64,000 bases of DNA. Origin: Hyphomicrobium sp. (GTDB lineage Bacteria; Pseudomonadota; Alphaproteobacteria; Rhizobiales; Hyphomicrobiaceae). The stretch is taken from contig JADJVG010000008.1 of the NCBI GenBank assembly GCA_016716675.1, positions 123,134-187,133 of the forward strand, read 5' to 3'. The translations under genes and the position numbers were made by a program. Below the pieces are notes generated by a model. The model was not told where the DNA came from, made no database searches, and saw nothing but the letters and a program-made list of their open reading frames with translations. Positions within the stretch are counted from its first letter, which is position 1; each line of letters starts with the position of its first letter. This document shows, one piece after another, positions 1-64,000 of the stretch.

Positions 1-2029
1 AGCCGATCGGAATATAGCCGTCGGCGCCGGTGTCTTTCAGGCGCACGAAAAGTCCTGAGCGCGTGACGCCGGAAATGCGGGCCGCGAAGCTTGCGCCGAT
101 GCGATCGGCGAGGTGGTTGGCAATCAGCCGATCGGTTGTTTCGCGTTCCGCCGCCATGGCGCGGCGCTCGGTATCGGAAATCGCTTTCGCCACTGCAGCC
201 AGACGCGGAATGTCTTCGTCGCGCATGGCGCCGTCGCCGAGCTTTAAGGCGCGCACCAGCGCGCGGTGCACGAGCAGATCGGCATAGCGGCGGATGGGCG
301 ACGTAAAATGCGCGTACTTCGCGAGGTTCAGTCCGAAGTGACCGATGTTCTTCGGCGCGTATTCGGCTTGGCTCTGCGAGCGCAGAATAACTTCGTTGAT
401 GAGTTCGGGAACCGGAAGATCCTTGGCTTTCGCAAGGATGACGTTGAACGCTTCGGGCTTCAGCGTGCCGAGGTGCGGCACCTTCATGTCGAGGGTGTCG
501 AGGAAATCCTTGAGGCCCTTCAATTTTTCCGGGCTTGGCGCGTCGTGGATGCGGTAGACGAGTTCGGTCTTTTTAGCTTCCAGCGTTTCGGCGGCTGAGA
601 CGTTCGCCTGAATCATAAACTCTTCGATAAGCCGGTGCGCATCGAGCCGTTCGGGCGTGACGACGTTGGCAACGCGGCCCTTGTCGTCGAGCACGATTTT
701 GCGCTCGGGCAGATCGAGGTCGAGTGGTCCGCGCCGTTCGCGCGCTGCGTTGACGGCGGCATAGGCGGCCCACAGCGGCTTCAGCGCTTTCTCCATCAGC
801 GGCAGGCATTTCTCCGACGGATTGCCGTCGATGGCTGCTTGCGCTTCCTGATACGAGAGCTTGGCGTGCGACTTCATCATCGCGCGCATGAACAGTTGGC
901 TGATTTTGTCGCCGTGCTTGTCGAAGATCATCCGGACGGCGAGACAGGGGCGCTCCTCGCCTTCGCGCAGCGAGCATAAGTCGTTGGAAATCTTCTCGGG
1001 CAGCATCGGCACAACGCGGTCGGGGAAATACACCGAGTTGCCGCGCAGTTCGGCTTCGCGGTCGAGCTTGCTGCCGGGGCGGATGTAGTGAGCGACATCG
1101 GCAATGGCGACGATCACGCTCCACCCGCCGTCATTTTTGCCACTGTTGTCGGGTTCGGCGTAGACGGCGTCGTCGTGGTCGCGGGCGTCAGCCGGGTCGA
1201 TGGTGATCAGTGGGATAGTGCGCAGATCGGTGCGCCCGTCCATCGTCGGCGGCTCGAGCGTCTCGCATTCCGCGATGACGGCTTCCGGGAAATCCTCGGG
1301 GATGCCGTGTGCGTGAATGGCGATCAGCGAGACTTGGCGTTGGTCGTCGGGGTTGCCGAGACTTTCGAGAATAACGGCGCGCGGCGTTGCAAACCGGCCG
1401 CGGCGGACGAGTTCGAAGCGTACCAAATCGCCGTCGCTCGCCTTGCCGTCGTCATCGGGCAGGATCGGCCAGCTTTTCATTTCCTTACGATCGATCGGCT
1501 CGATGGTGCCGCCGCCGCGTTTCGAAGCGCGATAGATGCCGAGCACGCGGCGCTTCTCGCGCGGCAGCTTCTTGATCGGGCTGGCGTCATAGGATGCGGG
1601 ACCGGCGTCGCGCGGTAGTTTTGTCAGGCGCACGAGCACGCGATCGCCGATGCCGATGTCGGCATCGGTGCCCGAGCCTTCGACGATCAGGCGCACAATA
1701 GGGCGTTTGCCGTCGTCTTCTTCCCAATGCAGAGGTTTGCCGACGAGATCTCCGTCGCGATCGCGCCCGGTGATTTCAAGCGTCGTGACGGGCGGTAGCT
1801 TGCCCTTCTCGCGCAGGTCTTTCTTGTTGCCGGCGAGCGTGCCTTCTTCCGCCATTTCGGCGAGCAGCCGCTTCAGCGCAATCTTCGCGCCGCCCGAGAT
1901 GCCGAACGCGCGCGCGATTTCGCGCTTGCCCGCCTTGCCCTGCGACGTGTTGATGAAATCGAGGATCTGCTTTTTGCTCGGCAGGCCCCCGTTCGCGGGA
2001 TCGCGCGCTTTCTTAGGGGGGCGGGCCAC
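1..2029 (-). CDS. rnr: Ribonuclease R (3' end runs off the window)
   Basis: Not in the ORF track; translated by hand from GTG at 2029. Contains RNB motifs ITIDPADARDHDDAV, VAIADVAHY, GNSVYFPDRVVPMLP and HFGLNLAKYAHFTSPIRRYADLLVHRAL. Lies downstream of topA, as usual in alphaproteobacteria. Confidence 0.95.
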   Translation of the reverse strand, partial: MARPPKKARDPANGGLPSKKQILDFINTSQGKAGKREIARAFGISGGAKIALKRLLAEMAEEGTLAGNKKDLREKGKLPPVTTLEITGRDRDGDLVGKPLHWEEDDGKRPIVRLIVEGSGTDADIGIGDRVLVRLTKLPRDAGPASYDASPIKKLPREKRRVLGIYRASKRGGGTIEPIDRKEMKSWPILPDDDGKASDGDLVRFELVRRGRFATPRAVILESLGNPDDQRQVSLIAIHAHGIPEDFPEAVIAECETLEPPTMDGRTDLRTIPLITIDPADARDHDDAVYAEPDNSGKNDGGWSVIVAIADVAHYIRPGSKLDREAELRGNSVYFPDRVVPMLPEKISNDLCSLREGEERPCLAVRMIFDKHGDKISQLFMRAMMKSHAKLSYQEAQAAIDGNPSEKCLPLMEKALKPLWAAYAAVNAARERRGPLDLDLPERKIVLDDKGRVANVVTPERLDAHRLIEEFMIQANVSAAETLEAKKTELVYRIHDAPSPEKLKGLKDFLDTLDMKVPHLGTLKPEAFNVILAKAKDLPVPELINEVILRSQSQAEYAPKNIGHFGLNLAKYAHFTSPIRRYADLLVHRALVRALKLGDGAMRDEDIPRLAAVAKAISDTERRAMAAERETTDRLIANHLADRIGASFAARISGVTRSGLFVRLKDTGADGYIPIG

Positions 2030-2084
2030 CGGATTTGTCTCTCTCGTTCGGGATCAGGCCATCAGTGTCAGGCCATGACATCGG

Positions 2085-4853
2085 TCACGCCTTTGCCTTG
2101 GCGGTTTTTTTAGCGGCAGGCTTTTTTGCAGCAGGCTTTTTGGCGGCTGCTTTCGTAGCCGGTGCTTTCTTGGCAGGTGCAGCTGCTTTCACCGGCTTGG
2201 CACTTGCTTCGCTTGCGGGCTTGGCAGCCTTCGGCGCGGCCTTGGCTTTGGCGGGTGCTTTGGCGCCGCGCTTGGCTTTCTTGCCGCCGCCGTTGGCGAT
2301 GCGCTCGGCAATCAGCGCGATCGCTTCATCGACCGTTAGATCTTCCGGCTTCTTGGATTTCGGCACCGTCGCGTTGACTTTGTTGTGCGTGACGTACGGC
2401 CCGTAGCGGCCTTCGAGCACCTGGATCTTGCCGCCTTCGACAGGGTGTTCGCCAAGATCTTTAAGAACCGTCGCTGCTTGACGCTGGAAGCGGCTCTTGC
2501 CGCCGCCGGCGCGCTTTTCAGCAAGCAGCGTCACCGCGCGGTTGAGACCGATGGTGAAGACCTCTTCCATGTTCTCGAGGTTGGCGTATGTGCCGTCATG
2601 CAGAATGAACGGCCCGTAGCGGCCAAGGCTGGCGGTGATCGGCGTTGCTGTTTCCGGGTGGATGCCGACGTCGCGCGGCAACGACAAAAGCTGCAGCGCG
2701 CGCTCAAGATCGAGCGTCGCCGCATCAACGCCTTTCGGCAGGCTCGAACGCTTGGGCTTTTCATCGCCCTCGGCTTCGCCAAGCTGCACATAAGGGCCAA
2801 AGCGGCCGTTGCGCAGCGTCACCGCAACGCCGTCATCGTTATATCCGAGCACTTTGCCGTCGAGTGCTGCAGCTTCATCGCCACCAGCGGATTGCGAGAG
2901 CTGGCGCGTGAAGCGGCACTCGGGATAATTTTCGCAGCCGATGAAGGCGCCGTACTGGCTCGAAATTTTCAAGCTCAAGCGGCCGGTGCCGCACTTCGGG
3001 CAGGCGCGTGCATCGCTGCCGTCTTCCTTGGCCGGGAACACATGCGGTCCGAGCAATTCGTTGAGTGCTTCGAGCACTTCGGTGACGCGAAGATCTTTAA
3101 TGTCGGCGACGGCCGTTGTGAAGTCGCGCCAGAAATCGCGCAACACGTCTTTCCAGGCCAGTTCGTTGTTGGAGATCAGGTCGAGCTGCTCTTCGAGCCC
3201 GGCGGTGAAATCGAACTCGACGTATTTCTTGAAAAAGCTTTCGAGGAACGCGATGACTAGGCGGCCCTTGTCTTCCGGCACCAAGCGCTTCTTTTCGATT
3301 CTGACGTAGTCGCGATCGACAAGCACGGCCATGATCGACGCGTAGGTCGACGGGCGGCCGATGCCGAGCTCTTCCATGCGCTTCACCAGCGTGGCTTCTG
3401 AAAAGCGCGGTGGCGGCTGCGTGAAGTGCTGATCGGCGTCGATCTGTTTATCCTTGAGGCGATCGCCGGCTTCGAGCGGCGGCAGACGGCGGCTATCCTC
3501 GTCATCACCTTCGGAGTCGTCTTTGCCTTTTTGGATGTAGCGGAATTTGTCGTCGCGGCCTTCTTCGTAGACCTTCAAGAAGCCATCGAACGTGATGACG
3601 GAACCGTTGGCGCGCAGGCCGTAGTCGGTGCCGTTGCGGCCTTTGACTTTGATTTCGGCAACTGTCTGTTCGAGATCGGCGGCGGCCATTTGGCTTGCGA
3701 TCGTGCGCTTCCAGACGAGATCGTAAAGGGCTGCCTGATCCTTATCGAGGAACTTGCGAACCTGATCGGGCTTGCGCTTCGGGTCGGTCGGCCGGATGGC
3801 TTCGTGCGCTTCTTGTGCGTTCTTGGCTTTGGTTTTCCACTCGCGCGCAAACGGCGTGTAGCGCGCACCGTATTCCGACGAAATAACATCGCGGATATGG
3901 GCGACCGCTTCGGGAATGATCTGCACGCCGTCGGTTCGCATGTAGGTGATGAGGCCGACCGTCTCGCCGCCGATGTCGACGCCTTCATAGAGGCGCTGGG
4001 CGACCTGCATCGTCTGCTTGGCTGAGAAGCCGAGCTTGCGCGACGCATCCATCTGCAACGTCGAGGTCGTGAACGGCGGATACGGGTTGCGCTTGGCAGC
4101 CTTCTTTTCCACCGATGCGATTGTAAAATCCTGCTTCTCGATGGCTGCCTTGATGGCGGCGGCGCTCGCCTCGTCCTTGATATCGAGCTTCTTCAAGGTG
4201 GTGCCGGCGATCTCGGTCAGGCGGGCGCGGAAGTCATCACCCTTGGGAGATGAGAGCAGGGCTTCGATGGTCCAGTATTCATCGGTGCGGAAGGCTTCGA
4301 TTTCGGCTTCGCGGTCGCAAATGAGACGCAGCGCCACAGACTGCACGCGTCCTGCCGAGCGGGCACCCGGCAGCTTGCGCCACAGCACCGGCGACAGGTT
4401 GAAGCCGACGAGATAGTCGAGGGCGCGGCGCGCAAGATAGGCTTCGACCAGCGGCTGGTCGATTTTGCGCGGCTCTTTGAGGGCCGCCAGGATCGACTGC
4501 TTGGTGATGGCGTTGAACGCCACACGCTCGATCTCAAGGCCCTTCTTGATGGCTTTCTTCTGATTGAGGATTTCCAGGAGATGCCAGGAAATGGCTTCGC
4601 CTTCGCGATCAGGGTCGGTCGCCAGGATGAGCTTATCGGCGCCCTTAACGGCGTCGGCGATCTCACGAATGATCTTCTGGGATTTCGCGTCGATGTCCCA
4701 GTGCATTACAAAGTCATTGTCCGGCTCGACCGAGCCATTCTTGGCCGGCAGGTCGCGGACATGGCCGTAAGAAGCGATGACCTTATAGCCAGACCCCAGA
4801 TACTTGTTGATGGTCTTGGCCTTGGCGGCGGATTCGACGATGACGACGTTCAT
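2085..4853 (-). CDS. topA: DNA topoisomerase I with Lys/Ala-rich C-terminal tail
   Basis: TOPRIM start (MNVVIVESAAKAKTI), ATDPDREGEAI, SAGRVQS and LITYMRTD active-site region, Zn-ribbon. Start placed at ATG 4853 rather than 4880. Confidence 0.97.
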   Translation of the reverse strand: MNVVIVESAAKAKTINKYLGSGYKVIASYGHVRDLPAKNGSVEPDNDFVMHWDIDAKSQKIIREIADAVKGADKLILATDPDREGEAISWHLLEILNQKKAIKKGLEIERVAFNAITKQSILAALKEPRKIDQPLVEAYLARRALDYLVGFNLSPVLWRKLPGARSAGRVQSVALRLICDREAEIEAFRTDEYWTIEALLSSPKGDDFRARLTEIAGTTLKKLDIKDEASAAAIKAAIEKQDFTIASVEKKAAKRNPYPPFTTSTLQMDASRKLGFSAKQTMQVAQRLYEGVDIGGETVGLITYMRTDGVQIIPEAVAHIRDVISSEYGARYTPFAREWKTKAKNAQEAHEAIRPTDPKRKPDQVRKFLDKDQAALYDLVWKRTIASQMAAADLEQTVAEIKVKGRNGTDYGLRANGSVITFDGFLKVYEEGRDDKFRYIQKGKDDSEGDDEDSRRLPPLEAGDRLKDKQIDADQHFTQPPPRFSEATLVKRMEELGIGRPSTYASIMAVLVDRDYVRIEKKRLVPEDKGRLVIAFLESFFKKYVEFDFTAGLEEQLDLISNNELAWKDVLRDFWRDFTTAVADIKDLRVTEVLEALNELLGPHVFPAKEDGSDARACPKCGTGRLSLKISSQYGAFIGCENYPECRFTRQLSQSAGGDEAAALDGKVLGYNDDGVAVTLRNGRFGPYVQLGEAEGDEKPKRSSLPKGVDAATLDLERALQLLSLPRDVGIHPETATPITASLGRYGPFILHDGTYANLENMEEVFTIGLNRAVTLLAEKRAGGGKSRFQRQAATVLKDLGEHPVEGGKIQVLEGRYGPYVTHNKVNATVPKSKKPEDLTVDEAIALIAERIANGGGKKAKRGAKAPAKAKAAPKAAKPASEASAKPVKAAAPAKKAPATKAAAKKPAAKKPAAKKTAKAKA

Positions 4854-4973
4854 CTCGCGCTGTAGCTCCTTGGCGGGCATACCCGCCCCGGTTGATCGGT
4901 GTAACGTGTCTCTTCCGGCGCTCGTGGGTGGGGGGGGAACATGGTTGATCGCCGCAGCACTGTCAAATGTGGG

Positions 4974-4988
4974 CTAACGCGGGGTTAA
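4974..4988 (+). promoter_or_regulatory. CtrA-box-like motif (CTAA-N7-TTAA)
   Basis: One mismatch from the TTAA-N7-TTAA consensus; lies in the intergenic region between topA and a divergent small ORF. Confidence 0.35.
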
Positions 4989-5109
4989 AGTTGAACAATT
5001 TCCCGCTATTGCAATCTATGCGGGAATATATTACCCACGACTTTCAACTTTTGAGTGCATTTTTGAGGGTTTTTCTATGGGAGTGAGGCCGCAAAGCGGT
5101 GGGCCTGAC

Positions 5110-5292
5110 ATGTCGCCATCCGACAACGAACGCGCCGAACGTCTGCTGTACCTAGCCGACTTGGTGAACGAACTGCAAGACCTTGCTGCGCGCGAGGGTT
5201 GTGAGACCTTGGCCGGGATACTGGCGCTCGCACATCTGGAAGCCCTGACCCAAGCCAGAGTTGCTCCGGCCAGCGCCACGCCCGTCGGTTAG
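5110..5292 (+). CDS. Small hypothetical helical protein (60 aa)
   Basis: MSPSDNERAERLLYLADLVNELQDLAAREGCETLAGILALAHLEA...; amphipathic pattern; fills the topA-dprA gap on the opposite strand. Confidence 0.6.
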   Translation: MSPSDNERAERLLYLADLVNELQDLAAREGCETLAGILALAHLEALTQARVAPASATPVG

Positions 5293-5314
5293 GCAGGCAG
5301 GCGCATTGTTGCCT

Positions 5315-6508
5315 TCACGACGGATCGCGCCGGGCGATCAAGCCGGTGCCCGGCCGCGTGATATGCCCGGCAAGATCGAGTTCCATTAGCGCGATCTGGA
5401 CAGCGCGCGTCGATAATCCCGTGGCCCGCTGGATTGCATCAAGATCAACGGGGGCGGGGCCGAGGGCTTGCAAAACCGTGCTGCGTTCCGGATCGCCAAC
5501 GTCGGGTGGATTGGGGTCAGCGGGCGGCTGAGGATCGCGCGGCATCCAGCGCAGCGAAGCTGGGCCTTCGCGCAAACCGGAAAGCGGCTCCAGCACGCGC
5601 ATCACGTCTTCGGCTTCGGTCACCAGCGTCGCGCCGTTTTTGAGCAGCCGATTGGTGCCTTCTGCGCGCGGGTCGAGCGGATGGCCGGGCACGGCAAACA
5701 CGTCGCGACCCTGTTCGCCGGCATAGCGCGCGGTGACCAACGTGCCGGAGCGCGCGGCGGCTTCGACAATCACTACGCCAAGGGAAATGCCGGAGATGAT
5801 GCGATTACGGCGCGGGAAATCTTGACCTCGCGGCTTGTATCCGGGCGGCAGTTCGGTGATGAGGCACCCCTCGCTGCCGATACGCTCGAATAGCGCGGCG
5901 TGTTCAGGCGGATAGAGATGATCGATGCCACCGGCGAGCACCGCAACGGTTCCGCTGGCGAGCGCTGCGCTGTGTGCTGCGCCGTCGATGCCGCGCGCAA
6001 GGCCGGATGCAATCACGTATCCCGCTTCACCGAGGCGGTGGGCAAACAGGCCGGCGAGTTTAGCGCCCGCCGCCGAACACGACCGCGAGCCGACGATGGC
6101 GACCGCCGGTCGGTGCAACAGCTCACTGCGCCCCTTGATGTACAACATGGGGGGCGGTGCATCGGTGGCTGCGAGCGCGGCGGGGTATCCTGGTTCGATC
6201 GTAAAAACCGGCTCGGCGCCAGCGCGGGCGGCTGCTGCAAGTTCGGCTTCGGCCTGATCGGACGGGCAAATGCGGATCGGCCGTTTGCTGCCGGCGCGGC
6301 GCGTGATTTCAGGCAACGCATTCAGCGCTTCCGCTGCGCCGCCGTAGCGATTGATGAGTTCGCGGAACGCCACGGGGCCGACGTTTTCCGAACGGATCAG
6401 CCGCAGGCAGGCCAGTGTTTCCGGCGGCGCTAGTTTGGCAATCGGCAATGGCGCTGCAGTGAATAGAGAAGGCGACTCAGGCTTTGGCACCGATCTTTGG
6501 CTCCTCAC
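5315..6508 (-). CDS. dprA: DNA-processing protein DprA
   Basis: [52 protein letters not shown] motifs; exact start uncertain. Confidence 0.95.
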
Positions 6509-7109
6509 CTGCGATCAGCCGCCGGATGTTGGCGCGATGCTTCCAAAAAATCAGTAGCGTCATTAGGCCAGCGACTATCGCCAGCTCGCAGAACCCCATG
6601 AGTGCCAGGGCAACCGGCACAACGACACTGGCAACGAGTGCCGAAAGAGACGACGTTTTCGACAACGCGGCAACCGCGATCCAAACGAGCGCGAAGATTG
6701 CAGCACCTTGCCACGCAAGCCCGAGCAGCACGCCGATGTAGGTCGCCACGCCCTTGCCGCCGCGAAACTTCAGCCATATCGGATAGATATGCCCGAGGAA
6801 TGCGCCGAGACCGGCCAGCATGGCGGGAACCTGCCCGTAGAAGTGATCGGCCAGCAATACGGCCGCCGTGCCCTTCAAGCCGTCGAGCAGAAGCGTTGCG
6901 GCGGCCAGACCCTTATTGCCGGTGCGGAGCACATTGGTTGCGCCGATGTTGCCGGAACCGATGGCGCGCACGTCGCCAAGCCCCGCTGCCCGCGTTAGCA
7001 GCAGGCCGAACGGAATGGAGCCGAGCAGATAGCCGAGGCCAAAAGCAAGAGGCAGCCAATACCACAGGCCGCCAGCCATAAATGTGATGAAAGACGACAG
7101 CGGGCTCAT
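6477..7109 (-). CDS. plsY: Glycerol-3-phosphate acyltransferase PlsY
   Basis: [40 protein letters not shown] motifs. Confidence 0.96.
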
Positions 7110-7390
7110 GGATGGGGTGCGATCCTAGGGGACGCGGATGATATATCCGTGTGGCGCCAAACTATGCAAAGACCCCATTTGTAGCAACTGGGAGCCATAG
7201 GGCGGCTCTATGCCGTGTCGCGCCTGCGACACAGCAGGCTGCAACAGTTGCCTCCGCACGGTGCTATTGGCTACCCCGGCTGGCACCTGCAACGGTTCAA
7301 ATTGCAACGACGAGAGGGCTATATCCGCACTTTGTTTACGTTCTATATTGCAGTCTCTTGTGTAGACCGCATCTTCTCGAGGTTCCGAGT

Positions 7391-9292
7391 ATGACCTGCA
7401 AGTTCCGCTCGCGTACGGTAGCGAACATGTCCGCCGCCGCTGCCCTCATCATGGCGGCCGGTTTAGCGCAATCGCCAGCCGCCGCTGAGGCGCGCAAACC
7501 GCAGAGTATGAAATCGCAAAGCGTGCCAGCGGTTCAGGACAGCCTCTCTGGTCCGCCGGTGATGGCCATCGTTTCGATCAAGCATCAACGGGTCTCGCTT
7601 TATGATGCACACGGCGGCGCGTTGCGCGCCAGCACGTCGAGCGGCGCGAGAGAGTATGAGACGCCCGTCGGCATCTACAGCGTTCTGCAAAAGAATAGGG
7701 ACCACTATTCCAACCTCTATGACGATGCTGCCATGCCGTTTATGCAGCGCATCACGTGGTCGGGGATTGCCCTTCATGAAGGTCAGCTTCCGGGCTACCC
7801 GGCGTCGCACGGCTGCGTGCGCATGCCCGGCACGTTTGCCGAGCAGATTTTTCCGCTGACCAAGATCGGGATGCGGGTCATCGTTGCGCGCGATAACGTA
7901 GCGCCGGTTGCTATTTCTCATTCGAACCTGTTGAAGCCAGCGCCGATCAGTGGCGCGGCGTTCGTGACGCGTACGGCGTTTGATGCCAGCAGCACCGCGG
8001 ATCAGAGTCCGCGTCCGTTTGTTGCCGATCTGAGCCAATGGCCGGAGCGTCAGGCCGAAATGGACGACTATCAGCGGCGCGTCGTTGCCGCCAATACCGA
8101 AGTCGAGCAGCGCAAGGCGCCGATTGCCCAGTTGAAAGAGGTGGTGGCTGCCGCGACCAAGAAACAAGCGGCCGCTGCAAAAAGTCTGCGCACGGCCGAA
8201 AAGTCTAAACGTATCGCAGATGAGCGGGCCGCCAGTGCGGACCGCGCGCTGGCGTATGCGAAGGACGTTGCCAGATTGAAACCGTGGGAGGCCGCCAAAG
8301 ACAAGGCCGACGCGGCCGTGTTGACCACCACGGAGCGGCACTCCAAGGCCATCGCCGCAGTCGCGGCCGCAACCGACAAGCGGGCACGCACCAGGGCGGA
8401 ACGTGCCGAGCGGGCTGCCGCGCGTGCCAAGCAAACGGCCATCGCGAAAGCGTCGCGCGCTGATCGCGATCTGGCCGCTGCGAAATTGCCGGCCCGCTAC
8501 CAGAAACAGGCGGATGCCACCGCCAAAGCCACGGCGACGGCTGCCACTGTCGCGCAGCGTACGACGGCTTTGTTGCAAGCCAAGCAATTTGCTGATGCCG
8601 CCTTGCAGACCGCCACACAAGATCTCGCCAAGGCCGAAGCGGCACTTGAGACGGCCGTTGCCGCGGCGACCGAGGCGCGGCGTAAGACGCTGCCCGTTTC
8701 CCTATTCATCAGCCGAAACACACAGCGGCTGTATGTACGGCAGGGCCATGAACCGGTTGTCGACGTTCCGGTCAGCATTGCCGACCCGGACAAGCCGATT
8801 GGCACGCATGTATTCACGGCGGTCGATTATGAGAACGGTACCAATAGTCTGCGCTGGACGGCGGTCTCTATGGCGCCGCGCCCCGGACGAGATTTTTCTG
8901 CGCTGTCGAGCAAGGCGCGCAAGCAGATGGAAGCGGCGGCGGCCGAACCCTTTGTAACGGATGCCGCCATCGCGGCGTCTGTGCTCGACCGCATTACAAT
9001 CCCGCCGGAAATTCTGCAGCGCATTTCAGCATCCGTCTGGCCCGGATCGTCACTGATCGTTTCGGATGAGCCGCTGCACAAGGAAACCAACAACGCCACC
9101 GACTTCATTGTGCTGATTAGCGGCGAGCCGCAGGGCGGCATCAAGCATCGGCCGAAGCCGCCCCCGGCACCCGCCCGCCGATACTACGATCGCGACGATT
9201 GGGATGATCGCCCCAACGACATGATCGTCTACGACCGTTATGGCCGCCGCATGCGGGTGATCCAGAAGAAGCCGCTGTTCAGTTGGTGGTGA
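7391..9292 (+). CDS. L,D-transpeptidase (YkuD) family protein with Ala-rich coiled-coil and second YkuD-like domain
   Basis: Signal peptide, catalytic ASHGCVRM motif, long Ala-rich helical middle region, C-terminal ISRNTQRLYVRQG domain. Start placed at ATG 7391. Confidence 0.85.
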   Translation: MTCKFRSRTVANMSAAAALIMAAGLAQSPAAAEARKPQSMKSQSVPAVQDSLSGPPVMAIVSIKHQRVSLYDAHGGALRASTSSGAREYETPVGIYSVLQKNRDHYSNLYDDAAMPFMQRITWSGIALHEGQLPGYPASHGCVRMPGTFAEQIFPLTKIGMRVIVARDNVAPVAISHSNLLKPAPISGAAFVTRTAFDASSTADQSPRPFVADLSQWPERQAEMDDYQRRVVAANTEVEQRKAPIAQLKEVVAAATKKQAAAAKSLRTAEKSKRIADERAASADRALAYAKDVARLKPWEAAKDKADAAVLTTTERHSKAIAAVAAATDKRARTRAERAERAAARAKQTAIAKASRADRDLAAAKLPARYQKQADATAKATATAATVAQRTTALLQAKQFADAALQTATQDLAKAEAALETAVAAATEARRKTLPVSLFISRNTQRLYVRQGHEPVVDVPVSIADPDKPIGTHVFTAVDYENGTNSLRWTAVSMAPRPGRDFSALSSKARKQMEAAAAEPFVTDAAIAASVLDRITIPPEILQRISASVWPGSSLIVSDEPLHKETNNATDFIVLISGEPQGGIKHRPKPPPAPARRYYDRDDWDDRPNDMIVYDRYGRRMRVIQKKPLFSWW

Positions 9293-9376
9293 GTGGGCAT
9301 AAGCGCCTGGAAAACACCGAAAGGTGGTTTCCCGGCGCGGCCGCCGCTAGCGTGTTTGATCGGATGAAAGCGGGCC

Positions 9377-10651
9377 TTAGGTCCGCTCGACGCCCGCGTA
9401 TTCGTAGACGGTTTCGCCGGCAACGACCGTGCGCAGCACGCGGCCCTGCATTTTGGCTTCGTCGAACGGCGTATTCTTCGAGCGCGAGCGCAGCAGGTCC
9501 TTATTGACCACCCACGGTTCGCCAGGATCGAACAACAGCAAATCGGCAATCGCGCCTTTGACAAGGCGGCCTGAGTGCAGCCCCAGAAGCCGCGCCGGAT
9601 TGATTGTCAGCGCTTTGAGCAGCGCCAGAAGCGGAACGTCGCCGGAATTGACGAGGCGCAGACCCGCCGCCAGCAGCGTTTCGAGGCCGACCGCGCCGTC
9701 GGCGGCTTCCGCGAACGGGCGGCGCTTGGTGTCGGCGTCCTGCGGGTCATGGCTCGAGACGATGATGTCAATGTCGCCGCTGGCGATGCCGCGCACCATC
9801 GCCATGCGATCTTCCTCGCGGCGTAGCGGCGGGCGAACCTTGAAGAACGTGCGGTACGGGCCGATGTCGTTTTCGTTCAGCGTCAAGTGATTGATCGAGA
9901 CGCCGCAGGTGACGCCGAGCTTGCGGGCTTTGGCGGCGCGCACGACGTCGAGGCTTTCGGCACAGCTGATCGTGGCGGCGTGATAGCGGCCTCCCGTCAT
10001 CTCGACGAGGCGCACGTCGCGCTCGAGCGTGATGGTTTCGGCGATCTTCGAGGCGCCTGAGAGGCCGAGGCGCGACGCGACTTCGCCGGAGTTCATGGCG
10101 GCGTTGCCGGAGAGATAGGGGTCTTCGGTGTGATGCACGACGAGAGCACCGAAGTCTTTGGCGTAGTTCAGCACGTTGCGCATCACGCGTGTATTGACCA
10201 CGCTCGATTTGCCGTTCGAGAAGGCGATGGCGCCGGCGCGCTTCAACAGACCGATCTCGGTCATCTCTTCGCCATTGAGGCCTTTGGTCATGGCAGCCAT
10301 GGTGTGGACGTGTACCAGCGCGTTGTCGCGGGCGCGGCGCTGGATGAAGTCAACGAGCGCGACGCTGTCGATGACCGGATTGGTCTCCGGCATCACGACG
10401 ATCGTGGTCACGCCACCGGCGGCGGCCGCATGGCTGGCGGTCTTCAACGTTTCGCGGTGTTCAAAGCCGGGCTCGCCGGTGAAGACTTGCGCGTCGATGA
10501 GTCCGGGTGCCAGCACGTGGCCCTTACAGTCGATGACCTGATAGCCGTCCGGCGCATTGCGGCGCAGGTGCGGGCCGATATCGGCAATCAGGCCGTCTCT
10601 AACCAGCAGTCCGCCGGGGGCGTCGTGTCCGGAGGCCGGATCGACAATACG
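9377..10651 (-). CDS. pyrC: Dihydroorotase-like protein (probably inactive PyrC'-type); native 5' end apparently missing
   Basis: Amidohydrolase fold (RIVDPAS..., [25 protein letters not shown]). HxH ligands replaced (DAQVF) and catalytic Asp replaced (VSSH). Recognisable sequence starts abruptly at RIVDP, directly after pyrB codons. Confidence 0.85.
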
Positions 10652-11522
10652 GCGAATGATCGGCAACGGTGGAGGCAATCTCGACGCCGCGATTCATGGG
10701 GCCGGGATGCATAACGAGCGCATCCGGTTTGGCGCGCGCCAGCTTTTCGAGATCGAGCCCGAAGAAGTGGAAGAACTCGCGGCTGGACGGCACGTAAGAC
10801 GCTTCCATGCGCTCGCGCTGCAGGCGCAGCATCATGACGATGTCGGCGCCTTCGATGCCTTTCCACATGTCGGTGTAGACTTCGCAACCGAGCCGCTCGG
10901 GCGACGATGGCAGCAGCGTCGATGGCGCTATGATGCGCACATGCGCGCCGAGCGTGTTCAGCACGTTGATGTTGGAGCGCGCTACCCGCGAATGCAGGAT
11001 GTCGCCGCAGATCGCAACCGTCAGTCCCTCGATGCGGCCCTTGGCGCGGCGGATGGTGAGCGCGTCGAGCAGTGCCTGCGTCGGATGCTGATGGGCGCCG
11101 TCGCCGGCGTTGATGACCGAGCAGTCGACTTTTTGCGACAGCAGTTCGACCGCGCCCGCCGCGTGATGGCGCACGACGATGATGTCGGGCCGCATGGCGT
11201 TCAGCGTCACGGCGGTGTCGATCAGCGTCTCGCCCTTGGTGACGGACGACGTGGCGACGTTCATGTTCATGACGTCGGCGCTGAGGCGCTTGCCGGCCAT
11301 CTCAAACGACGCCTGCGTGCGCGTCGAACTTTCGAAGAACAGATTGATGAGTGTGCGGCCCGACAGCACGTCGCGCTTAGCGCCGCTTTGGCGGAAATGA
11401 TCGGCGGCTTTATCCGCGAGATCGAGCAGGAAATTGATTTCGGCTGCCGATAAACCTTCGCAGGTCAGCAGGTGGCGGCGCGGAAACCGCGTCAGCGCTT
11501 TGGTCTTGGATGATTGTGCCAT
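10599..11522 (-). CDS. pyrB: Aspartate carbamoyltransferase catalytic subunit, with aberrant C-terminus
   Basis: [32 protein letters not shown] motifs. After VAD the usual terminal helix (Q..MG..RMA.L) is absent and the frame reads into pyrC DNA. Confidence 0.92.
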
Positions 11523-11622
11523 TAAAGCGGTGTCTATACGGGGAGTCCGCACCGCCCGCAAGCGCCACCGGTCATCAAGTCACAGCGTGCTTAAGGCGAG
11601 GTCACCCGGCGTTCCAGCCGTC

Positions 11623-12837
11623 TTAAGTGAACAGCCACGACGAGACGCCGCCACGGCGCGCCAAATCGGCGAGATCGGCGTCAAACCCGGCAAACATCAG
11701 GTGCGTCGCATCGCGGTCGAGCCATGGCGCGTCGGATCGCGCCTCGCGATAAGGTTGCAGCAAAGTGCGCCATGCGCCTTGGTCAAAGATGCGGTCGTTA
11801 TTGGTCAGCGCCGGCAGGCGCTTCAAGTTTTGCTGGCTGGCCATCCAGGTGTAGGCGGCCTGCCAGACTTCGGTGGACGCCGCCATATTGTGACGGGCTT
11901 TCAACTGATTGATGGCAAGCACGCCGATCTCGCGCTGGTGCGGGCCAACTTCAAGCGTTGCAACGCGGCTGCCGTTGCGCTTGACGGAGAATAGGCGGCA
12001 TTTGTCGCGCACGATGCGTTCGCCGTATTGATCGGCACAATTCTGCATGGCCTGGGCTTCGGCCAGGATCGCCGGATGGTCCATCAACGGATCGAAGGAA
12101 TATCCGGCGGAGGCGCCGGGTTTGAGCCAGGGATCGGTGATGATGCCCGGCGGCAGCTGCAAGACCAGCCGGACCCGGTTGAACCAACTCTTGGCCGCGC
12201 ACAGCGCGGTATCGAAGGCAATTTCCTGCCGCCACGGCACGACAATAAGTTTGTGCGCAGCAGTTTCGGGATGGCTTGAGAACCACGCATAGGCGGCAAC
12301 GACCGCGATGAGCTTCTCGGCGTCGCCATCGACCGCGAATACCGGCTGGCCGGCGAGCCAGATCGCAAAATCTTCGTGGCAGGCGCGTTCGGCAAACAGC
12401 ACGGCTGTCAGCCAGAACGCACTCTCGCGATTGTAGACCGGCAACCGGCTGGCGATGCGCCGGCCAAAGGCTTCCGATTTCGGCAGGCTATCGGGCAGCG
12501 AGACGAATGCTTCGGGCGGCAGACGCCGCAACCACATCGGCAGTTCCAGCGCCCGTGCCACGACTTTCAATTGAGCGCCGCTCTCGATCAACGACGTGGC
12601 ATGCAGGCGCGCCGGAACGTTGCCGCGCCGGCTGGCGAGCGCGAAGAGAATGCCGGGGAAAACGGTTGCGAGGTCGGCGATGCGCGACGACGATTTGACG
12701 AGACGGCGAACTTCGCGGCGGATTGATTGAGGAAAACGCCGAACGGCGCATTCGACCTCGGTTGAAACAGCAAGCCGCTCGGCACGCATGACGGTTGCGC
12801 GCGGTGCGTACTCGGGAAGTCTCACAACGTCACTCAT
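11623..12837 (-). CDS. Hypothetical protein with PcfJ-like C-terminal domain
   Basis: EAQAMQNCADQY...CRLFSV...VATLEV...QLKARHN matches the PcfJ-like pattern (M.HC..Y...T.E...Q..g..N). Confidence 0.65.
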   Translation of the reverse strand: MSDVVRLPEYAPRATVMRAERLAVSTEVECAVRRFPQSIRREVRRLVKSSSRIADLATVFPGILFALASRRGNVPARLHATSLIESGAQLKVVARALELPMWLRRLPPEAFVSLPDSLPKSEAFGRRIASRLPVYNRESAFWLTAVLFAERACHEDFAIWLAGQPVFAVDGDAEKLIAVVAAYAWFSSHPETAAHKLIVVPWRQEIAFDTALCAAKSWFNRVRLVLQLPPGIITDPWLKPGASAGYSFDPLMDHPAILAEAQAMQNCADQYGERIVRDKCRLFSVKRNGSRVATLEVGPHQREIGVLAINQLKARHNMAASTEVWQAAYTWMASQQNLKRLPALTNNDRIFDQGAWRTLLQPYREARSDAPWLDRDATHLMFAGFDADLADLARRGGVSSWLFT

Positions 12838-12951
12838 AGCAACGGTCCGCTACCACAATCACATCCACTCAGACCTTACGTAAGTGTAAAGTGGTGGAGT
12901 AATGCGGCGGCGGTGCGACGCTGCCTGGACGAAAGCGTGAAGTGCCGATGT

Positions 12952-13458
12952 TTAAGGGGAAATCTGATTGCGCATGCGATCCAGCGCGCCTTGAAGAATC
13001 AAGGTTGCGGCCAATTTATCAATGACTTCAGCGCGCCGTTTGCGGGTCTGATCTGCGTCGATCAACATGCGCTCGGCAATTGCAGTCGTCAGTCGCTCAT
13101 CCCACAACAAAACGGGAAGTGGCGATAACTTGTTGAGATTGCGGGCAAGAGCGCGCGTTGCCTGGGCGCGGGGGCCTTCGTTGCCATCGAGATTGCGTGG
13201 AAAGCCGAGCACCAGTCCGGTCACGCCATGCGTCTGGCAGAGCGCAAACAGCCTCTCCATATCGGCGGCGAATTTGCGCCTCTCGATTGTTTCAAGGGCC
13301 GATGCGATCGTGCGAGTCACATCCGACAATGCCAAGCCATAGGTCTTGGTGCCGGCATCGATGCCAATCAGCCGCCCTGTGCCCGCGACGGCATCGCGGA
13401 AAACCGCGATATCCTCGGTTGTTAACGCGGTCGAAACACTTTGCGGGCCGTCGCTCAT
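12952..13458 (-). CDS. ruvX: RuvX/YqgF resolvase-like nuclease
   Basis: LIGIDAGTKTYGLALSD, WDERLTT, VIDKLAATLILQ motifs. Confidence 0.95.
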   Translation of the reverse strand: MSDGPQSVSTALTTEDIAVFRDAVAGTGRLIGIDAGTKTYGLALSDVTRTIASALETIERRKFAADMERLFALCQTHGVTGLVLGFPRNLDGNEGPRAQATRALARNLNKLSPLPVLLWDERLTTAIAERMLIDADQTRKRRAEVIDKLAATLILQGALDRMRNQISP

Positions 13459-13505
13459 AAATACTTTCTGGTGGGGGCTTGCTCGAGTGGCAGGAGTATC
13501 TGAGT

Positions 13506-15797
13506 ATGTATGCGACGCTTACGGGCGCGTCTTTCGCAGGACGACTGGCGACCGTTCGCGGCCAGGCTGCGGTGTTAGCCATTTTTACGGCAACCCTGTT
13601 CCTCTCAGCCCTGCTGCTGTTCTCCGTCCAGCCCATGTTCGCGAAGATGGTACTGCCGCAACTCGGTGGTTCACCGAGCGTATGGGCGGTCTCGACCTGT
13701 TTCTTTCAAGCCGTGCTGCTCGCCGGATACTGCTACGCGCACGTGCTCAATCGCTTCGTTGAACCGCGCCTTGCGCCGCTCGTTCATCTTGCCGTGTTGA
13801 CGCTTGCCTATCTCGCAATGCCGATCGGGCTGCCGGCCGGCGCCTCCGAGCCGCCCGCCGATGGTGCGTATCTGTGGTTGATCGGAATTCTGGCCGCTGG
13901 CGTTGGTTTGCCGTTCTTCGCGGTTTCCGCAAACGCTCCGCTTTTGCAAGCCTGGTTCAGCCGCACTGGCAACCCGCATGCCAACGATCCGTACTTCCTC
14001 TATGGCGCATCGAACCTTGGCAGTCTTCTGGCGCTGCTCAGCTATCCGGTCGTCATCGAGCCGGTGCTGGGCCTTGGCGAACAATCGAATGTCTGGACGT
14101 TCGGCTTCTTGCTGCTGGTGACCACCATTGCGGTCTCGGGCGTGATTATGGTCGCGCTTGGTCGCGAAACGCCCGTCGCAGTTCAAGCAGCACCGGAAAG
14201 CGTTGTTGAAGACGCTGCGCCAAGCGTCTTGCAGCGGGCGCGCTGGGTGCTGTTTGCGGCCATACCGTCAGGTCTGCTGGTCGCGTTCACCACGCACCTT
14301 TCGACCGATATCGCGGCGGCCCCATTCCTGTGGGTTGTGCCGCTGGCCATGTTCCTGCTGACGTTCGTGCTGGTGTTCCGCGACAAGCCGGTCATTCAGC
14401 ATGGCATTCTCGTGCGCATTCAGCCGTTGTTGGTTTCGGTGACCATCCTGTCGCTGATCGCCACGATGTTCGACTGGTGGCAATCGAGCCTCGTTGCGTT
14501 CTCGTCGTTCCTGGTGACGACGCTGGTTGCGCACCGTGCGCTCTATGAAGATCGCCCGGCAGCCAGCTACCTGACGGCGTTCTATCTGTGGATGTCGCTC
14601 GGCGGCGCATTGGGCGGCATCTTTGCGGCCATCATCGCGCCGCAGATTTTCAATGCGACGTATGAATTCCCGCTGCTCTTGACCCTCGGCATGCTCTGCC
14701 GTCCGGGCGTGTTCAGCGACCTCGATGAAACTGAAAAGCGTATGCTCGGCATCGGCGCTCTCATGTCGGTGTGTGCGCTCGGCTTCGGCTTCATGATCCA
14801 GTATACCCAGTCGGATCAGCAGGCCATGATGGTCGGCGTCTATACGATCGCAGTCGGCTCGGTGTTCCTGATTGCCTACAGCCAGTATGCCAAATTGCAG
14901 ATCCTGATAATCGGCGCACTGGCAGCGGTCGCGATGTTCCTGCCGTCAAGCCTCAATCGCGGCGAACCTTCGCGCAGTTTCTTCGGTGTGATCCGCGTAC
15001 TCGAAAGCGAGAATGGCGATGTGCGCCGCTTGCTGCATGGCACCACCAGTCACGGCGCCCAGCGTCTCAAGGATGCCAACGGCAAAGTCATTATGCCGCC
15101 TGTGCCGGCGACCTACTATCACCCGGCGTCGCCAATGGCGATGGCGGTCGGCGTGGCGCGCAATGCAAGCGGCAAGCCGTCTTCGCAATTTCGTGGTGGC
15201 ATCATTGGGCTCGGTGTCGGCTCCATGGCCTGCTATGCAAAACCGGAAGAGACTTGGCGCTATTATGAAATCGACGCCGCGGTGGTCGCAGTCGCGGCCG
15301 ACCTGAAGCGCTTTAACTTCCTGTCGGCCTGCCGCCCGAACGCTGACATCGTGTTGGGGGATGCGCGCCTGACGGTTGCCAAGGAGCAGCCGGCAAGCTT
15401 CGACTATCTGCAGATCGATGCGTTCTCGTCCGATTCAGTGCCGACCCATTTGCTGACGGCCGAAGCGCTGAAGCTTTACCTCAGCAAGCTGACCGATAAG
15501 GGGGTTCTGGCGATCCACGTCTCGAACCGCCACCTTGACCTGGCACCGGTCGCGGCTGCCGCGGCGTTCGCGACACCCGGAACGTCGGTCGCCATCGTGA
15601 AAAGCAACCCGAAAGTGGTCTCCCTCGATTCGGCTCCCTCGGTGGTCGTGATCGTCACCAAAGACCCGGCCTCGATCGCACCGGTCAAGGACTGGCAGGG
15701 TGCCACGATGCAGGACGCCGCCACCGTGACCGCCTGGACGGACGACTATTCCGACATCATCTCGGCTCTCTGGCGCGTCTACGGGCCGAAACATTAG
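13506..15797 (+). CDS. Fused MFS-like membrane domain / spermidine-synthase-like SAM methyltransferase
   Basis: Multi-TM N-terminus (FSVQPMFAKMVLPQLGGSPSVW); C-terminal GIIGLGVGSMA, YEIDAAV, GDARL, IDAFSSD and WTDD motifs. Confidence 0.88.
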   Translation: MYATLTGASFAGRLATVRGQAAVLAIFTATLFLSALLLFSVQPMFAKMVLPQLGGSPSVWAVSTCFFQAVLLAGYCYAHVLNRFVEPRLAPLVHLAVLTLAYLAMPIGLPAGASEPPADGAYLWLIGILAAGVGLPFFAVSANAPLLQAWFSRTGNPHANDPYFLYGASNLGSLLALLSYPVVIEPVLGLGEQSNVWTFGFLLLVTTIAVSGVIMVALGRETPVAVQAAPESVVEDAAPSVLQRARWVLFAAIPSGLLVAFTTHLSTDIAAAPFLWVVPLAMFLLTFVLVFRDKPVIQHGILVRIQPLLVSVTILSLIATMFDWWQSSLVAFSSFLVTTLVAHRALYEDRPAASYLTAFYLWMSLGGALGGIFAAIIAPQIFNATYEFPLLLTLGMLCRPGVFSDLDETEKRMLGIGALMSVCALGFGFMIQYTQSDQQAMMVGVYTIAVGSVFLIAYSQYAKLQILIIGALAAVAMFLPSSLNRGEPSRSFFGVIRVLESENGDVRRLLHGTTSHGAQRLKDANGKVIMPPVPATYYHPASPMAMAVGVARNASGKPSSQFRGGIIGLGVGSMACYAKPEETWRYYEIDAAVVAVAADLKRFNFLSACRPNADIVLGDARLTVAKEQPASFDYLQIDAFSSDSVPTHLLTAEALKLYLSKLTDKGVLAIHVSNRHLDLAPVAAAAAFATPGTSVAIVKSNPKVVSLDSAPSVVVIVTKDPASIAPVKDWQGATMQDAATVTAWTDDYSDIISALWRVYGPKH

Positions 15798-15842
15798 GCA
15801 TTTGGCGGGGCAGACCCGCCCCGGCCATTCCGAACGGACTTT

Positions 15843-15876
15843 GGGGCGCCGCTGGTTCAGCGGCGCCTCTTGCGTT
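15843..15876 (+). terminator. Putative intrinsic terminator
   Basis: Hairpin GGGGCGCCGCTG-gtt-CAGCGGCGCCTC followed by a T-rich tail, shortly after a stop codon. Confidence 0.5.
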
Positions 15877-16018
15877 TGGGGGCCGCCAGGGCCGGCTGGC
15901 TATCCAAAGCGCCGCAGGCCTCCCGCCCGATTGCCCCGCCCGGTTGCGTTGATGCCTCGGAGGCAGCTATGAGTGCGGGAATACCAATTCCAAGCTCCAG
16001 CCATCCGGGGAAGAAGTC

Positions 16019-16306
16019 ATGCAGGTCGACGAAGCGACCGTCCGGCGCATTGCGCGCCTTGCGCGGATCAAGGTCACCGACGCCGAGGCCAAGGGTCTCG
16101 AAACTGAGCTGACGCAGATCTTACAGTGGGTTGAGCAACTCGGCGAAGTCGATACGTCTTCGGTCGAGCCGATGACGCGCGTGGTGCCGTCCGCGATGAC
16201 CATGCGCGACGACGTGATTACGGACGGCGAGATGGCCAGCGCCGTTACCGCCAATGCGCCGATGTCGGAAGACGGATTTTTCGTCGTCCCGAAAATCGTG
16301 GAGTAG
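16019..16306 (+). CDS. gatC: Asp/Glu-tRNA amidotransferase subunit C
   Basis: [10 protein letters not shown]...[19 protein letters not shown]...NAP...FFVVPKIVE. Confidence 0.96.
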
Positions 16307-16310
16307 GTCG

Positions 16311-16718
16311 ATGCGTACCCTCACCGCCGCAATCGTGTTCGCATCTGTCGCGTCCGTCTCTGCGCAAGCTGACGTGGCCGTGGTGAAGGGCACGTTCGTT
16401 GGTGCTGGCACGTATGCGACCGATGAGGGATGCAAGAAGCTGGCGGCGCTCGCCGCGGGCGGCGACAAGAATGTCGGCACCGTGCCGGAGACGCTGACCG
16501 AAGACGGTTTCGAGGGCTGGGAAGGCTCGTGCACCTTCACGTCGTTCACCGAAATTGAAAAAGGCAAAAAGTGGAAAGTGCTGATGCATTGCACAGATGG
16601 CCCTGACGAGGGGCCGGAGAGCGATATCTTCGAACGCTTGCCTGACGGCAAATTGAAAGTGACTGTCATGGACAACGCGACGATTTTTCAGCGCTGCGAC
16701 ACTGACAAGGGAAACTAG
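16311..16718 (+). CDS. Secreted hypothetical protein (4 Cys) inserted between gatC and gatA
   Basis: Signal peptide MRTLTAAIVFASVASVSAQA; starts 4 nt after the gatC stop and ends 3 nt before gatA. Confidence 0.8.
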   Translation: MRTLTAAIVFASVASVSAQADVAVVKGTFVGAGTYATDEGCKKLAALAAGGDKNVGTVPETLTEDGFEGWEGSCTFTSFTEIEKGKKWKVLMHCTDGPDEGPESDIFERLPDGKLKVTVMDNATIFQRCDTDKGN

Positions 16719-16721
16719 TTC

Positions 16722-18221
16722 GTGACCGATCTAACCAAACTGACGCTAACGGAAGCCCGTGACGGCCTAGCGAAGAAAACCTTCACATCTACCGAGCTGA
16801 CGGATGCTTTCATCGCGGCCATCGACAGGGCCAATCCCGCGATCAATGCTTGTGTTATGACGACGCCCGAACACGCGCGCGCCCAGGCCAAGGAAAGCGA
16901 CAAGCGCATCGCTGCCGGTGAAGCTGGTCTGCTCGAAGGATTGCCGCTTGGCAATAAGGACCTATTCTGCACCAAGGGTATCCGCACCACGGCGTGCTCC
17001 AAGATCCTCGGCAATTTCATCCCGCAGTATGAATCGACCGTTGGTCAGAACCTGTGGAACGCAGGCGCGGTCATGCTCGGCAAGCTCAACAACGATGAAT
17101 TCGCGATGGGCTCATCGAACGAGACGAGCGCCTTCGGCAACGTCGTCTCGCCCTGGCGCCGCAACGGCAAAGATGGCAAGCCGACAACAGACAAGCTGGT
17201 GCCCGGCGGGTCTTCGGGCGGCTCGTCGGCAGCAGTGGCGGCGGATCTCTGCCTTGCCGCAACAGCGACCGACACCGGCGGATCAATCCGCCAGCCGGCA
17301 GCGTTGACGGGTACCGTCGGCATCAAGCCGACTTATGGCCGGTGTTCGCGCTGGGGCATCGTGGCGTTTGCATCATCGCTGGATCAGGCTGGGCCGATTA
17401 CCAAAACCGTGCGGGACGCCGCCTTGATGCTGAAGGTCATGGCCAGCCACGATTCCAAGGATACGACGTCGGTTGACGCGCCGGTGCCCGATTACGAAGC
17501 GGCGCTGAGCAAGGGCATCAAAGGTCTGCGCATCGGCGTGCCGAAAGAGTACCGCGTCGAGGGCATGTCGAAGGAAATCGAGAAACTCTGGGATGACGGC
17601 ATCGCCTGGCTGAAGGCTGCGGGCGCGACCATTCACGACATCTCTCTGCCGCACACCAAATACGCGCTGCCCGCCTATTATATCGTGGCGCCTGCTGAAG
17701 CGTCGTCGAACCTCGCGCGTTATGACGGTATGCGCTACGGCCTGCGCGTGCCGGGTGATAATCTCACCGATACCTACGAAAAGACCCGCGCCGAAGGTTT
17801 CGGCAAGGAAGTCCGCCGCCGTATCCTGATCGGCACTTATGTGCTGTCGGCCGGATATTACGATGCCTACTATCTGAAGGCCCAGAAGGTGCGCACGCTT
17901 ATCAAGCGCGACTTCGACAATGCCTGGGCGAATGTCGATGTGGTGCTGACGCCGACGACGCCGTCACCCGCGTTTGCGTTCGGCGAGAAGACCGGTGATC
18001 CGCTGGCGATGTATCTCGAAGATATTTTCACGGTCACCGTCAACATGGCTGGCCTGCCCGGCATGTCGGTGCCGGCGGGGCTATCGTCGCAAGGTACGCC
18101 GCTCGGCCTGCAGCTCATTGGCAAGCCGTTTGACGAAGAAACGCTGTTCCGCGCCGCACAGGCGATCGAAGATGCCGCCGGACGCTTCAAGGCTCCTGGC
18201 AACTGGTGGATGAAAGGCTGA
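16722..18221 (+). CDS. gatA: Asp/Glu-tRNA amidotransferase subunit A
   Basis: Amidase signature [31 protein letters not shown]. Confidence 0.97.
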
Positions 18222-18589
18222 TGATGGACCCGAAACGCCCGTGGGAATGCGCCGACATGAGCCAGGTGCGCGCCGAAATCGACCGCATCGATGCAGCGCT
18301 CGTTGACCTGATCGCCGAACGCTTCGGTTACGTCGATCGAGCATGGCAACTTAAGGTCAACTCAAGCGAAGGCGCGGTTGTGAACTGGCGCATTCAGCAG
18401 GTGATCGATCGCGTCAAGGAGCGCGCCAAGCAGCGTGAATTACCGCCCGATATTGTCGATATGGTCGGTGCGCAGTGGAAGAACATGATCGGCTGGTTCG
18501 TGCAGTACGAAGAAGAAAATCTCCGCCAGGCGCAGGAAAAGAAGGCCTCCGCCACGAGCGGGGATGCAGGTGACGCCGATGGGGCCTGA
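18221..18589 (+). CDS. Chorismate mutase type II / isochorismate-pyruvate-lyase family
   Basis: MSQVRAEIDRIDAALVDLIAER pattern; start overlaps the gatA stop. Confidence 0.8.
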   Translation: MMDPKRPWECADMSQVRAEIDRIDAALVDLIAERFGYVDRAWQLKVNSSEGAVVNWRIQQVIDRVKERAKQRELPPDIVDMVGAQWKNMIGWFVQYEEENLRQAQEKKASATSGDAGDADGA

Positions 18590-18872
18590 CCTTCAAACAG
18601 ACGTCAATTTGCTGGAACTTGCCGCCTATGCGGTGCTCAATCCGGCGACGGTGGCGGTTTCGTTCTGGATCGGCCGGCAGGCGAACGAGAAGCAAAAAAT
18701 CTGGATCGCTGCGTTTGCCGGTGCGCTTGCCGGCATCGTGCTGATTTATTTCGCGGCCTTGCTGCAGATCTGGGATGCGCCGCAACTCGGCCGCGCGGGC
18801 GGTGGCATTTTTGCAGCGTCGCTGGTCGCGGGCTTGCTCTACGGCTGGATCGGGCACGCCACGCGGAAATGA
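18579..18872 (+). CDS. Small membrane protein (about 3 TM)
   Basis: Hydrophobic segments; overlaps the upstream stop, consistent with an operon. Confidence 0.7.
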   Translation: MGPDLQTDVNLLELAAYAVLNPATVAVSFWIGRQANEKQKIWIAAFAGALAGIVLIYFAALLQIWDAPQLGRAGGGIFAASLVAGLLYGWIGHATRK

Positions 18873-18964
18873 CCTGCCAGGCAGGATAAGGTTCAGCGAC
18901 CAGCGTTTCGAATTGAGGCATAAAACGCTTGCGTATTCATCGCTTGTGCACCGGATACGTCGTG

Positions 18965-19204
18965 CGCCGTAACGCGGTCTAAACCCTGCTCTGCTAGTCT
19001 CTCCTCAGATGCGACTGCCGGTCCTTAAAACACTCCGGTATTTGACGTTACGGGTTTGAGTTTGCGGGTGCCTTCGGCAACGGTGGCGCCCGCCGCGTCC
19101 TCCTCAATGGCATGGTTGTTGACCACGCGAGTGTCATTCGAGGTTCTTGCCGGTCGAAAGTCCGGCAATTCTGCAAAAGGGTGTCCCGCGAGGGGCACCC
19201 TTTT
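18965..19204 (+). ncRNA. Candidate structured small RNA
   Basis: Consecutive hairpins at 19064-19093 (GCAA loop), 19099-19143, 19147-19168 (GAAA loop) and 19175-19204 (GCGA loop plus TTTT, terminator-like); CTCCTC motifs; no convincing ORF. The 5' end is approximate. Confidence 0.6.
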
Positions 19205-19302
19205 CGGCGTTCTGGGCCAGCTTGCGGGTTGCGCTGTCGGTCGCCATTGCCTCTTGGTTCGGCCTGCGCTAACGCTCGGGTTGAAGACAGGAGAACGTAC
19301 GA

Positions 19303-20799
19303 ATGGCCTCGGCGAATACATCAGCATCTGCAACGTCGTCCAACCTCATCCCCGGCGCTACCGGCGACTGGGAACTGGTGATCGGGCTTGAAGTGCATGC
19401 TCAGGTCGCGTCCAACTCGAAGCTGTTCTCAGGCTCGTCAACGCAATTCGGCGCAGAGCCCAACAGCCACGTGTCGCTGGTGGATGCCGCGATGCCCGGA
19501 ATGTTGCCAGTCATCAACAAGGAGTGCGTGGCGCAGGCGATCCGCACCGGCCTCGGGCTGAAAGCCCAGATCAACAACCGCAGCATTTTTGATCGCAAGA
19601 ATTACTTCTATCCGGACCTGCCGCAGGGCTATCAGATTTCGCAGTACAAGCATCCGGTCGTCGGCGAAGGCGAAGTCGAGATCGATGCGGACGGCGAGAC
19701 GATGCGCGTCGGCATCGAGCGCCTGCACTTAGAGCAGGATGCCGGCAAGTCGCTGCATGACCAGCACCCGGATTATTCGTACGTCGATCTCAACCGCTCG
19801 GGCGTTGCGCTGATGGAGATCGTGTCGAAGCCCGACATGCGTTCCTCCAAGCAGGCGCAAGCCTATGTCACCAAGCTGCGCACCATTCTGCGCTATCTCG
19901 GAACGTGCGATGGCGACATGGAGAAGGGCAACCTCAGGGCCGACGTCAACGTGTCGGTGCGCAAGCCCGGCGGACCGCTCGGCACGCGCTGCGAAATCAA
20001 GAACGTCAATTCCATCCGCTTCATTGGTCAGGCCATCGAAGTCGAAGCCCGCCGCCAAATCGACATCATCGAAGATGGCGGCACGATCGATCAGGAAACC
20101 CGCCTGTTCGATGCCGCCAAGGGCGAGACCCGCTCGATGCGCTCGAAGGAAGAGGCGCACGACTATCGCTATTTCCCCGATCCCGATTTGCTGCCCCTCG
20201 AGCTGACGCAGGCGTTTGTTGATGATCTGAAAGCCCACCTGCCGGAACTGCCGGACGAAAAACGCGCTCGCTTCGTAAAGGATTTCGGGCTGTCGGTTTA
20301 TGACGCCAACGTGCTGGTCGCCGAACGTGAGCGCGCCGACTATTTCGAAACGGTTCTGGGCCTCGTCAAAGACGGCAAGCAGAACGGCAAGCTGGCGGCC
20401 AACTGGGTCATCAACGAACTCCTCGGCCGCTTGAACAAAGAAGGCCAGGACATCGCCGACAGCAAAATTACGCCGCAGCAGATTGCCGGCATCGTCAACC
20501 TGATCGCGTCGAACGCCATTTCGGGCAAGATCGCCAAGGATCTGTTTGAGATCGTATGGACCGAGGGCGGCGACCCGGCAGAGATCGTCGATAAGCGTGG
20601 CATGAAGCAGGTCACCGACACCGGCGCCATCGAAAAGGCGGTTGACGACATCATCGCCGCCAATCCGGAAAAGGTTGAGCAGGCCAAGGCGAAACCGTCG
20701 ATGCTCGGCTGGTTCGTCGGGCAGGTTATGAAATCAACGGGCGGCAAAGCCAACCCGGCAGCGGTTAACGACATCTTGAAGAGCAAGCTCGGTATCTGA
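19303..20799 (+). CDS. gatB: Asp/Glu-tRNA amidotransferase subunit B
   Basis: [59 protein letters not shown]. Confidence 0.98.
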
Positions 20800-20850
20800 C
20801 GCGCCAGCCGGCAGTTCACCGCCGGTTCGCACGGCGCCTGTGGGGGCACC

Positions 20851-21435
20851 ATGGAACTGCCAAACTGTCTCGACTGCAAATATGCGGAGCAGGGCTTTCC
20901 CTGCCACAAGGCCGACGGCAGTTTCGATTTTGCCAAAGTCGGAACGGCTGTCGTTCTGCACGGCCGGACGTACGGAGTCGACGGCGAGAACATTGATCCG
21001 TCCGGGCGTGACGAACACGCCTGGGCCGCTGATTGCGCGTTCGAAGTTGAGCAGGATTACCCGCATCTGTTGATCCCGCTGACGGTCGCCGCCATGGATG
21101 CGTGCGAGACGGCGCAAGACGCGGCATACGTCGCCGCCGGTTTGCTTGAGAACGCCGTCGTCAAACATGGGCCGCTGCTGATCGATCAGATCGAGGCGCT
21201 GGCGAAGCACAGCGCAAAGTTCCGCTACTTCCTGTCGGCCATCTGGGGGCAGGTGCGCACGGACCCGGGCGTGTGGACGCGGGTGTGCGCAGCGGTTGGC
21301 ACGCACGGACTAATGGATGATGACGGGCGCTGCCCTTCGAGCGGCGAAGGCGTAACGGTGCTGACCGCCGATGAGGCGCAGACCCTATTGCGCGAGCGCA
21401 TCTGGCCGGCGATGTCCAAGCTTGGTATCGCCTGA
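20851..21435 (+). CDS. Hypothetical protein, DUF6869-like
   Basis: VAAGLLENAVVKHG...IDQIEALA...F...LSAIW resembles the AAG.LE....HG...I..IE..A....F...L..VW pattern; Cys-rich N-terminus. Confidence 0.55.
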   Translation: MELPNCLDCKYAEQGFPCHKADGSFDFAKVGTAVVLHGRTYGVDGENIDPSGRDEHAWAADCAFEVEQDYPHLLIPLTVAAMDACETAQDAAYVAAGLLENAVVKHGPLLIDQIEALAKHSAKFRYFLSAIWGQVRTDPGVWTRVCAAVGTHGLMDDDGRCPSSGEGVTVLTADEAQTLLRERIWPAMSKLGIA

Positions 21436-21494
21436 CGCTGTTCATCTCGTGATGAGAGATCTTATCGAGATCTGAATTTTTTAGCGGCGGGCAC

Positions 21495-21632
21495 TTAGCC
21501 CTGCATGGCGCAGACTTGGGCCACGAGCGCCTTGCGGCATCTGTAGATGTGGACGAGGGCGATCGCGCCGAGGATCACAAGTCCGAAGGGCACGAAGACG
21601 GCGATCACGTAGGCAATTTTTGTCGATGTCAT
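21495..21632 (-). CDS. Small single-TM protein (45 aa), below the ORF-track cutoff
   Basis: Hand translation MTSTKIAYVIAVFVPFGLVILGAIALVHIYRCRKALVAQVCAMQG; GGAGG RBS upstream. Confidence 0.65.
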   Translation of the reverse strand: MTSTKIAYVIAVFVPFGLVILGAIALVHIYRCRKALVAQVCAMQG

Positions 21633-21782
21633 TGACCCCTCCATGGAGGTCTTCGTTGAATGTGTGCATCAATGTACCAGAAGAGTTTTGCACTCCGGCT
21701 CATAGGGGCTGCGCAATTCACAGGTTGAATTTAAGGATTCAGAAGTCCCTGCGCCGCAGCAAATTTCGCGGTACCGGAAGCT

Positions 21783-23162
21783 TCACAGCATCGAGACTTT
21801 GAGCGGCATGCCGCCTCTCGGGTGCAGCGTGACGCGGCTGACCGGCTCGGGCAGATGCTTGCCGTCCCAATCGAAGCGCGCCGATTGCAGCAGTGTCGCG
21901 AGCACCGCGGTTGCTTCGACCAACGCGAACGATGCGCCGATGCAAACGCGCGGACCCGCACCGAACGGCATGAACTGCGTGCGCTGCATTTTGGCTTCGC
22001 GTTCGGGCAGGAAGCGATCAGGATCGAATTTGCCGGGGTCATCCCACGTCGCCGTGTGCCGGTGCACGGCGAACACAGGGATCACGATGAGGCACGGTTA
22101 CGGTAACACGATCCCGCCGAGTTCGGTGGCTTCTGCGTTGACCCGCGTCATGGCCGGCACCGGCGGATAGAGCCGCATCGATTCCTTGAGCACGCGTTGC
22201 GTGATCGGCAGCTTCGCAATATCGTCCGCCGTGACGGCGCGGCGTCCGGCGACGGAGAGCACTTCATTGCGCACGAGGTCTTGCCACTCGGGCGCGCGTG
22301 CCAACAGATAGAGCGTCCATGTTAGCGCCTTGGCGGTCGTCTCGTGGCCAGCCAGCAGGAAGGTGGCGAGATTGTCGATAAGGGCTTCATCCGACATCGG
22401 CGCGCCTGTGTCGGGATTGCGGGCTTGCAGCATGCGGGCAACAAGGTCGTCGCCCTCGATACCCGATGCGCGGCGCTTGTCGAGAAGGCGCTGGACGACG
22501 GCGCGGCCCTCTCGTGCGGCGCGCATCATTTTCCGCTTGCCCGGATACCACCAGCGCTCGGGCGTCAGCATCAAGGCGGCGGCCACCGACCACATGATCG
22601 GCTCGATATAGGCGTGGCCAGTGCGTTGAATTTCGACGGCTTCGTTTGCGTCGATGCCAGCAAGGATCGTGCGCGTGATCACCGCGAACGTCGTCTCGGT
22701 CATGTCCCTGTCGATGGCTGCGGTGTGCGATGGACCGAGGCTGCGCCAGCGCGCAATCTGCTCGTTAGCGGCGGTCGTCATGGCCGGCACATAGCCGTAG
22801 GCGTCATTGGGACGGAACAGTGGGCTTGCGAGTTTGCGCTGCCAGCGCCAGTGGTCGCCATCTGCCGTCAACAGGCCTGTGCCGATCAGCGGGCGCAGCA
22901 CGCGCTTGTCGAGACGTGTTTTGACGAACACGTCGGTACGTTTGATGAGGATCTGTTCGATAAGCTCTGGCCCGGTGACCCAGGCGACGAGCGGTCGTTT
23001 GCGGCCATAGGCAACGATCGGCTGCTCATAGACCGTGCGGGGCAGGGAGCGCAGCGGATTGCGCACGAAGCGCGTCAAGCTCAGATAGAGCGGTAGCGCT
23101 CGCGCCGCCGGTGGAACCGTCGGTGGATACAAGGCGGGGGCGGTGGGGATCGTCGCTGACAC
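21783..23162 (-). pseudogene. Cytochrome P450 interrupted by an in-frame TAA (22098-22100)
   Basis: AGHETT and ExxR (ESMR) lie upstream of the stop; PDRF and FMPFGAGPRVCIG lie downstream in the same frame; AGGAGG RBS before GTG 23162. Confidence 0.88.
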
Positions 23163-23241
23163 GGATGACCTCCTATTTCGCGGTATACGCGAAAATATCG
23201 GGCGCCGATCCGGGAATTATGCCGCGACGATGCGCGGCGTC

Positions 23242-23409
23242 TTAGACGGCGGCCTTGGCGGCAGCAGCGCGGGCCTTGCCGGCCTGCTTCTTGAGGCGCG
23301 AACGAACGGCCGGGGTATTGCCCTGCACGCGCGTAACCTTGGCGCGCGGAATGGCGCGACGGGCCTTCTTCTTCTGCTTCTGGATGTTCTTGAGCGAGGT
23401 CTTAGCCAT
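23242..23409 (-). CDS. Very basic small protein (55 aa; 18 K/R, no D/E), below the ORF-track cutoff
   Basis: Hand translation MAKTSLKNIQKQKKKARRAIPRAKVTRVQGNTPAVRSRLKKQAGKARAAAAKAAV; host-like codons (AAG, CGC, GCC). Alternative start at 23415. Confidence 0.7.
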   Translation of the reverse strand: MAKTSLKNIQKQKKKARRAIPRAKVTRVQGNTPAVRSRLKKQAGKARAAAAKAAV

Positions 23410-23552
23410 GGTCATATTCCGTTTGAAAAGAAATGGGGGCAGCCATGAGGCGCCCCGCGAGCCACCCGTCTAGGCGAACCGGGTGGATATGGCAAGGTCT
23501 GGCAAGGCGCGATTATTGCGTCACGAGCGCCAAATGGCGGCCGAAAGCGCCT

Positions 23553-24083
23553 TTAACCCATGAAGTACTGTAAACCAAAGTAACTGGGGGCAATCACGCC
23601 TGCCGCCCAGATGAACGCCGAAGCGATATTCGCCACCTGGAACTGCCATTGGGGCACCGCATACATGCCCGCCACCACGGGGATAATGGCCCGCACGGGG
23701 CCGAAGAAATGCCCGAGGAAGACGCCGATGGCGCCCCATTTTTTGAAGAACGTCTCGCCCTGCTCCAGCACACCGGCGTTATTGCGGAACGGCCAGATCG
23801 TCTTGATGTCTTCCTTGTAGTAGCGGCCGATCCAATAGGAGATGGCGTAGCCTAAGGTGCCGCCGAGGCCCGCGGCGAAGATGGCAGGCCAGAGCACGTC
23901 CAGTCCGACACCGCCGGCGGCCAGAAGCCCGGAGATCGCAACCAGGATCGCGGTGCCGGGCCATAGGATCGAAAGGAAGCAGAAGCTTTCCAGAAACGCG
24001 ACCATGAACGCCATGGGCGCAGCCCACGCCGAATGATCGCGCACGAACGTGACGATGACATCAACGAAATCCTGGACGGTCAT
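23553..24083 (-). CDS. DedA family membrane protein
   Basis: FLESFCFLSILWPG, GYAISYWIGR, GHFFGPVRAIIPVVAG motifs. Confidence 0.92.
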   Translation of the reverse strand: MTVQDFVDVIVTFVRDHSAWAAPMAFMVAFLESFCFLSILWPGTAILVAISGLLAAGGVGLDVLWPAIFAAGLGGTLGYAISYWIGRYYKEDIKTIWPFRNNAGVLEQGETFFKKWGAIGVFLGHFFGPVRAIIPVVAGMYAVPQWQFQVANIASAFIWAAGVIAPSYFGLQYFMG

Positions 24084-24184
24084 GAAGAGCTTTCTCAGAA
24101 GCCTCTGCGGCGGGTTCGACAGTACGGGGCGCTATAGGAGACCCAGCATGCGCACGCGGATACATAGGCGCCTCAGCGGCGCGA

Positions 24185-24652
24185 TCAAGTCCTGCTGCAA
24201 CGCTTACTGATTTCCTTGGCCAATTCCCGCCCGACATCGCCTGCCAGCATCACGCCTCGGGAAACTTGTGCGGGCGTGAGGTTCTTGCCGCCCGGTCCGC
24301 GCAAAGCGCCGGGGGCGGAATCGGCTTCGCGTTTTGAGTGTTGAAGTTCTTCACACGACATTTCCTTGCGCCGCTTGCTCATCGCAAACAGGCGAACACC
24401 CGACGCGTGTGCCTCCGGTGCGGCCGGCTGTTTGATCCACGAGCGCGACTTGTCGGCCATGTAGCTGTCGAAGACTTTTTCGCGCTGGGCGATACAGTGG
24501 GCACTGTCGTCAACGCAGCGCAGGCCCAAAGACGGCGGCGCCACAGTCGGTTCCGAACCGGCACAGGCGGCCACCGCAAGGGCGATCGCAATGGACATGC
24601 AACGGATTGCGGCCACGCGCGTTGTGGTGATCGACCGTGCTGAGTTGCTCAT
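24185..24652 (-). CDS. Hypothetical lipoprotein
   Basis: Lipobox-like VAAC followed by a Cys-containing helical domain; start placed at ATG 24652. Confidence 0.7.
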   Translation of the reverse strand: MSNSARSITTTRVAAIRCMSIAIALAVAACAGSEPTVAPPSLGLRCVDDSAHCIAQREKVFDSYMADKSRSWIKQPAAPEAHASGVRLFAMSKRRKEMSCEELQHSKREADSAPGALRGPGGKNLTPAQVSRGVMLAGDVGRELAKEISKRCSRT

Positions 24653-24851
24653 CTGCCCTGCTCTTGAGTGGTCATATCCTTGCCCCGAAAAGGGCAGCAT
24701 GGCGGGCTCAAGGCGGCACCACGTCTGTCCTGTGAACGGCGCTTCTGCCTAGCCGGATTCGCAGCCAGCGTCTCAATTGCCCTATAGTGCGCCCAACCTA
24801 ACGTGCGCCACGCGTTTCCGGCGTCTCGCCCTCAATTGGAAAGCTTCCGAT

Positions 24852-25820
24852 ATGTCTCGCGCTATTCAGATCCAAAGCTACGGCGGCCCTGAGGTTTTTT
24901 CGCCTCACGATGTCCACGTCGGCGAACCAGGCCCCGGAGAGGTGCGGCTCTCGCAAAAAGCCATTGGTATCAACTACATCGATATCTATCAGCGCACCGG
25001 CCTCTACAAGTTGCCGGCATTGCCGGCGGTGCTCGGCATGGAAGGCGCGGGCGACGTTACGGCGGTTGGCGCCGGCGTTTCAGACCTCAAGGTCGGTGAT
25101 CGCGTCGCTTATGCCAGCTGTCCGGGGGCCTACGCCGAGGAGCGGTTGGCGCCCGCCGACCGCATGGTCAAACTGCCGGATCGGATTTCCTATGAGACGG
25201 CCGCCGCGATGATGCTGCAGGGCATGACGGTGCGCTATCTGTTGCGCCAGACGTTCTTCGTGCAGCCCGGCACGGTGATGCTGTTTCATGCGGCGGCAGG
25301 CGGCGTCGGCCTGATTGCATGTCAGTGGGCGCGGGCGCTGGGTGCGACGATGATCGGCACCGCCAGCTCTGACGAAAAGGCAGCGCTCGCCAAATCCTAT
25401 GGCTGCACGCACGTCATCAATTCCAAAAAGGATGATTTCGTCGCGCGCGTTTCTGAGATCACAACCGGCAAGGGCTGCGATGTCGTCTACGACTCGGTCG
25501 GCAAGGATACGTATCTCGGTTCGCTGCAATGCTTGAAGCCGCGCGGGCTTTGGGTTTCGTTCGGCAACGCTTCTGGTCCCGTTCCGCCCTTCGACCTAAC
25601 GCTTCTGAAAGGCTCGCTTTTCGCCACGCGCCCGTCGCTTTTTGCCTATACCGCTTTACGTCAGGACCTACTCGACAACGCAGCCGATCTCTTTGAGATG
25701 GTGTCGAGCGGACAAGTCAAAATCGCGATCAATCATCGCTATGCCTTGAGCGATGTTGCTGCCGCTCACCGCGATCTTGAGCAGCGCAAGACCACCGGGT
25801 CGGTTATTCTCGTACCGTAA
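24852..25820 (+). CDS. qor: NADPH:quinone oxidoreductase (zeta-crystallin/Qor family)
   Basis: AIGINYID, LGMEGAG, HAAAGGVG, YDSVG, GSLFATRP motifs. Confidence 0.9.
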   Translation: MSRAIQIQSYGGPEVFSPHDVHVGEPGPGEVRLSQKAIGINYIDIYQRTGLYKLPALPAVLGMEGAGDVTAVGAGVSDLKVGDRVAYASCPGAYAEERLAPADRMVKLPDRISYETAAAMMLQGMTVRYLLRQTFFVQPGTVMLFHAAAGGVGLIACQWARALGATMIGTASSDEKAALAKSYGCTHVINSKKDDFVARVSEITTGKGCDVVYDSVGKDTYLGSLQCLKPRGLWVSFGNASGPVPPFDLTLLKGSLFATRPSLFAYTALRQDLLDNAADLFEMVSSGQVKIAINHRYALSDVAAAHRDLEQRKTTGSVILVP

Positions 25821-25830
25821 AAGGAAGTAC

Positions 25831-26496
25831 ATGTCGGAAGACGCAATGGACGATTTGATTGAGCTGTATTTCTGGACGACGCCCAATGGTTTCAAGATCT
25901 CGATCATGCTTGAGGAGCTTGGCGTCGATTATCGCGGGCACTTGATCGACATCGGCAAAGACGAGCAGTTCGCGCCAGATTTTCTGCGGATCTCACCGAA
26001 CAACAAGATTCCAGCCATCGTCGATCTGGACGGTCCTGACGGCCAGCCGATCGCGTTGTTTGAATCGGGTGCGATCCTGCAATACCTCGGCCGCAAGTAC
26101 TCGGCTTTTTATCCGACCAACGAGCGCAAAAAAGCGGACGTCGATCAGTGGCTGTTCTGGCAGGTGGGTGGACTCGGGCACATGGCCGGTCAGTGTCTGC
26201 ATTTCCGCAAGTATGCAACCGAGGCCATTCCCTATGGCGTTGCTCGCTACACCAAGGAAGTGACCCGCTTGTTCGGCGTGATGGAGCGCCGCTTGGCGGA
26301 CCGGCCGTATCTCGCAGGTGAGTATTCGATCGCGGATATCGCGTGTTTTCCGTGGGTGCGGCGCTGGCCGGATCTGGGACAGGACCTCACGCAGTTTCCG
26401 AAACTTGAGGCATGGTTCAAAACCATCGCAGCCCGTCCTGCGGTTCAGCGCGGCCTTGAGGCTGCAACCAGCGAGCGCGTTGTAAAGCGCGCTTGA
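25831..26496 (+). CDS. Glutathione S-transferase (YfcG/YghU-like)
   Basis: WTTPNGFK, ISPNNKIPAIVD, FESGAILQYL, YSIADIA; AGGAAG RBS. Confidence 0.92.
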   Translation: MSEDAMDDLIELYFWTTPNGFKISIMLEELGVDYRGHLIDIGKDEQFAPDFLRISPNNKIPAIVDLDGPDGQPIALFESGAILQYLGRKYSAFYPTNERKKADVDQWLFWQVGGLGHMAGQCLHFRKYATEAIPYGVARYTKEVTRLFGVMERRLADRPYLAGEYSIADIACFPWVRRWPDLGQDLTQFPKLEAWFKTIAARPAVQRGLEAATSERVVKRA

Positions 26497-26509
26497 TCGG
26501 CAGGCTCAC

Positions 26510-26758
26510 TTATCGGCCGTTCTCCAGCCGGGAGGGATCAATGGTCCGTCCCGTGACCTTCTGATACGCCATGGCGCCGAGCACTTTGTTTGAAGTGACA
26601 TGGCGCAGAATGGGATCGGGCTCGGGAGACGGCGTCGCCTGTGACGCGTCCTCTTCGTTCAGAAGTGCCGCGCCTAAAAACGATGGGCTAGAATCACCGT
26701 CGCGTGCGCAGGCCTGTAACGTCATCGCCAAGCAGGCGACAAGTAGTGCGCGCTTCAT
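26510..26758 (-). CDS. Small hypothetical lipoprotein (82 aa)
   Basis: MKRALLVACLAMTLQAC lipobox. Confidence 0.65.
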   Translation of the reverse strand: MKRALLVACLAMTLQACARDGDSSPSFLGAALLNEEDASQATPSPEPDPILRHVTSNKVLGAMAYQKVTGRTIDPSRLENGR

Positions 26759-27222
26759 AACTGTGCCCCTGAGTTCCCGTCGTCGTCGCGCCATCGTGTG
26801 GCGCCTTGTCAGTCGGGCAGCATCGTGTCGAAGACACATCCGCATTCCGGCCAACACGAGACAAAGTAATGGTGCCGGCCTGAACCCACGCTGAACAGCC
26901 CATTCAGCCTAGCGTTAGCAATGGCCGCGCAACCTGTCGCTATGGTCAATTTTCTCTTACGGCACCTGTTAAGGCGAGGTGAGTGGCTGTCGCAGAGTGG
27001 TTGGATTGTCCCATTATAGCGCGATTTTGCGATATTTTTCAGTCTGTAGCAACGATCAGATGCGATCAATTATCAGCAATATTTACGAGTTCTCATCGCT
27101 CAGATGACAAGGTGAACGTCAAGCGGGACCGGTAACAGGTCGCGTCCACAACCCCGGCGGCCGGCAACTGTTGACCGGAAAATCGTCGAAGTCAGTCATG
27201 AAGTTAGTCATGGAGTACGACA

Positions 27223-27495
27223 ATGGCGCGGATGGATTTCTCCTCGCGTGACATCATCGAATACGCAGCCCAAGGTGGTCAGCCGGACGCTCTGTTTGAG
27301 CTCGGTCTCATCTATTGCACCGGCCGTGAGGGTCATGTCGATCTGGTCGAGGCCCACAAGTGGTTCAACCTCGCAGCCGTCCGCGGCAACGAAGAAGCCA
27401 AGCGCTATCGCAATGAGCTGTCGAGCGAGTTGAGCAAGGCCGACATTGCGCGTGCGCAGAAGATGGCGCGTGAATGGATGCGGTCGCTGCACTAA
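27223..27495 (+). CDS. Small Sel1-like repeat protein
   Basis: ALFELGLIYCTGR...VDLVEAHKWFNLAAVRG; GGAG RBS. Confidence 0.88.
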   Translation: MARMDFSSRDIIEYAAQGGQPDALFELGLIYCTGREGHVDLVEAHKWFNLAAVRGNEEAKRYRNELSSELSKADIARAQKMAREWMRSLH

Positions 27496-27570
27496 GGCAC
27501 GGGTCGCTCATCGCGCGTTGTGCATTGCTGACGGCAACGCTGCGCGCGCAGTTTCACACGCGGTTGCGCA

Positions 27571-28227
27571 TCAGCAATCGCCGAATGACGTGATGCAGTC
27601 CCACGTCTTCTTGGCTGCATTACCGACGGCCTTTCCGGCCTTCTCGAGCGTGCTGCCGGTTGCTTTCGCGGCTTCACCCGCAGCATTGCCACCTTCTTCG
27701 ATCGCCTTCTCCGTTGATGCGACGCCCTTCTCGACGGCCTCTTTCACCGTCTTGGGCGCCGCGGCGGCTTGCGTAGGATCGTCGGTCGCTGCAGGTGGCG
27801 GCTGAGGCGGCTGAGGCGGCGCGGCGGTTGGCACCGGTTCTGTCTGCGGCGCCGGCTCCGGCGTTGCACTTGGCGTCAGCGCTGGTGTCACGCCCGCATC
27901 CGCGGCGGATGGCGGCACATCGATCTCCATGCCGCTCGGCATCGCCAGTTGCCGCACCGCACCCTTGCACGGCGTCTGCTGCTGGCGGTCGACGGAGCAC
28001 GACGCGTGCTGACCGGCCTTTGCGAGTTCCGTGATGCACAGCAATTTCAAACGCGTGTCGCTGGCTGTTCCGGCGGCGCCGTCAAACGTACAGGCATATT
28101 CCGCGGCAGGTCCTTCGCAGGTCACACAGTATTCGGTGGCCGCCGCGCTCGCGCTGACGGCCGCCAAGGCGGCGCTCAACCGGATGGCAGAACCTGCGGC
28201 GGCAGAAACGCTCAGAAAATGACGCAT
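27571..28227 (-). CDS. Secreted hypothetical protein: Cys-rich domain, Pro-rich linker, Ala/Lys-rich tail
   Basis: Signal peptide, YCVTC...C...C...C...C N-terminal domain, low-complexity C-terminus. Confidence 0.7.
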   Translation of the reverse strand: MRHFLSVSAAAGSAIRLSAALAAVSASAAATEYCVTCEGPAAEYACTFDGAAGTASDTRLKLLCITELAKAGQHASCSVDRQQQTPCKGAVRQLAMPSGMEIDVPPSAADAGVTPALTPSATPEPAPQTEPVPTAAPPQPPQPPPAATDDPTQAAAAPKTVKEAVEKGVASTEKAIEEGGNAAGEAAKATGSTLEKAGKAVGNAAKKTWDCITSFGDC

Positions 28228-28393
28228 TTGGGCACCTAGCTGGCGTGAAAAAATGGATGGTTCGGCAATCCGCGTGCTTATAGACCATAAATAGCAGCCC
28301 GGTCGAGGCGCCGCGCGGCCGAAAACCGCGACCGATCTTGTGTTCTTGCAATGCGTTATCGGCCCCTCTATAGGGTGGGACCTTCTGATTTGC

Positions 28394-28486
28394 GGAGACG
28401 TGGCCGAGTGGCTGAAGGCAACGGTTTGCTAAATCGTCATACGCTCTAAAAGCGTATCGAGGGTTCGAATCCCTCCGTCTCCGCCA
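28394..28486 (+). tRNA. tRNA-Ser(GCT)
   Basis: GGAGACG/CGTCTCC acceptor stem, TGGCCGAGTGGCTGAAGGCA D-arm, GCT anticodon, long variable arm, GGTTCGAATCC T-arm, encoded CCA. Confidence 0.97.
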
Positions 28487-28829
28487 CTATCGCAATTCCC
28501 ACCAGCCTGAAGGGTTTGGACCGCCACAGATCTGGCGGGCCCGCGCGACGGTTGTTTTATTTAGCAGTTACAATTCGTTATGATGACCGCTCGGGCGTGA
28601 TCCGCACCGTGGCGATGTCTAAAGCTACGTGTCGCCGCGTTCCGCGCAGAGGCTTGGTTGTATCGTTTTATCGGCGGGCAGTGTGCAGATGGACGATGGT
28701 GGCGAGAAGCCGCTCGTCGCTTTGCCCCGTGCTGGCTCTGCGCTGGTGGGCAGCAACCATCCGGCACGGTGTGCCGGGGAGAGGTGCCGAATGCAGTAGG
28801 ATTAGAAAGTTGGAGCTTGGATATCGGTA

Positions 28830-29534
28830 CTAAACGCTCACACCAAAGAGTTTACCGATTCCAGCAGTGACGAGCATGGCAAAAACACCACAGCCTACGA
28901 CTCGCGCAAGTGATGGGCCTACCGGCGCGCCTCCGGTCCTCGCTCCGAAGACTCCAAGCGCAGCAAGCGTGAGAATAGTAACTGTAAGAACCACAGGTAT
29001 GATGTAACCCGCTGGTGATAGTGCTGCAGCAATGAGCGGCACGCCGCCGGCAATCGAGAACGTGGCGCCCGAGGCCAAAGCCGCCTGAAGTGGATTTGCA
29101 GCGTGTATTTCGGACAAGCCTAGTTCGTCACGAACATGAGATCCTAGGGCATCGTGCTGTGTGAGTTCATCTGCGACCAGCTTGGCTGTCTTTGCTGAAA
29201 GCCCCCGATGCTGGTAGATTGCAAGCAACTCCGCGTGCTCCTTCTCAGGTTCATCGGTCAACGCTTGCCGTTCTCTCGCTATGTCGGCGCGCTCAATGTC
29301 GGACTGCGAGGAGACCGAAACGTACTCACCAGCGGCCATTGACATCGCGCCTGCCGTGAGGCCCGCCACGCCGGCGATCAATACGGCACGTGGGGAAGGA
29401 TCAGCGGATGCCACACCCAATAGCAACGATGATATCGACACAATGCCATCATTCGCACCCAATACCGCGGCCCGGAGCCAACCGCTGCGCGTGATGAAAT
29501 GTGGTTCGTTGTCGTGGGCTGATGGCAAAGTCAT
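28830..29534 (-). CDS. VIT1/CCC1 family Fe/Mn transporter
   Basis: WLRAAVLGANDGIVS, GAMSMAAGEYVSVSSQ, HVRDELG motifs. Confidence 0.93.
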   Translation of the reverse strand: MTLPSAHDNEPHFITRSGWLRAAVLGANDGIVSISSLLLGVASADPSPRAVLIAGVAGLTAGAMSMAAGEYVSVSSQSDIERADIARERQALTDEPEKEHAELLAIYQHRGLSAKTAKLVADELTQHDALGSHVRDELGLSEIHAANPLQAALASGATFSIAGGVPLIAAALSPAGYIIPVVLTVTILTLAALGVFGARTGGAPVGPSLARVVGCGVFAMLVTAGIGKLFGVSV

Positions 29535-29909
29535 GACCGTTTCTATCCTGTTAGAGGAACACAATAATAAACACGCAGAACCCTAGGTTCCACCACTCAG
29601 ACCCGTCTTGCGCCGAGCGAGGCTATTCGCCATCACAGAGCTATCGGAATCTGAATAGAATTAGGCGCTGAGTGTGGGCGCGAGAATAGCGAAGGCCATA
29701 AAGTGACGCCATCTATGGATCCGGTGCTGGCCAGCTCCATCGTCGAGGCGCTTGTCATGTGCATTGGTGATTGGCACGCCGAGTGAGAGGAATCCATCGG
29801 ACGCCGTTTCCATCGTGGCCCGATGATAGCACAGCATCACGCTCACGTTGCTGCGCGCCAGGCCGGAAAGAAGGCCGCGCGAGCAACCAGACTTCATTGC
29901 GGCAAGCAT

Positions 29910-30161
29910 CTACTTGCCTGGGCAGTTGAAGCGGCTGCCGAAGCGGTAACCGCCAGCGCCCTGGCCGACACATTTCCATTCGCCCAAATGACGATGCGGG
30001 ACCGTCGCGTCGAAGCTCGCTCTTTTCTGGCACGGACCTTTTGCGCAATGGCCGACGCCTTTTACGCGCGACGCGCCAGCCGACCACGCGATTTCATGAG
30101 CGCCTGCCGGAACTACGCCCAGTAAGCCAAAGACAATTGCGATTTGCTGGATCGTTTTCAT
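29910..30161 (-). CDS. Small secreted protein (83 aa, 4 Cys, 4 His)
   Basis: MKTIQQIAIVFGLLGVVPAGA signal peptide; downstream of the RND genes on the same strand. Confidence 0.6.
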   Translation of the reverse strand: MKTIQQIAIVFGLLGVVPAGAHEIAWSAGASRVKGVGHCAKGPCQKRASFDATVPHRHLGEWKCVGQGAGGYRFGSRFNCPGK

Positions 30162-30175
30162 GATATTCGGGCCCC

Positions 30176-30367
30176 TTATGATTTTTCCAGAGAGCCAGCG
30201 CTGCTGGCGTTGCGATTGTCTTGCCGCTTTGGGTCGGTCAGCGCCCCTGCCACTGTCGTGATTGAATCGCTGTCTTTCAGTGCCCAAACGACAACGGCCC
30301 AGAGCGCTGCGACAGTGAGCAGCGGATAGACGAGAGAGATGAGCGGTACGGGAAGAGCAGGGATCAT
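30176..30367 (-). CDS. Small single-TM protein (63 aa)
   Basis: ATG overlaps the DUF3240 stop; one hydrophobic helix. Confidence 0.45.
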   Translation of the reverse strand: MIPALPVPLISLVYPLLTVAALWAVVVWALKDSDSITTVAGALTDPKRQDNRNASSAGSLEKS

Positions 30368-30723
30368 GGTGCAGCTCTCTTCGTGCCAGCCTCTTGCGTA
30401 TCCGGCATCGTCTCGAGCAGACGGCCGACTTCGAGAACAGGCTCGAGCCAATAGCTCATGTGAGGGACAGGCAGCGCTTCGCGGATCGCTTCCAGAATCC
30501 GTGCAGCCCGTTCGCGCGGCATCACCGAGATCAAAACACAGCGTTCGACCCGCCCCCGCACGCGCTCGCGGATGTTCGCTTTTGAAAAGTCGAAGCCGTG
30601 TCCTTCGGCCTCGAAGGTCGTGAAGCCGCCGATCGCTGGTTTCATAGAGAGCATCAGTTCGATGAGGTTGTCTGCAACGCTTGGGGGGTAGACGAGCGTG
30701 AGCTTGCAAATGGATTGATCCAT
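30364..30723 (-). CDS. DUF3240 family (PII-like) protein
   Basis: GFTTFEAEGHG...ERVRGR pattern; usual position after cusA/czcA; GGAG RBS. Confidence 0.8.
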   Translation of the reverse strand: MDQSICKLTLVYPPSVADNLIELMLSMKPAIGGFTTFEAEGHGFDFSKANIRERVRGRVERCVLISVMPRERAARILEAIREALPVPHMSYWLEPVLEVGRLLETMPDTQEAGTKRAAP

Positions 30724-33700
30724 CGGGGACTCCGAAGTTCGTTGTTCGCGCCTTCGCCAGTGAGGCCAAAGCGGCGGAAGAGAATGGGTAGCAGCACGAG
30801 AGTCAGCGCGGTCGAGGTGACGAGCCCGCCGATGACCACGATCGCAAGGGGGCGCTGGATCTCAGAGCCTGGTCCGTTTGCGAACAGCAGCGGCACGAGA
30901 CCGAAAGCGGCGATACTTGCGGTCATCATGACGGGCCGCAGGCGCCGAACCGCGCCTTCAAATACGACCTGTTCAATCGGCATGCCCGTCGCAGACAGCT
31001 GATTAAAGTGACTGACAAGTACGAGACCATTCAAAACGGCGATGCCGAGGAGCGCGATGAACCCGACGGAGGCCGGGACAGACAGATATTCGCCCGCGAT
31101 CCACAGCGAGAGCACCCCGCCCACGAGTGCAAAGGGCACGTTGGCGAGAATGAGCAGCGACTGCCGCATCGATCGTAAGGTTGCAAAGAGTACGCCGAAG
31201 ATGAGCAGCACGGCGACGGGTACGACGATCGAAAGTCGCGTGGCCGCCCGGCGCTGGTTCTCGAACTGCCCGCCCCAAACGAGCCGATAGCCCATCGGCA
31301 TCGGGACCGCTTCTGCGACAGCTCGCTGTGCATCTTCTACAAAGCCGACAAGGTCGCGCCCTGTCACATAGGCTTGCACGATGGCAAAGCGTGAAGCGTC
31401 CTGGCGCTCGATCTTGACCGGTCCGCTAACGCGCAGAAGCTTGGCGATGTCGCCCGCGCGGACGACGCCGCCATCTCCCGCCGCGATCTGCGTCGAGACG
31501 AATGCCGCAGGGTCCTCGCGCACGCCCAAAGCGCCGCGCACGACGATCTCGGTGCGCCGGCCGGGCTCTGCTACCAGGCCAGCTGAAGCCCCTTCGAGCA
31601 ATGCCCGCAACTCTTCTTCCACACGCGTCACGCTCAAGCCGGTGCGGCCCGCAGAAAGGCGGTCGAGGTCGATCTGAAGGTATTCGACGCTGTCGTTGGC
31701 AACGGTCGAGACCTCGGCTGCGCCTTCGACCTTTTGCAGTACGCCCTGGATCTTGCCGGCAAGGCTCGATAGCTCGGCAAGATCAGGACCAAAAATTTTG
31801 ATTGCAAGATCGCCCCGCGCTCCGGTCAGCATTTCTGCGGTACGCATCTCGATCGGTTGCGTGAACGCAAACTCGACACCCGGCATTTCGGACATGGCAG
31901 CGCGCAATTGCTCGATCAGCCAGTCCTTGTCATGAACACGCCATTCGGTCTTCGGCTTTAAAACCAGAAACGCGTCGGTCTCGTTGAGCCCCATGGGATC
32001 GAGGCCAAGCTCGTCGGAGCCGACGCGGGCGACAATGCGCTCGACCTCGGGCACCTTTTCCTTGAGCAACCTCTGGATCAGGAGATCACCTTCGATGCTG
32101 GCTTTGAGGTTGATCGAAGGCAGCTTCGTCGTCTGCATGATGACGGCGCCCTCGTCCATGGTCGGCATGAACGACTTGCCGACGGCACCATAGGCGAAGA
32201 ACACGGCAACTATGCCGCCGGCCGCCGTCAAGTAAGCGGGAAGCGGAAATGCCAAGCAGGCCTTGAGCAGTCCCTTGTAGCCGCGCGTCAGAATACGCAT
32301 CAGGATGGGCTCGTGGTGCTGGCCGGTGCGCAGCACATAGGACGAGAGCACCGGAATGAGCGTGAGGGACAGCAGAAGCGATCCGCTCAATGCGAAAATG
32401 ATCGTCAGAGCAACTGGAGAGAACAGCTTGCCTTCAAGTCCTTGCAGCGAAAGAAGAGGCAGGAAGACGAGGCAGATGATTAAAATGCCTGACGCGACGG
32501 GTACGGCGACCTCGCTCGCGGACCGGTAGATCTGATGCAGCAGCGGGACATGGCTATCCGAGCCGTGCTGCAGACGCTCGACGGTATTTTCAACCACCAC
32601 GACGGCAGCATCAACGATGAGGCCGATGGCAATCGCAAGGCCGCCGAGCGACATGAGGTTTGCCGACATCCCGAATGCCTTCATCATCACGAAGGTCATG
32701 AGCGCAGCAAATGGCAGCGTCACCGCGACAACAATGGCCGCGCGTAAATTCCCAAGAAACGCCAGCAACAGAATGACGACCAGCACCGTTGCCTCCATCA
32801 GCGCTTTGCTAACGGTGCCGACGGCCTTCTCGATCAATTCAGAGCGGTCATAAAACGCATTGAGCGATACGCCCGGAGGCAAAGCTGGCTTGAGTTCCAC
32901 TAGCCGCTCACGGACCTTGGCGACGATTGCACTTGCATCCGCTCCGCGCAGAGAAAGAACCAGACCTTGCACAGCCTCACCCTCTGCGTCCTTGGTTACT
33001 GCGCCGTAACGTGTGAGGCTTCCGATACGGACAGTGGCCACATCACCAAGGCGCAGCACGAGGCCATCTGCATTTTTCAGAACGATCTGCTCGAGATCCG
33101 CAGGCCTCTGAACAGCGCCCGCCGCACGCACAACGAGCGCCTTCTCTCCTTCACTCAAGCGGCCCGCGCCGTCGTTGCGATTGCCCTCGCCGATGGCTTG
33201 GAGAATGTCTTCCACACCCAGCCGCGCATTCGCGAGCGCCGAGCTGTCCGGCACCACTTCGAAAGTGCGCACCATACCGCCGAGCGAGTTGACATCTGCA
33301 ACGCCAGGGATCGTGCGCAATGCGGGACGTATGGTCCAGTCGAGCAGGCTGCGCCGTTCCTCGAGCGTCAGATCGCCGCCATCGATCGTGAACATGTACA
33401 CGTCGGAAAGCGGCGTCGACACGGGCGCGAGGCCACCTGATATGTTCGACGGCAGTTGATCTCGTACGCCTGCGAGGCGCTCCGCCACCTGCTGGCGCGC
33501 CCAATAGATGTCGGTGCCATCCTCGAAGTCGAGCGTGATGTCGGCAATGGCATATTTGGCGGCTGACCTCAGGATCGTCTGGTGCGGAATGCCAAGCAGT
33601 TCCATCTCGATCGGCGTTATGACGCGCGTTTCAACCTCTTCAGGTGTCATACCGGGCGCCTTCAGGATCATCTTCACCTGGACAGGCGAGATGTTCGGGA

Positions 33701-33815
33701 AGGCATCGATCGGAATGGTCTTGAATGCCCAGCCGCCGGCCACGGCGATGATCGCCGCAAGCAGCAGCGTGAACATGCGCTGCGTCAATGAAAATGAAAT
33801 GAGCCGCTCAAGCAT
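30654..33815 (-). CDS. CusA/CzcA family heavy-metal efflux RND transporter
   Basis: IDAFPNISPVQV, SLGGLAIAIGLIVDAAVVVVEN, RRLRPVMMTA, QRPLAIVVIGGL. Confidence 0.95.
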   Translation of the reverse strand: MLERLISFSLTQRMFTLLLAAIIAVAGGWAFKTIPIDAFPNISPVQVKMILKAPGMTPEEVETRVITPIEMELLGIPHQTILRSAAKYAIADITLDFEDGTDIYWARQQVAERLAGVRDQLPSNISGGLAPVSTPLSDVYMFTIDGGDLTLEERRSLLDWTIRPALRTIPGVADVNSLGGMVRTFEVVPDSSALANARLGVEDILQAIGEGNRNDGAGRLSEGEKALVVRAAGAVQRPADLEQIVLKNADGLVLRLGDVATVRIGSLTRYGAVTKDAEGEAVQGLVLSLRGADASAIVAKVRERLVELKPALPPGVSLNAFYDRSELIEKAVGTVSKALMEATVLVVILLLAFLGNLRAAIVVAVTLPFAALMTFVMMKAFGMSANLMSLGGLAIAIGLIVDAAVVVVENTVERLQHGSDSHVPLLHQIYRSASEVAVPVASGILIICLVFLPLLSLQGLEGKLFSPVALTIIFALSGSLLLSLTLIPVLSSYVLRTGQHHEPILMRILTRGYKGLLKACLAFPLPAYLTAAGGIVAVFFAYGAVGKSFMPTMDEGAVIMQTTKLPSINLKASIEGDLLIQRLLKEKVPEVERIVARVGSDELGLDPMGLNETDAFLVLKPKTEWRVHDKDWLIEQLRAAMSEMPGVEFAFTQPIEMRTAEMLTGARGDLAIKIFGPDLAELSSLAGKIQGVLQKVEGAAEVSTVANDSVEYLQIDLDRLSAGRTGLSVTRVEEELRALLEGASAGLVAEPGRRTEIVVRGALGVREDPAAFVSTQIAAGDGGVVRAGDIAKLLRVSGPVKIERQDASRFAIVQAYVTGRDLVGFVEDAQRAVAEAVPMPMGYRLVWGGQFENQRRAATRLSIVVPVAVLLIFGVLFATLRSMRQSLLILANVPFALVGGVLSLWIAGEYLSVPASVGFIALLGIAVLNGLVLVSHFNQLSATGMPIEQVVFEGAVRRLRPVMMTASIAAFGLVPLLFANGPGSEIQRPLAIVVIGGLVTSTALTLVLLPILFRRFGLTGEGANNELRSPRWINPFASSRSSTPQALQTTSSN

Positions 33816-33820
33816 GAAAC

Positions 33821-34888
33821 TTACTCGACGCCCAGCATTTGCTCGAGTTGCGGGATGCCGGAGGCTGCAATCTCGGCCCCGGCAGGAATAGCCCCGAGAA
33901 CCGTGGCCGATACCTGAGAGCGGCCGGCGACTTCAACGGGGACGAGCGTGAAGCCAGTCTTGCTGCGCAGAAATACACTCTCGACGTTATTGATACGCGC
34001 GATCGCCGAGGATGGCACAGAGAGCGAGCCGGTCTCGGCCTTCTGCATGACACTGAGTGTCACCATCTGTCCTGCAAGAAGTCCGCTGTCGGCAGGAATG
34101 CTGGCGACCAACTTCGCGGACCTCGTCAACTTGTCGAGTGTGCCGCCGACCGAGATGACCTTGCCCTCTGGCCCATTCGAAATCTGGACGCGGTCTCCAG
34201 GAGCCACGCGCGAGACCAGATGAACGGGAAGTTGCGCCTCGACCCACAACTCATCGTTGGTATCGCTCGTGACGGCCGGCGCCATGGCATCGACCTTGTC
34301 ACCCGGCAGCACGCTCGTCTCCACGATGCGGCCAGCGGCGGGAGCCTGAATGGTATATGTGCCGGCAGTGGTGCTTGCTGTGCCGGCAAGCTCCAGCATG
34401 CGCTTGTGCTGCGTGATGACGGCCTTGACCTTGTTGACCTGCGCTTCCGATTCCTCGGCCAACATGGGGCTCTGAATGTTCTTGTCGGCGAGGAAGCGGC
34501 GGCGGTGCGCCATGGCCTCGGCGGACTGCAACTCGGCTTCGGCCTGAGCCAGGGCCGAGGCGGCCTCGATCAGCTCGCGGCTCGAGACCGTTGCGAGCTG
34601 GTCTCCTTTTTTGACGCTCTGACCGGGGAGCACCTGGACTTGGGTTATGGTGCCGCCGAAGGGAGCCGCAGCGACAATGCGAGCCTTGAGCGCGGGAATG
34701 ACGGTCCCAGGCAGTAAGGCTGCGCTCTGCTCAGTTGTGGTCGTCACCGCATGGATCTTGATGTCCATGCGCTCGATCTGAGCCGGCGTCAGCGATAGGT
34801 CACGCACCGGCTCCGGCGGTCGATCTGCGGCGCAAGCGCTGGCCGCAGTCAAAAATCCCGCGCCCAAAACGATCCACGACCTCAGCAT
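33821..34888 (-). CDS. RND efflux periplasmic adaptor (membrane fusion protein)
   Basis: Lipoyl/helical-hairpin MFP architecture (VLPGQSVKKGDQL, IQAPAAGRI); directly upstream of the RND pump. Confidence 0.88.
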   Translation of the reverse strand: MLRSWIVLGAGFLTAASACAADRPPEPVRDLSLTPAQIERMDIKIHAVTTTTEQSAALLPGTVIPALKARIVAAAPFGGTITQVQVLPGQSVKKGDQLATVSSRELIEAASALAQAEAELQSAEAMAHRRRFLADKNIQSPMLAEESEAQVNKVKAVITQHKRMLELAGTASTTAGTYTIQAPAAGRIVETSVLPGDKVDAMAPAVTSDTNDELWVEAQLPVHLVSRVAPGDRVQISNGPEGKVISVGGTLDKLTRSAKLVASIPADSGLLAGQMVTLSVMQKAETGSLSVPSSAIARINNVESVFLRSKTGFTLVPVEVAGRSQVSATVLGAIPAGAEIAASGIPQLEQMLGVE

Positions 34889-35044
34889 AGTTCACCTCGC
34901 CAGCCAAAATGACCAAGCGGGATTTGTACGGCGAACCTGAAACCAACCTGACACCAGGCTGCGCGCCAGCTGAACGAGCGACTTTTCAGTCGGATTTCAG
35001 GTCTGTTGTGGTATCAGTCGGGCAATCAATTTCGGGAGCTGGCC

Positions 35045-35698
35045 ATTCGCATTCTGCTAGTCGAGGACGACATGGAAATCGCCACGCGGTTGGCAGATGG
35101 GCTGGCGCGCCTGGGCTTTGCCGTGGAGCGGGCCGACAACGGCGCTGATGGCTATGCGATGGGCACCGATGATTTCTATGACGCCGCTATTCTCGATCTC
35201 GGGCTGCCGCAGATGCCCGGTGTCGAGGTGCTGAAAAAGTGGCGTGCCAGCGGCGTGAAAATGCCGGTCCTGATCCTCACGGCACGGGGCTCCTGGCCCG
35301 AGAAGGTCGATGGCCTGAATGCGGGCGCTGATGATTACATAACCAAGCCCTTTCACGTGCCCGAGGTTGCAGCACGCCTGAATGCGCTGATCCGTCGCTC
35401 GGCGGGTCTGGCGAGTTCGGCGATGTCACACAAGGGCATCACGCTCGACGTGGGCGCAGGCAAGGTGGAGGTCGAAGGGCGCCCTGCCGACCTAACCGCC
35501 AAAGAAATTCGGATGTTGAATTACTTCATGCACCGTATCGGCCGTATCGTCTCGCAGGCTGAATTGACGGAACACCTCTACACTGCTGACGAGAGCCGGG
35601 AATCCAACACCATAGAAGTTTACATAAGCCGTCTGCGCCGCAAGCTCGGCGCGGATGTGATCAAGACAATCCGCGGCCTTGGCTACAGGATGGATTGA
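35045..35698 (+). CDS. OmpR-family response regulator
   Basis: RILLVEDD, LDLGLP, GADDYITKPF, NTIEVYISRLRRKL, TIRGLGY. The codon at the expected Met position is ATT, with GGGAG 6 nt upstream. Confidence 0.92.
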   Translation: MRILLVEDDMEIATRLADGLARLGFAVERADNGADGYAMGTDDFYDAAILDLGLPQMPGVEVLKKWRASGVKMPVLILTARGSWPEKVDGLNAGADDYITKPFHVPEVAARLNALIRRSAGLASSAMSHKGITLDVGAGKVEVEGRPADLTAKEIRMLNYFMHRIGRIVSQAELTEHLYTADESRESNTIEVYISRLRRKLGADVIKTIRGLGYRMD

Positions 35699-37071
35699 GC
35701 GTGATTGAGCAACCCGCCAGCTTGAAGAATCGGCTCATCGCGGCAGGAACCGCATGGATTGCGTTCGGCATGGTGGCAGCATGGCTCATCCTGTCGAACG
35801 TTTATCATGCGCACGTGACACAGCAGTTCTACGAGGAGCTGTTCGTGCATCTCGATGAGCTTCAGCGCCTCGCGCAGGTCGAAGACGGACGCGCGGTCTT
35901 GCGCGCGCCCTTGAGCGATCCGCGCTACGATGTCGAGAACTCGGGATATTACTGGGAGATCCAGCAGCGCGACGCGGTACTGGCGCGCTCGACCTCACTC
36001 AAGGCCGCTGCGTTGCGCACCCCGATGGGTGATCGCGCCGACATCGGCGTTCACACACACACAATTGAAGGTCCGACCGGCACGCTGCTCGTCGCTGAAA
36101 AGCTGGATTGGAAAGATCCGAGTAGGCCACCCATCCAATTCATTATCGGAACGGACAAGCGCCACCTCGACGCGATCGTTCAGAGTTTCAACCATACACT
36201 GTCGTGGGCCCTTACCGGGCTCGGGCTGTCGCTGGTACTCGCGGCGACGCTCCTCATTCTCTACGCCATGCGTCCCCTGTCAGACGTGCACGCCGCGCTA
36301 CACGACGTGCGGTCCGGAAAGTCGATGAAGCTGACGGGTAAGCATCCCGCCGAGGTGCAACCACTCATCGATAGTCTGAACACATTGCTTGTTGCGACGA
36401 ACGAACTTGTTCAGCGGGCCCGCACCCAGGCTGGCAACATCGCACACGGTCTCAAGACGCCGCTCGCCATTCTGACCGACGAGGCCTACCGCCTGCAGCA
36501 GCAAGGGCAAGGAACGAGCGCCGCAACAATTCTCGACCAGTGTCGGCGGATGCAAACTCAAATTGACTACCAGACCGCTCGCGCGCGCATCGTCGCCAAC
36601 CGGCTTTCGCCAAGCGCTACCGCAGACCTGAAAGAGGCAGCGGTTGATATCGTTGGCGCCGTATCGAGGCTCTACAAGCATAAAGGGATAGAGTTCCAGC
36701 TTGCAGTGACAGACGGCTTGAAGGTGGCCTGTGACAAGCAGGATCTGCAGGAACTGCTCGGTAACCTCGTGGACAATGCCGGAAAGCACGCCAACTCACG
36801 CGTCGCGGTAACGGCAAAGCCAACAGAAGACGGAGCGATCGCGATTGATATCGCCGACGACGGCCCAGGGCTGCCACCGGAAGCATACGAGGTCGTTTTT
36901 AATGTTGGCGAACGTTGGGACACGCAGGAACAAGGTACCGGACTTGGCCTTGCCATCGCGCGCGATTTGGCAACGCTGTATGGTGGTACCATCAAGCTGG
37001 GCACATCGACACTCGGAGGACTATTGGCATCCCTCCGTCTTCCAGATGCAAACCGCAGACTTGCAAGCTGA
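35695..37071 (+). CDS. Sensor histidine kinase
   Basis: Two TM helices, HAMP, H-box AHGLKTPL, N-box GNLVDNAGK, DDGPG and GTGLGLAI. Confidence 0.94.
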   Translation: MSVIEQPASLKNRLIAAGTAWIAFGMVAAWLILSNVYHAHVTQQFYEELFVHLDELQRLAQVEDGRAVLRAPLSDPRYDVENSGYYWEIQQRDAVLARSTSLKAAALRTPMGDRADIGVHTHTIEGPTGTLLVAEKLDWKDPSRPPIQFIIGTDKRHLDAIVQSFNHTLSWALTGLGLSLVLAATLLILYAMRPLSDVHAALHDVRSGKSMKLTGKHPAEVQPLIDSLNTLLVATNELVQRARTQAGNIAHGLKTPLAILTDEAYRLQQQGQGTSAATILDQCRRMQTQIDYQTARARIVANRLSPSATADLKEAAVDIVGAVSRLYKHKGIEFQLAVTDGLKVACDKQDLQELLGNLVDNAGKHANSRVAVTAKPTEDGAIAIDIADDGPGLPPEAYEVVFNVGERWDTQEQGTGLGLAIARDLATLYGGTIKLGTSTLGGLLASLRLPDANRRLAS

Positions 37072-37438
37072 TCTTCAGTCTTCGTTACACGGGTTTGCTG
37101 GGCCGGGGGCTTCCGTCGCTGATGCCTGGTGCCATCGCCTACATAGCGGTGTAGTGACCATGGGTGCGGAAGCAACTCGATAGCATCGGGCGGACGAGCC
37201 GCAAATTCGACGATAACTTTCGTCCTCCGGGCAGTCGGCACTGCTGGCCAAGGCGTCAGCGATTGCGCTCTGGTGATGTGCCGCAAACCAAAGCGGAGTC
37301 TCACTAATAAAAGAAATCAAGGCTCGCCATTTGCTGAACGAATCACTTAGAGCTTGTAGATAACTTTTTCGTGTCTGAAGCTTTTCGGTCCGTTGCGTTG
37401 CGTTCAATTTTGGCAATGAAGCGGGCGGGGACTTCTGC

Positions 37439-39883
37439 ATGATTTTGTGTGGGCGGGGCGCAGGTAGCTGTGCGGATCAATCAACTCTGCCGCCGGCGCA
37501 GCCGAAAACATGGCGCGGCCTTGGTGCCGCCATATCGTCGGCGACGGTTGTGTCCGCCCTGGCGCTGCTGACGCCATCGAGCGCCTGGGCTGCCTGCACG
37601 TCGCCGAATACGACGTCCTGCACTGTTGATACTACGTTCAACAACAATGGGGTTTTCGACAACGGCGATGCCTTTAACCCGGGCACTGTCGCTATCCAGA
37701 GCGGCGGCGTGTTCAACAACGCCATCGGCAGCGGAACCTTCTATAATAGCGGCACCGTCACCATCCAGGGTGGCGGCGTATTTAATAATTCCAGCTCCTA
37801 TTGGAATAGCAACTATCGTAGCGGAACCGTCACCATCCTGGATGGTGGCACGTTCAACAACATTACCGAATTCATAAATGGCGGCGATATCGACGAAACC
37901 GGTGTCGTCACCATCCAGGATGGTGGCCTATTCAACAACGACGGTAATTTCTATAATGGCGGTGTCTATTATGGTAGCACTGGCATCGTCACCATCCAGA
38001 GCGGCGGCGTGTTTAACAGCGATGGCAATTTCTATAATGGCTCTTCCGGTGTTGGCTCATTTTATCATTTTTTTCACAGCACCTTCACTGGAAGTGTCAC
38101 GATCGAGAGCGACGCGGCATTCAACAACAACGGTGCTTTCTATAACGGCGGCACCAATGGCATAGGCACCGTCACCGTCCAAGATGGCGGCGTGTTCAAC
38201 AACGATGGCCAATTCGTGAATGGCCATCTCTCTGGTTATTTTTTCAACAGTAACACTCCCGGCACCGGCATCGTCTCGATTATGAGCGGCGGCACGTTCA
38301 ACAACAACGGTGCTTTCTATAATGGCGGTAACGGCAGCATCGGCACCGTTTCGATCGCGGACGGTGGCCTGTTCAATCACTTCGCCGGAAACAGCATTGG
38401 CAACGATAATGTCGCCAACGCAGTCACCTTCGCCAACAGCGGCACTTTCAATATCGGCTATGGCAATCCGGCGCTGGCAACCACCAACTACACCGGCACA
38501 TACACGCAATCGGCAACAGGCGCTCTGGCATTGCGCGCCGATTGGGCGGGCAATACGTCGGATAAGCTCGCCATCACCGGCACGGCAACGTTGGCGGGCA
38601 CTATCGTCGTTACGCCGCTGAATTTCCCCTCGACCGGCGGTCTCACCAAGACGTTCGCGGGCATCGTCACCGCAACGAACCCCATCATTGACAATGGCAT
38701 CGGCGTCACCGACACGGCGGCCGTCGATTATGAGCTTTTGAAGTCGGCCAACCAGATCGACCTCGTTGCCACCATCAACTTCCAGGGTATTGAAACGGGC
38801 GGGCTAACGCCGAACCAGAACAATGTCGGTGGGGCGGTTAACGGCATTTTTAACGGCGGCACATCGCTCGGCTTCATGCCTCCGCTGTTGACGCTTGCGT
38901 CCAACGGGGAACTGGGCGGGGCGCTCGACCAGCTGGCGCCGTCCGGCGCGGGCGCGGGCAACATTTCGACGCTGCAGGGAATAGGGCCATTCACCGGCCA
39001 ACTGCTGTCGTGCCGCACGCTCGGCGAGGGCGACGCTAACGCCATCATCCACGAGGGCCAGTGCGTGTGGGCGCGCGGCACCGTTCGCCAAGCCTCCATC
39101 GACAACGGCGGCCTCAGCTATGGCGCAGACGAAACCGCGCCGCTCTATTCTGCAGGCGCACAGCTCGACATCGGCGGCCCGTGGCGCCTCGGCGGCGGCA
39201 TCGGTTATGAAACGTCGCGGCTTGATTCCGACGCCGGCAGCCACACCGAAACGGACCGCCTGCATCTGGGTGCGGTGCTGAAATACAATCCCGGCCCGCT
39301 GCTGCTTGCAGCGACTGTCACCGGCGGCTTTGGCTGGTCGGACAGCGTGCGCAACGTCAACTTCGGCGGCTTCGCGGCCACCGCCACGTCCGATTACGAC
39401 TCCGACTACATCTCCGGCCGCTTCACGGCAGCTTATCTCGTGCCGTTCGGCGGGCTCTACTTGAAACCGCAGGTGGACTTTGGCTACGCCCACATCTCAC
39501 GCGATGGCTATCGCGAGCAAGGCACCGGCGGCATCGCGCTTGCCGTTGCCGGCAGCAATGACGGTGTGTGGTCGGCATCACCGATGCTTGAGATCGGCAC
39601 CGAGGTTGCTCTGGCCGGTGGCGGCGTGGCTCGTCCGTTCGTCAGAGGCGGCCTGACATGGCGCGACCAGGACGGCTTCATAACGAACGCCACGTTCCTG
39701 GATGCGCCAGGCTCGGCGGCGTTCTCTGTGACGAGCGAGATCGACAACGTGACTGCGGATATCGCGGCAGGTCTGGATCTCATCACGCCCTCCGACACGG
39801 CGCTGCGCCTGCAGTACGATGGCCAGTTCGGCGACACGATCGACCAGCACATCGGCTCGGCAAAGCTCAGCCTCAAGTATTGA
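37439..39883 (+). CDS. Autotransporter with Asn/Gly-rich beta-helix repeat passenger
   Basis: Signal-like AISSATVVSALALLTPSSAWA, about 9 GTVTIxxGGxFNN repeats, C-terminal barrel ending KLSLKY; start uncertain. Confidence 0.88.
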   Translation: MILCGRGAGSCADQSTLPPAQPKTWRGLGAAISSATVVSALALLTPSSAWAACTSPNTTSCTVDTTFNNNGVFDNGDAFNPGTVAIQSGGVFNNAIGSGTFYNSGTVTIQGGGVFNNSSSYWNSNYRSGTVTILDGGTFNNITEFINGGDIDETGVVTIQDGGLFNNDGNFYNGGVYYGSTGIVTIQSGGVFNSDGNFYNGSSGVGSFYHFFHSTFTGSVTIESDAAFNNNGAFYNGGTNGIGTVTVQDGGVFNNDGQFVNGHLSGYFFNSNTPGTGIVSIMSGGTFNNNGAFYNGGNGSIGTVSIADGGLFNHFAGNSIGNDNVANAVTFANSGTFNIGYGNPALATTNYTGTYTQSATGALALRADWAGNTSDKLAITGTATLAGTIVVTPLNFPSTGGLTKTFAGIVTATNPIIDNGIGVTDTAAVDYELLKSANQIDLVATINFQGIETGGLTPNQNNVGGAVNGIFNGGTSLGFMPPLLTLASNGELGGALDQLAPSGAGAGNISTLQGIGPFTGQLLSCRTLGEGDANAIIHEGQCVWARGTVRQASIDNGGLSYGADETAPLYSAGAQLDIGGPWRLGGGIGYETSRLDSDAGSHTETDRLHLGAVLKYNPGPLLLAATVTGGFGWSDSVRNVNFGGFAATATSDYDSDYISGRFTAAYLVPFGGLYLKPQVDFGYAHISRDGYREQGTGGIALAVAGSNDGVWSASPMLEIGTEVALAGGGVARPFVRGGLTWRDQDGFITNATFLDAPGSAAFSVTSEIDNVTADIAAGLDLITPSDTALRLQYDGQFGDTIDQHIGSAKLSLKY

Positions 39884-40289
39884 GCCGACGCGCGATGCCG
39901 GTGCATTTTCCGGCATCCACAGCGTGGCGTCGAGAGGCGTTGCACGCGCGATGGCGGCGAGAGTGCGCCAGATGTCTTTGCCGCGGTTCCTCGATCAACG
40001 GACAAGGCGTGAGCGGACAACGCGCGCTACGGCCTTGCTATCGTCAGCAAGAGTAGGCGCAAGAGCTGTCGCGGGCTTAACGGCCTTCGCGAAAGGCCGA
40101 GGGTTTGGATCGGTCTGCGTGACAATCGCGTGATGTCGCAGAAACCCTTCCACAACTGCGTCGTGACTGTCTAAGATTGTTATCGACTGATCCCGTGGCC
40201 GGCGCCGCTGTGCCCCGCTGCAACAAAGTCGTTTTGTAAAAGTCCTCATGGTGGCGTGGCCACTTGTGAGCCGTGATAGGAAGACACCA

Positions 40290-40901
40290 ATGAAACTGTA
40301 CTTCGCACCTGGAACATGCGCGCTGGCATGTTGGATTGCACTTGAATGGTCAGGTGCCGACTACGACGTCGAAAAGGTCGACCTGAGATCAGAGAGCTAT
40401 CGCAAAATCAATCCGCTTGGCACGGTTCCGGCGATCGACATTGGTGGACCGCGCCCGATGACGCAGGCCGGTGCGATCCTGTCTTACATCGCAGAACTCA
40501 ATAGCCAGAGCAATCTGGGTGCAGAGCCCGGCCTTGAAGCCCGTTTCGAATTCAATGAGACCATGAATTTCCTGACGGGTGATTTTCATCCCGCCTTCTG
40601 GCCCTATTTTGTGCCGCAACGCTTCACCACGAAAAGCGATGCTGAGAGCTTAGCGGCGGTGCGCACGGCCTCTCATGCGCGCGTCGAGCGCGTGCTGGAG
40701 CATGTCGATGGCCTCATCTGCAATACGGGTCATGTTTATCGCGGCAAGCGCAGCGTTGCCGACGCCTATACGTTCGTGATGGCGCAGTGGTCGGAGAAGT
40801 TTCCGAAGTCTTGGCGCGCCTATGGCAACCTCGCGCCCTTCATGGAGAAGATGTCGTCAGATCCTGCCGTGAAGAGGGTGCTCGAACGCTCCAAAGCCTG
40901 A
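40290..40901 (+). CDS. Glutathione S-transferase (beta/GstA-like)
   Basis: MKLYFAPGTCALA, INPLGTVPAI, TQAGAILSYI, SVADAYTF. Confidence 0.9.
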   Translation: MKLYFAPGTCALACWIALEWSGADYDVEKVDLRSESYRKINPLGTVPAIDIGGPRPMTQAGAILSYIAELNSQSNLGAEPGLEARFEFNETMNFLTGDFHPAFWPYFVPQRFTTKSDAESLAAVRTASHARVERVLEHVDGLICNTGHVYRGKRSVADAYTFVMAQWSEKFPKSWRAYGNLAPFMEKMSSDPAVKRVLERSKA

Positions 40902-41065
40902 CGGCGCCGGATCGGGTGACGCGCGGCCCGTGTTGGTGCACGTCGGGTCGCGAGAACCCTTGATCGCGCTCGGGATGTCCTCCCGCATCTGCGCGCATTG
41001 ACGCGATCTCTGTCTCGGTCGCAGGTGGCATGGATGTACGCGTGCACTGCCGCGCCGCCATGGAC

Positions 41066-41091
41066 GTCATTACCGCGAAGGCGGGAATCCA
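41066..41091 (+). repeat. REP-like palindrome
   Basis: GTCATTACCGCGAAGGCGGGAATCCA closely matches the widespread GTCATTCCCGCGAAGGCGGGAATCCA extragenic palindrome. Confidence 0.7.
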
Positions 41092-41480
41092 CGACAAGCC
41101 ACTGGGGGATGATGTGTTCGCGATGGGACCCGGCCTCGACACACACGCAAGATCGCTCGCTTTGATGCGCGTCGTGAGTGGCTTCCGCAGTTTGAATCCG
41201 ATATAGATCAGGGAAAGGCATGACGAGGTCCGCTGATGACCAGCGCTGCACCCTTTGATTGGGCGCAACGTACCTAGCCGAGTTCGCTGGGCTACGCTAC
41301 GGCGCGAGTGCAGTGCACGCCTTACTCGACATACATCACCGCGCTTTCCATATTCCGAACTACGTTATGTGCAAGGCGGAGGTATCGATACCACGTAGTC
41401 AAGAGAATGGCTCATTGGTTGCTCTCGCCGATCGCCGCCGATAGACTGTGTTGCTAGCAACAGTCATCCGGGATGTTTCT

Positions 41481-43496
41481 ATGCAAAGCGCCTCCATCAT
41501 TCGCACCACGTGCCCACGCGATTGCTACGATTCCTGCGGTCTTCTGGTGAAGACGTCATCGGCCGGTGAAGTCAGCGTCGTCGGCGATCCCAGTCATGCC
41601 TTGGCGCACGGAGCGCTATGCGGAAAATGTTCGATTGCCTACAACGGCGTTTGGCGCGATGCCAAGGCGCGCCTTTCCACGCCATTGAAGCGCGTTGGAG
41701 CTAAGGGCGAAGGCCGCTTCGAAGCTGTGACATGGGATGAAGCACTGGCCGATATTGCGCAACGGCTCAACACCATCCGCGCCAAGAACGGCGGCGGGTC
41801 AATTTTACAGACGCATTATACCGGCACCTGTTCGCTGCTCGCAGGCGTCGTGCCGATGCGCTTCTTCAACCGCATCGGCGCGACCGAAGTCGATCCCGAT
41901 ACGGTGTGCAACAAGGCCGGCCACGTCGCCTTGCAACTGATGTATGGAGAATCGATGCGTGGGTTCGATACCCGCACCATCGATGGCACTAAATGTTTGA
42001 TGATCTGGGGAGCCAATCCTGCGACCTCTGCGCCGCATGTGGATGAGCACTGGTTGAAGCAGACAAAGGCCCCCATCATTGTCGTCGACCCGATCCGACA
42101 CAAAACGGCCGCCGCCGCCGATATGCACTTGCAGCTCTATCCCGGCACGGATGGCGCGTTGGCGTTCGCGCTGCTCCACGTCATTGCGGCAGCAGGCCGT
42201 ATCGATCGAGCGTTCCTCAAAGCGCATACGCAGGGCTGGGATGAAATCGAACCGCAATTGGCGGCATGCACACCGGCCGTTGGCGAATCCATCACTGGCG
42301 TACCGGCGGCACTGATCGAGAAAGCGGCGCTCGCCTATGCTTCGGGGCCGTCGCTGTTATGGATGGGGCAGGGCTTCCAGCGCCAGACCTATGGCGGCAA
42401 TGCCATGCGCGCGGTCGGCCTGCTTCCGGCGGCGAGCGGCAACATCGGCAAGTATGGCGCCGGCTTCCTTTATCTCAATGGCTGGGATACGCGCGGCGTC
42501 GATGCAGGATATCTCACCGCGAGCCATCTCAATACCGAGCAGTCGCCAGCCGTCAGCCACATGGATTTGGCTGCCCGGTTAGAGCAGCCGGCAACGAAAG
42601 CGCTCGTCACCTGGAACAACAACATTGCCGTTTCCAGCCCCGAGCAGAGGCGGCTGCGGTCGGCGCTGGCACGGGAAGATCTGTTACAGGTTACGCTCGA
42701 GCTGTTTGCAACCGACACGGCCAAATATGCCGATTACGTGCTGCCAGCCGCGAGCTTCCTTGAATTCGATGATGTGGTGATGCCGTATTTCAATTCGTGC
42801 ATATCGGTGCAGGCAGCGGCGATGCCGCCGACGGGCCAGTCGTTGCCCAATCAAGAGATCTTCCGCCGCCTCTCCAAGGCCATGGGCTTAACCGAACCTG
42901 AGCTGTTTGAAAGCGATACCAGCATTATCGCGACGCTGTTGCAGCAGGCAAAGCCCGGGCTTGATTTCGCCACGCTCGCCAAGGCCGGCACGATCTTCTA
43001 TCCCGAGACTCCGGCAGTGCAGTTTGCCGAGCATAATTACAAAACAGCCTCCGGAAAAATAGAACTTGCAGGGCAGAGCTTTGTCGATGTGGGGTTGCCG
43101 CGCGCGCCTTTTGCATCAAGCGAACCGCGGCCTGAGGGGCGTGAACTGCGCATGCTGTCGCCAGCGTCGAAGTGGCTGTTGAATAGCAGCTATGGCAACG
43201 ATCCGAAAATCATCAAACAGCTCGAAGCAGGGGAAGTCTATCTACATCCCGACGAAGCAAAAGCTCGAGGGCTTGCCAGCGGCAGCAAGGTGCGGCTCTC
43301 CAATGCTATAGGTGACATCACCTTGCGCTTGGCGCTGTCTGACGATGTGCCGCGTGGCGTCGTGCTGGCCCACAAGAGCCGCTGGCCGATGCCCGGTGCG
43401 TCGGAAAACATCAACGCCTTGAACCCAGGGACCAAGGCGGATTTGGCGGATAGCTGTGCCGTACACAGCATCAACGTTGCGGTAGCGCCTGCTTAG
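41481..43496 (+). CDS. Molybdopterin-dependent oxidoreductase (DMSO-reductase superfamily, uncharacterised cytoplasmic clade)
   Basis: N-terminal CPRDCYDSCG...LCGKC Fe-S motif, IWGANP, PGTDGALA, DYVLPAASFLE, C-terminal dinucleotide-binding domain; no Tat signal. Confidence 0.9.
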   Translation: MQSASIIRTTCPRDCYDSCGLLVKTSSAGEVSVVGDPSHALAHGALCGKCSIAYNGVWRDAKARLSTPLKRVGAKGEGRFEAVTWDEALADIAQRLNTIRAKNGGGSILQTHYTGTCSLLAGVVPMRFFNRIGATEVDPDTVCNKAGHVALQLMYGESMRGFDTRTIDGTKCLMIWGANPATSAPHVDEHWLKQTKAPIIVVDPIRHKTAAAADMHLQLYPGTDGALAFALLHVIAAAGRIDRAFLKAHTQGWDEIEPQLAACTPAVGESITGVPAALIEKAALAYASGPSLLWMGQGFQRQTYGGNAMRAVGLLPAASGNIGKYGAGFLYLNGWDTRGVDAGYLTASHLNTEQSPAVSHMDLAARLEQPATKALVTWNNNIAVSSPEQRRLRSALAREDLLQVTLELFATDTAKYADYVLPAASFLEFDDVVMPYFNSCISVQAAAMPPTGQSLPNQEIFRRLSKAMGLTEPELFESDTSIIATLLQQAKPGLDFATLAKAGTIFYPETPAVQFAEHNYKTASGKIELAGQSFVDVGLPRAPFASSEPRPEGRELRMLSPASKWLLNSSYGNDPKIIKQLEAGEVYLHPDEAKARGLASGSKVRLSNAIGDITLRLALSDDVPRGVVLAHKSRWPMPGASENINALNPGTKADLADSCAVHSINVAVAPA

Positions 43497-43537
43497 GGCG
43501 GATTTGAACCAACTGACAACAGCACAATTCCACCATA

Positions 43538-44075
43538 GCCGGATTTGATCCGGCCTTTCAAAGACGTGGCGTCCTTGGTTCGTGGTGCCTGGATTGCCAT
43601 GTCGTGCAAGGCCATAAAGTGGTCCGTGGACTGTTTTCAAATCGACCAGTGTGGAATCGCAATGGAGCTGCAGCAGAGACAAAATGTTGCTGGCTGAGTT
43701 GAGAACAACCAGCGCAGCGTCGCACCACAAGCAACGTCATCCCGTCGAAGGACGGGATGCAAGACAGAACCTTGGGGATGGGATGCCCGCGATGCGGTCC
43801 GACCTCAACGCATTCGCGGCATCTGTCGTTGTGAGGCTTGTCGTGGGTGCCGGTCTGCACCGGCATGACGGAGGTTGCGCGGGCACGGCTGCGAAAAACG
43901 GCTCATAAAACCGAACCGCCGCGCGCTCGGCGGTACGAAGGTTTCGTCGCGGGTGGTGTGCGGCGAGATGGAGCGCAATCGCGCGACGGTCATGCTACTT
44001 CTCAACTTCTTGATGGCCGGAGCATGAGGTTGTTGGGTTACGGCGCGCGTGCCGTACGCGCCTAACCCAACCTAC
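43538..44075. repeat. Cluster of REP-like palindromes
   Basis: Hairpins at 43538-43554, 43736-43761 (GTCATCCCGTCGAAGGACGGGATGCA), 43847-43869 (ends CGGCATGAC), and a GTAG-led REP on the minus strand at 44032-44075. Confidence 0.65.
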
Positions 44076-44100
44076 ACATCTTCGCTTTGTTTGTTGCGGG

Positions 44101-44166
44101 CTATGCATCCTGTAACCATTGGCCGGGGAAGCGGATGTTGAGCGTCTGTGCGCCGGTGGCCGAGTG
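44101..44166 (-). pseudogene. Rhs core fragment (start of a second, truncated module)
   Basis: Hand translation HSATGAQTLNIRFPGQWLQDA*; N.RFPGQ is the motif that precedes the RHS-associated core. Confidence 0.65.
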
Positions 44167-44196
44167 GAACGCACCTCAGAGCCGTCGATCGCTCAA

Positions 44197-44873
44197 TTAG
44201 TTTCTGCTTTGCGTGCCTCTGGACAATGTAAGGTCTTCGAGCGCATCAAAGGCAAAACTAGCAACGGCGTCGCCGTTTTTGTTTCCTAGTTTTCGAAGTA
44301 TCGGAGCGAATGGCATCCGCAGCCGCGCTGCAACAACCGCTGCAAACGCACGATCCATGAAATCCGTGCTATCTGCCCGTTTGCCAATATCATTGTCGTC
44401 CGGACGCTTCAGCTGTCTGACGACCCACTCCAGATTGTCCGAAATCCAACGATGGTGACGGACGTTGCCAGCACTGGCGAGCGACATGGAGTCAATACGT
44501 CTTAGGAGGTTCAGACATTTCCATTGGACGGCGCTTTCACAATCCTGCAGATGTTCAACGCACTGTGCAATGATGACACCGTCGTCGGATGTAGCACTAG
44601 ATATAACACCATCAATTGCATAGAAGCGAACTGCCTTCTCCGGATTATTTAGTAGATGAGCACACTCGCCCAATAGTGGACGTCCTCGCCGGCCAAGCTC
44701 ATAAAGTATCCAAGCACCGCTGATCACAACCTTCGGATCTGTGGATCTCAACAAACTCGTAGGTGGTTTAAGCCAAGGTCCCCATAGAAAGCCTCCAAGA
44801 GGAGGTCAACATCGGTTTCATGCTCCACGCCACGCACCACGCGAACCAGCGCTGATTGTGTGTCAACAGGCAT
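44197..44873 (-). pseudogene. Putative immunity protein (HEAT-like helical), frameshifted near 44753-44755
   Basis: ATG 44873 overlaps the toxin-region stop at 44863; adding one T joins MPVDTQSALV...HLRV to LLRSTDPKVVISGAWILYELG; visibly lower GC. Confidence 0.55.
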
Positions 44874-45364
44874 CGAACGAACTTCCAGATATGAGCTTCT
44901 CGACAGACCCTAACAAGTCCCGCTCTCTTTCGATTTCACTGCGATGGGCCGGACCACTCGGAGTATTCTCCCCCAGCTTTTCCATTCGCGTTCCCGATGG
45001 CGAATGATGTCTCTTAGATTGTCGCGAATCTCTTCGTATGCCTCTTTTGGAAAGTTGAAAGAATGTCTCGGCTTTTATTCGAAGGATGTCACCTGTCTGA
45101 CGGGTTGGGTTCGCAGACAATACGCGATGTTCGCGGCGGATACGATAGTGCGTTCGGTTTGACGCCAGGAGGCGTAAAGAATGACCTCCTGCACGGGCTT
45201 CTGCCCCGGCCGCGGTTCAGCCCGTCTAAATCGGCATCACCTAGAGGATCATTGCCAACATACGCATACAAACTCGGCCCATCGACAAGCCCCAACGGAT
45301 CGGGCTGGAAGTATCGTCCGAGTGATGAATCGTAGTGGCGGTGCCGGTTGTAATGCAGGCCGCT
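44863..45364 (-). pseudogene. Orphan Rhs core plus degraded C-terminal toxin region
   Basis: SGLHYNRHRHYDSSLGRYFQPDPLGLVDGPSLYAYVGNDPLGDADLDGL is the canonical RHS repeat-associated core ending in the DPxGL-type cleavage motif; the downstream region is broken by stops and frameshifts. Confidence 0.8.
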
Positions 45365-45458
45365 CTTTATACGGTGCTTTGGATGCCCAACTGCATCCGC
45401 GCGACGAGCTGGAACCTCTGACCGATAGACCTAAGCGCGCGAGCCGTGCGATTGCAGT

Positions 45459-47834
45459 TTACGCCAATCCGCGCGCCCGTTTCTTTTCCGGGTCGAAGTG
45501 CGGGAGTTTCACAATATGGGCCGGTAACCGTTTCTGTTGGCCGTCGAGCTTGCCGATTTCCACGGCCGTTCCCTCCGCAGCAATTCCGGCATCGACACGG
45601 GCAAGCGCAATGTTCTTATTGAGGAGTGGCGAGCGGGTGCTGCTTGTGACGACGCCCACCTGTGCGCGGCCAATATGAATGTGATCGCCGTGGATCACCG
45701 CTTCATTTGACAAGATGTCGAGGCCTACGAGCTTGTAGCGCGGATGCTGCTGGCGCGCGGTGAGTGCGGCCCGGCCAATGAAGTCCGCTTGCTTGGTCTT
45801 GAGCGGCACGGTGAAGCCGATCCCAGCCTCGAAGGGGTCCGTCTCAGACGAGAAGTCATTGCCGGCAAAAATCAATCCTGCTTCGATCCGCACCATATCC
45901 AGGGCTTCGAGACCCATCGGAGCCAGGCCGTGCTTTTGTCCTGCTTCCCAGACCGCGTCGAACACGGCCAACGCATCCTTCGGATGGCAGAAGATCTCAT
46001 AGCCCAGTTCGCCGGTGTACCCTGTGCGCGATACGACGACCGGCGCGCCGTCAGAATGGTTTATCCTGCCAACACAGAAGCGGAACCACTCGAGTTCGCT
46101 CAGTGTGGGTTGGGTTGGGGATGTCCAGATGATCTCTTTCAGAATGTCGCGTGACTTCGGTCCCTGCACCGCGATGTTGTGCAATTGGTCGGTCGATGAG
46201 CGAACCCAGGCTTCGTAGCCCTTGCGTTGTGCCTGCTCACGCAGCCAAATGCCCGAGTAGTCATCGCCGCCGATCCAACGGAAATTGTTTGGACCGAGCC
46301 TGAAGGCAGTACCGTCATCAAGCATGCCGCCGTTCTCGTAACAGATGGCCGAATAGACGACGCCCCCGGTCGGCAGCTTGGCAATATCACGCGTGAGGCA
46401 ATAGTTGAGCAGTGCTTCGGCGTCGGGACCAGTGACTTCGAATTTTCGAAGCGGCGACAGATCCATCACGACGGCGCGTTCGCGGCAGGCCCAGTATTCG
46501 GCAATCGGGCCTTCGCTTAGAAACTGCTTGGGTAGCCAATAACCGCGATACTCTGTGTAATTACGCGTTAGCGCTGAAAAGCGCGGATGGAAGGCAGTTT
46601 CCTGGGTCATTTGGGGATCGGCGTCCGGTGATTTTCGGTGAGCGATAGCTCTGGCGAATTTCTTTTGCGCGGAATAAGTGCGGATGTGAATGTCCGTCGG
46701 CTCCCAGGCATTGGCCGCATCGATATCGTCGGAACACGACGACGATACGCAGACAAGATCGGTCAGCGCCCGCATGAGCACAAAGTCGCCAGGCCGCGAC
46801 CACGGCTCGTCGAGATACAACTGGTTCAGATGGTCGATGTTGGTGTTATAGAAATAGTTGAGCGCCTCCCAACCCTTGCGAGGTGCGATACCGTAGGGTG
46901 CCAGAGCGGCGTTGAAGTTATCCGTGCAGTTGATATGACCGGGATAGCCCAAGTCGTCGTAATAGCGGCTGTTGCAGGCGGTGGCGAATGCATCGTGGCG
47001 GCCAACCGTGTCTTGCACGATCTCCACCAGCGGCTCGAAGTCACGGTCGAAGGCAATCGATGGCAAGCCGGGTGCCGGGTAACTGCGGCCGAGGAGGGTA
47101 CGCGTGATCGTGGAATCGAGCGCAAGGTCCAGTCCCTTTTCGACTTTTCGCAGAGAAAGCGCTTGGAAGTCCGAACACTGACGGCCTGACACGTCGATAA
47201 CTTGAATATATTCGCCCGCCTTCACCAAATAAGCTGATGCCGTCGCGGCCTTGATGCGGATATCCTGCAGTATATCAGCCAAGGGTTCCGGAAGAACATT
47301 GTCATTCTTTGTTGTGGGTGTTGACCGCGCGATGATCAGCTCAATATCAGTCGCGGTGTTCTGATCCTGAGGTGCCATCGGTGCGCTCGGCGCCGCGACG
47401 AGCAGGAAACCATCCCGCGCTGCGATGAAATTCGCAATTGCGCCTGGGGTGGACGTTAAGCCGAAGAGGCCAATGGATCGGGCGGCCGCGATATTGATGC
47501 CGTGACGCTGCAATTTAGCAAGGCTTCTCGCTGTGCTGTCGTCGATGCCACCAAATGCGAGACGCAACCCATCACCGTTGCCATCAGCGTTCACACCGAG
47601 CGCGCTCATATCTGAGCGGCCATCGCCACTGAAAAAGCAAATCTCGCAGGCTTGCCCGCCTTCAACATCTCGGAAAGCTAGGCGGTCTCCGGCCGCAAGT
47701 CGGACTACGAGCGATCCACCGCCGCGCACGACATGCCGCTGGTGACCACTGGGTAAACTGCGCATTCCGGGACGCAAGATCACACTGGGAAGCACTGCAT
47801 CTGGTTGCGAAGCACCGTTCAAAGAACTCTCCAA
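45459..47834 (-). CDS. tdm: DUF1989 + aminomethyltransferase (GcvT-like) fusion; TMAO demethylase (Tdm)-like
   Basis: DUF1989 domain(s) with SDF, HDAFATAC...YPGHINC, YFYNT and SSSC; THF-binding GcvT domain (DLSPLRKFEVTGPDA, SRTGYTGELGYE, RIEAGL). Confidence 0.75.
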   Translation of the reverse strand: MESSLNGASQPDAVLPSVILRPGMRSLPSGHQRHVVRGGGSLVVRLAAGDRLAFRDVEGGQACEICFFSGDGRSDMSALGVNADGNGDGLRLAFGGIDDSTARSLAKLQRHGINIAAARSIGLFGLTSTPGAIANFIAARDGFLLVAAPSAPMAPQDQNTATDIELIIARSTPTTKNDNVLPEPLADILQDIRIKAATASAYLVKAGEYIQVIDVSGRQCSDFQALSLRKVEKGLDLALDSTITRTLLGRSYPAPGLPSIAFDRDFEPLVEIVQDTVGRHDAFATACNSRYYDDLGYPGHINCTDNFNAALAPYGIAPRKGWEALNYFYNTNIDHLNQLYLDEPWSRPGDFVLMRALTDLVCVSSSCSDDIDAANAWEPTDIHIRTYSAQKKFARAIAHRKSPDADPQMTQETAFHPRFSALTRNYTEYRGYWLPKQFLSEGPIAEYWACRERAVVMDLSPLRKFEVTGPDAEALLNYCLTRDIAKLPTGGVVYSAICYENGGMLDDGTAFRLGPNNFRWIGGDDYSGIWLREQAQRKGYEAWVRSSTDQLHNIAVQGPKSRDILKEIIWTSPTQPTLSELEWFRFCVGRINHSDGAPVVVSRTGYTGELGYEIFCHPKDALAVFDAVWEAGQKHGLAPMGLEALDMVRIEAGLIFAGNDFSSETDPFEAGIGFTVPLKTKQADFIGRAALTARQQHPRYKLVGLDILSNEAVIHGDHIHIGRAQVGVVTSSTRSPLLNKNIALARVDAGIAAEGTAVEIGKLDGQQKRLPAHIVKLPHFDPEKKRARGLA

Positions 47835-48034
47835 GATGTATCTTTAGTATGCAACCTTCAGTGTGCGCGCGCAAGTCGCCTGCTTCGTGTGAGCTTCACG
47901 GCGCTCCTATGCGCGTTGCAGTGTAGCACTGGGGTTCGCGTTATCGATCGCGACAGAGCGCAGAGGCGATTTCGGGGCCGTGGATTGAAGGGGTGAGACT
48001 GCAATAGGCGCCGCGCAGGCGTACCTCAGATCAG

Positions 48035-48232
48035 CTACCGGGCGTTGAGCTCAGATAATACGTGATCGACCAGCATCTCGGCGCGTCCGCTTCCACTCAG
48101 GAGGCAAAGCTCGGGGTTCTCCGACGGCTCGTACGGCGATGTGATACCGGTGAAATTGAGGATTTGGCCAGCGCGCGCCTTTTTGTAGAGCCCTTTAAGG
48201 TCGCGACTTACGCAGAAATCTAACGGCGCATC
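48035..48232 (-). pseudogene. cysC: C-terminal fragment of adenylyl-sulfate kinase (CysC/CysNC)
   Basis: Hand translation DAPLDFCVSRDLKGLYKKARAGQILNFTGITSPYEPSENPEL...; no start codon and no P-loop half. Confidence 0.85.
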
Positions 48233-48311
48233 ACTTAGCTAGGGCCGCATTACATGCTCGCGCCGTCGCTCGATGACGAACTGAACGTCATGGGACGGCG
48301 TCTGCGGCTAT

Positions 48312-51289
48312 TCAGAACTTGACGCCAACCTTGGCGCCGCCGCTGTGTAGGGTGGTGTCGTCGCCGAATTGACCGTCGTACTGCAGACGTACGGTAATGC
48401 CGTTCTGCGAGATGAGGTCGATGCCGGCGCCAACGTCGGCGACGGTCTTATCGACATTGCTGACGAAGGCGAATGCTGGCGTGCCGGCCGGTGCTTCAAG
48501 GAACGACGCCGTCGCCGCGAACGAATCCGTATCGCGGAACGTCGCGCCGCCTTTGACGAAGGCGCGGGTAACAAAACCATCCTCGTAGCGGTGCCCGACT
48601 CCGAGTTCCAACGATGGCGATGCCGATAGCACCGTGTCGGAAGTCTCATCGACATGCAGCGCGATGCCGCCGGTGCCGTACTCGGAATAACCGTCTTGCT
48701 GCAGATGCGTGATGGCCGCTTCGATCTGCGGCCTGAGATAGAACGCCCCCTGGCTCATCAGATACGACGCGGTGAAGCGTCCGCTAACGAAGCTCGAGTC
48801 GTTGCTTGACGTTGCCGACGCAGAAAATCCGTCAAACGCAACATTGCGCTCGTTGTCGTGCCAGCCGAAGCCGCCAGTGACGCTGGCCGCCAACAACCAC
48901 GGCCCCGGATTGTACTTCAGGATGCCGCCGAGATGCAGGCGGTCGCCCTGGGACGCGGCGTTCCTGTTGGTCGCAGAATCGAGCGTCTCGTACCCGATGC
49001 CGCCACCGATGCGCCAGTCCGGCGCGACCATGAACTGGCCACCGGCCGAGACGAATGTTGCGTCTTCGTGGAACCTGTCGCGATTGGTGCCGCCGTCGTC
49101 CTCGTACCGCCGCTGATTGATGCGCGCCCACACGCACTGCCCTTCGCGGATGAATCGCACGCTCTCGCTTTCCTCGCCGACGACGCGGCACGACAGCAAT
49201 TGTTGAGCAAACGTCGTGTTGGAGGTGAGGGCGGTGGATAGTGTGCTACCGGTGCCGAGTGGGGCGAGCTGATTGAGAGCGTTGCCGAGTTCGCCCGACG
49301 TGGAAAGCTGCATCAGCGGCGGCATGAAGCCGAGCATGGTGCCGCCGCCAAAGATCGTGTTGAGGTTGGCGCCTATGGCGTTCTGGTTCGGCGTGAGATT
49401 GTTAACGTTGGTGCCCTGGAAGTTGATCGTCGCCTGCACGTTCATGGTGTTGGCGTCGGGAAACAGCGGGACGTATGTGAGCACCGCGGTGTTGGTGATC
49501 GAGATGCCGTTGTTGGTGATGCCGCCGTCCGCGGTCAAGACCGTGAAGGTCTTTTGTAGCCCGCCCGTTGTCGGAAGCCAGATAGGATCGACTACCAATT
49601 TGCCCGCGAGGCTAGCTGTGCCGGTCACGGCGAGCGTATCGGCTGTGCTGGTACCCCACGCCGCCCGCGTGCGAAGAACACCGCCGGACGTTTGCAGGTA
49701 TTTGCCGGCGAGGTTGACCGTGCCGATTGCGCCTATGCCGCCATTGAGGCGCAGCGTACCGGCATTGTTCAATGTGCCGCTGCCGCCGAGATCGACGGAG
49801 CTGCCGGTGTTGAAGGCTCCGCCCGATTTGTTGTTGAAAGTGGTCGACGACGTACCGGTGAGATCAACGTTGCCGTTGATCGTGCCGGTGTTGGTGACAC
49901 CGACATTGGTGCCGCGCGCATAGAGCGCGTTGCCGGATAGGGCACCGATCGTACCTGCGTTGGTGATTGTCGCAGCCGCGGCCTGTTGGATGTAGACGCC
50001 GTAACCAATTCCCGTGCCGCCCGACACGCTGCCACCGCTGAGGACGTTGATCGCGACGTTGCCGCCCGCGCCATCTATTCCGCTCACAACGCTCAGGTCT
50101 CCGGAGCCGCCGGGGCTGCCGCTTCCTCCGTCGTTGCCGGGCGGATCGCCGCTGCCACCAAGTCCACCGGCTCCTCCGTCGCCTCCACTGCCAGCTATGC
50201 TGCCAGGCGGGCCACCGACGCCGCCAATGCTCGCCGCATAGATGCCGTGCGAGGCGCTACCTGTCGCCGAGACAGTGCCGCTGATATTCACAGTTACAAC
50301 GCCGCCATTGCCCCCGTCGCCGCCAGCACCGCTGTTGGCGCCTTTGCCGCCTTTGCCGCCTTTACCGCCCTTGCCACCTTTGCCGCTGTCGTCTCCTCCG
50401 TCGCCTCCGATCCCCCCCGTTCCACCGTTCCCTCCAGCGCCTCCCGCTCCCCCCGCACCGCCTTGGCTGACGGCGTAGACACCATGTGACCCGATACCAG
50501 CCGTCAGGACGGTTCCAGATTCGTTGACGGTGACCGCTGGGCCCTTACCACCAAGCCCCCATTACCACCGACGCCACCTGGGCCGCCGTTGGTACCGGTG
50601 TCGCCGGGTCGACCGGGAGCACCATCGAATCCGTCACCACCCGTGCCGCCTATTCCGCCTGTTCCTCCCGCACCACCTTCACCACCGATGCCCGTTGTCA
50701 TGACGCCGTATGCGCCATTAACTGCCGTGGAGATCTGCCCGGCGACATTGACGGTCACGGCGCTGGTAGCACCCCCGCCGGTGCCGCCGCTGCCACCGGC
50801 ACCGCCCGCACCGCCCGGATCAAGCGGAGTGCCATCGCCTCCCGTTCCACCCAAACCGCCGTCACCGCCGGTACCCGCCGTTAGTCTCCCAAATGGGCCG
50901 ATGTCATTGGACGTTATGGACGACCCAGTGGGTAACGCGATGCTCAAAAAGCCATCGAGGCCGGAGCCACCGTTTCCGCCTGCACCGCCGGTGCCGCCTG
51001 ACGTGGAGGAGGGTGTCCCAAGTTGTCCGAAGGCTCCCATGCTCAAAACCTGGACGTGCCCCTCAGAACCCGCTATCGCGCCTGTGCATGTGTAGAAGAA
51101 GGTGCCGGGTGCGGGTGAGGCGAGGCTGCATTCCCCTCCGTTCGCGACGCTCTGTGTTGGGGCGAACATTGCGGCGAGGACGATCGTGCTCACGGATGTG
51201 CCAAGCTGATATCGGCGCTTGCGGAGCCCACCGTGGCCGCGCACCATCTCGCATTCAGCGTGACGCGCAGCATTACCTGCCATCGGCAT
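48312..51289 (-). pseudogene. Gly-rich autotransporter split by a single-base frameshift at a G5 run (50556-50560)
   Basis: 5' ORF (signal, GGxGG repeats) joins 3' ORF (barrel ending GAKVGVKF) if one G is added; the restored frame reads GNGGLGGKGPAVTVNESG...SHGVYA and continues without stops into the 659-aa ORF. Confidence 0.85.
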
Positions 51290-51624
51290 TCTCAAGTCCC
51301 CAGAACGCTGGCGCTTCCCCTCCGACGCCACCATTTACCGATCGCAGAGGTTCAATCCACGCGACTAGTCGTTCCGAGACTCTCGTTTTTTGCTGAGTTA
51401 GGCAATAACGGGTCCTAACGAATCAGTGTGCGCATTTGGCCTTATCCAAAGCTGATTCGATGCGAACGTAGTTACGGTTGTGGCGTTTCCTGCCTTGCGG
51501 AAAGCGGACAATATATCGCCCGCGAGCGATCCTCGCGTATGGGCGTCAGCCAGCTCCCCTCGGATGACCCGTTGAAATCGCTACCGAAACACGGCGCACC
51601 TGAAGCGACGGTCGCGCGATCTCG

Positions 51625-52290
51625 TTACGCCGCCAGACGTTCGAGACCCGCCACATCGAGCACGCGCAAGCCTTCCGGCGTCGCCGAGATCAAACCTTGC
51701 GACGACAAACGAACCAGGGCTTGCGCCAGGGTGTCGATGCTCATGCCGAGCAACCCGGCGACGAAGCCAGACGTCATGTCATCGGTGATGAGCGGTTCGG
51801 CGGTGCTCGCGCTTTGCGATATGGCCAGCACGGCGGTCAGGTATCGCGCCACCTGCCGCTCGGGATCAAGTGTACGGGCAGCCATGGCACGGTCACGCAC
51901 ATAATCGAACTCGATGTCGCTGGCGCTCGCCACCTTCAATGCCAGGAGATCGTCGGCGGCGATCCGTTGATCGAGTTCGTCTTCATCGACGAGGCTGACG
52001 ACGCTATCAACCATGGCTTGTGCCGTGCTGACGTGGTTGGCCAGTGCGCCCAAACCGAGATAATCGCCGGCAAAGGCCAACGCGATGATGTCGTGGCTGC
52101 CGTCAACCGACAACACATAATGACAGATGGCGCCCTGTTCGACGCGGTAGACGCGGCGGGGCTCGCCAGCTTGAAATAGGCGTGTGCCCATCTCCACCGA
52201 TTGCAACGTCTGCGGCCGAGCTGAGGACGGCGCTGAGACCGAAATGTCTGCGGGCAATCCGGCGCGGTAATTTTGGCGAACCATCCCCAT
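51625..52290 (-). CDS. Crp/Fnr family transcriptional regulator (no FNR Cys cluster; FixK-like)
   Basis: LFQAGEP...VYRVEQGAI, FAGDYLGL, C-terminal HTH (VAGLLGMSIDTLAQAL..L...GLI). Confidence 0.85.
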   Translation of the reverse strand: MGMVRQNYRAGLPADISVSAPSSARPQTLQSVEMGTRLFQAGEPRRVYRVEQGAICHYVLSVDGSHDIIALAFAGDYLGLGALANHVSTAQAMVDSVVSLVDEDELDQRIAADDLLALKVASASDIEFDYVRDRAMAARTLDPERQVARYLTAVLAISQSASTAEPLITDDMTSGFVAGLLGMSIDTLAQALVRLSSQGLISATPEGLRVLDVAGLERLAA

Positions 52291-52540
52291 TACGCAATAC
52301 TCCTTGGCGGGCTCGGCATGTAAGAAACGTGTATGCCTCAATCAAGTCGCAATTGGTAATGGGATCAGTAGGTAACGCGGTTGTGTTCGATGAAAATATG
52401 AATAAAACGCCGCAGTATTCTAGCCCGTAGGCTCGCTCAGAAAACACCGGCCCGGATGACGCTTGGGTACCATCATCCGGGCCGGTGGCCGTAGCAATCG
52501 GAAGCACAACGATCGGCGGGCCGATCGCTGCATTGTGCGC

Positions 52541-55500
52541 TTAGTTCAGCGGAACGCGCAGCATCGCGCGGCCCGAGATGGCGTGGTATTCGTCGCTGGT
52601 GCCGACGCCGTCGTAACTGCCGGAGAGATCGAGGGCGATGCCGCTCGGCAAGCCCATTTTCAGACCGAGTTCGACGCGCCCGCGGGCGCCTTCCGGACCG
52701 GCTGCACTGTCATCGATCGCACCCAGTCCCGCAGCCGTCGTATCTCCCGCGAAGTTCCAGATGAGTTCCATGCCGGCACGCGGCTCGATGAACCCACCCT
52801 CGGCGTTGGTGAACGTGTAGCTGATTTCCGGACCAGCCTTCGCTTGGCCAAGAGTGCTGGTCACGCCGGGGATCAGCACGCCGAAGGTGTCATGATAAGC
52901 GTCTGACGCATCCTCGATGTAAGAGATCGACGCCGACGGATTGAAGCTCCACGGACCAAATTTCCAGCGCCCTGAGAGGGTCGATGACGCAAGCCAGCGC
53001 TCACTGTCGAAGTCATCTTCGTAGGTGAGGAACGGCGAGATCGTGTTGCTCGACGTGCCCCAGGCCGCGCGTGACTGCCAGAACACATTCTCCGACAGGC
53101 GAACCGTGGCGTAAGGACCGGCCATCCAGCCGTGGCCGGAGACGTCGGTGCTCAAGCTGTTGGAACGCTGCTCCATGCTGTCGAACTGCACGAACATGCC
53201 GACCAGGAGACTACGGTTCAGCACGTAATCGGCGCCAACCGTGACGAAGCCGAAGTGTCCGTCGAGATCGCTCGATTGCAGCGCGCTATCGTCAAAGCGC
53301 ACGTACTTGCCTTCGATCCAGATGTCGAACGGGTTGAACTGCGGTTGATTGGAGGAAGCAAAGCCCAACGACAAGCCGCCGGTTTTCCGCGCTTCTGCAT
53401 CCGCCGCGAAGCGATAGAAGTCACGCAGGCTGGTTCCGAAGCCAAGGCTCATCGGACCATCGTTGGACGCCGACATGCGCATCGGCAGGGCGAGGCCGGA
53501 GGATGTCTCCATGTCATCGTCCGCCGTGCTGACCGCGATGCCATCGAATGGATTGGATGGGTTGTTGAATGCACCAACACGCCCACCGCTGAAGCCGCGG
53601 CTACGTCCAGCAAAGGCAAACCGGGCCATGTCACCGGCACCCGGTCCGTCGCCCAGGCGCGATTCCGTGACGGCACCCAACGCCGAGCGGCCTGCACCAC
53701 CGGAAAATCCTGATACAAAATTTTCGCTGGTTTCCTCGCCGCCGGGGTTGCCGCCACTTGATTCAATGCTTGTTGCTTCTATGGCTGCATTTGAGATGGT
53801 GTCGGAGCGACCATCGCCACCGGCTTCCATCAGGCGATCAATCTGACGACCTCCGTCTGGACCGTTGCTCAGCATCTGGTTGTTGCGCGCCGACATGAAC
53901 GAGCCGATGGCCTGCGTGGTCTTGGCTGTCTGATCTTCCGTCGCCGTGGTTATGGCCTCGGACGTGGCGGAGGCAAATGTGCCGCCGCCTGAATATCTGG
54001 CTGTCACCACATGCGCGCCGGCGCTGGTGAACGCAGCCGTACACCCTGCAACGCCGCCCGACAGCGGAACCGCTGCGCACAGCGCGTTGCCGTCAGCGGT
54101 GAAGGTCACCGTTCCTGTCGGAACCAGCGCGATCCGCGAAGCAGCCGTGCGAACACTGCGCGTCGGTGGCGCTGCACTGCTCACTGTGGCCGTGTACGCA
54201 ACGGGCTCGCCGATGTGGCTGGACGACTGCGAAGCGGTGATCGTGATCGTTACCGCCGATTGCAGAATGGCGAACGTCTGCGTGACATTCGCGGCAGCAT
54301 TGTAGTTGGCATCACCGGCCTGCGATGCCGTGATCGAGCATGTGCCCGGCGCAACGACGGTCACCGTGTCTCCGTTCGTGCCGCCTGTCGTACACACGCC
54401 TGTCGTCGTCGAGGCGAACGTCACCGGATTGCCGGAAGCGCCGCCGGTTGCTCCGAGCGTGAAAGTGGCACCAAGTCTGAAGATCTGATCCGCGGGCTTG
54501 GCAAAGCTTATCGTCTGCGAGATTTTGCCGATGTTAAACGTTCGCGGCACGTCCGTTGCGGCCGCGTAGTTGGCATCGCCCGCCTGCGAGGCTGTGATCG
54601 AGCATGTGCCCGGCGCCACGAAGGTCACCGTTTCGCCATGGGTGCCGCCTGTCGTACACACGCCCGTCGTTGTCGAGGCGAACGTCACCGGATTGCCGGA
54701 AGCGCCGCCGGTCGCTGACATGGCGAGTGTGCCGCCTGTCGAATAGGTCTGGTCCGCAGGCTGTGTGAATGAGATCGTCTGCGTCGCTAGGCCGACGGTC
54801 ACGTCAACCGTATCGGTTGCCTCCAGGAAATCGGCATCCGCCGCTTTCGTCGCTGTCACCGTGCAGGTGCCGACGCCCGTGCCGGTCAGAGTGGTACCCG
54901 CGATCGAGCAGAACGAACCACCAGCAGTGACAGTGAAGCTCACCGCGCCCGTGCCCGAGCCGCCACTCGTCGAGAGCGCCGACGTCGCGTTGTAGCCGAT
55001 CGACGCTGGCGTGGCCGTGGCGATCAAGGTCGCTTGTGCACCCTGGCCCACGTTCACGGTGTAGGCTCCTGACCTCGTGAACGGCGCGCCTGTGCCGGTC
55101 GAGCCGGTATCGGTGGCTGTGATGGTGAAATTGAATGAGCCTGCCGCCGTTGGCGTTCCCGATACCGTACCGTTGCTCAAGGTCAATCCGGCCGGCAGTG
55201 CACCCGCGGTCACAGCGTAGGTGTACGGACCGGTACCGCCGCTGGCGGTGAAGCTCTGCGAGAATGCCGTGCCACTGGTGGCGGTGAACGTCGGGCCAGC
55301 GGGCGCGAGTGTCAACGTCGGTGCCGCAACCGTCAGCGAGAACGCCTGACCGACGGTGTAGGGGCCGTTGCCGGTGCTGCTGTCGGTTGCGGAGACGTTG
55401 AGAGTGAAGGAACCCGCCTGCGTCGGCGTGCCGGATATGGTGACGGTATTGGCCGTCGTGCCAGTGATCGACAGGCCGGCCGGCAGATTGGTGGCTTGAT

Positions 55501-58237
55501 AGCCGTTCCAGGGCTGCGCGCCGCCGTTGAAGGTGAAGGTCTGGGTGTACGGCGCCGCGACGCTTGAGGCGAAGCCACCAGAGGGCGTGATCGTGATCAC
55601 CGGATCGCTCACGGTAATCGAAACCGTCGCAGCCGCCGAAGTGCCGCTGTCGTTGGTCGCGGTATAAGTGAAACTATCCGGGCCGGCGTAACCGGTTGCC
55701 GGTTGGTAGGTGATCGTTGTGCCGCTGGCGGTTGCCGTGCCATGCGATGCCTGCGTGGCGACGGCAACCGAAGTCGCTGCGCCACCGGAAAGTGACAGAG
55801 GGACATTTGTGGCGGGAGCGTTGTAAGCCACCGTCAATGACGAATTGCCGGCTGTTGGCGGCGCCGCGATGACGGTGATCGAATAAGCTTGTGTCCTTAT
55901 GTAAGGCCCGGTGCCGGTACTGCTGTCGGTCGCTGTGATGGAGAAGTTGAACGTGCCTGCCGCGGCCGGTGTTCCGGTGATGGCACCGGTACTTGTGTTC
56001 AGCGTCAGGCCACTCGGCAGAGCGCCGGCAGTCACGGCGTAGCTGTAGGGTGAAGTGCCGCCCGAAGCGGCCGTGATCGACTCTGAGTAGGCCGAAGCTT
56101 CAGTCCCGCCCGCCAGCGTCTTGTTCGGTAGAACGATCGTCGGCTCCGACACGACCAAGGTATAGGCCCGGCTCCCAGCAAACGGACCCGGGAATGGACT
56201 GCTGTCGGTTGCGGTAACGGTGAAATTAAACGAGCCGCCCGCGGTCGGCGTACCGCTGAGCGCGCCGCTCTGGGCTAATGTCAGACCTGCTGGCAAGGCT
56301 CCCGCAGTGATCGCGAAAGTGTAAGGGCTGACGCCGCCACTGGCGGTGATGGTCTGGCTGTAGGCCACAGCCACCGTCGTATTCGGCAACGTTGCCGGGT
56401 TGACGGTCACGGGGACGTCGTCATTGCTGATCGTGCCCAAACCCTGATTGTCAGAGATTGTGGCGTTGGTCGCGCCGCTGAGGTTTGCGAAGAAGGTCTC
56501 GTTCGCTTCTGGCACGACTTCGCCGACCGCTGGCACGGTTATGGTGTTCGTGGTCTGGCCGGGCGTGAACGTCAGCGTGCCCGACGTGGAGGTGTAATCG
56601 GCCGGCTGCGTCGCGGTGCCGTCGGCCGTCGCGTAATTCACAGAGACGCTCTGGCCGCTGGCGGCGCTGAGGGTCACAGTGAATACCGCGTTCGTTGTGC
56701 CGCTATTGCCTTCGACAACAGTAACGTCGTTGATCGATAGACTGGGCAACGGATCGTCATTTGCGACCGTCCCCACGCCCTGGCCGTCGACAACGACGGC
56801 ATTGACCACATTAGTGACGTTGGCGAAGAAGGTCTCGGTGGGCTCGTTGAGCGTATCGCCGTTGACCAGCACGGTGAAGGTGTAGGTGCTGGAGCCGGCC
56901 GGGATGGTCTGGCCGGTGAGGCTGTTGGCGACGTAATCGACCCCCGCCGTGGCGGTGCCGTTGGCTGTCGTGATGTCGAAGGTGACGCCGCCGGGGCCAG
57001 CCGGAGCGGACAAACTCACGGTGAAGGTGAAATTGGTGATACCGGCGTTGCCTTCACTCGCGGTGACATCATTGATCGTCAAGTTCGGCAGGTCGTCGTT
57101 GAGGATGGTGCCGGTGGCGCTGTTGGGCACGCCGACTGTGTAGCCGGTGCCGGCAGCAAGAGTGAGGGTCACCGTTTCGTCACCCTCGATCGAGGCGTCG
57201 GCCGTCGGGTTGACGGTGATCGTGCCGGTGGTGGCGCCAGCCGCGATGACCAGCGGCGACGCGATCGTCGTGTGGTCGGTACCGTTGGTCGCGGTGCCGC
57301 CCACGGTGTAATTCACCGGCAGGGGAGAGAGTGGAGCTTGGTTGAGAGTGACCGTGTAGATGAGGTTTGTCGCGCCGTCTTCCGCGACGGATGCAGGCGA
57401 GACAGCGATGGTGGCAGTCGGCACGTCGTCATTGAGGATGGTGCCGGTGGCGCTGGTCGGAGACCCGACCGTGTAGCCGGTGCCGGCAGCAACCGTCAGT
57501 GTCACGGTTTCATCAGCTTCAACCGTGCCATCGACGCTCGGATTGATTGGGATAGTGGCGGTGGTGGCGCCAGCCGCGATGGTTACCGTTGCAACGTTGC
57601 CCGTGTAATCGGTGCCGGAGGTCGAAGTGCCCGTGGTGGTGATGTTGACCACCGTCTCCGACGCCAGATTGATGCTGCGGGTTACCGTGTAGGTGAGGTT
57701 GGTTGCACCATCTTCGCTGACACTGGCCGGCGAAACCGCGATGGAGACGGATGGCGTTGCATCAAACCCGCCGCCAGACACGGAGAAAGACGACGCACTG
57801 TCACCGCTCAAGTTGAACGTTATTGCGGATGTCGAAACCGTTTGGCCGTTGTTGTCCGTATAGCTGTAGGTCGCGGTGCAAGTTCCCGTGAAGCACGCTG
57901 CAAAGCCTACGTCAGCAAAGCAATCTCCTGTGCACGATGGAGTATTGGTTGAAGAACTCGAATTTACGTAGTGAGTAAAATCAATTTCCCCTGCAAATGG
58001 TTCAACCTTCAAACCGTTAGCGGGATTTGCGCCATTTAAGGTACAAGCTGGCGTAGCCGCATTGGCTGTAACCCAGATATTCGAACCCATAGCCGGACAA
58101 GACACTGCTGCCGATGCCGCGTGCGGCAGCGCCGTCATCGAAACCACAAGAGCAGCAAAGAGATAAATCCAGCGCGCAACAGCGCCGCCGCGAGCAAGCC
58201 TCGGCCGGTTGCCGTTGCCCCGGACTTTTAAAGACAT
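52541..58237 (-). CDS. Large autotransporter adhesin: Cys-rich tip, 4 Calx-beta, several putative-Ig domains, tandem 88-aa repeats, Ig-like domain, beta-barrel
   Basis: Signal WIYLFAALVVSMTALPHAASA; Calx-beta units ending GTILNDD; GALPAGLTL...GTPT Ig units; barrel ending MLRVPLN. Alternative starts at 58279 and 58345. Confidence 0.9.
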   Translation of the reverse strand: MSLKVRGNGNRPRLARGGAVARWIYLFAALVVSMTALPHAASAAVSCPAMGSNIWVTANAATPACTLNGANPANGLKVEPFAGEIDFTHYVNSSSSTNTPSCTGDCFADVGFAACFTGTCTATYSYTDNNGQTVSTSAITFNLSGDSASSFSVSGGGFDATPSVSIAVSPASVSEDGATNLTYTVTRSINLASETVVNITTTGTSTSGTDYTGNVATVTIAAGATTATIPINPSVDGTVEADETVTLTVAAGTGYTVGSPTSATGTILNDDVPTATIAVSPASVAEDGATNLIYTVTLNQAPLSPLPVNYTVGGTATNGTDHTTIASPLVIAAGATTGTITVNPTADASIEGDETVTLTLAAGTGYTVGVPNSATGTILNDDLPNLTINDVTASEGNAGITNFTFTVSLSAPAGPGGVTFDITTANGTATAGVDYVANSLTGQTIPAGSSTYTFTVLVNGDTLNEPTETFFANVTNVVNAVVVDGQGVGTVANDDPLPSLSINDVTVVEGNSGTTNAVFTVTLSAASGQSVSVNYATADGTATQPADYTSTSGTLTFTPGQTTNTITVPAVGEVVPEANETFFANLSGATNATISDNQGLGTISNDDVPVTVNPATLPNTTVAVAYSQTITASGGVSPYTFAITAGALPAGLTLAQSGALSGTPTAGGSFNFTVTATDSSPFPGPFAGSRAYTLVVSEPTIVLPNKTLAGGTEASAYSESITAASGGTSPYSYAVTAGALPSGLTLNTSTGAITGTPAAAGTFNFSITATDSSTGTGPYIRTQAYSITVIAAPPTAGNSSLTVAYNAPATNVPLSLSGGAATSVAVATQASHGTATASGTTITYQPATGYAGPDSFTYTATNDSGTSAAATVSITVSDPVITITPSGGFASSVAAPYTQTFTFNGGAQPWNGYQATNLPAGLSITGTTANTVTISGTPTQAGSFTLNVSATDSSTGNGPYTVGQAFSLTVAAPTLTLAPAGPTFTATSGTAFSQSFTASGGTGPYTYAVTAGALPAGLTLSNGTVSGTPTAAGSFNFTITATDTGSTGTGAPFTRSGAYTVNVGQGAQATLIATATPASIGYNATSALSTSGGSGTGAVSFTVTAGGSFCSIAGTTLTGTGVGTCTVTATKAADADFLEATDTVDVTVGLATQTISFTQPADQTYSTGGTLAMSATGGASGNPVTFASTTTGVCTTGGTHGETVTFVAPGTCSITASQAGDANYAAATDVPRTFNIGKISQTISFAKPADQIFRLGATFTLGATGGASGNPVTFASTTTGVCTTGGTNGDTVTVVAPGTCSITASQAGDANYNAAANVTQTFAILQSAVTITITASQSSSHIGEPVAYTATVSSAAPPTRSVRTAASRIALVPTGTVTFTADGNALCAAVPLSGGVAGCTAAFTSAGAHVVTARYSGGGTFASATSEAITTATEDQTAKTTQAIGSFMSARNNQMLSNGPDGGRQIDRLMEAGGDGRSDTISNAAIEATSIESSGGNPGGEETSENFVSGFSGGAGRSALGAVTESRLGDGPGAGDMARFAFAGRSRGFSGGRVGAFNNPSNPFDGIAVSTADDDMETSSGLALPMRMSASNDGPMSLGFGTSLRDFYRFAADAEARKTGGLSLGFASSNQPQFNPFDIWIEGKYVRFDDSALQSSDLDGHFGFVTVGADYVLNRSLLVGMFVQFDSMEQRSNSLSTDVSGHGWMAGPYATVRLSENVFWQSRAAWGTSSNTISPFLTYEDDFDSERWLASSTLSGRWKFGPWSFNPSASISYIEDASDAYHDTFGVLIPGVTSTLGQAKAGPEISYTFTNAEGGFIEPRAGMELIWNFAGDTTAAGLGAIDDSAAGPEGARGRVELGLKMGLPSGIALDLSGSYDGVGTSDEYHAISGRAMLRVPLN
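54302..54720 (-). repeat. Near-identical intragenic tandem duplication, 264 bp period
   Basis: GTAGTTGGCATC...GCGAACGTCACCGGATTGCCGGAAGCGCCGCCGG occurs starting at both 54302 and 54566. Confidence 0.9.
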
Positions 58238-58545
58238 CGCCGCCGAGAGGGTCGAGAGCCGCTGTGTTGTAAAAATCATTTTCCAGGTTCCCGCGTCGGC
58301 TGCTTTTCGCTTTTGCCGTGCCACCAAAAATTCAGGCGAACGCACTCAAAGTCTCGCGAACCCAAAGAATGAGCGTAGCCAATCGGCCACGCGTCACAAC
58401 GGGCACGCGAACGCGGAAAAAACGCAGCACATGCGCAGGACTTCAATGTTGTGAGAGGGGTTCAATTCGACAGCGGGCGCCAAAAAAACAAGCGCGCGCA
58501 GTGAAAACGCGATAATGGCCCCCAACGCCCCTGTGGCAACCAATA

Positions 58546-58595
58546 GTATGCAATTATTGTGATTGCAACCTATGGTGTATGAGCTGTATGCAATT
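58546..58595. promoter_or_regulatory. Candidate operator in the divergent adhesin/haoA intergenic region
   Basis: GTATGCAATT repeated at 58546 and 58586; the first copy is part of TGCAAT-N7-ATTGCA; AT-rich context. Confidence 0.4.
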
Positions 58596-59045
58596 TTAAA
58601 ACAGTGGCTTAGGCCGTTATACCTAGTCGAATCTACCTATGTGTCATTATTACACCACTTTGCTCCAGTCGAGGCCATGATCGGTTCTGTGGCGCTGATG
58701 GCGATGAGAGGTTTTCAACAAGTGCGTGCCCGCGGCGCCTGTTCGCTGCGTCTTCAGTTTGGCTGAGGGGTGGCGTGCGCTCGAATCTTTGCGGCTGAAA
58801 TGATTCGCGCGTACGCGCGCTTGCCGCCCGCACGTCCGCGGCTTGACGCCGTCACATGCTGAACAGTTCAATCGAAGCTCTTCCAAACACTGTTCACGCT
58901 GCGCCGCGCGGCATCCGATGATGACGGATGCTTCTGGTTCCATATCAAACGGCCCCAGTGGTGCTTTGCCGGGCAGCCCGGCAGCCTAATCATGTGAGCG
59001 TGGGTATTCCCCGGATTTCCATGATTCAGCGGTTGCTGGGAGGGA

Positions 59046-60776
59046 ATGATGAAACGCATATGGAATTTGCTTTCCGATGCCGTTGCAATGGTGGCCGCTA
59101 CGGCCTTGTCCGCCACGTTGCTGGCAGGACTTTCCATTGATACGGCGTATGGCGACGTGCCCGATGAAACGTATAAAGCGCTGGGCCTCGAAAAAACTGC
59201 GTCGCCAAAGGAACTCTATGACGCGCTGACAAAGCGCTACAACAGCACCGAGGAAGGTGCGGGGACGGGCTCGCTATCGAAATTCTGGGAGCCGATCCCG
59301 ATTTCCAAATACCTCAATCCGCGCGATTTCTACAAGCCGCCGGCCAACCCCGAAGTGGACGCCACGCGCGCCCAGTGCGTTGAGTGCCACACGACGATTT
59401 CGCCGGGTTGGGTCCATTCCTGGCAAAAGAGCGTGCACGGCAATCTCGATGAGATTCGCTCATTGCCGGATACCGATTCGCGTTCCTACAAAAAGGGGAT
59501 GATCACAGAAGTCGAGGGCAACCTGCGCTCGATGGGTCTTTTGAAAGAGGGCGATCCGCTCAAGGAAGTGGGGTGCATCGATTGCCACATTGGCGTCGGT
59601 AAGGATCACGGCGTGCATCAGACGGAATTGAAGATGCCGGATGCGGCCGCGTGTGGTCAGTGCCACGTCAAACAGTTCGCGGAGCGGGAATCCGAACGCG
59701 ATACGGTGACCTGGCCACAGGATCAGTGGCCGGCAGGGCGTCCGTCACATGCGCTTTCTTACAAAGCCAATGTTGAAACGGCGATCTGGGCGGCGATGGA
59801 GCAGCGCGAAGTCGCGGAAGGCTGCACATTCTGCCATACGGCGCAGAACACATGTAACAGTTGCCATACGCGCCATGAGTTCTCGGCTGTCGAAGCGCGT
59901 AAGCCTGAAACGTGCGCCATGTGCCACAACGGCGTCGATCACAATGAGTTCGAGGCCTACATGTACTCGAAGCATGGCACGATCTATCAAACGCGTGGCG
60001 ATACGTGGGATTGGAATGCCCAGCTTGCCGATGCCATCGGCAAGGGCGGCATGAACGCACCGACATGCCAATTCTGCCATATGGAATATCAAGGCAAGTT
60101 TGGCCACAACCTGGTGCGTAAAGTGCGCTGGGCCTTTGAACCGACGACCAAGATTGCAGACAACCTCAAGCATCCTTGGTTTGAAAGCCGCAAAGACGCT
60201 TGGGCCGGAACGTGCGCAAATTGCCACTCTGAACGGTTCGCGCGGGCCTATCTCGACTTCATCGACAAGGGCACCATCGACGGCATCAAGATCACCGAAG
60301 ATGCTAAGCTGGTGCTGACCAAGCTCTATGACGACGGATTGCTGCCTGGGCAGAAGACCAACCGTCCGAAGGTTCCGGAACCAGAGAAGGAAAATGGCCC
60401 CGGCAACTTCTTCAATCTGTTCTGGCAGAAGGGCAACAATCCAACTGTTGTCGAATACGAATTCGCCGAGATGTGGGAGCACCACAAGATCAAGCACTAC
60501 AAGGGGCTCGCACACGCAAATCCCGGTGGCTACACGTATACGGAAGGTTGGTCGCAACTCATCAAGAGCGCCGTGCGCATCAATGATGAGGATGCCAAAC
60601 TTCGCGACATGGCCGAAATCAAGGCCAAGGTCGAGGCTCTCAAGCCACCTCAGAAACGTGGCGACCTGCTGAACCTCGAAACGCCGACACAACGCGCGAT
60701 GCTCGGTGGGCTTGGTGGACTGCTTATGTTGCTCGGAATTGGTGCCTACGTGCGCAACAGGAACAGGCCCAATTAG
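59046..60776 (+). CDS. haoA: Octaheme hydroxylamine oxidoreductase HaoA (methanotroph type)
   Basis: Sec signal; 8 CxxCH motifs (CVECH, CIDCH, CGQCH, CTFCH, CNSCH, CAMCH, CQFCH, CANCH); CHNGVDH catalytic D/H; GLAHANPGGYTYTEGW cross-link Tyr motif; C-terminal TM anchor; GGAGG RBS. Confidence 0.92.
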   Translation: MMKRIWNLLSDAVAMVAATALSATLLAGLSIDTAYGDVPDETYKALGLEKTASPKELYDALTKRYNSTEEGAGTGSLSKFWEPIPISKYLNPRDFYKPPANPEVDATRAQCVECHTTISPGWVHSWQKSVHGNLDEIRSLPDTDSRSYKKGMITEVEGNLRSMGLLKEGDPLKEVGCIDCHIGVGKDHGVHQTELKMPDAAACGQCHVKQFAERESERDTVTWPQDQWPAGRPSHALSYKANVETAIWAAMEQREVAEGCTFCHTAQNTCNSCHTRHEFSAVEARKPETCAMCHNGVDHNEFEAYMYSKHGTIYQTRGDTWDWNAQLADAIGKGGMNAPTCQFCHMEYQGKFGHNLVRKVRWAFEPTTKIADNLKHPWFESRKDAWAGTCANCHSERFARAYLDFIDKGTIDGIKITEDAKLVLTKLYDDGLLPGQKTNRPKVPEPEKENGPGNFFNLFWQKGNNPTVVEYEFAEMWEHHKIKHYKGLAHANPGGYTYTEGWSQLIKSAVRINDEDAKLRDMAEIKAKVEALKPPQKRGDLLNLETPTQRAMLGGLGGLLMLLGIGAYVRNRNRPN

Positions 60777-60910
60777 CCGATGACCTCACAGGAATGACGA
60801 TCCGGGCAGCAGCCAGTTTGGCCGGCTGCCCGGTTCGATTTTTCCGGCCGGTGCTAAAGCACGTCACGAAAAACCAAATCACGGAAACCAGCTCAATGAT
60901 TGGTGGTTCG

Positions 60911-61918
60911 ATGTCCGAAGCGCAAACTCTCGCAAATCGCACGCATATGAACTGGGGCCCGATCGCCTTGACGGCAATCGGCGCGATCATGGCCGGCCTT
61001 GCCGTCAATTCGGCAATGCAACCCGCCGAGCTCCCCTATCAGAGAACCATCGTCGACGCCGCTCCTGAAACCTACGCGGCGCTTTCGCTGCCGGCTTCAG
61101 ATCCTGCAATGAGCGTGAAGAAGCTTGAGTGGAGCGTGTCGAGCGTTCGCGAACCCATCGCGACCGCAGTGGTTGCAACGGACGCCGACGGACGACACGT
61201 TCCGCTCGACTGGCAGAACAATGTCACCGAGCCGGTGTTTGCTGCGGATCTAAGGATGACCGAAGTCAGCAAAGTGCTGGCAGCCATTCGCGAACATGTT
61301 CCCGAAAATGCTGTCGTCCTCTCATGGTGGGATTTGTCGCGGAAGATCCGTCTGGTGGCGCAGCGTCAGGCACCACTCGACGATCCATATGCTCGTGGAC
61401 TGATATTGCCGACGGCCTGGCAGTCAGCATCAGGTCTGATTGACGAGCAGGAAAACACCTACTGGGGTAAAGGCGTTTCCGAAGCCGATGGCAAAAAATT
61501 CACGCATTACATAGATGCGCTGCTTCTCGATGAGATCAAAGGAGCCGACGCGCTGCGCGCATTGGTTCCTGACGGCAAAGACGTCTACGTGGCGGTTCAT
61601 CTCTCCGACATCTGGAAGGCGGCTGCCAGCCGGCACGATCAGATAGGAATTGCCTATAAGGATATTCCCAGCGGAGGCCAGTCGCATAGCGTCATGAAGG
61701 CGGCGAAGGATTGGATCCGGGAACAGAAGATCGAGGGCGGCTATGCCGTCGAGCCGGTTGGAAATGCTGTCCGGCTGCATTACTTCACGGGCAAGGACAG
61801 CTCCAATCTTCTGCTTGCGAAATTGCTACCGTTCTCGACGTCAAACCCGATGCAACTCGAACGCTTCGAGCTCGTCTATCAGCATCGCGGCTTCTGGGTC
61901 TACAAGCTCAAGGGATAG
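60911..61918 (+). CDS. haoB: HaoB (hao-associated membrane-anchored protein)
   Basis: Directly after haoA; N-terminal TM; LDWQ...EP, VVLSWWDLSRKIRL, LAKLLPFSTSNP, LVYQ..GFWVYKL resemble HaoB as I recall it. Alternative start at 60794. Confidence 0.8.
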   Translation: MSEAQTLANRTHMNWGPIALTAIGAIMAGLAVNSAMQPAELPYQRTIVDAAPETYAALSLPASDPAMSVKKLEWSVSSVREPIATAVVATDADGRHVPLDWQNNVTEPVFAADLRMTEVSKVLAAIREHVPENAVVLSWWDLSRKIRLVAQRQAPLDDPYARGLILPTAWQSASGLIDEQENTYWGKGVSEADGKKFTHYIDALLLDEIKGADALRALVPDGKDVYVAVHLSDIWKAAASRHDQIGIAYKDIPSGGQSHSVMKAAKDWIREQKIEGGYAVEPVGNAVRLHYFTGKDSSNLLLAKLLPFSTSNPMQLERFELVYQHRGFWVYKLKG

Positions 61919-61969
61919 CGGTGGTGATCTGTGGCCAGCTCTCTGCTGGCCACGCCCTCATTTGGTGCC

Positions 61970-62407
61970 TCACTTGGTCGTGATCGGAACCACGCCGTTC
62001 TTCAAAGTCTCGGATACTTCGCGCGGCATGTAGTTTTCATCGTGCTTGGCTAGGATCGTCGTCGCCTCGAAAGTACCATTCTTGACGAGGCCCTCTGCAA
62101 CGACGCCTTGTTGCTCGCGGAACAGATCCGGCAGGATTCCGCTATAGCGAACGCCTATGGCATTGGCGCCATCGGTAATGCGGAAGGTCACGTTCATTCC
62201 GTCTTGCTGGCGTATGACGCTGTCTTTCTCAACAAGACCGCCGATGCGGGTCTGCTGTCCGGCAATGACTTTGCCTTCTTGAATATCGCTTGGCGTATGA
62301 AAGAAGACGATGTTGTCGCGCATCGCGGTCATCACGAGTACGCCGCATGCGGCAAGGATCGCCACAGCGCTCGAAATGAGCAGTGCGCGCTTTCCTTTGC
62401 GGCTCAT
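61970..62407 (-). CDS. ccmE: Cytochrome c maturation heme chaperone CcmE
   Basis: [40 protein letters not shown] overlaps the hemA stop (ATGA). Confidence 0.95.
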
Positions 62408-63723
62408 GGCTTCTCTCCGCCTCTGATAGTCAAGGGGAGGTCGAGATGCCTCCACGTTTCCCGCAGGGCATCCACGAGATCATTGATCATCGCCTCGCTG
62501 TGGCAGGGGCCTGGCGTTATTCTAAGGCGTTCGGTTCCGCGAGCGACGGTTGGGTAGTTGATCGGCTGGATATAGATGTTCCGCTTTTCCAGGAGATAGT
62601 CGCTCGCCGCTTTGCAGAGCACGGGATCGCGCACCATCACCGGAACAATATGGCTGACGCAATCGAGGACAGGCAGTCCGCCGCGCTTTAACCGGCTCCT
62701 GAGGAGGGCTGCATGTTCGTGCAGTTTCTGCCGCTCAACCGAGGACGCCTTCAAGTGCCGGACGCTGGCCAGCGCGCCAGCGGCGACCACTGGCGGCACC
62801 GTTGTTGTGAAGATGAAACCCGAGCCGAAACAGCGAACCGCGTCGATGACAGTGCTAGAAGCGGCGATGTAGCCGCCGATCACGCCAACGGCTTTGGCGA
62901 GTGTCGCCTGGATGACATCGACGCGATCTGCGACCCCGTCGCGTTCGGCAACGCCGGCACCCGTTCGGCCATACATGCCGACGGCATGAACTTCGTCGAG
63001 GTAGGTGAGGGCGCCATAGCGATGGGCGATGTCGCAGAGCAGGCCGATCGGCGCGATGTCGCCATCCATGGAATAGACGGACTCGAACGCCACGATCTTC
63101 GGTCTTGAGGTCGGCAGTTTCGCCAAAATCTCTTCAAGATGATTGTGGTCGTTGTGGCGGAAGATAAACTTCTCCACGCCGCTCGAGCGGATGCCATGGA
63201 TCATGGAGGCATGATTGTTGGCATCAGAAATCAGCACGCATTCCGGAAGCAGCTTGGCGAGCGTTTCAAGAACCGTGAGGTTGGCGACATAGCCTGACGA
63301 GAACACGAGTGCCGCCGGCTTGTCGTGCAGGTGCGCAAGTTCGCGCTCCAACTCAACGACGGGCCGATGGTTGCCAGATATGTTGCGCGTTCCGCCGGAG
63401 CCCGCGCCGAAGGTCTCGATGGCGGTCTTCATGGCGTCCAACACGATTGGGTGCTGGCCCATGCCGAGATAGTCGTTCGAGCACCACACGGTGACGGTGC
63501 TCACTTGGCCATTGCGCCACATTTGCGCGCGCGGAAAATCGCCGACAAGCCTGCCATTCTCGATGAATTGCCGGTAGCGGCCCTCAAATTTGAGCTCCTC
63601 GATTTGAAAACCAAGAATGCGATCATAGTCTGGTGGCGCGTTGCTCCATTTACAGGGTGGTTTAGCTGCGTGTTGCTGCAAGACATGGGAATGCTGAGAG
63701 CCAACGGAACGATGTGTTTTCAT
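62404..63723 (-). CDS. hemA: 5-aminolevulinate synthase
   Basis: [60 protein letters not shown]-Lys, [15 protein letters not shown]. Confidence 0.93.
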
Positions 63724-64000
63724 TTTGCTTTGTGTTCCTGAGCTCTGACCAGTTGCAGGGGGCGTTGCGCTGGGACTAGCTGCGGGCGGCTCTCCAGCGG
63801 ACGCGGTTTCGAGCTCTTTCAATAATCCGGTGACGGCGTTTTTAGCTTCGGAGTTCTCCGGCACGATACCGGAAAGCTGCGTCAGCGTTTTCTTGGCGTC
63901 TTCGATTTCATGGCGGCGAACCTGGCCGATGCTTTTCAGCCAGAGCGCTTCCGGCTTTTTCGGATCGGATGAGAGGATACCGTCGACGATCTTCTCGCCT
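63724..64000 (-). CDS. C-terminal part of a TPR protein (CcmI/CycH-like?), in frame with hemA; 5' part outside the window
   Basis: Hand translation [53 protein letters not shown] is TPR-like; no stop before the hemA ATG. Confidence 0.55.

Follow-up and report, generated by a model that had tools for sequence, protein, structure and literature searches.

An intact TMAO demethylase gene of foreign origin stands alone in a Hyphomicrobium genome with a TMA dehydrogenase

The Hyphomicrobium genome analysed here carries an intact gene for a TMAO demethylase, tdm, that derives from a lineage outside the genus and stands apart from its usual partner genes, in a host that has its own TMA dehydrogenase (TMADH). 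We consider it likely that the gene encodes a functional foreign demethylase, a xenolog that was kept as a single gene and that opens external TMAO to the host as a substrate. The window, meaning the whole stretch of DNA that was analysed (64,000 nucleotides), is positions 123134-187133 of contig C8 in a draft host genome (G000) of 3.49 Mb, which comprises 33 contigs and is 93.6% complete with 3.4% estimated contamination. The gene and the domains that it encodes are as follows.

Positions 45459-47834, minus strand: longest ORF for tdm, 791 codons from a TTG, with no internal stops.
Positions 45459-47822, minus strand: tdm, TMAO demethylase of 787 aa from the probable TTG start (NF053776, PDB 9q59, ILRPG motif).
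Positions 47829-47832, minus strand: probable ribosome-binding site, GGAG, 6 nt 5' of the TTG at 47822 (from the sequence).
Positions 46752-47258, minus strand: DUF1989 catalytic core, aa 193-361, with the predicted zinc site C287/C303/C367 and with D222, H300, Y329, D369 and D370 in or around it (PF09347, E 7e-44).
Positions 45813-46589, minus strand: GcvT folate-binding domain, aa 416-674, with R482, F584 and F674 (PF01571, E 2e-65).
Positions 45492-45734, minus strand: GcvT C-terminal barrel, aa 701-781, with K784 just past the barrel (PF08669, E 2e-16).

An earlier note on this DNA had proposed a gene resembling those for TMAO demethylases, and this assignment is borne out by profile score, structural match, domain architecture and conserved residues. 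The product scores 1220.3 bits against NF053776, the NCBIfam equivalog model for TMAO demethylase with a curated cut-off of 1100 bits, and covers positions 6-762 of the 763 in the profile, whereas the five other GcvT-like genes of the host genome reach 107-238 bits. Its alignment with the Paracoccus TDM of the cryo-EM structure 9q59 is collinear from residue 25 to 788 and has no large gaps (1003 bits, E 1.4e-300). DUF1989, GCV_T and GCV_T_C domains follow an N-terminal DUF1989-like region within one chain of ~790 aa, which is the architecture of Tdm, and the window protein agrees with 43 other Tdm sequences at all 149 columns in which these are invariant. By all available sequence tests, the ORF is a Tdm.

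The residues around the predicted active site point in the same direction. Counting from the Cys of the HDAFATAC motif (C287), the earlier note had placed D, F, H, C, Y and C at given offsets, and each of these is exact in the window protein: D222 (-65), F283 (-4), H300 (+13), C303 (+16), Y329 (+42) and C367 (+80). F259 and Y305 of the Methylocella Tdm presumably share the offsets of F283 and Y329. The spacing of D198, C263, H276, C279 and C343 in that enzyme, which the note had listed, is confirmed in the literature (PMC12560246) and is identical to that of the window residues; the Methylocella numbering itself was sought in two sequences (P0133, of 763 aa, and L107) and is exact in neither. 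In the Methylocella enzyme zinc is bound by C263, C279 and C343, with H276, D198 and D346 also implicated (PMC12560246), and H300 and D370 are the window counterparts of H276 and D346. This enzyme (Msil_3603 of Methylocella silvestris BL2) is the seed of NF053776, and the counterparts of D198, C263, H276, C279, C343 and D346 all lie at identical spacing in the window Tdm. The TDM of Paracoccus sp. DMF (PDB 9q59, 9q5a and 9q5l; eLife 2026, PMC13619132) belongs to the same length class and has the same three-part architecture. Its 3Cys-Zn site is C285/C301/C365 (PMC13619132), with which C287/C303/C367 of the window protein align; its substrate or product residues D220, F327 and D367 correspond in the alignment to D222, Y329 and D369, and its folate-site residues R480, F582, F672 and K782 to R482, F584, F674 and K784 (Paracoccus residues from PMC13619132). 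The two proteins differ at the substrate aromatic site, where Paracoccus has F327 and the window Tdm Y329, and diverge most in the N-terminal DUF1989-like domain.

While the ORF exists intact where the earlier note had placed it (45459-47834), translation probably does not begin at 47834. The database gene call opens at the ATG at 47765, which is M24, and gives a product of 768 aa. However, the motif ILRPG(V/I)R, which is kept in the Tdm of relatives, maps 5' of M24, and a GGAG precedes the TTG at 47822 by 6 nt. For these reasons a product of 787 aa is likely, with translation probably starting from the TTG at 47822 and neither from 47834 nor from M24. The Tdm proteins of relatives are 786-789 aa long.

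The surroundings of tdm bear on whether the gene is still in use. The features nearest to it are these.

Positions 48312-50291: autotransporter gene.
Positions 48038-48238, minus strand: 3' fragment of cysC (APS kinase), which encodes no more than the final ~63 residues and lies ~200 bp upstream of tdm (NF002059, E 6e-18; PF01583, E 8e-15).
Positions 45092-45430, minus strand: tail of an Rhs-associated core, starting 28 bp past the tdm stop codon (TIGR03696, 61.2 bits, cut-off 32.5).
Positions 44197-44754, minus strand: 185-aa ORF of low GC (GC 0.51, GC3 0.48), downstream of the Rhs remnant, whose sole match is a sub-threshold HEAT repeat.
Positions 41448-43496: molybdopterin oxidoreductase gene, convergent with tdm.

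The Rhs remnant and the cysC fragment that had been noted on either side of tdm are both real by their profile matches. The Rhs tail matches positions 27-76 of 76 in TIGR03696 and ends in a DPLG-type motif and a short C-terminal tip, while the cysC fragment covers positions 108-151 of 152 in the APS_kinase profile; a tblastn search of the host genome gave no second copy of this 67-residue piece. The 185-aa ORF may be an orphan immunity-type gene associated with Rhs. Farther neighbours include a GST, a second autotransporter, a Crp/Fnr-type regulator and a 1934-aa adhesin-like protein with Calx-beta/Ig domains, and there is no methylated-amine gene among them. The gene does stand alone, as the note had described it: within 15 kb on either side there is no tmm, permease or dmm gene, unlike in every relative examined. 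A larger acquired cluster in decay might likewise leave a gene without any of its usual partners. The molybdopterin oxidoreductase was considered as a TMAO-reductase partner and rejected, as it scores far below all cut-offs; nor is it linked to tdm, being convergent, 2 kb away and present as orthologues in other contexts in two relatives. We recognised no promoter in the 5' region of tdm, and a search of its vicinity for mobile-element marks (tRNA genes, integrase, transposase or IS genes, att-like repeats of the tRNA-Ser gene, direct or inverted repeats) was negative. Set against five same-genus genomes, the window keeps synteny, with 76-85% DNA identity, from position 1 to the tRNA-Ser gene (28394-28486). 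Beyond that gene, 30.5-36 kb has its counterpart at another site in those genomes, 36-59 kb is almost without matches, the molybdopterin oxidoreductase in two of the five being the exception, and the counterpart of 59-64 kb is elsewhere again. Thus, tdm sits in a flexible, strain-specific, non-syntenic stretch.

The most closely related loci are arranged differently. In loci of the Aestuariivirgaceae/Rhizobiaceae type (for example L008, L010, L014 and the metagenome locus L181), whose Tdm proteins are 73-80% identical to the window Tdm and form the clade in which it nests, tdm has a divergent permease gene on its upstream side and tmm and dmm on its downstream side; L181, the nearest contig with gene context in a metagenome scan, likewise has tmm next to tdm. 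None of these companions arrived or survived beside the window gene. DNA similarity to thirteen such donor-type loci, at ~76% identity, is confined to 45470-47444, inside the ORF, and a tblastn search of 43.0-49.0 kb with E values up to 1 gave no remnants of the donor permease, tmm or dmm. It is possible that tdm is a silent relic, in the sense that a block of permease, tdm, tmm and dmm was acquired and then deleted down to an intact tdm that is unexpressed or unused. Every relative has kept the partner genes and only the window copy is alone; moreover, it lies among gene fragments (cysC and Rhs) in a rearranged, strain-specific stretch, and the failure to find a promoter-like site upstream also fits with silence. 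However, the gene is free of stops and frameshifts and unchanged at all 149 invariant positions, even though the terminal branch that leads to it from the split with its closest known relative measures 0.31 substitutions per site, and a good GGAG precedes a start that matches the N-termini of relatives. In addition, since the donor flanks are undetectable, a deletion must either be old enough for the flanks to have vanished or never have occurred. We regard a silent relic as distinctly unlikely and favour a functional gene that is probably expressed.

What such an enzyme would do depends on the metabolism of the host. The host genome encodes a TMADH of 735 aa (C4:200741-202945) that matches 1djn with 1107 bits over residues 2-734 and whose 90%-identity cluster bears the name Hyphomicrobium in NCBI records. 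From this sequence evidence, the host is predicted to degrade TMA by way of TMA dehydrogenase. The same locus on contig C4 contains genes for ETF alpha and for an ETF-beta fusion, a tmoP-family permease (867 bits, cut-off 690), dmmA, a reductase, a haem-dependent demethylase alpha-like protein, two GcvT-like proteins and a TMADH paralogue, 54% identical, that is a candidate DMA dehydrogenase. A second permease-dmm cluster lies on contig C1, where the sizes of the neighbouring genes and one weak match suggest N-methylglutamate synthase genes. The search of the genome for tmm, TMAO transport and dmm, which the earlier note had named as a check, found tmoP-family permeases and dmm genes on these other contigs and no tmm: the best score against the TMA monooxygenase model NF058570 is at most 37 bits in a genome that is 93.6% complete, and tmm may lie in the missing part. 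The tmoP-family permeases are not specific for TMAO uptake, since they occur in multiple copies and are also present in Hyphomicrobium genomes that have neither tdm nor tmm.

If the enzyme works like those of Paracoccus and Methylocella, its DUF1989 core would hold a single zinc through C287, C303 and C367. The TMAO oxygen would bind to this zinc while D222 and Y329 keep the substrate in position, and TMAO would be split into dimethylamine and formaldehyde without redox chemistry. The formaldehyde would then pass to the C-terminal GcvT-type domain and be bound to tetrahydrofolate, as the Paracoccus enzyme passes the one-carbon unit to tetrahydrofolate (PMC13619132). In the cell, uptake of TMAO through one of the tmoP-family permeases is plausible, though these are not specific, and the dimethylamine could be taken over by the DMA monooxygenase that the host already has, or by the candidate DMA dehydrogenase, and then enter the N-methylglutamate pathway. 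As the host uses TMADH for TMA and has no TMA monooxygenase, it makes no TMAO by a known route, and therefore Tdm probably serves external TMAO. Its likely role, with activity predicted from sequence, is the catabolism of external TMAO to DMA. Conceivably, the enzyme acts instead on a different tertiary amine N-oxide or in internal detoxification, and not in growth on external TMAO. Without Tmm the host has no known internal source of TMAO, and substrate range is not readable from sequence. However, the residues that contact TMAO in the solved complex are all kept (D222, Y329 in place of F327, and D369), the score lies above the equivalog cut-off, and identity to enzymes of the characterised type is high. 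Such another substrate or role is highly improbable, and we retain the catabolism of external TMAO as the probable physiological use.

The foreign origin of tdm is evident from its relationships. The closest protein, from a metagenome (P0003), is 80% identical to the window Tdm, followed at 73-75% by proteins of Aestuariivirga, Hyphomicrobiales MAGs, Pararhizobium, Rhizobium and Shinella, whereas identity to the Tdm of its own genus is ~54%. The maximum-likelihood tree, built from 52 Tdm sequences, includes eight same-genus proteins, which form their own clade (SH-aLRT 99), while the window Tdm is sister to P0003 (support 100) inside an Aestuariivirga/MAG clade that is itself sister to a Rhizobiaceae clade. 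Several members of the donor-type clade reside on Rhizobium plasmids. An AU test rejects a single clade of the window and genus copies, with a log-likelihood difference of 134.6 for groups that were named after the tree had been obtained. The gene is only mildly atypical in composition (GC 0.58, GC3 at the 10th percentile of long ORFs), and GC and GC3 are not diagnostic of foreign origin for it. The acquisition that the earlier note had proposed is thus upheld by protein identity, tree placement and the AU test: tdm is a xenolog from the Tdm lineage of Aestuariivirgaceae, Rhizobiaceae and related Hyphomicrobiales, and not a part of the Hyphomicrobium-type cluster.

This cluster is widespread in the genus. 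Among 64 Hyphomicrobium species representatives, Tdm occurs in 31 others besides the host, always in single copy and 50-55% identical to the window Tdm, and tmm directly adjoins tdm in 32 of the 64. Eleven same-genus loci, taken with ~9 kb of flank on each side, all hold tmoP, tmm and tdm together, nine of them in the order tmoP, dmm reductase, dmm alpha-like, GcvT-like, tmm, tdm. In Methylocella, too, tdm is clustered with tmoP, dmm and tmm (PMC5520151). The window tdm, by contrast, is alone. It belongs to the same enzyme family and genus as the tmoP-dmm-tmm-tdm cluster but differs from it in clade and in locus; the host lacks the tmm and tdm of that cluster, and its own tmoP and dmm genes adjoin TMADH. 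A TMADH that is 90% identical is present in six other species (G020, G022, G029, G036, G061 and G064), none of which has tmm or tdm, and among the genomes searched the orthologous TMADH and Tdm are combined only in the genome of the window. The view that tdm entered a lineage of the TMA dehydrogenase route holds for the host, which has TMADH beside ETF, but not for the genus, which is mixed, with tmm-tdm in 32 of 64 representatives. Placing the host with a TMADH-type subclade was also considered and rejected, as its housekeeping DNA identity is 75-80% to both TMADH-type and tmm-type species.

It could be argued that tdm was inherited vertically, from one of two old paralogues in a Hyphomicrobium ancestor that were lost differentially, with the rarer one kept here. 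With tdm in 32 of the 64 representatives, its distribution in the genus is patchy, so losses do occur. However, the 63 other representatives include none with a tdm of the window type and none with two copies, the window Tdm nests within the clade of other families rather than beside it, a genus clade is rejected by the AU test, and the gene is located in a non-syntenic region, all of which makes vertical descent scarcely credible. That a stretch with tdm from another organism was joined into a Hyphomicrobium contig by assembly or binning can practically be dismissed: contamination of the 33-contig draft is estimated at 3.4% and the nearest tdm relatives belong to other families, but the 199.5-kb contig is Hyphomicrobium on both sides (1-28.5, 41.5-43.5 and 59-64 kb match same-genus genomes), the DNA similarity to donor-type loci is confined to the ORF where a chimeric join would have carried donor flanks (tmm and the permease gene), and the best match is just 80% identical and hence no co-assembled neighbour known from the same data. 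A xenolog kept as a single gene in a Hyphomicrobium genome remains the reading that we prefer.

Methylated amines and TMAO are of significance as sources of carbon and nitrogen, and TMAO use is usually inferred in gene surveys from clusters of tmm, tdm and transporter genes. The transfer of catabolic genes is common, and the family, chemistry and structure of Tdm are already known. What is new here is a documented stand-alone tdm xenolog and a hybrid gene set of dehydrogenase plus demethylase. Because the enzyme and its chemistry were known, the advance is one of ecological and evolutionary detail and not of mechanism, and the event itself is a fairly ordinary pickup of a catabolic gene from another family. 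A more speculative scenario concerns oxygen. The known route of TMAO catabolism proceeds via the oxygen-dependent DMA monooxygenase. An oxygen-independent Tdm together with TMADH, the candidate DMA dehydrogenase and ETF might instead make up a fully anaerobic route from TMAO to methylamine in a denitrifying methylotroph, a proposal that we put forward tentatively and think unlikely on balance; to our knowledge, no anaerobic TMAO-to-methylamine route of this kind has been described. If it were true, tdm would have been kept alone because it was the only part that the host lacked. The window gene indicates that tdm can move and persist as a single gene and be joined to a dehydrogenase-based pathway without tmm, and counts of tdm and tmm need not describe the same organisms. 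It is also a clean case from nature of a xenolog acquired in a genus that already possesses the gene in a version of its own. Hyphomicrobium now comprises three states side by side: the monooxygenase/demethylase route, the dehydrogenase route and the present hybrid of the two.

Synteny with same-genus genomes extends over a 28-kb block that ends at a tRNA-Ser gene, and past this gene the window is a mosaic whose segments map elsewhere in relatives or nowhere. Neither an integrase nor an att repeat was found. The TMAO demethylase gene (tdm) lies in the mosaic part, and the boundary and other features noted are as follows (window coordinates unless stated):

28394-28486: tRNA-Ser (GCT)
37439-39883, plus strand: autotransporter gene
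44197-44754, minus strand: low-GC ORF (GC3 0.48) after the Rhs remnant
45092-45430, minus strand: Rhs core-tail remnant
48038-48238, minus strand: cysC fragment, 67 residues
48312-50291, minus strand: autotransporter gene
52541-58345, minus strand: gene for a 1934-aa Calx-beta/He_PIG/Ig-domain protein
C2:163869-164018 (another contig of the host genome): second Rhs tail fragment, 69% identical

The two autotransporter genes stand either side of the tdm region, their products being 53% identical in the C-terminal beta-domains, and neither they nor the gene for the 1934-aa protein have a DNA-level counterpart in five same-genus genomes. The low-GC ORF looks like an orphan toxin-tip/immunity-type module, and no ORF of at least 150 aa spans the second Rhs tail fragment. 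A tblastn search with the 67-residue cysC fragment as query revealed no further APS kinase sequence anywhere else in the host genome, so the fragment may itself be foreign DNA. Further along, window 59046-64000 holds a multi-haem cytochrome (hydroxylamine-oxidoreductase-like, PF13447) with adjoining genes.

The public tdm gene call (768 aa from M24; window 45459-47765) is probably truncated at the N-terminus; both the ILRPG motif, which is conserved, and a TTG start preceded by GGAG are found upstream of M24. In-frame TGA codons occur in two same-genus tdm matches (G067:C7:365898-368189 and G007:C14:114301-115257), which may be pseudogenes or sequencing errors.

Among 64 Hyphomicrobium species representatives, tmm-tdm is present in 32 and orthologous trimethylamine dehydrogenase (TMADH) in seven, the two being mutually exclusive with the sole exception of the host genome. 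NF053774, the 'TMAO permease' family, occurs in 45 of the 64, in up to seven copies, including some genomes that lack tdm and tmm alike; the family is probably less specific than this name implies. The host TMADH resides at C4:183001-203000 together with a 54%-identical paralogue that is a candidate DMA dehydrogenase. Also encoded there are ETF-alpha and an Fe-S/ETF-beta fusion, a permease of the tmoP family, a NuoF-like protein, dmm genes and a pair of GcvT-like genes. This locus is a compact dehydrogenase-type methylated-amine island.

Follow-up and report, generated by a model that had tools for sequence, protein, structure and literature searches.

A conserved nine-gene hao cassette with second haem-synthesis and cytochrome c maturation genes in Hyphomicrobium and other bacteria

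Toward the end of the Hyphomicrobium DNA analysed in this study (a stretch of 64,000 nucleotides, hereafter the window), we identified two convergent operons, haoAB on the plus strand and mocR-ccmF-ccmG-ccmH-ccmI-hemA-ccmE on the minus strand. The nine genes, haoA, haoB, mocR, ccmF, ccmG, ccmH, ccmI, hemA and ccmE, form a cassette spanning about 10.3 kb, the features of which are as follows [note that the coordinates beyond 64000 are extrapolated (L001 + 57000)].

58935-58964, plus strand: candidate operator 1, the direct repeat TGGTTC-N18-TGGTGC, which precedes the haoA start by about 110 nt
59046-60776, plus strand: haoA, octahaem hydroxylamine oxidoreductase (HAO) (PF13447, 497 bits; eight CxxCH motifs; catalytic and cross-link residues aligned)
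60896-61918, plus strand: haoB, membrane-anchored HaoA partner (TIGR04392, 279.7 bits, cut-off 200)
61931-61953, no strand assigned: perfect 9-bp hairpin by fold prediction, in the gap between the convergent operons
61970-62407, minus strand: ccmE2, second haem chaperone CcmE (HDENY; final gene of the operon; longest ORF 61970-62455)
62404-63723, minus strand: hemA2, second 5-aminolevulinate synthase (ALAS) (TIGR01821, 608 bits, cut-off 338.55)
63723-63726, minus strand: A-run, AAAA here; an independent contig that is identical elsewhere has AAA
63724-64000 in the window (3′ part) and up to 64746 beyond it, minus strand: ccmI2, CycH-like (PF23914, 45.7 bits, cut-off 42)
64743-65207, minus strand: ccmH2, assigned solely from an LRCPVC motif, 41% identity to the housekeeping CcmH and a sub-threshold NrfF match
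65204-65794, minus strand: ccmG2/dsbE (WCGAC; TIGR00385, 123.8 bits, cut-off 123.15)
65791-67791, minus strand: ccmF2 (WWD motif; TIGR00353, 591 bits, cut-off 569)
67819-69327, minus strand: MocR-type regulator (PF00392, N-terminal GntR wHTH, plus PF00155, fold-type-I aminotransferase)
69430-69459: candidate operator 2, TGGCAC-N18-TGGTTC, about 130 nt upstream of mocR

HaoA (576 aa) carries a signal peptide at its front, a hydrophobic C-terminal tail and eight CxxCH motifs, all canonical (residues 111, 177, 203, 260, 270, 290, 341 and 390), together with GVDH at residue 296 and TYTEGW at residue 497, as an earlier note on this DNA had read from the sequence. The protein aligned end to end with the HAO of N. 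europaea (4FAS; 689 bits), NGVDHN standing opposite SGVDHN and YTYTEGW opposite WTYTEGW, with the Asp-His pair corresponding to NeHAO D267/H268 and the Tyr to Y467 (counted by hand along the printed alignment), and both the pair and the cross-link Tyr are invariant across 14 diverse homologues (alignment A1). Judged by alignment, HaoA bears every sequence mark of an oxidative, P460-type HAO, in agreement with the earlier assignment. Also as noted before, haoB follows haoA; its longest ORF is 60794-61918, so that it begins 18-120 nt past haoA depending on the start codon, and the start at 60896 is likely, a gene of 340 aa being called on an identical independent contig. An alternative is that HaoA runs reductively in a denitrifier-type host, converting NO or nitrite to hydroxylamine or ammonium in the manner suggested for HAO of some denitrifiers, as could be suspected from the reports that HAO catalyses NO reduction in vitro and that the denitrifier Ca. 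Desulfobacillus carries hao (PMC8402940), and from an Rrf2 regulator that adjoins the cassette with NsrR as its best match. That match is, however, below the cut-off, conservation of this neighbour does not extend to other genomes, and the invariant Tyr and Asp-His pair are those of oxidative HAOs, all of which makes the reductive direction quite unlikely.

The convergent ORF of ccmE is separated from the end of haoB by a gap of exactly 51 bp, and the ccmE, ALAS and TPR genes previously pointed out here were borne out by profile matches, the TPR gene being ccmI, of which the product has two TM helices and a periplasmic TPR domain. CcmE2 scored above the cut-off on PF03100 and NF009731 (180 bits, cut-off 152), and hemA2, if read from the ATG at 63723, codes for a protein of 439 aa. 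A look past position 64000 for further ccm genes had been advised, and the minus-strand operon indeed continues there, by ORF calls, with ccmH, ccmG/dsbE, ccmF and the MocR-type regulator gene. The late components of System I, CcmE, F, G, H and I, were thus recognised by family models or signature motifs, while the early components CcmABCD are absent from the cassette, among the ORFs here as well as in related loci. All these ccm and hemA genes are second copies, since a housekeeping cycHJKL-degP cluster (ccmI-E-F-H) is located on contig C1 and another hemA on contig C12, with 55% identity between the two ccmE and 59% between the two hemA products, in keeping with the proposal that the module carries its own haem supply. 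That the genes are simply the housekeeping set adjoining haoAB by accident, a reading suggested by the adjacency and nothing more, is contradicted by these paralogous sets, the cycHJKL-degP cluster being the more canonical one, and by the retention of the hao/ccm/hemA adjacency across several families; we consider it extremely improbable. In some Hyphomicrobium cassettes, hemA clusters with the housekeeping type instead of the cassette type, which suggests that it was swapped in place under selection for keeping some ALAS gene there.

In the present assembly, and there only, ccmI reads in frame into ALAS to give an apparent protein of 780 aa. A genuine bifunctional fusion, which would physically couple haem synthesis to haem attachment, is indicated by the unbroken ORF, but hinges on one A: the extra A in the homopolymer at 63723-63726 abolishes the ccmI stop within an ATGA overlap, and in a second, independent assembly the contig that is otherwise identical has two genes, of 341 and 439 aa, with this overlap intact. 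Moreover, ccmI and hemA are separate in all relatives, and no further fused protein was found among the best 120 matches. The C-terminus of CcmI is established to be in the periplasm, whereas ALAS requires succinyl-CoA, a cytoplasmic substrate. On this sequence comparison the apparent fusion stems from the single extra A, and the probability of a real bifunctional protein is very small.

A System I haem lyase duplicated for a particular substrate, next to a multihaem enzyme of the nitrogen cycle, is familiar from E. coli, in which the CXXCK haem of NrfA depends on NrfEFG. The private Ccm set might by the same token serve special chemistry and not capacity, either for one particular HaoA haem or for the Tyr-haem P460 cross-link: its CcmF/H/I paralogues match the NrfEFG set, CcmF2 reaches 581 bits on the NrfE model, and CcmE and CcmG are duplicated as well. 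NrfEFG serves, however, a non-canonical CXXCK, of which HaoA has none among its eight haem sites; the cassette, unlike NrfEFG, additionally duplicates CcmE, CcmG and ALAS; and the cassette proteins stay far under the cut-offs of the NrfE (TIGR03145, 581 against 927 bits) and NrfF (TIGR03147, 69 against 159 bits) models. Since the close HaoA of Methylocystis (70-75% identity) and the HAO of ammonia-oxidising bacteria (AOB) are matured without private Ccm genes, an extra set is not strictly required, and a special-chemistry role appears unlikely.

At least 24 of the 80 related loci retain the nine-gene cassette, Mesorhizobium isolates being among the carriers, and the same gene order was found in Hyphomicrobium, Methyloligellaceae, Xanthobacteraceae, Pseudaminobacter, Rhodospirillales and Mesorhizobium sp. 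Root157 and Root552. Because the identical gene set recurs in so many genomes, the adjacency of hao, ccm and hemA is not random. The same nine genes are carried on the megaplasmid of Ruegeria (Silicibacter) pomeroyi DSS-3 (NC_006569, 204.5-214.3 kb), where RefSeq annotates them as multihaem cytochrome, HaoB, PLP-dependent aminotransferase family protein, CcmF/NrfE, DsbE, cytochrome c biogenesis protein, TPR protein, hemA and ccmE. The Ruegeria HaoA is 63% identical to that of Hyphomicrobium, but all its cassette genes lie on one strand, whereas in Hyphomicrobium haoAB runs opposite to the other seven, and the cassette is followed by genes for a truncated haemoglobin and ccoNO, both absent from the Hyphomicrobium locus. 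The hao-orf2 of S. pomeroyi was reportedly noted by Bergmann et al. in 2005; we found no paper in the literature that describes the nine-gene cassette, which is apparently undescribed so far.

In agreement with the proposal of a transferable module, the cassette is patchy within the host genus (4 of 37 sampled species), the flanks vary between genomes, and one copy resides on the Ruegeria megaplasmid. Homology to other Hyphomicrobium MAGs starts and stops at the cassette borders, which speaks for a single unit. Wide occurrence of haoAB within the genus in this same order had been named as an argument against the proposal, and this is partly borne out, as further Hyphomicrobium MAGs and many other Alphaproteobacteria have the order too. 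The label "methanotroph-type layout", in contrast, has to be given up, as the true unit is the nine-gene cassette, which is typical of non-methanotrophs and carried by many further non-nitrifiers. In the HaoA tree, the haoAB-only clade of Methylocystaceae and Beijerinckiaceae is nested among cassette-bearing Hyphomicrobium lineages, so that the methanotroph layout looks derived and the polarity is probably the opposite, with the cassette first. Methylocystis and Hyphomicrobium share the lack of cycAB, and their HaoB proteins are about 45-54% identical; the Methylocystis loci with full 10-kb flanks, however, have no ccm or hemA genes, and their hosts have pMMO. Compared with the haoA-haoB-cycA-cycB cluster of AOB, the HaoA catalytic and cross-link residues are identical and haoB likewise follows haoA, but c554/cM552 genes are neither adjacent (the convergent ccmE taking their place) nor recognisable in the Hyphomicrobium genome, which has no amo but its own Ccm, ALAS and MocR genes.

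The MocR-type regulator contains GTFSKSMGPG, the Lys of which would be the PLP lysine by analogy with the usual SxSK context. Its score on the PdxR model NF052282 (438 bits, cut-off 320) notwithstanding, we did not file it as PdxR, since at 45 loci it is located in hao cassettes and not beside pdx genes. A direct repeat of one type, TGGYNC-N18-TGGYNC, stands ahead of each operon; operator 1 is kept in 11 of 11 aligned Hyphomicrobium-clade loci, operator 2 was also found in loci L010, L011 and L020, and the refined pattern has 6 matches in the whole 3.49-Mb genome, 2 of them being the cassette sites. Of 79 loci, 29 have the repeat upstream of haoA, as against 1.7% of background windows, a contrast inflated by the kinship of the loci, and it is present in 22 of 37 mocR-positive but 1 of 25 mocR-negative loci (p = 8e-6 by Fisher's test, inflated by shared ancestry); several of the 15 mocR-positive loci lacking the strict repeat have near-matches. 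Some Methylocystis loci share both the MocR gene and the upstream repeat, and within Methylocystis the repeat is confined to mocR-bearing loci. Because of this co-occurrence with mocR across genomes, we take the repeat as a candidate operator, through which the PLP-dependent regulator would probably turn on both operons jointly. A MocR-type PLP regulator is also found in another hydroxylamine-pathway cluster, the dirammox dnf cluster of Alcaligenes, where DnfR controls the pathway (PMC12575085); the likeness is drawn from family and context, the enzymes DnfABC being unrelated to HaoAB. As a tentative and somewhat doubtful extension, the cassette MocR could sense hydroxylamine directly, its PLP-lysine aldimine being converted into an oxime, and activate both operons via the repeats, the haoAB (with or without mocR) of Methylocystis-type methanotrophs being a descendant of the heterotroph cassette that has lost the haem genes. 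Hydroxylamine would then have to appear for HAO, its haem lyase and the additional haem synthesis to be induced, all three together.

As had been surmised, the genus in which the host falls has Hyphomicrobium MAGs as its named members, and the host's draft genome (93.6% complete) gave no match to PF02461 (amoA/pmoA), extending to the genome what had been said of the window. Screening for ORFs with multiple CxxCH motifs identified only 10 with two or more, without any c554-like tetrahaem protein or other c554/cM552 electron acceptor of HAO among them, in line with the earlier remark on missing cycAB; besides HaoA, a single ORF has more than three, a pentahaem protein that reaches neither the PF13435 nor the PF03264 cut-off. 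A motif search of the draft found no CcmC-type WWD motif either, and some genes are therefore likely to be unassembled. It could then be argued that the host oxidises methane or ammonia after all, with pmo or amo hidden in the unassembled 6% or so and haoAB in the usual methanotroph role. This we regard as highly improbable, given that not one PF02461 candidate was found in the draft, that the genus is Hyphomicrobium, and that isolates of Mesorhizobium and Ruegeria, which neither oxidise methane nor nitrify, have the cassette too.

We therefore favour the view that the locus is one functional unit and consider this proposal, taken whole with its regulation, private haem supply and hydroxylamine removal, to be likely. 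HaoA would be exported to the periplasm and oxidise hydroxylamine there, by analogy with characterised HAOs to NO. The HaoA trimer requires 24 covalently bound haems and the host otherwise has few multihaem proteins, for which reason the cassette would bring its private late System I genes: CcmE would act as haem chaperone, CcmF/H as lyase together with the apocytochrome chaperone CcmI, and CcmG as thiol reductase, while the extra ALAS would lift haem precursor flux. Export and loading of haem would fall to the CcmABCD of the host, an assumption in view of the draft having yielded no ccmC by motif search. In a methanol-consuming host lacking ammonia and methane monooxygenase, hydroxylamine would have to come from neighbours or side reactions. 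Hydroxylamine is reported to be inhibitory to methanol dehydrogenases (PMC12636513), and the genome encodes two PQQ dehydrogenases of the methanol/ethanol family (TIGR03075); the likely gain would be removal of an inhibitor of these periplasmic enzymes, with electrons as a bonus, and a role in cross-feeding and detoxification is plausible.

No mobility genes were seen among the genes beside the cassette, of which the GC content (0.584) is mildly lower than the genome mean of 0.604 (9th percentile). The hairpin in the 51-bp gap is statistically unexceptional in its fold (z = -1.3) and is a possible bidirectional terminator.

In HaoA, encoded by the first gene of the hao locus, CxxCH occurs eight times, GVDH lies at residue 296 and TYTEGW at residue 497; the protein aligned over its whole length with the HAO of N. 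europaea (4FAS/1FGJ; 689 bits). Counted along the printed alignment, the Asp-His pair falls on D267/H268 and the Tyr on Y467 of the N. europaea enzyme, the latter being the tyrosine by which haem P460 is cross-linked. Both the Asp-His pair and the Tyr are invariant among 14 aligned homologues, down to 57% identity. By its sequence, HaoAB is an intact enzyme system of the oxidative type. Genes on the minus strand converge on haoB, with the stop-codon end of their series 51 bases beyond it, and a hairpin within this gap was not statistically exceptional. The earlier note had described haoA, haoB and their convergent neighbours accurately; the feature is real and the observation confirmed, while the interpretation then given is right in part. 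Reading past position 64000 in the source draft (3.49 Mb, 33 contigs, 93.6% complete; window at C8:123134-187133), as that note had suggested, we found ccmH, ccmG, ccmF and a MocR-type regulator on the same strand. The genes of the locus are as follows.

59046-60776, plus strand: haoA (PF13447, 497 bits)
60794-61918 as the longest ORF, likely start 60896, plus strand: haoB (TIGR04392, 280 bits; cut-off 200)
67819-69327 (extrapolated), minus strand: MocR-type regulator (mocR), GntR HTH plus aminotransferase-fold domain
65791-67791, minus strand: ccmF (TIGR00353, 591 bits)
65204-65794, minus strand: ccmG/dsbE
64743-65207, minus strand: ccmH, with LRCPVC
63724-64746, minus strand: CcmI/CycH-like protein, two TM helices and a TPR domain (PF23914 above cut-off)
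after ccmI, minus strand: hemA, 5-aminolevulinate synthase (ALAS; TIGR01821, 608 bits)
after hemA, minus strand: ccmE, last gene of the series

The minus-strand series is ordered for transcription as mocR, ccmF, ccmG, ccmH, ccmI, hemA and ccmE, with 4-bp overlaps at most junctions, and the hao unit as a whole is two convergent operons of about 10.3 kb. PdxR was considered as the identity of the regulator and rejected on gene context.

In the source assembly ccmI is in frame with hemA, giving a single product of 780 aa. All relatives have the two genes separate, with an ATGA overlap, and a database search returned the 439-aa ALAS as a separate protein from a contig of the independent assembly ERZ22157947. 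Over the aligned junction this contig differs only in having AAA where the source assembly has AAAA directly before the ATG, and the AAA version restores a 341-aa CcmI and the 439-aa ALAS. Since the C-terminal TPR domain of CcmI is periplasmic and ALAS is cytoplasmic, a true fusion would be topologically awkward. Given the two separate genes in ERZ22157947 and in the relatives, and the opposed compartments of the products, we take the apparent CcmI-ALAS fusion to reflect either a frameshift at strain level or an error in the homopolymer.

In a survey of one genome per species, scanned with a HaoA alignment, 80 hao loci were collected. A tblastn synteny table indicated that the nine genes haoA-haoB-mocR-ccmF-ccmG-ccmH-ccmI-hemA-ccmE, mostly on a single strand, are present in at least 24 of them. 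The carriers belong to Hyphomicrobium and Hyphomicrobiaceae MAGs, Methyloligellaceae, Xanthobacteraceae, Pseudaminobacter, Rhodospirillales and unclassified Hyphomicrobiales, and they include the cultured Mesorhizobium sp. Root552 and Root157. All nine genes have likewise been annotated in Ruegeria pomeroyi DSS-3, on its megaplasmid (locus L089), where the cassette is followed at 21910-25503 by genes for a group III truncated haemoglobin and a DUF2189 protein and by ccoNO (cbb3 oxidase). The haemoglobin and ccoNO hint at NO handling and a link to a terminal oxidase in Ruegeria; both are absent from the Hyphomicrobium locus. Within the host's genus two layouts were found, one collinear (ccm...ccmE-haoAB, in two genomes) and the other convergent as in the window locus (genome G007). 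Reduced forms also occur: two Methyloligellaceae loci (L057 and L058) have the cassette without detectable hemA, ccmI in L057 lying directly 5' of ccmE, and Burkholderiaceae loci have ccmF/ccmH and mocR upstream of haoAB, with hemA absent. All-against-all clustering of flanking ORFs from 82 loci gave no tenth conserved gene outside Methylocystis.

Homology between the window locus and seven other Hyphomicrobium-clade loci begins at haoA and ends at mocR, the flanks being unrelated. In the HaoA tree, one sequence from Steroidobacteraceae and one from Oceanibacterium fall inside a Hyphomicrobiales/Mesorhizobium clade. These homology borders and this taxonomic mixing, together with the patchy distribution and the plasmid location in Ruegeria, support horizontal spread of the cassette. 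A "mobile element" in the strict sense is not supported: the GC content deviates only mildly (0.584 for the cassette vs 0.604 for the genome) and no integrase or transposase was found among the flanking ORFs scanned. One HaoA labelled Gemmatimonadales (P0116) is virtually identical to that of a Burkholderiaceae MAG (L084), with branch lengths of 0.002 and 0, and one bin or the other has probably been wrongly assigned.

The Methylocystis loci with full flanks carry haoAB only, some with a divergent mocR downstream, and never ccm or hemA. HaoA of Methylocystis is 70-75% identical to that of the window locus. In a careful single-gene ML tree of HaoA, rooted on Nitrosococcus and limited in its outgroup, Hyphomicrobium and Methylocystaceae/Beijerinckiaceae form one clade (100/98), the first branch of which is a group of Hyphomicrobium cassettes (100/99). 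The other Hyphomicrobium cassettes (95/89) and the clade of methanotroph families (99/95) are sister groups, and more distant cassette carriers lie outside the joint clade. On the simplest reading of this topology, the cassette is ancestral in this region of the tree and the haoAB-only layout of methanotrophs derived. The label "methanotroph-type" given earlier to this haoAB stands for similarity, and on this single-gene tree it is probably wrong in direction.

The idea of a module with a haem supply of its own stands insofar as the cassette ccm and hemA genes are second copies. With the cassette proteins as queries, tblastn of the whole draft identified a classical cycH-ccmE-ccmF-ccmH-degP cluster on contig C1 (identity to the cassette copies 55% for ccmE, 43% for ccmF and 41% for ccmH) and a separate hemA on contig C12 (59%), so that the other hemA and ccmE copies sought by the earlier note do exist. 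The best match to ccmG outside the cassette in the whole draft is only 28% identical. The cassette is without ccmABCD, and a motif search of the 93.6% complete draft detected no CcmC-type WWD motif; the portion of the genome left unassembled may contain the ccmABCD(G) cluster. Only ten ORFs with two or more CxxCH motifs were found in the whole draft, and the only true multihaem candidate besides HaoA is a membrane-anchored pentahaem ORF (C9:73227-74180, plus strand), whose weak matches to NapC/NirT and c554 are all below cut-off. From this set we conclude that cycAB is absent and that HaoA is by far the biggest user of haem c in the cell. The pentahaem protein is a possible candidate for electron transfer from HAO to the quinone pool; the strand opposite its ORF contains highly repetitive reading frames of PMPDIPD type.

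The absence of amo/pmo, first noted for the window, extends to the draft genome, in which no PF02461 (amoA/pmoA) candidate was found at 93.6% completeness. A crude motif search for the NirK copper ligands, a weak test of absence, gave no match in the draft. The genome encodes two PQQ dehydrogenases of the methanol/ethanol family. In the host's genus haoB is present in 4 of the 37 sampled species, three of these being represented by public MAGs under the label Hyphomicrobium or uncultured Alphaproteobacteria.

In a quick tree of hemA, the cassette hemA of the window locus belongs to a clade of 14 cassette hemA sequences (96), including the Mesorhizobium and Ruegeria copies. In three other Hyphomicrobium MAG loci (L017, L019 and L022) the cassette hemA groups instead with the housekeeping hemA of the host (99), which suggests that the ALAS gene was replaced in place in these loci; such replacement would imply, on this quick tree, selection for an ALAS gene at the cassette position. 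The cassette ALAS of the Hyphomicrobium clade is extended at the N-terminus by a segment bearing a conserved P-C-K-W motif immediately ahead of the ALAS core (window about 63600-63640, minus strand; equivalents in L010, L011, L009, L016-L018, L020 and L022), absent from the Mesorhizobium and Ruegeria cassette ALAS.

Alignment of the haoA upstream regions from 11 Hyphomicrobium-clade loci revealed one conserved block, TGGYNC(CA)-N-TGGYNC, with half-sites 24 nt apart. In the window locus, read past the window end as L001 (window coordinate = L001 + 57000), it occurs twice.

window 58935-58964: repeat copy 1, about 110 nt before haoA
L001 12430-12459: repeat copy 2, about 130 nt before mocR and oriented to its operon as copy 1 is to haoAB

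These are the only matches in the 19-kb L001 (0.23 expected), and of six genome-wide matches to the refined pattern two are the cassette sites. The site upstream of mocR is also present in the other loci of convergent layout, L010, L011 and L020. The strict pattern was found upstream of haoA in 29 of 79 loci, which are not phylogenetically independent, vs 1.7% of background windows. It accompanies mocR, being present in 22 of 37 mocR-positive and 1 of 25 mocR-negative loci (Fisher p = 8e-6, for loci that are not phylogenetically independent); in the single exception the contig ends before mocR could appear. In Methylocystis the repeat is present in exactly the mocR-bearing loci. Since GabR-type regulators bind direct repeats (ATACCA, the complement of TGGTAT), we propose by analogy that the repeat is a candidate operator of the MocR-type regulator, which would co-regulate both operons. 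Another MocR-family protein, DnfR, governs the hydroxylamine-producing dirammox cluster (PMC12575085), which is unrelated to the cassette. It is a speculation that the MocR-type regulator senses NH2OH through PLP-oxime formation.

HaoAB is thus accompanied by a private late-stage System I set and an ALAS, with a linked regulator; the whole unit is conserved, and an upstream repeat is common to both operons. The accessory genes would raise the capacity for loading the 24 haems of each HAO trimer in hosts that appear to have few cytochromes c, and CcmI might also raise the specificity of loading. Both operons would be induced together by the MocR-type regulator, the substrate presumably being external or adventitious NH2OH, and in a methylotroph the benefit could be relief of methanol dehydrogenase (MDH) inhibition. 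According to PMC12636513, which cites Versantvoort 2020, and Duine & Frank 1980 on Hyphomicrobium X, NH2OH is a competitor of methanol at MDH, and both Ca- and Ln-dependent MDHs are suppressed by it. For the accessory genes NrfEFG offers the nearest functional analogy, but HaoA has no CXXCK site and the NrfE/NrfF scores are below cut-off.

Nitrifiers and methanotrophs release hydroxylamine, an intermediate that is reactive and toxic, and to our knowledge its consumers in mixed communities are poorly known. Non-nitrifiers have been recognised as haoAB carriers from the mid-2000s onward (PMC2802487), and the Ruegeria cassette genes are annotated individually. Our literature search found no paper that treats the nine-gene cassette, the range of its carriers, the regulator site or the link to hao of methanotrophs, nothing on haoAB with ccmF or on HAO with cytochrome c maturation and ALAS, and no account of hao in Hyphomicrobium. 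The cassette is a widespread, apparently undescribed, variant of a known system. Spread horizontally, it gives ordinary heterotrophs and methylotrophs a predicted complete and self-sufficient hydroxylamine oxidase, implying a guild that scavenges hydroxylamine and makes NO and N2O precursors, and whose members would be miscounted as nitrifiers or methanotrophs in marker-gene surveys. The cassette also illustrates clearly how, in nature, an enzyme can come with machinery to make and attach its own cofactor. Because Ruegeria pomeroyi DSS-3 and Mesorhizobium sp. Root157 and Root552 are cultured, genetically tractable carriers, HAO function in non-nitrifiers, the role of HaoB and the proposed regulator-operator pair are directly testable.

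Some neighbours of the cassette were also recorded. An Rrf2-family regulator with a C-x7-C-x5-C cysteine pattern (L001 13718-14173, plus strand) lies about 6.7 kb past the window end and about 1.4 kb beyond mocR; among NCBIfam models it matches best that of the NO sensor NsrR (130 bits, short of the 182-bit cut-off), RirA being a close second, and this neighbour is not kept in other cassette-bearing genomes. Directly upstream of the cassette, window 52541-58345 (minus strand) encodes a 1934-aa surface protein with Calx-beta, He_PIG and Ig-like repeats, and nearby are a separate 659-aa autotransporter (48312-50291, minus strand) and a Crp/Fnr-type regulator (51625-52341).
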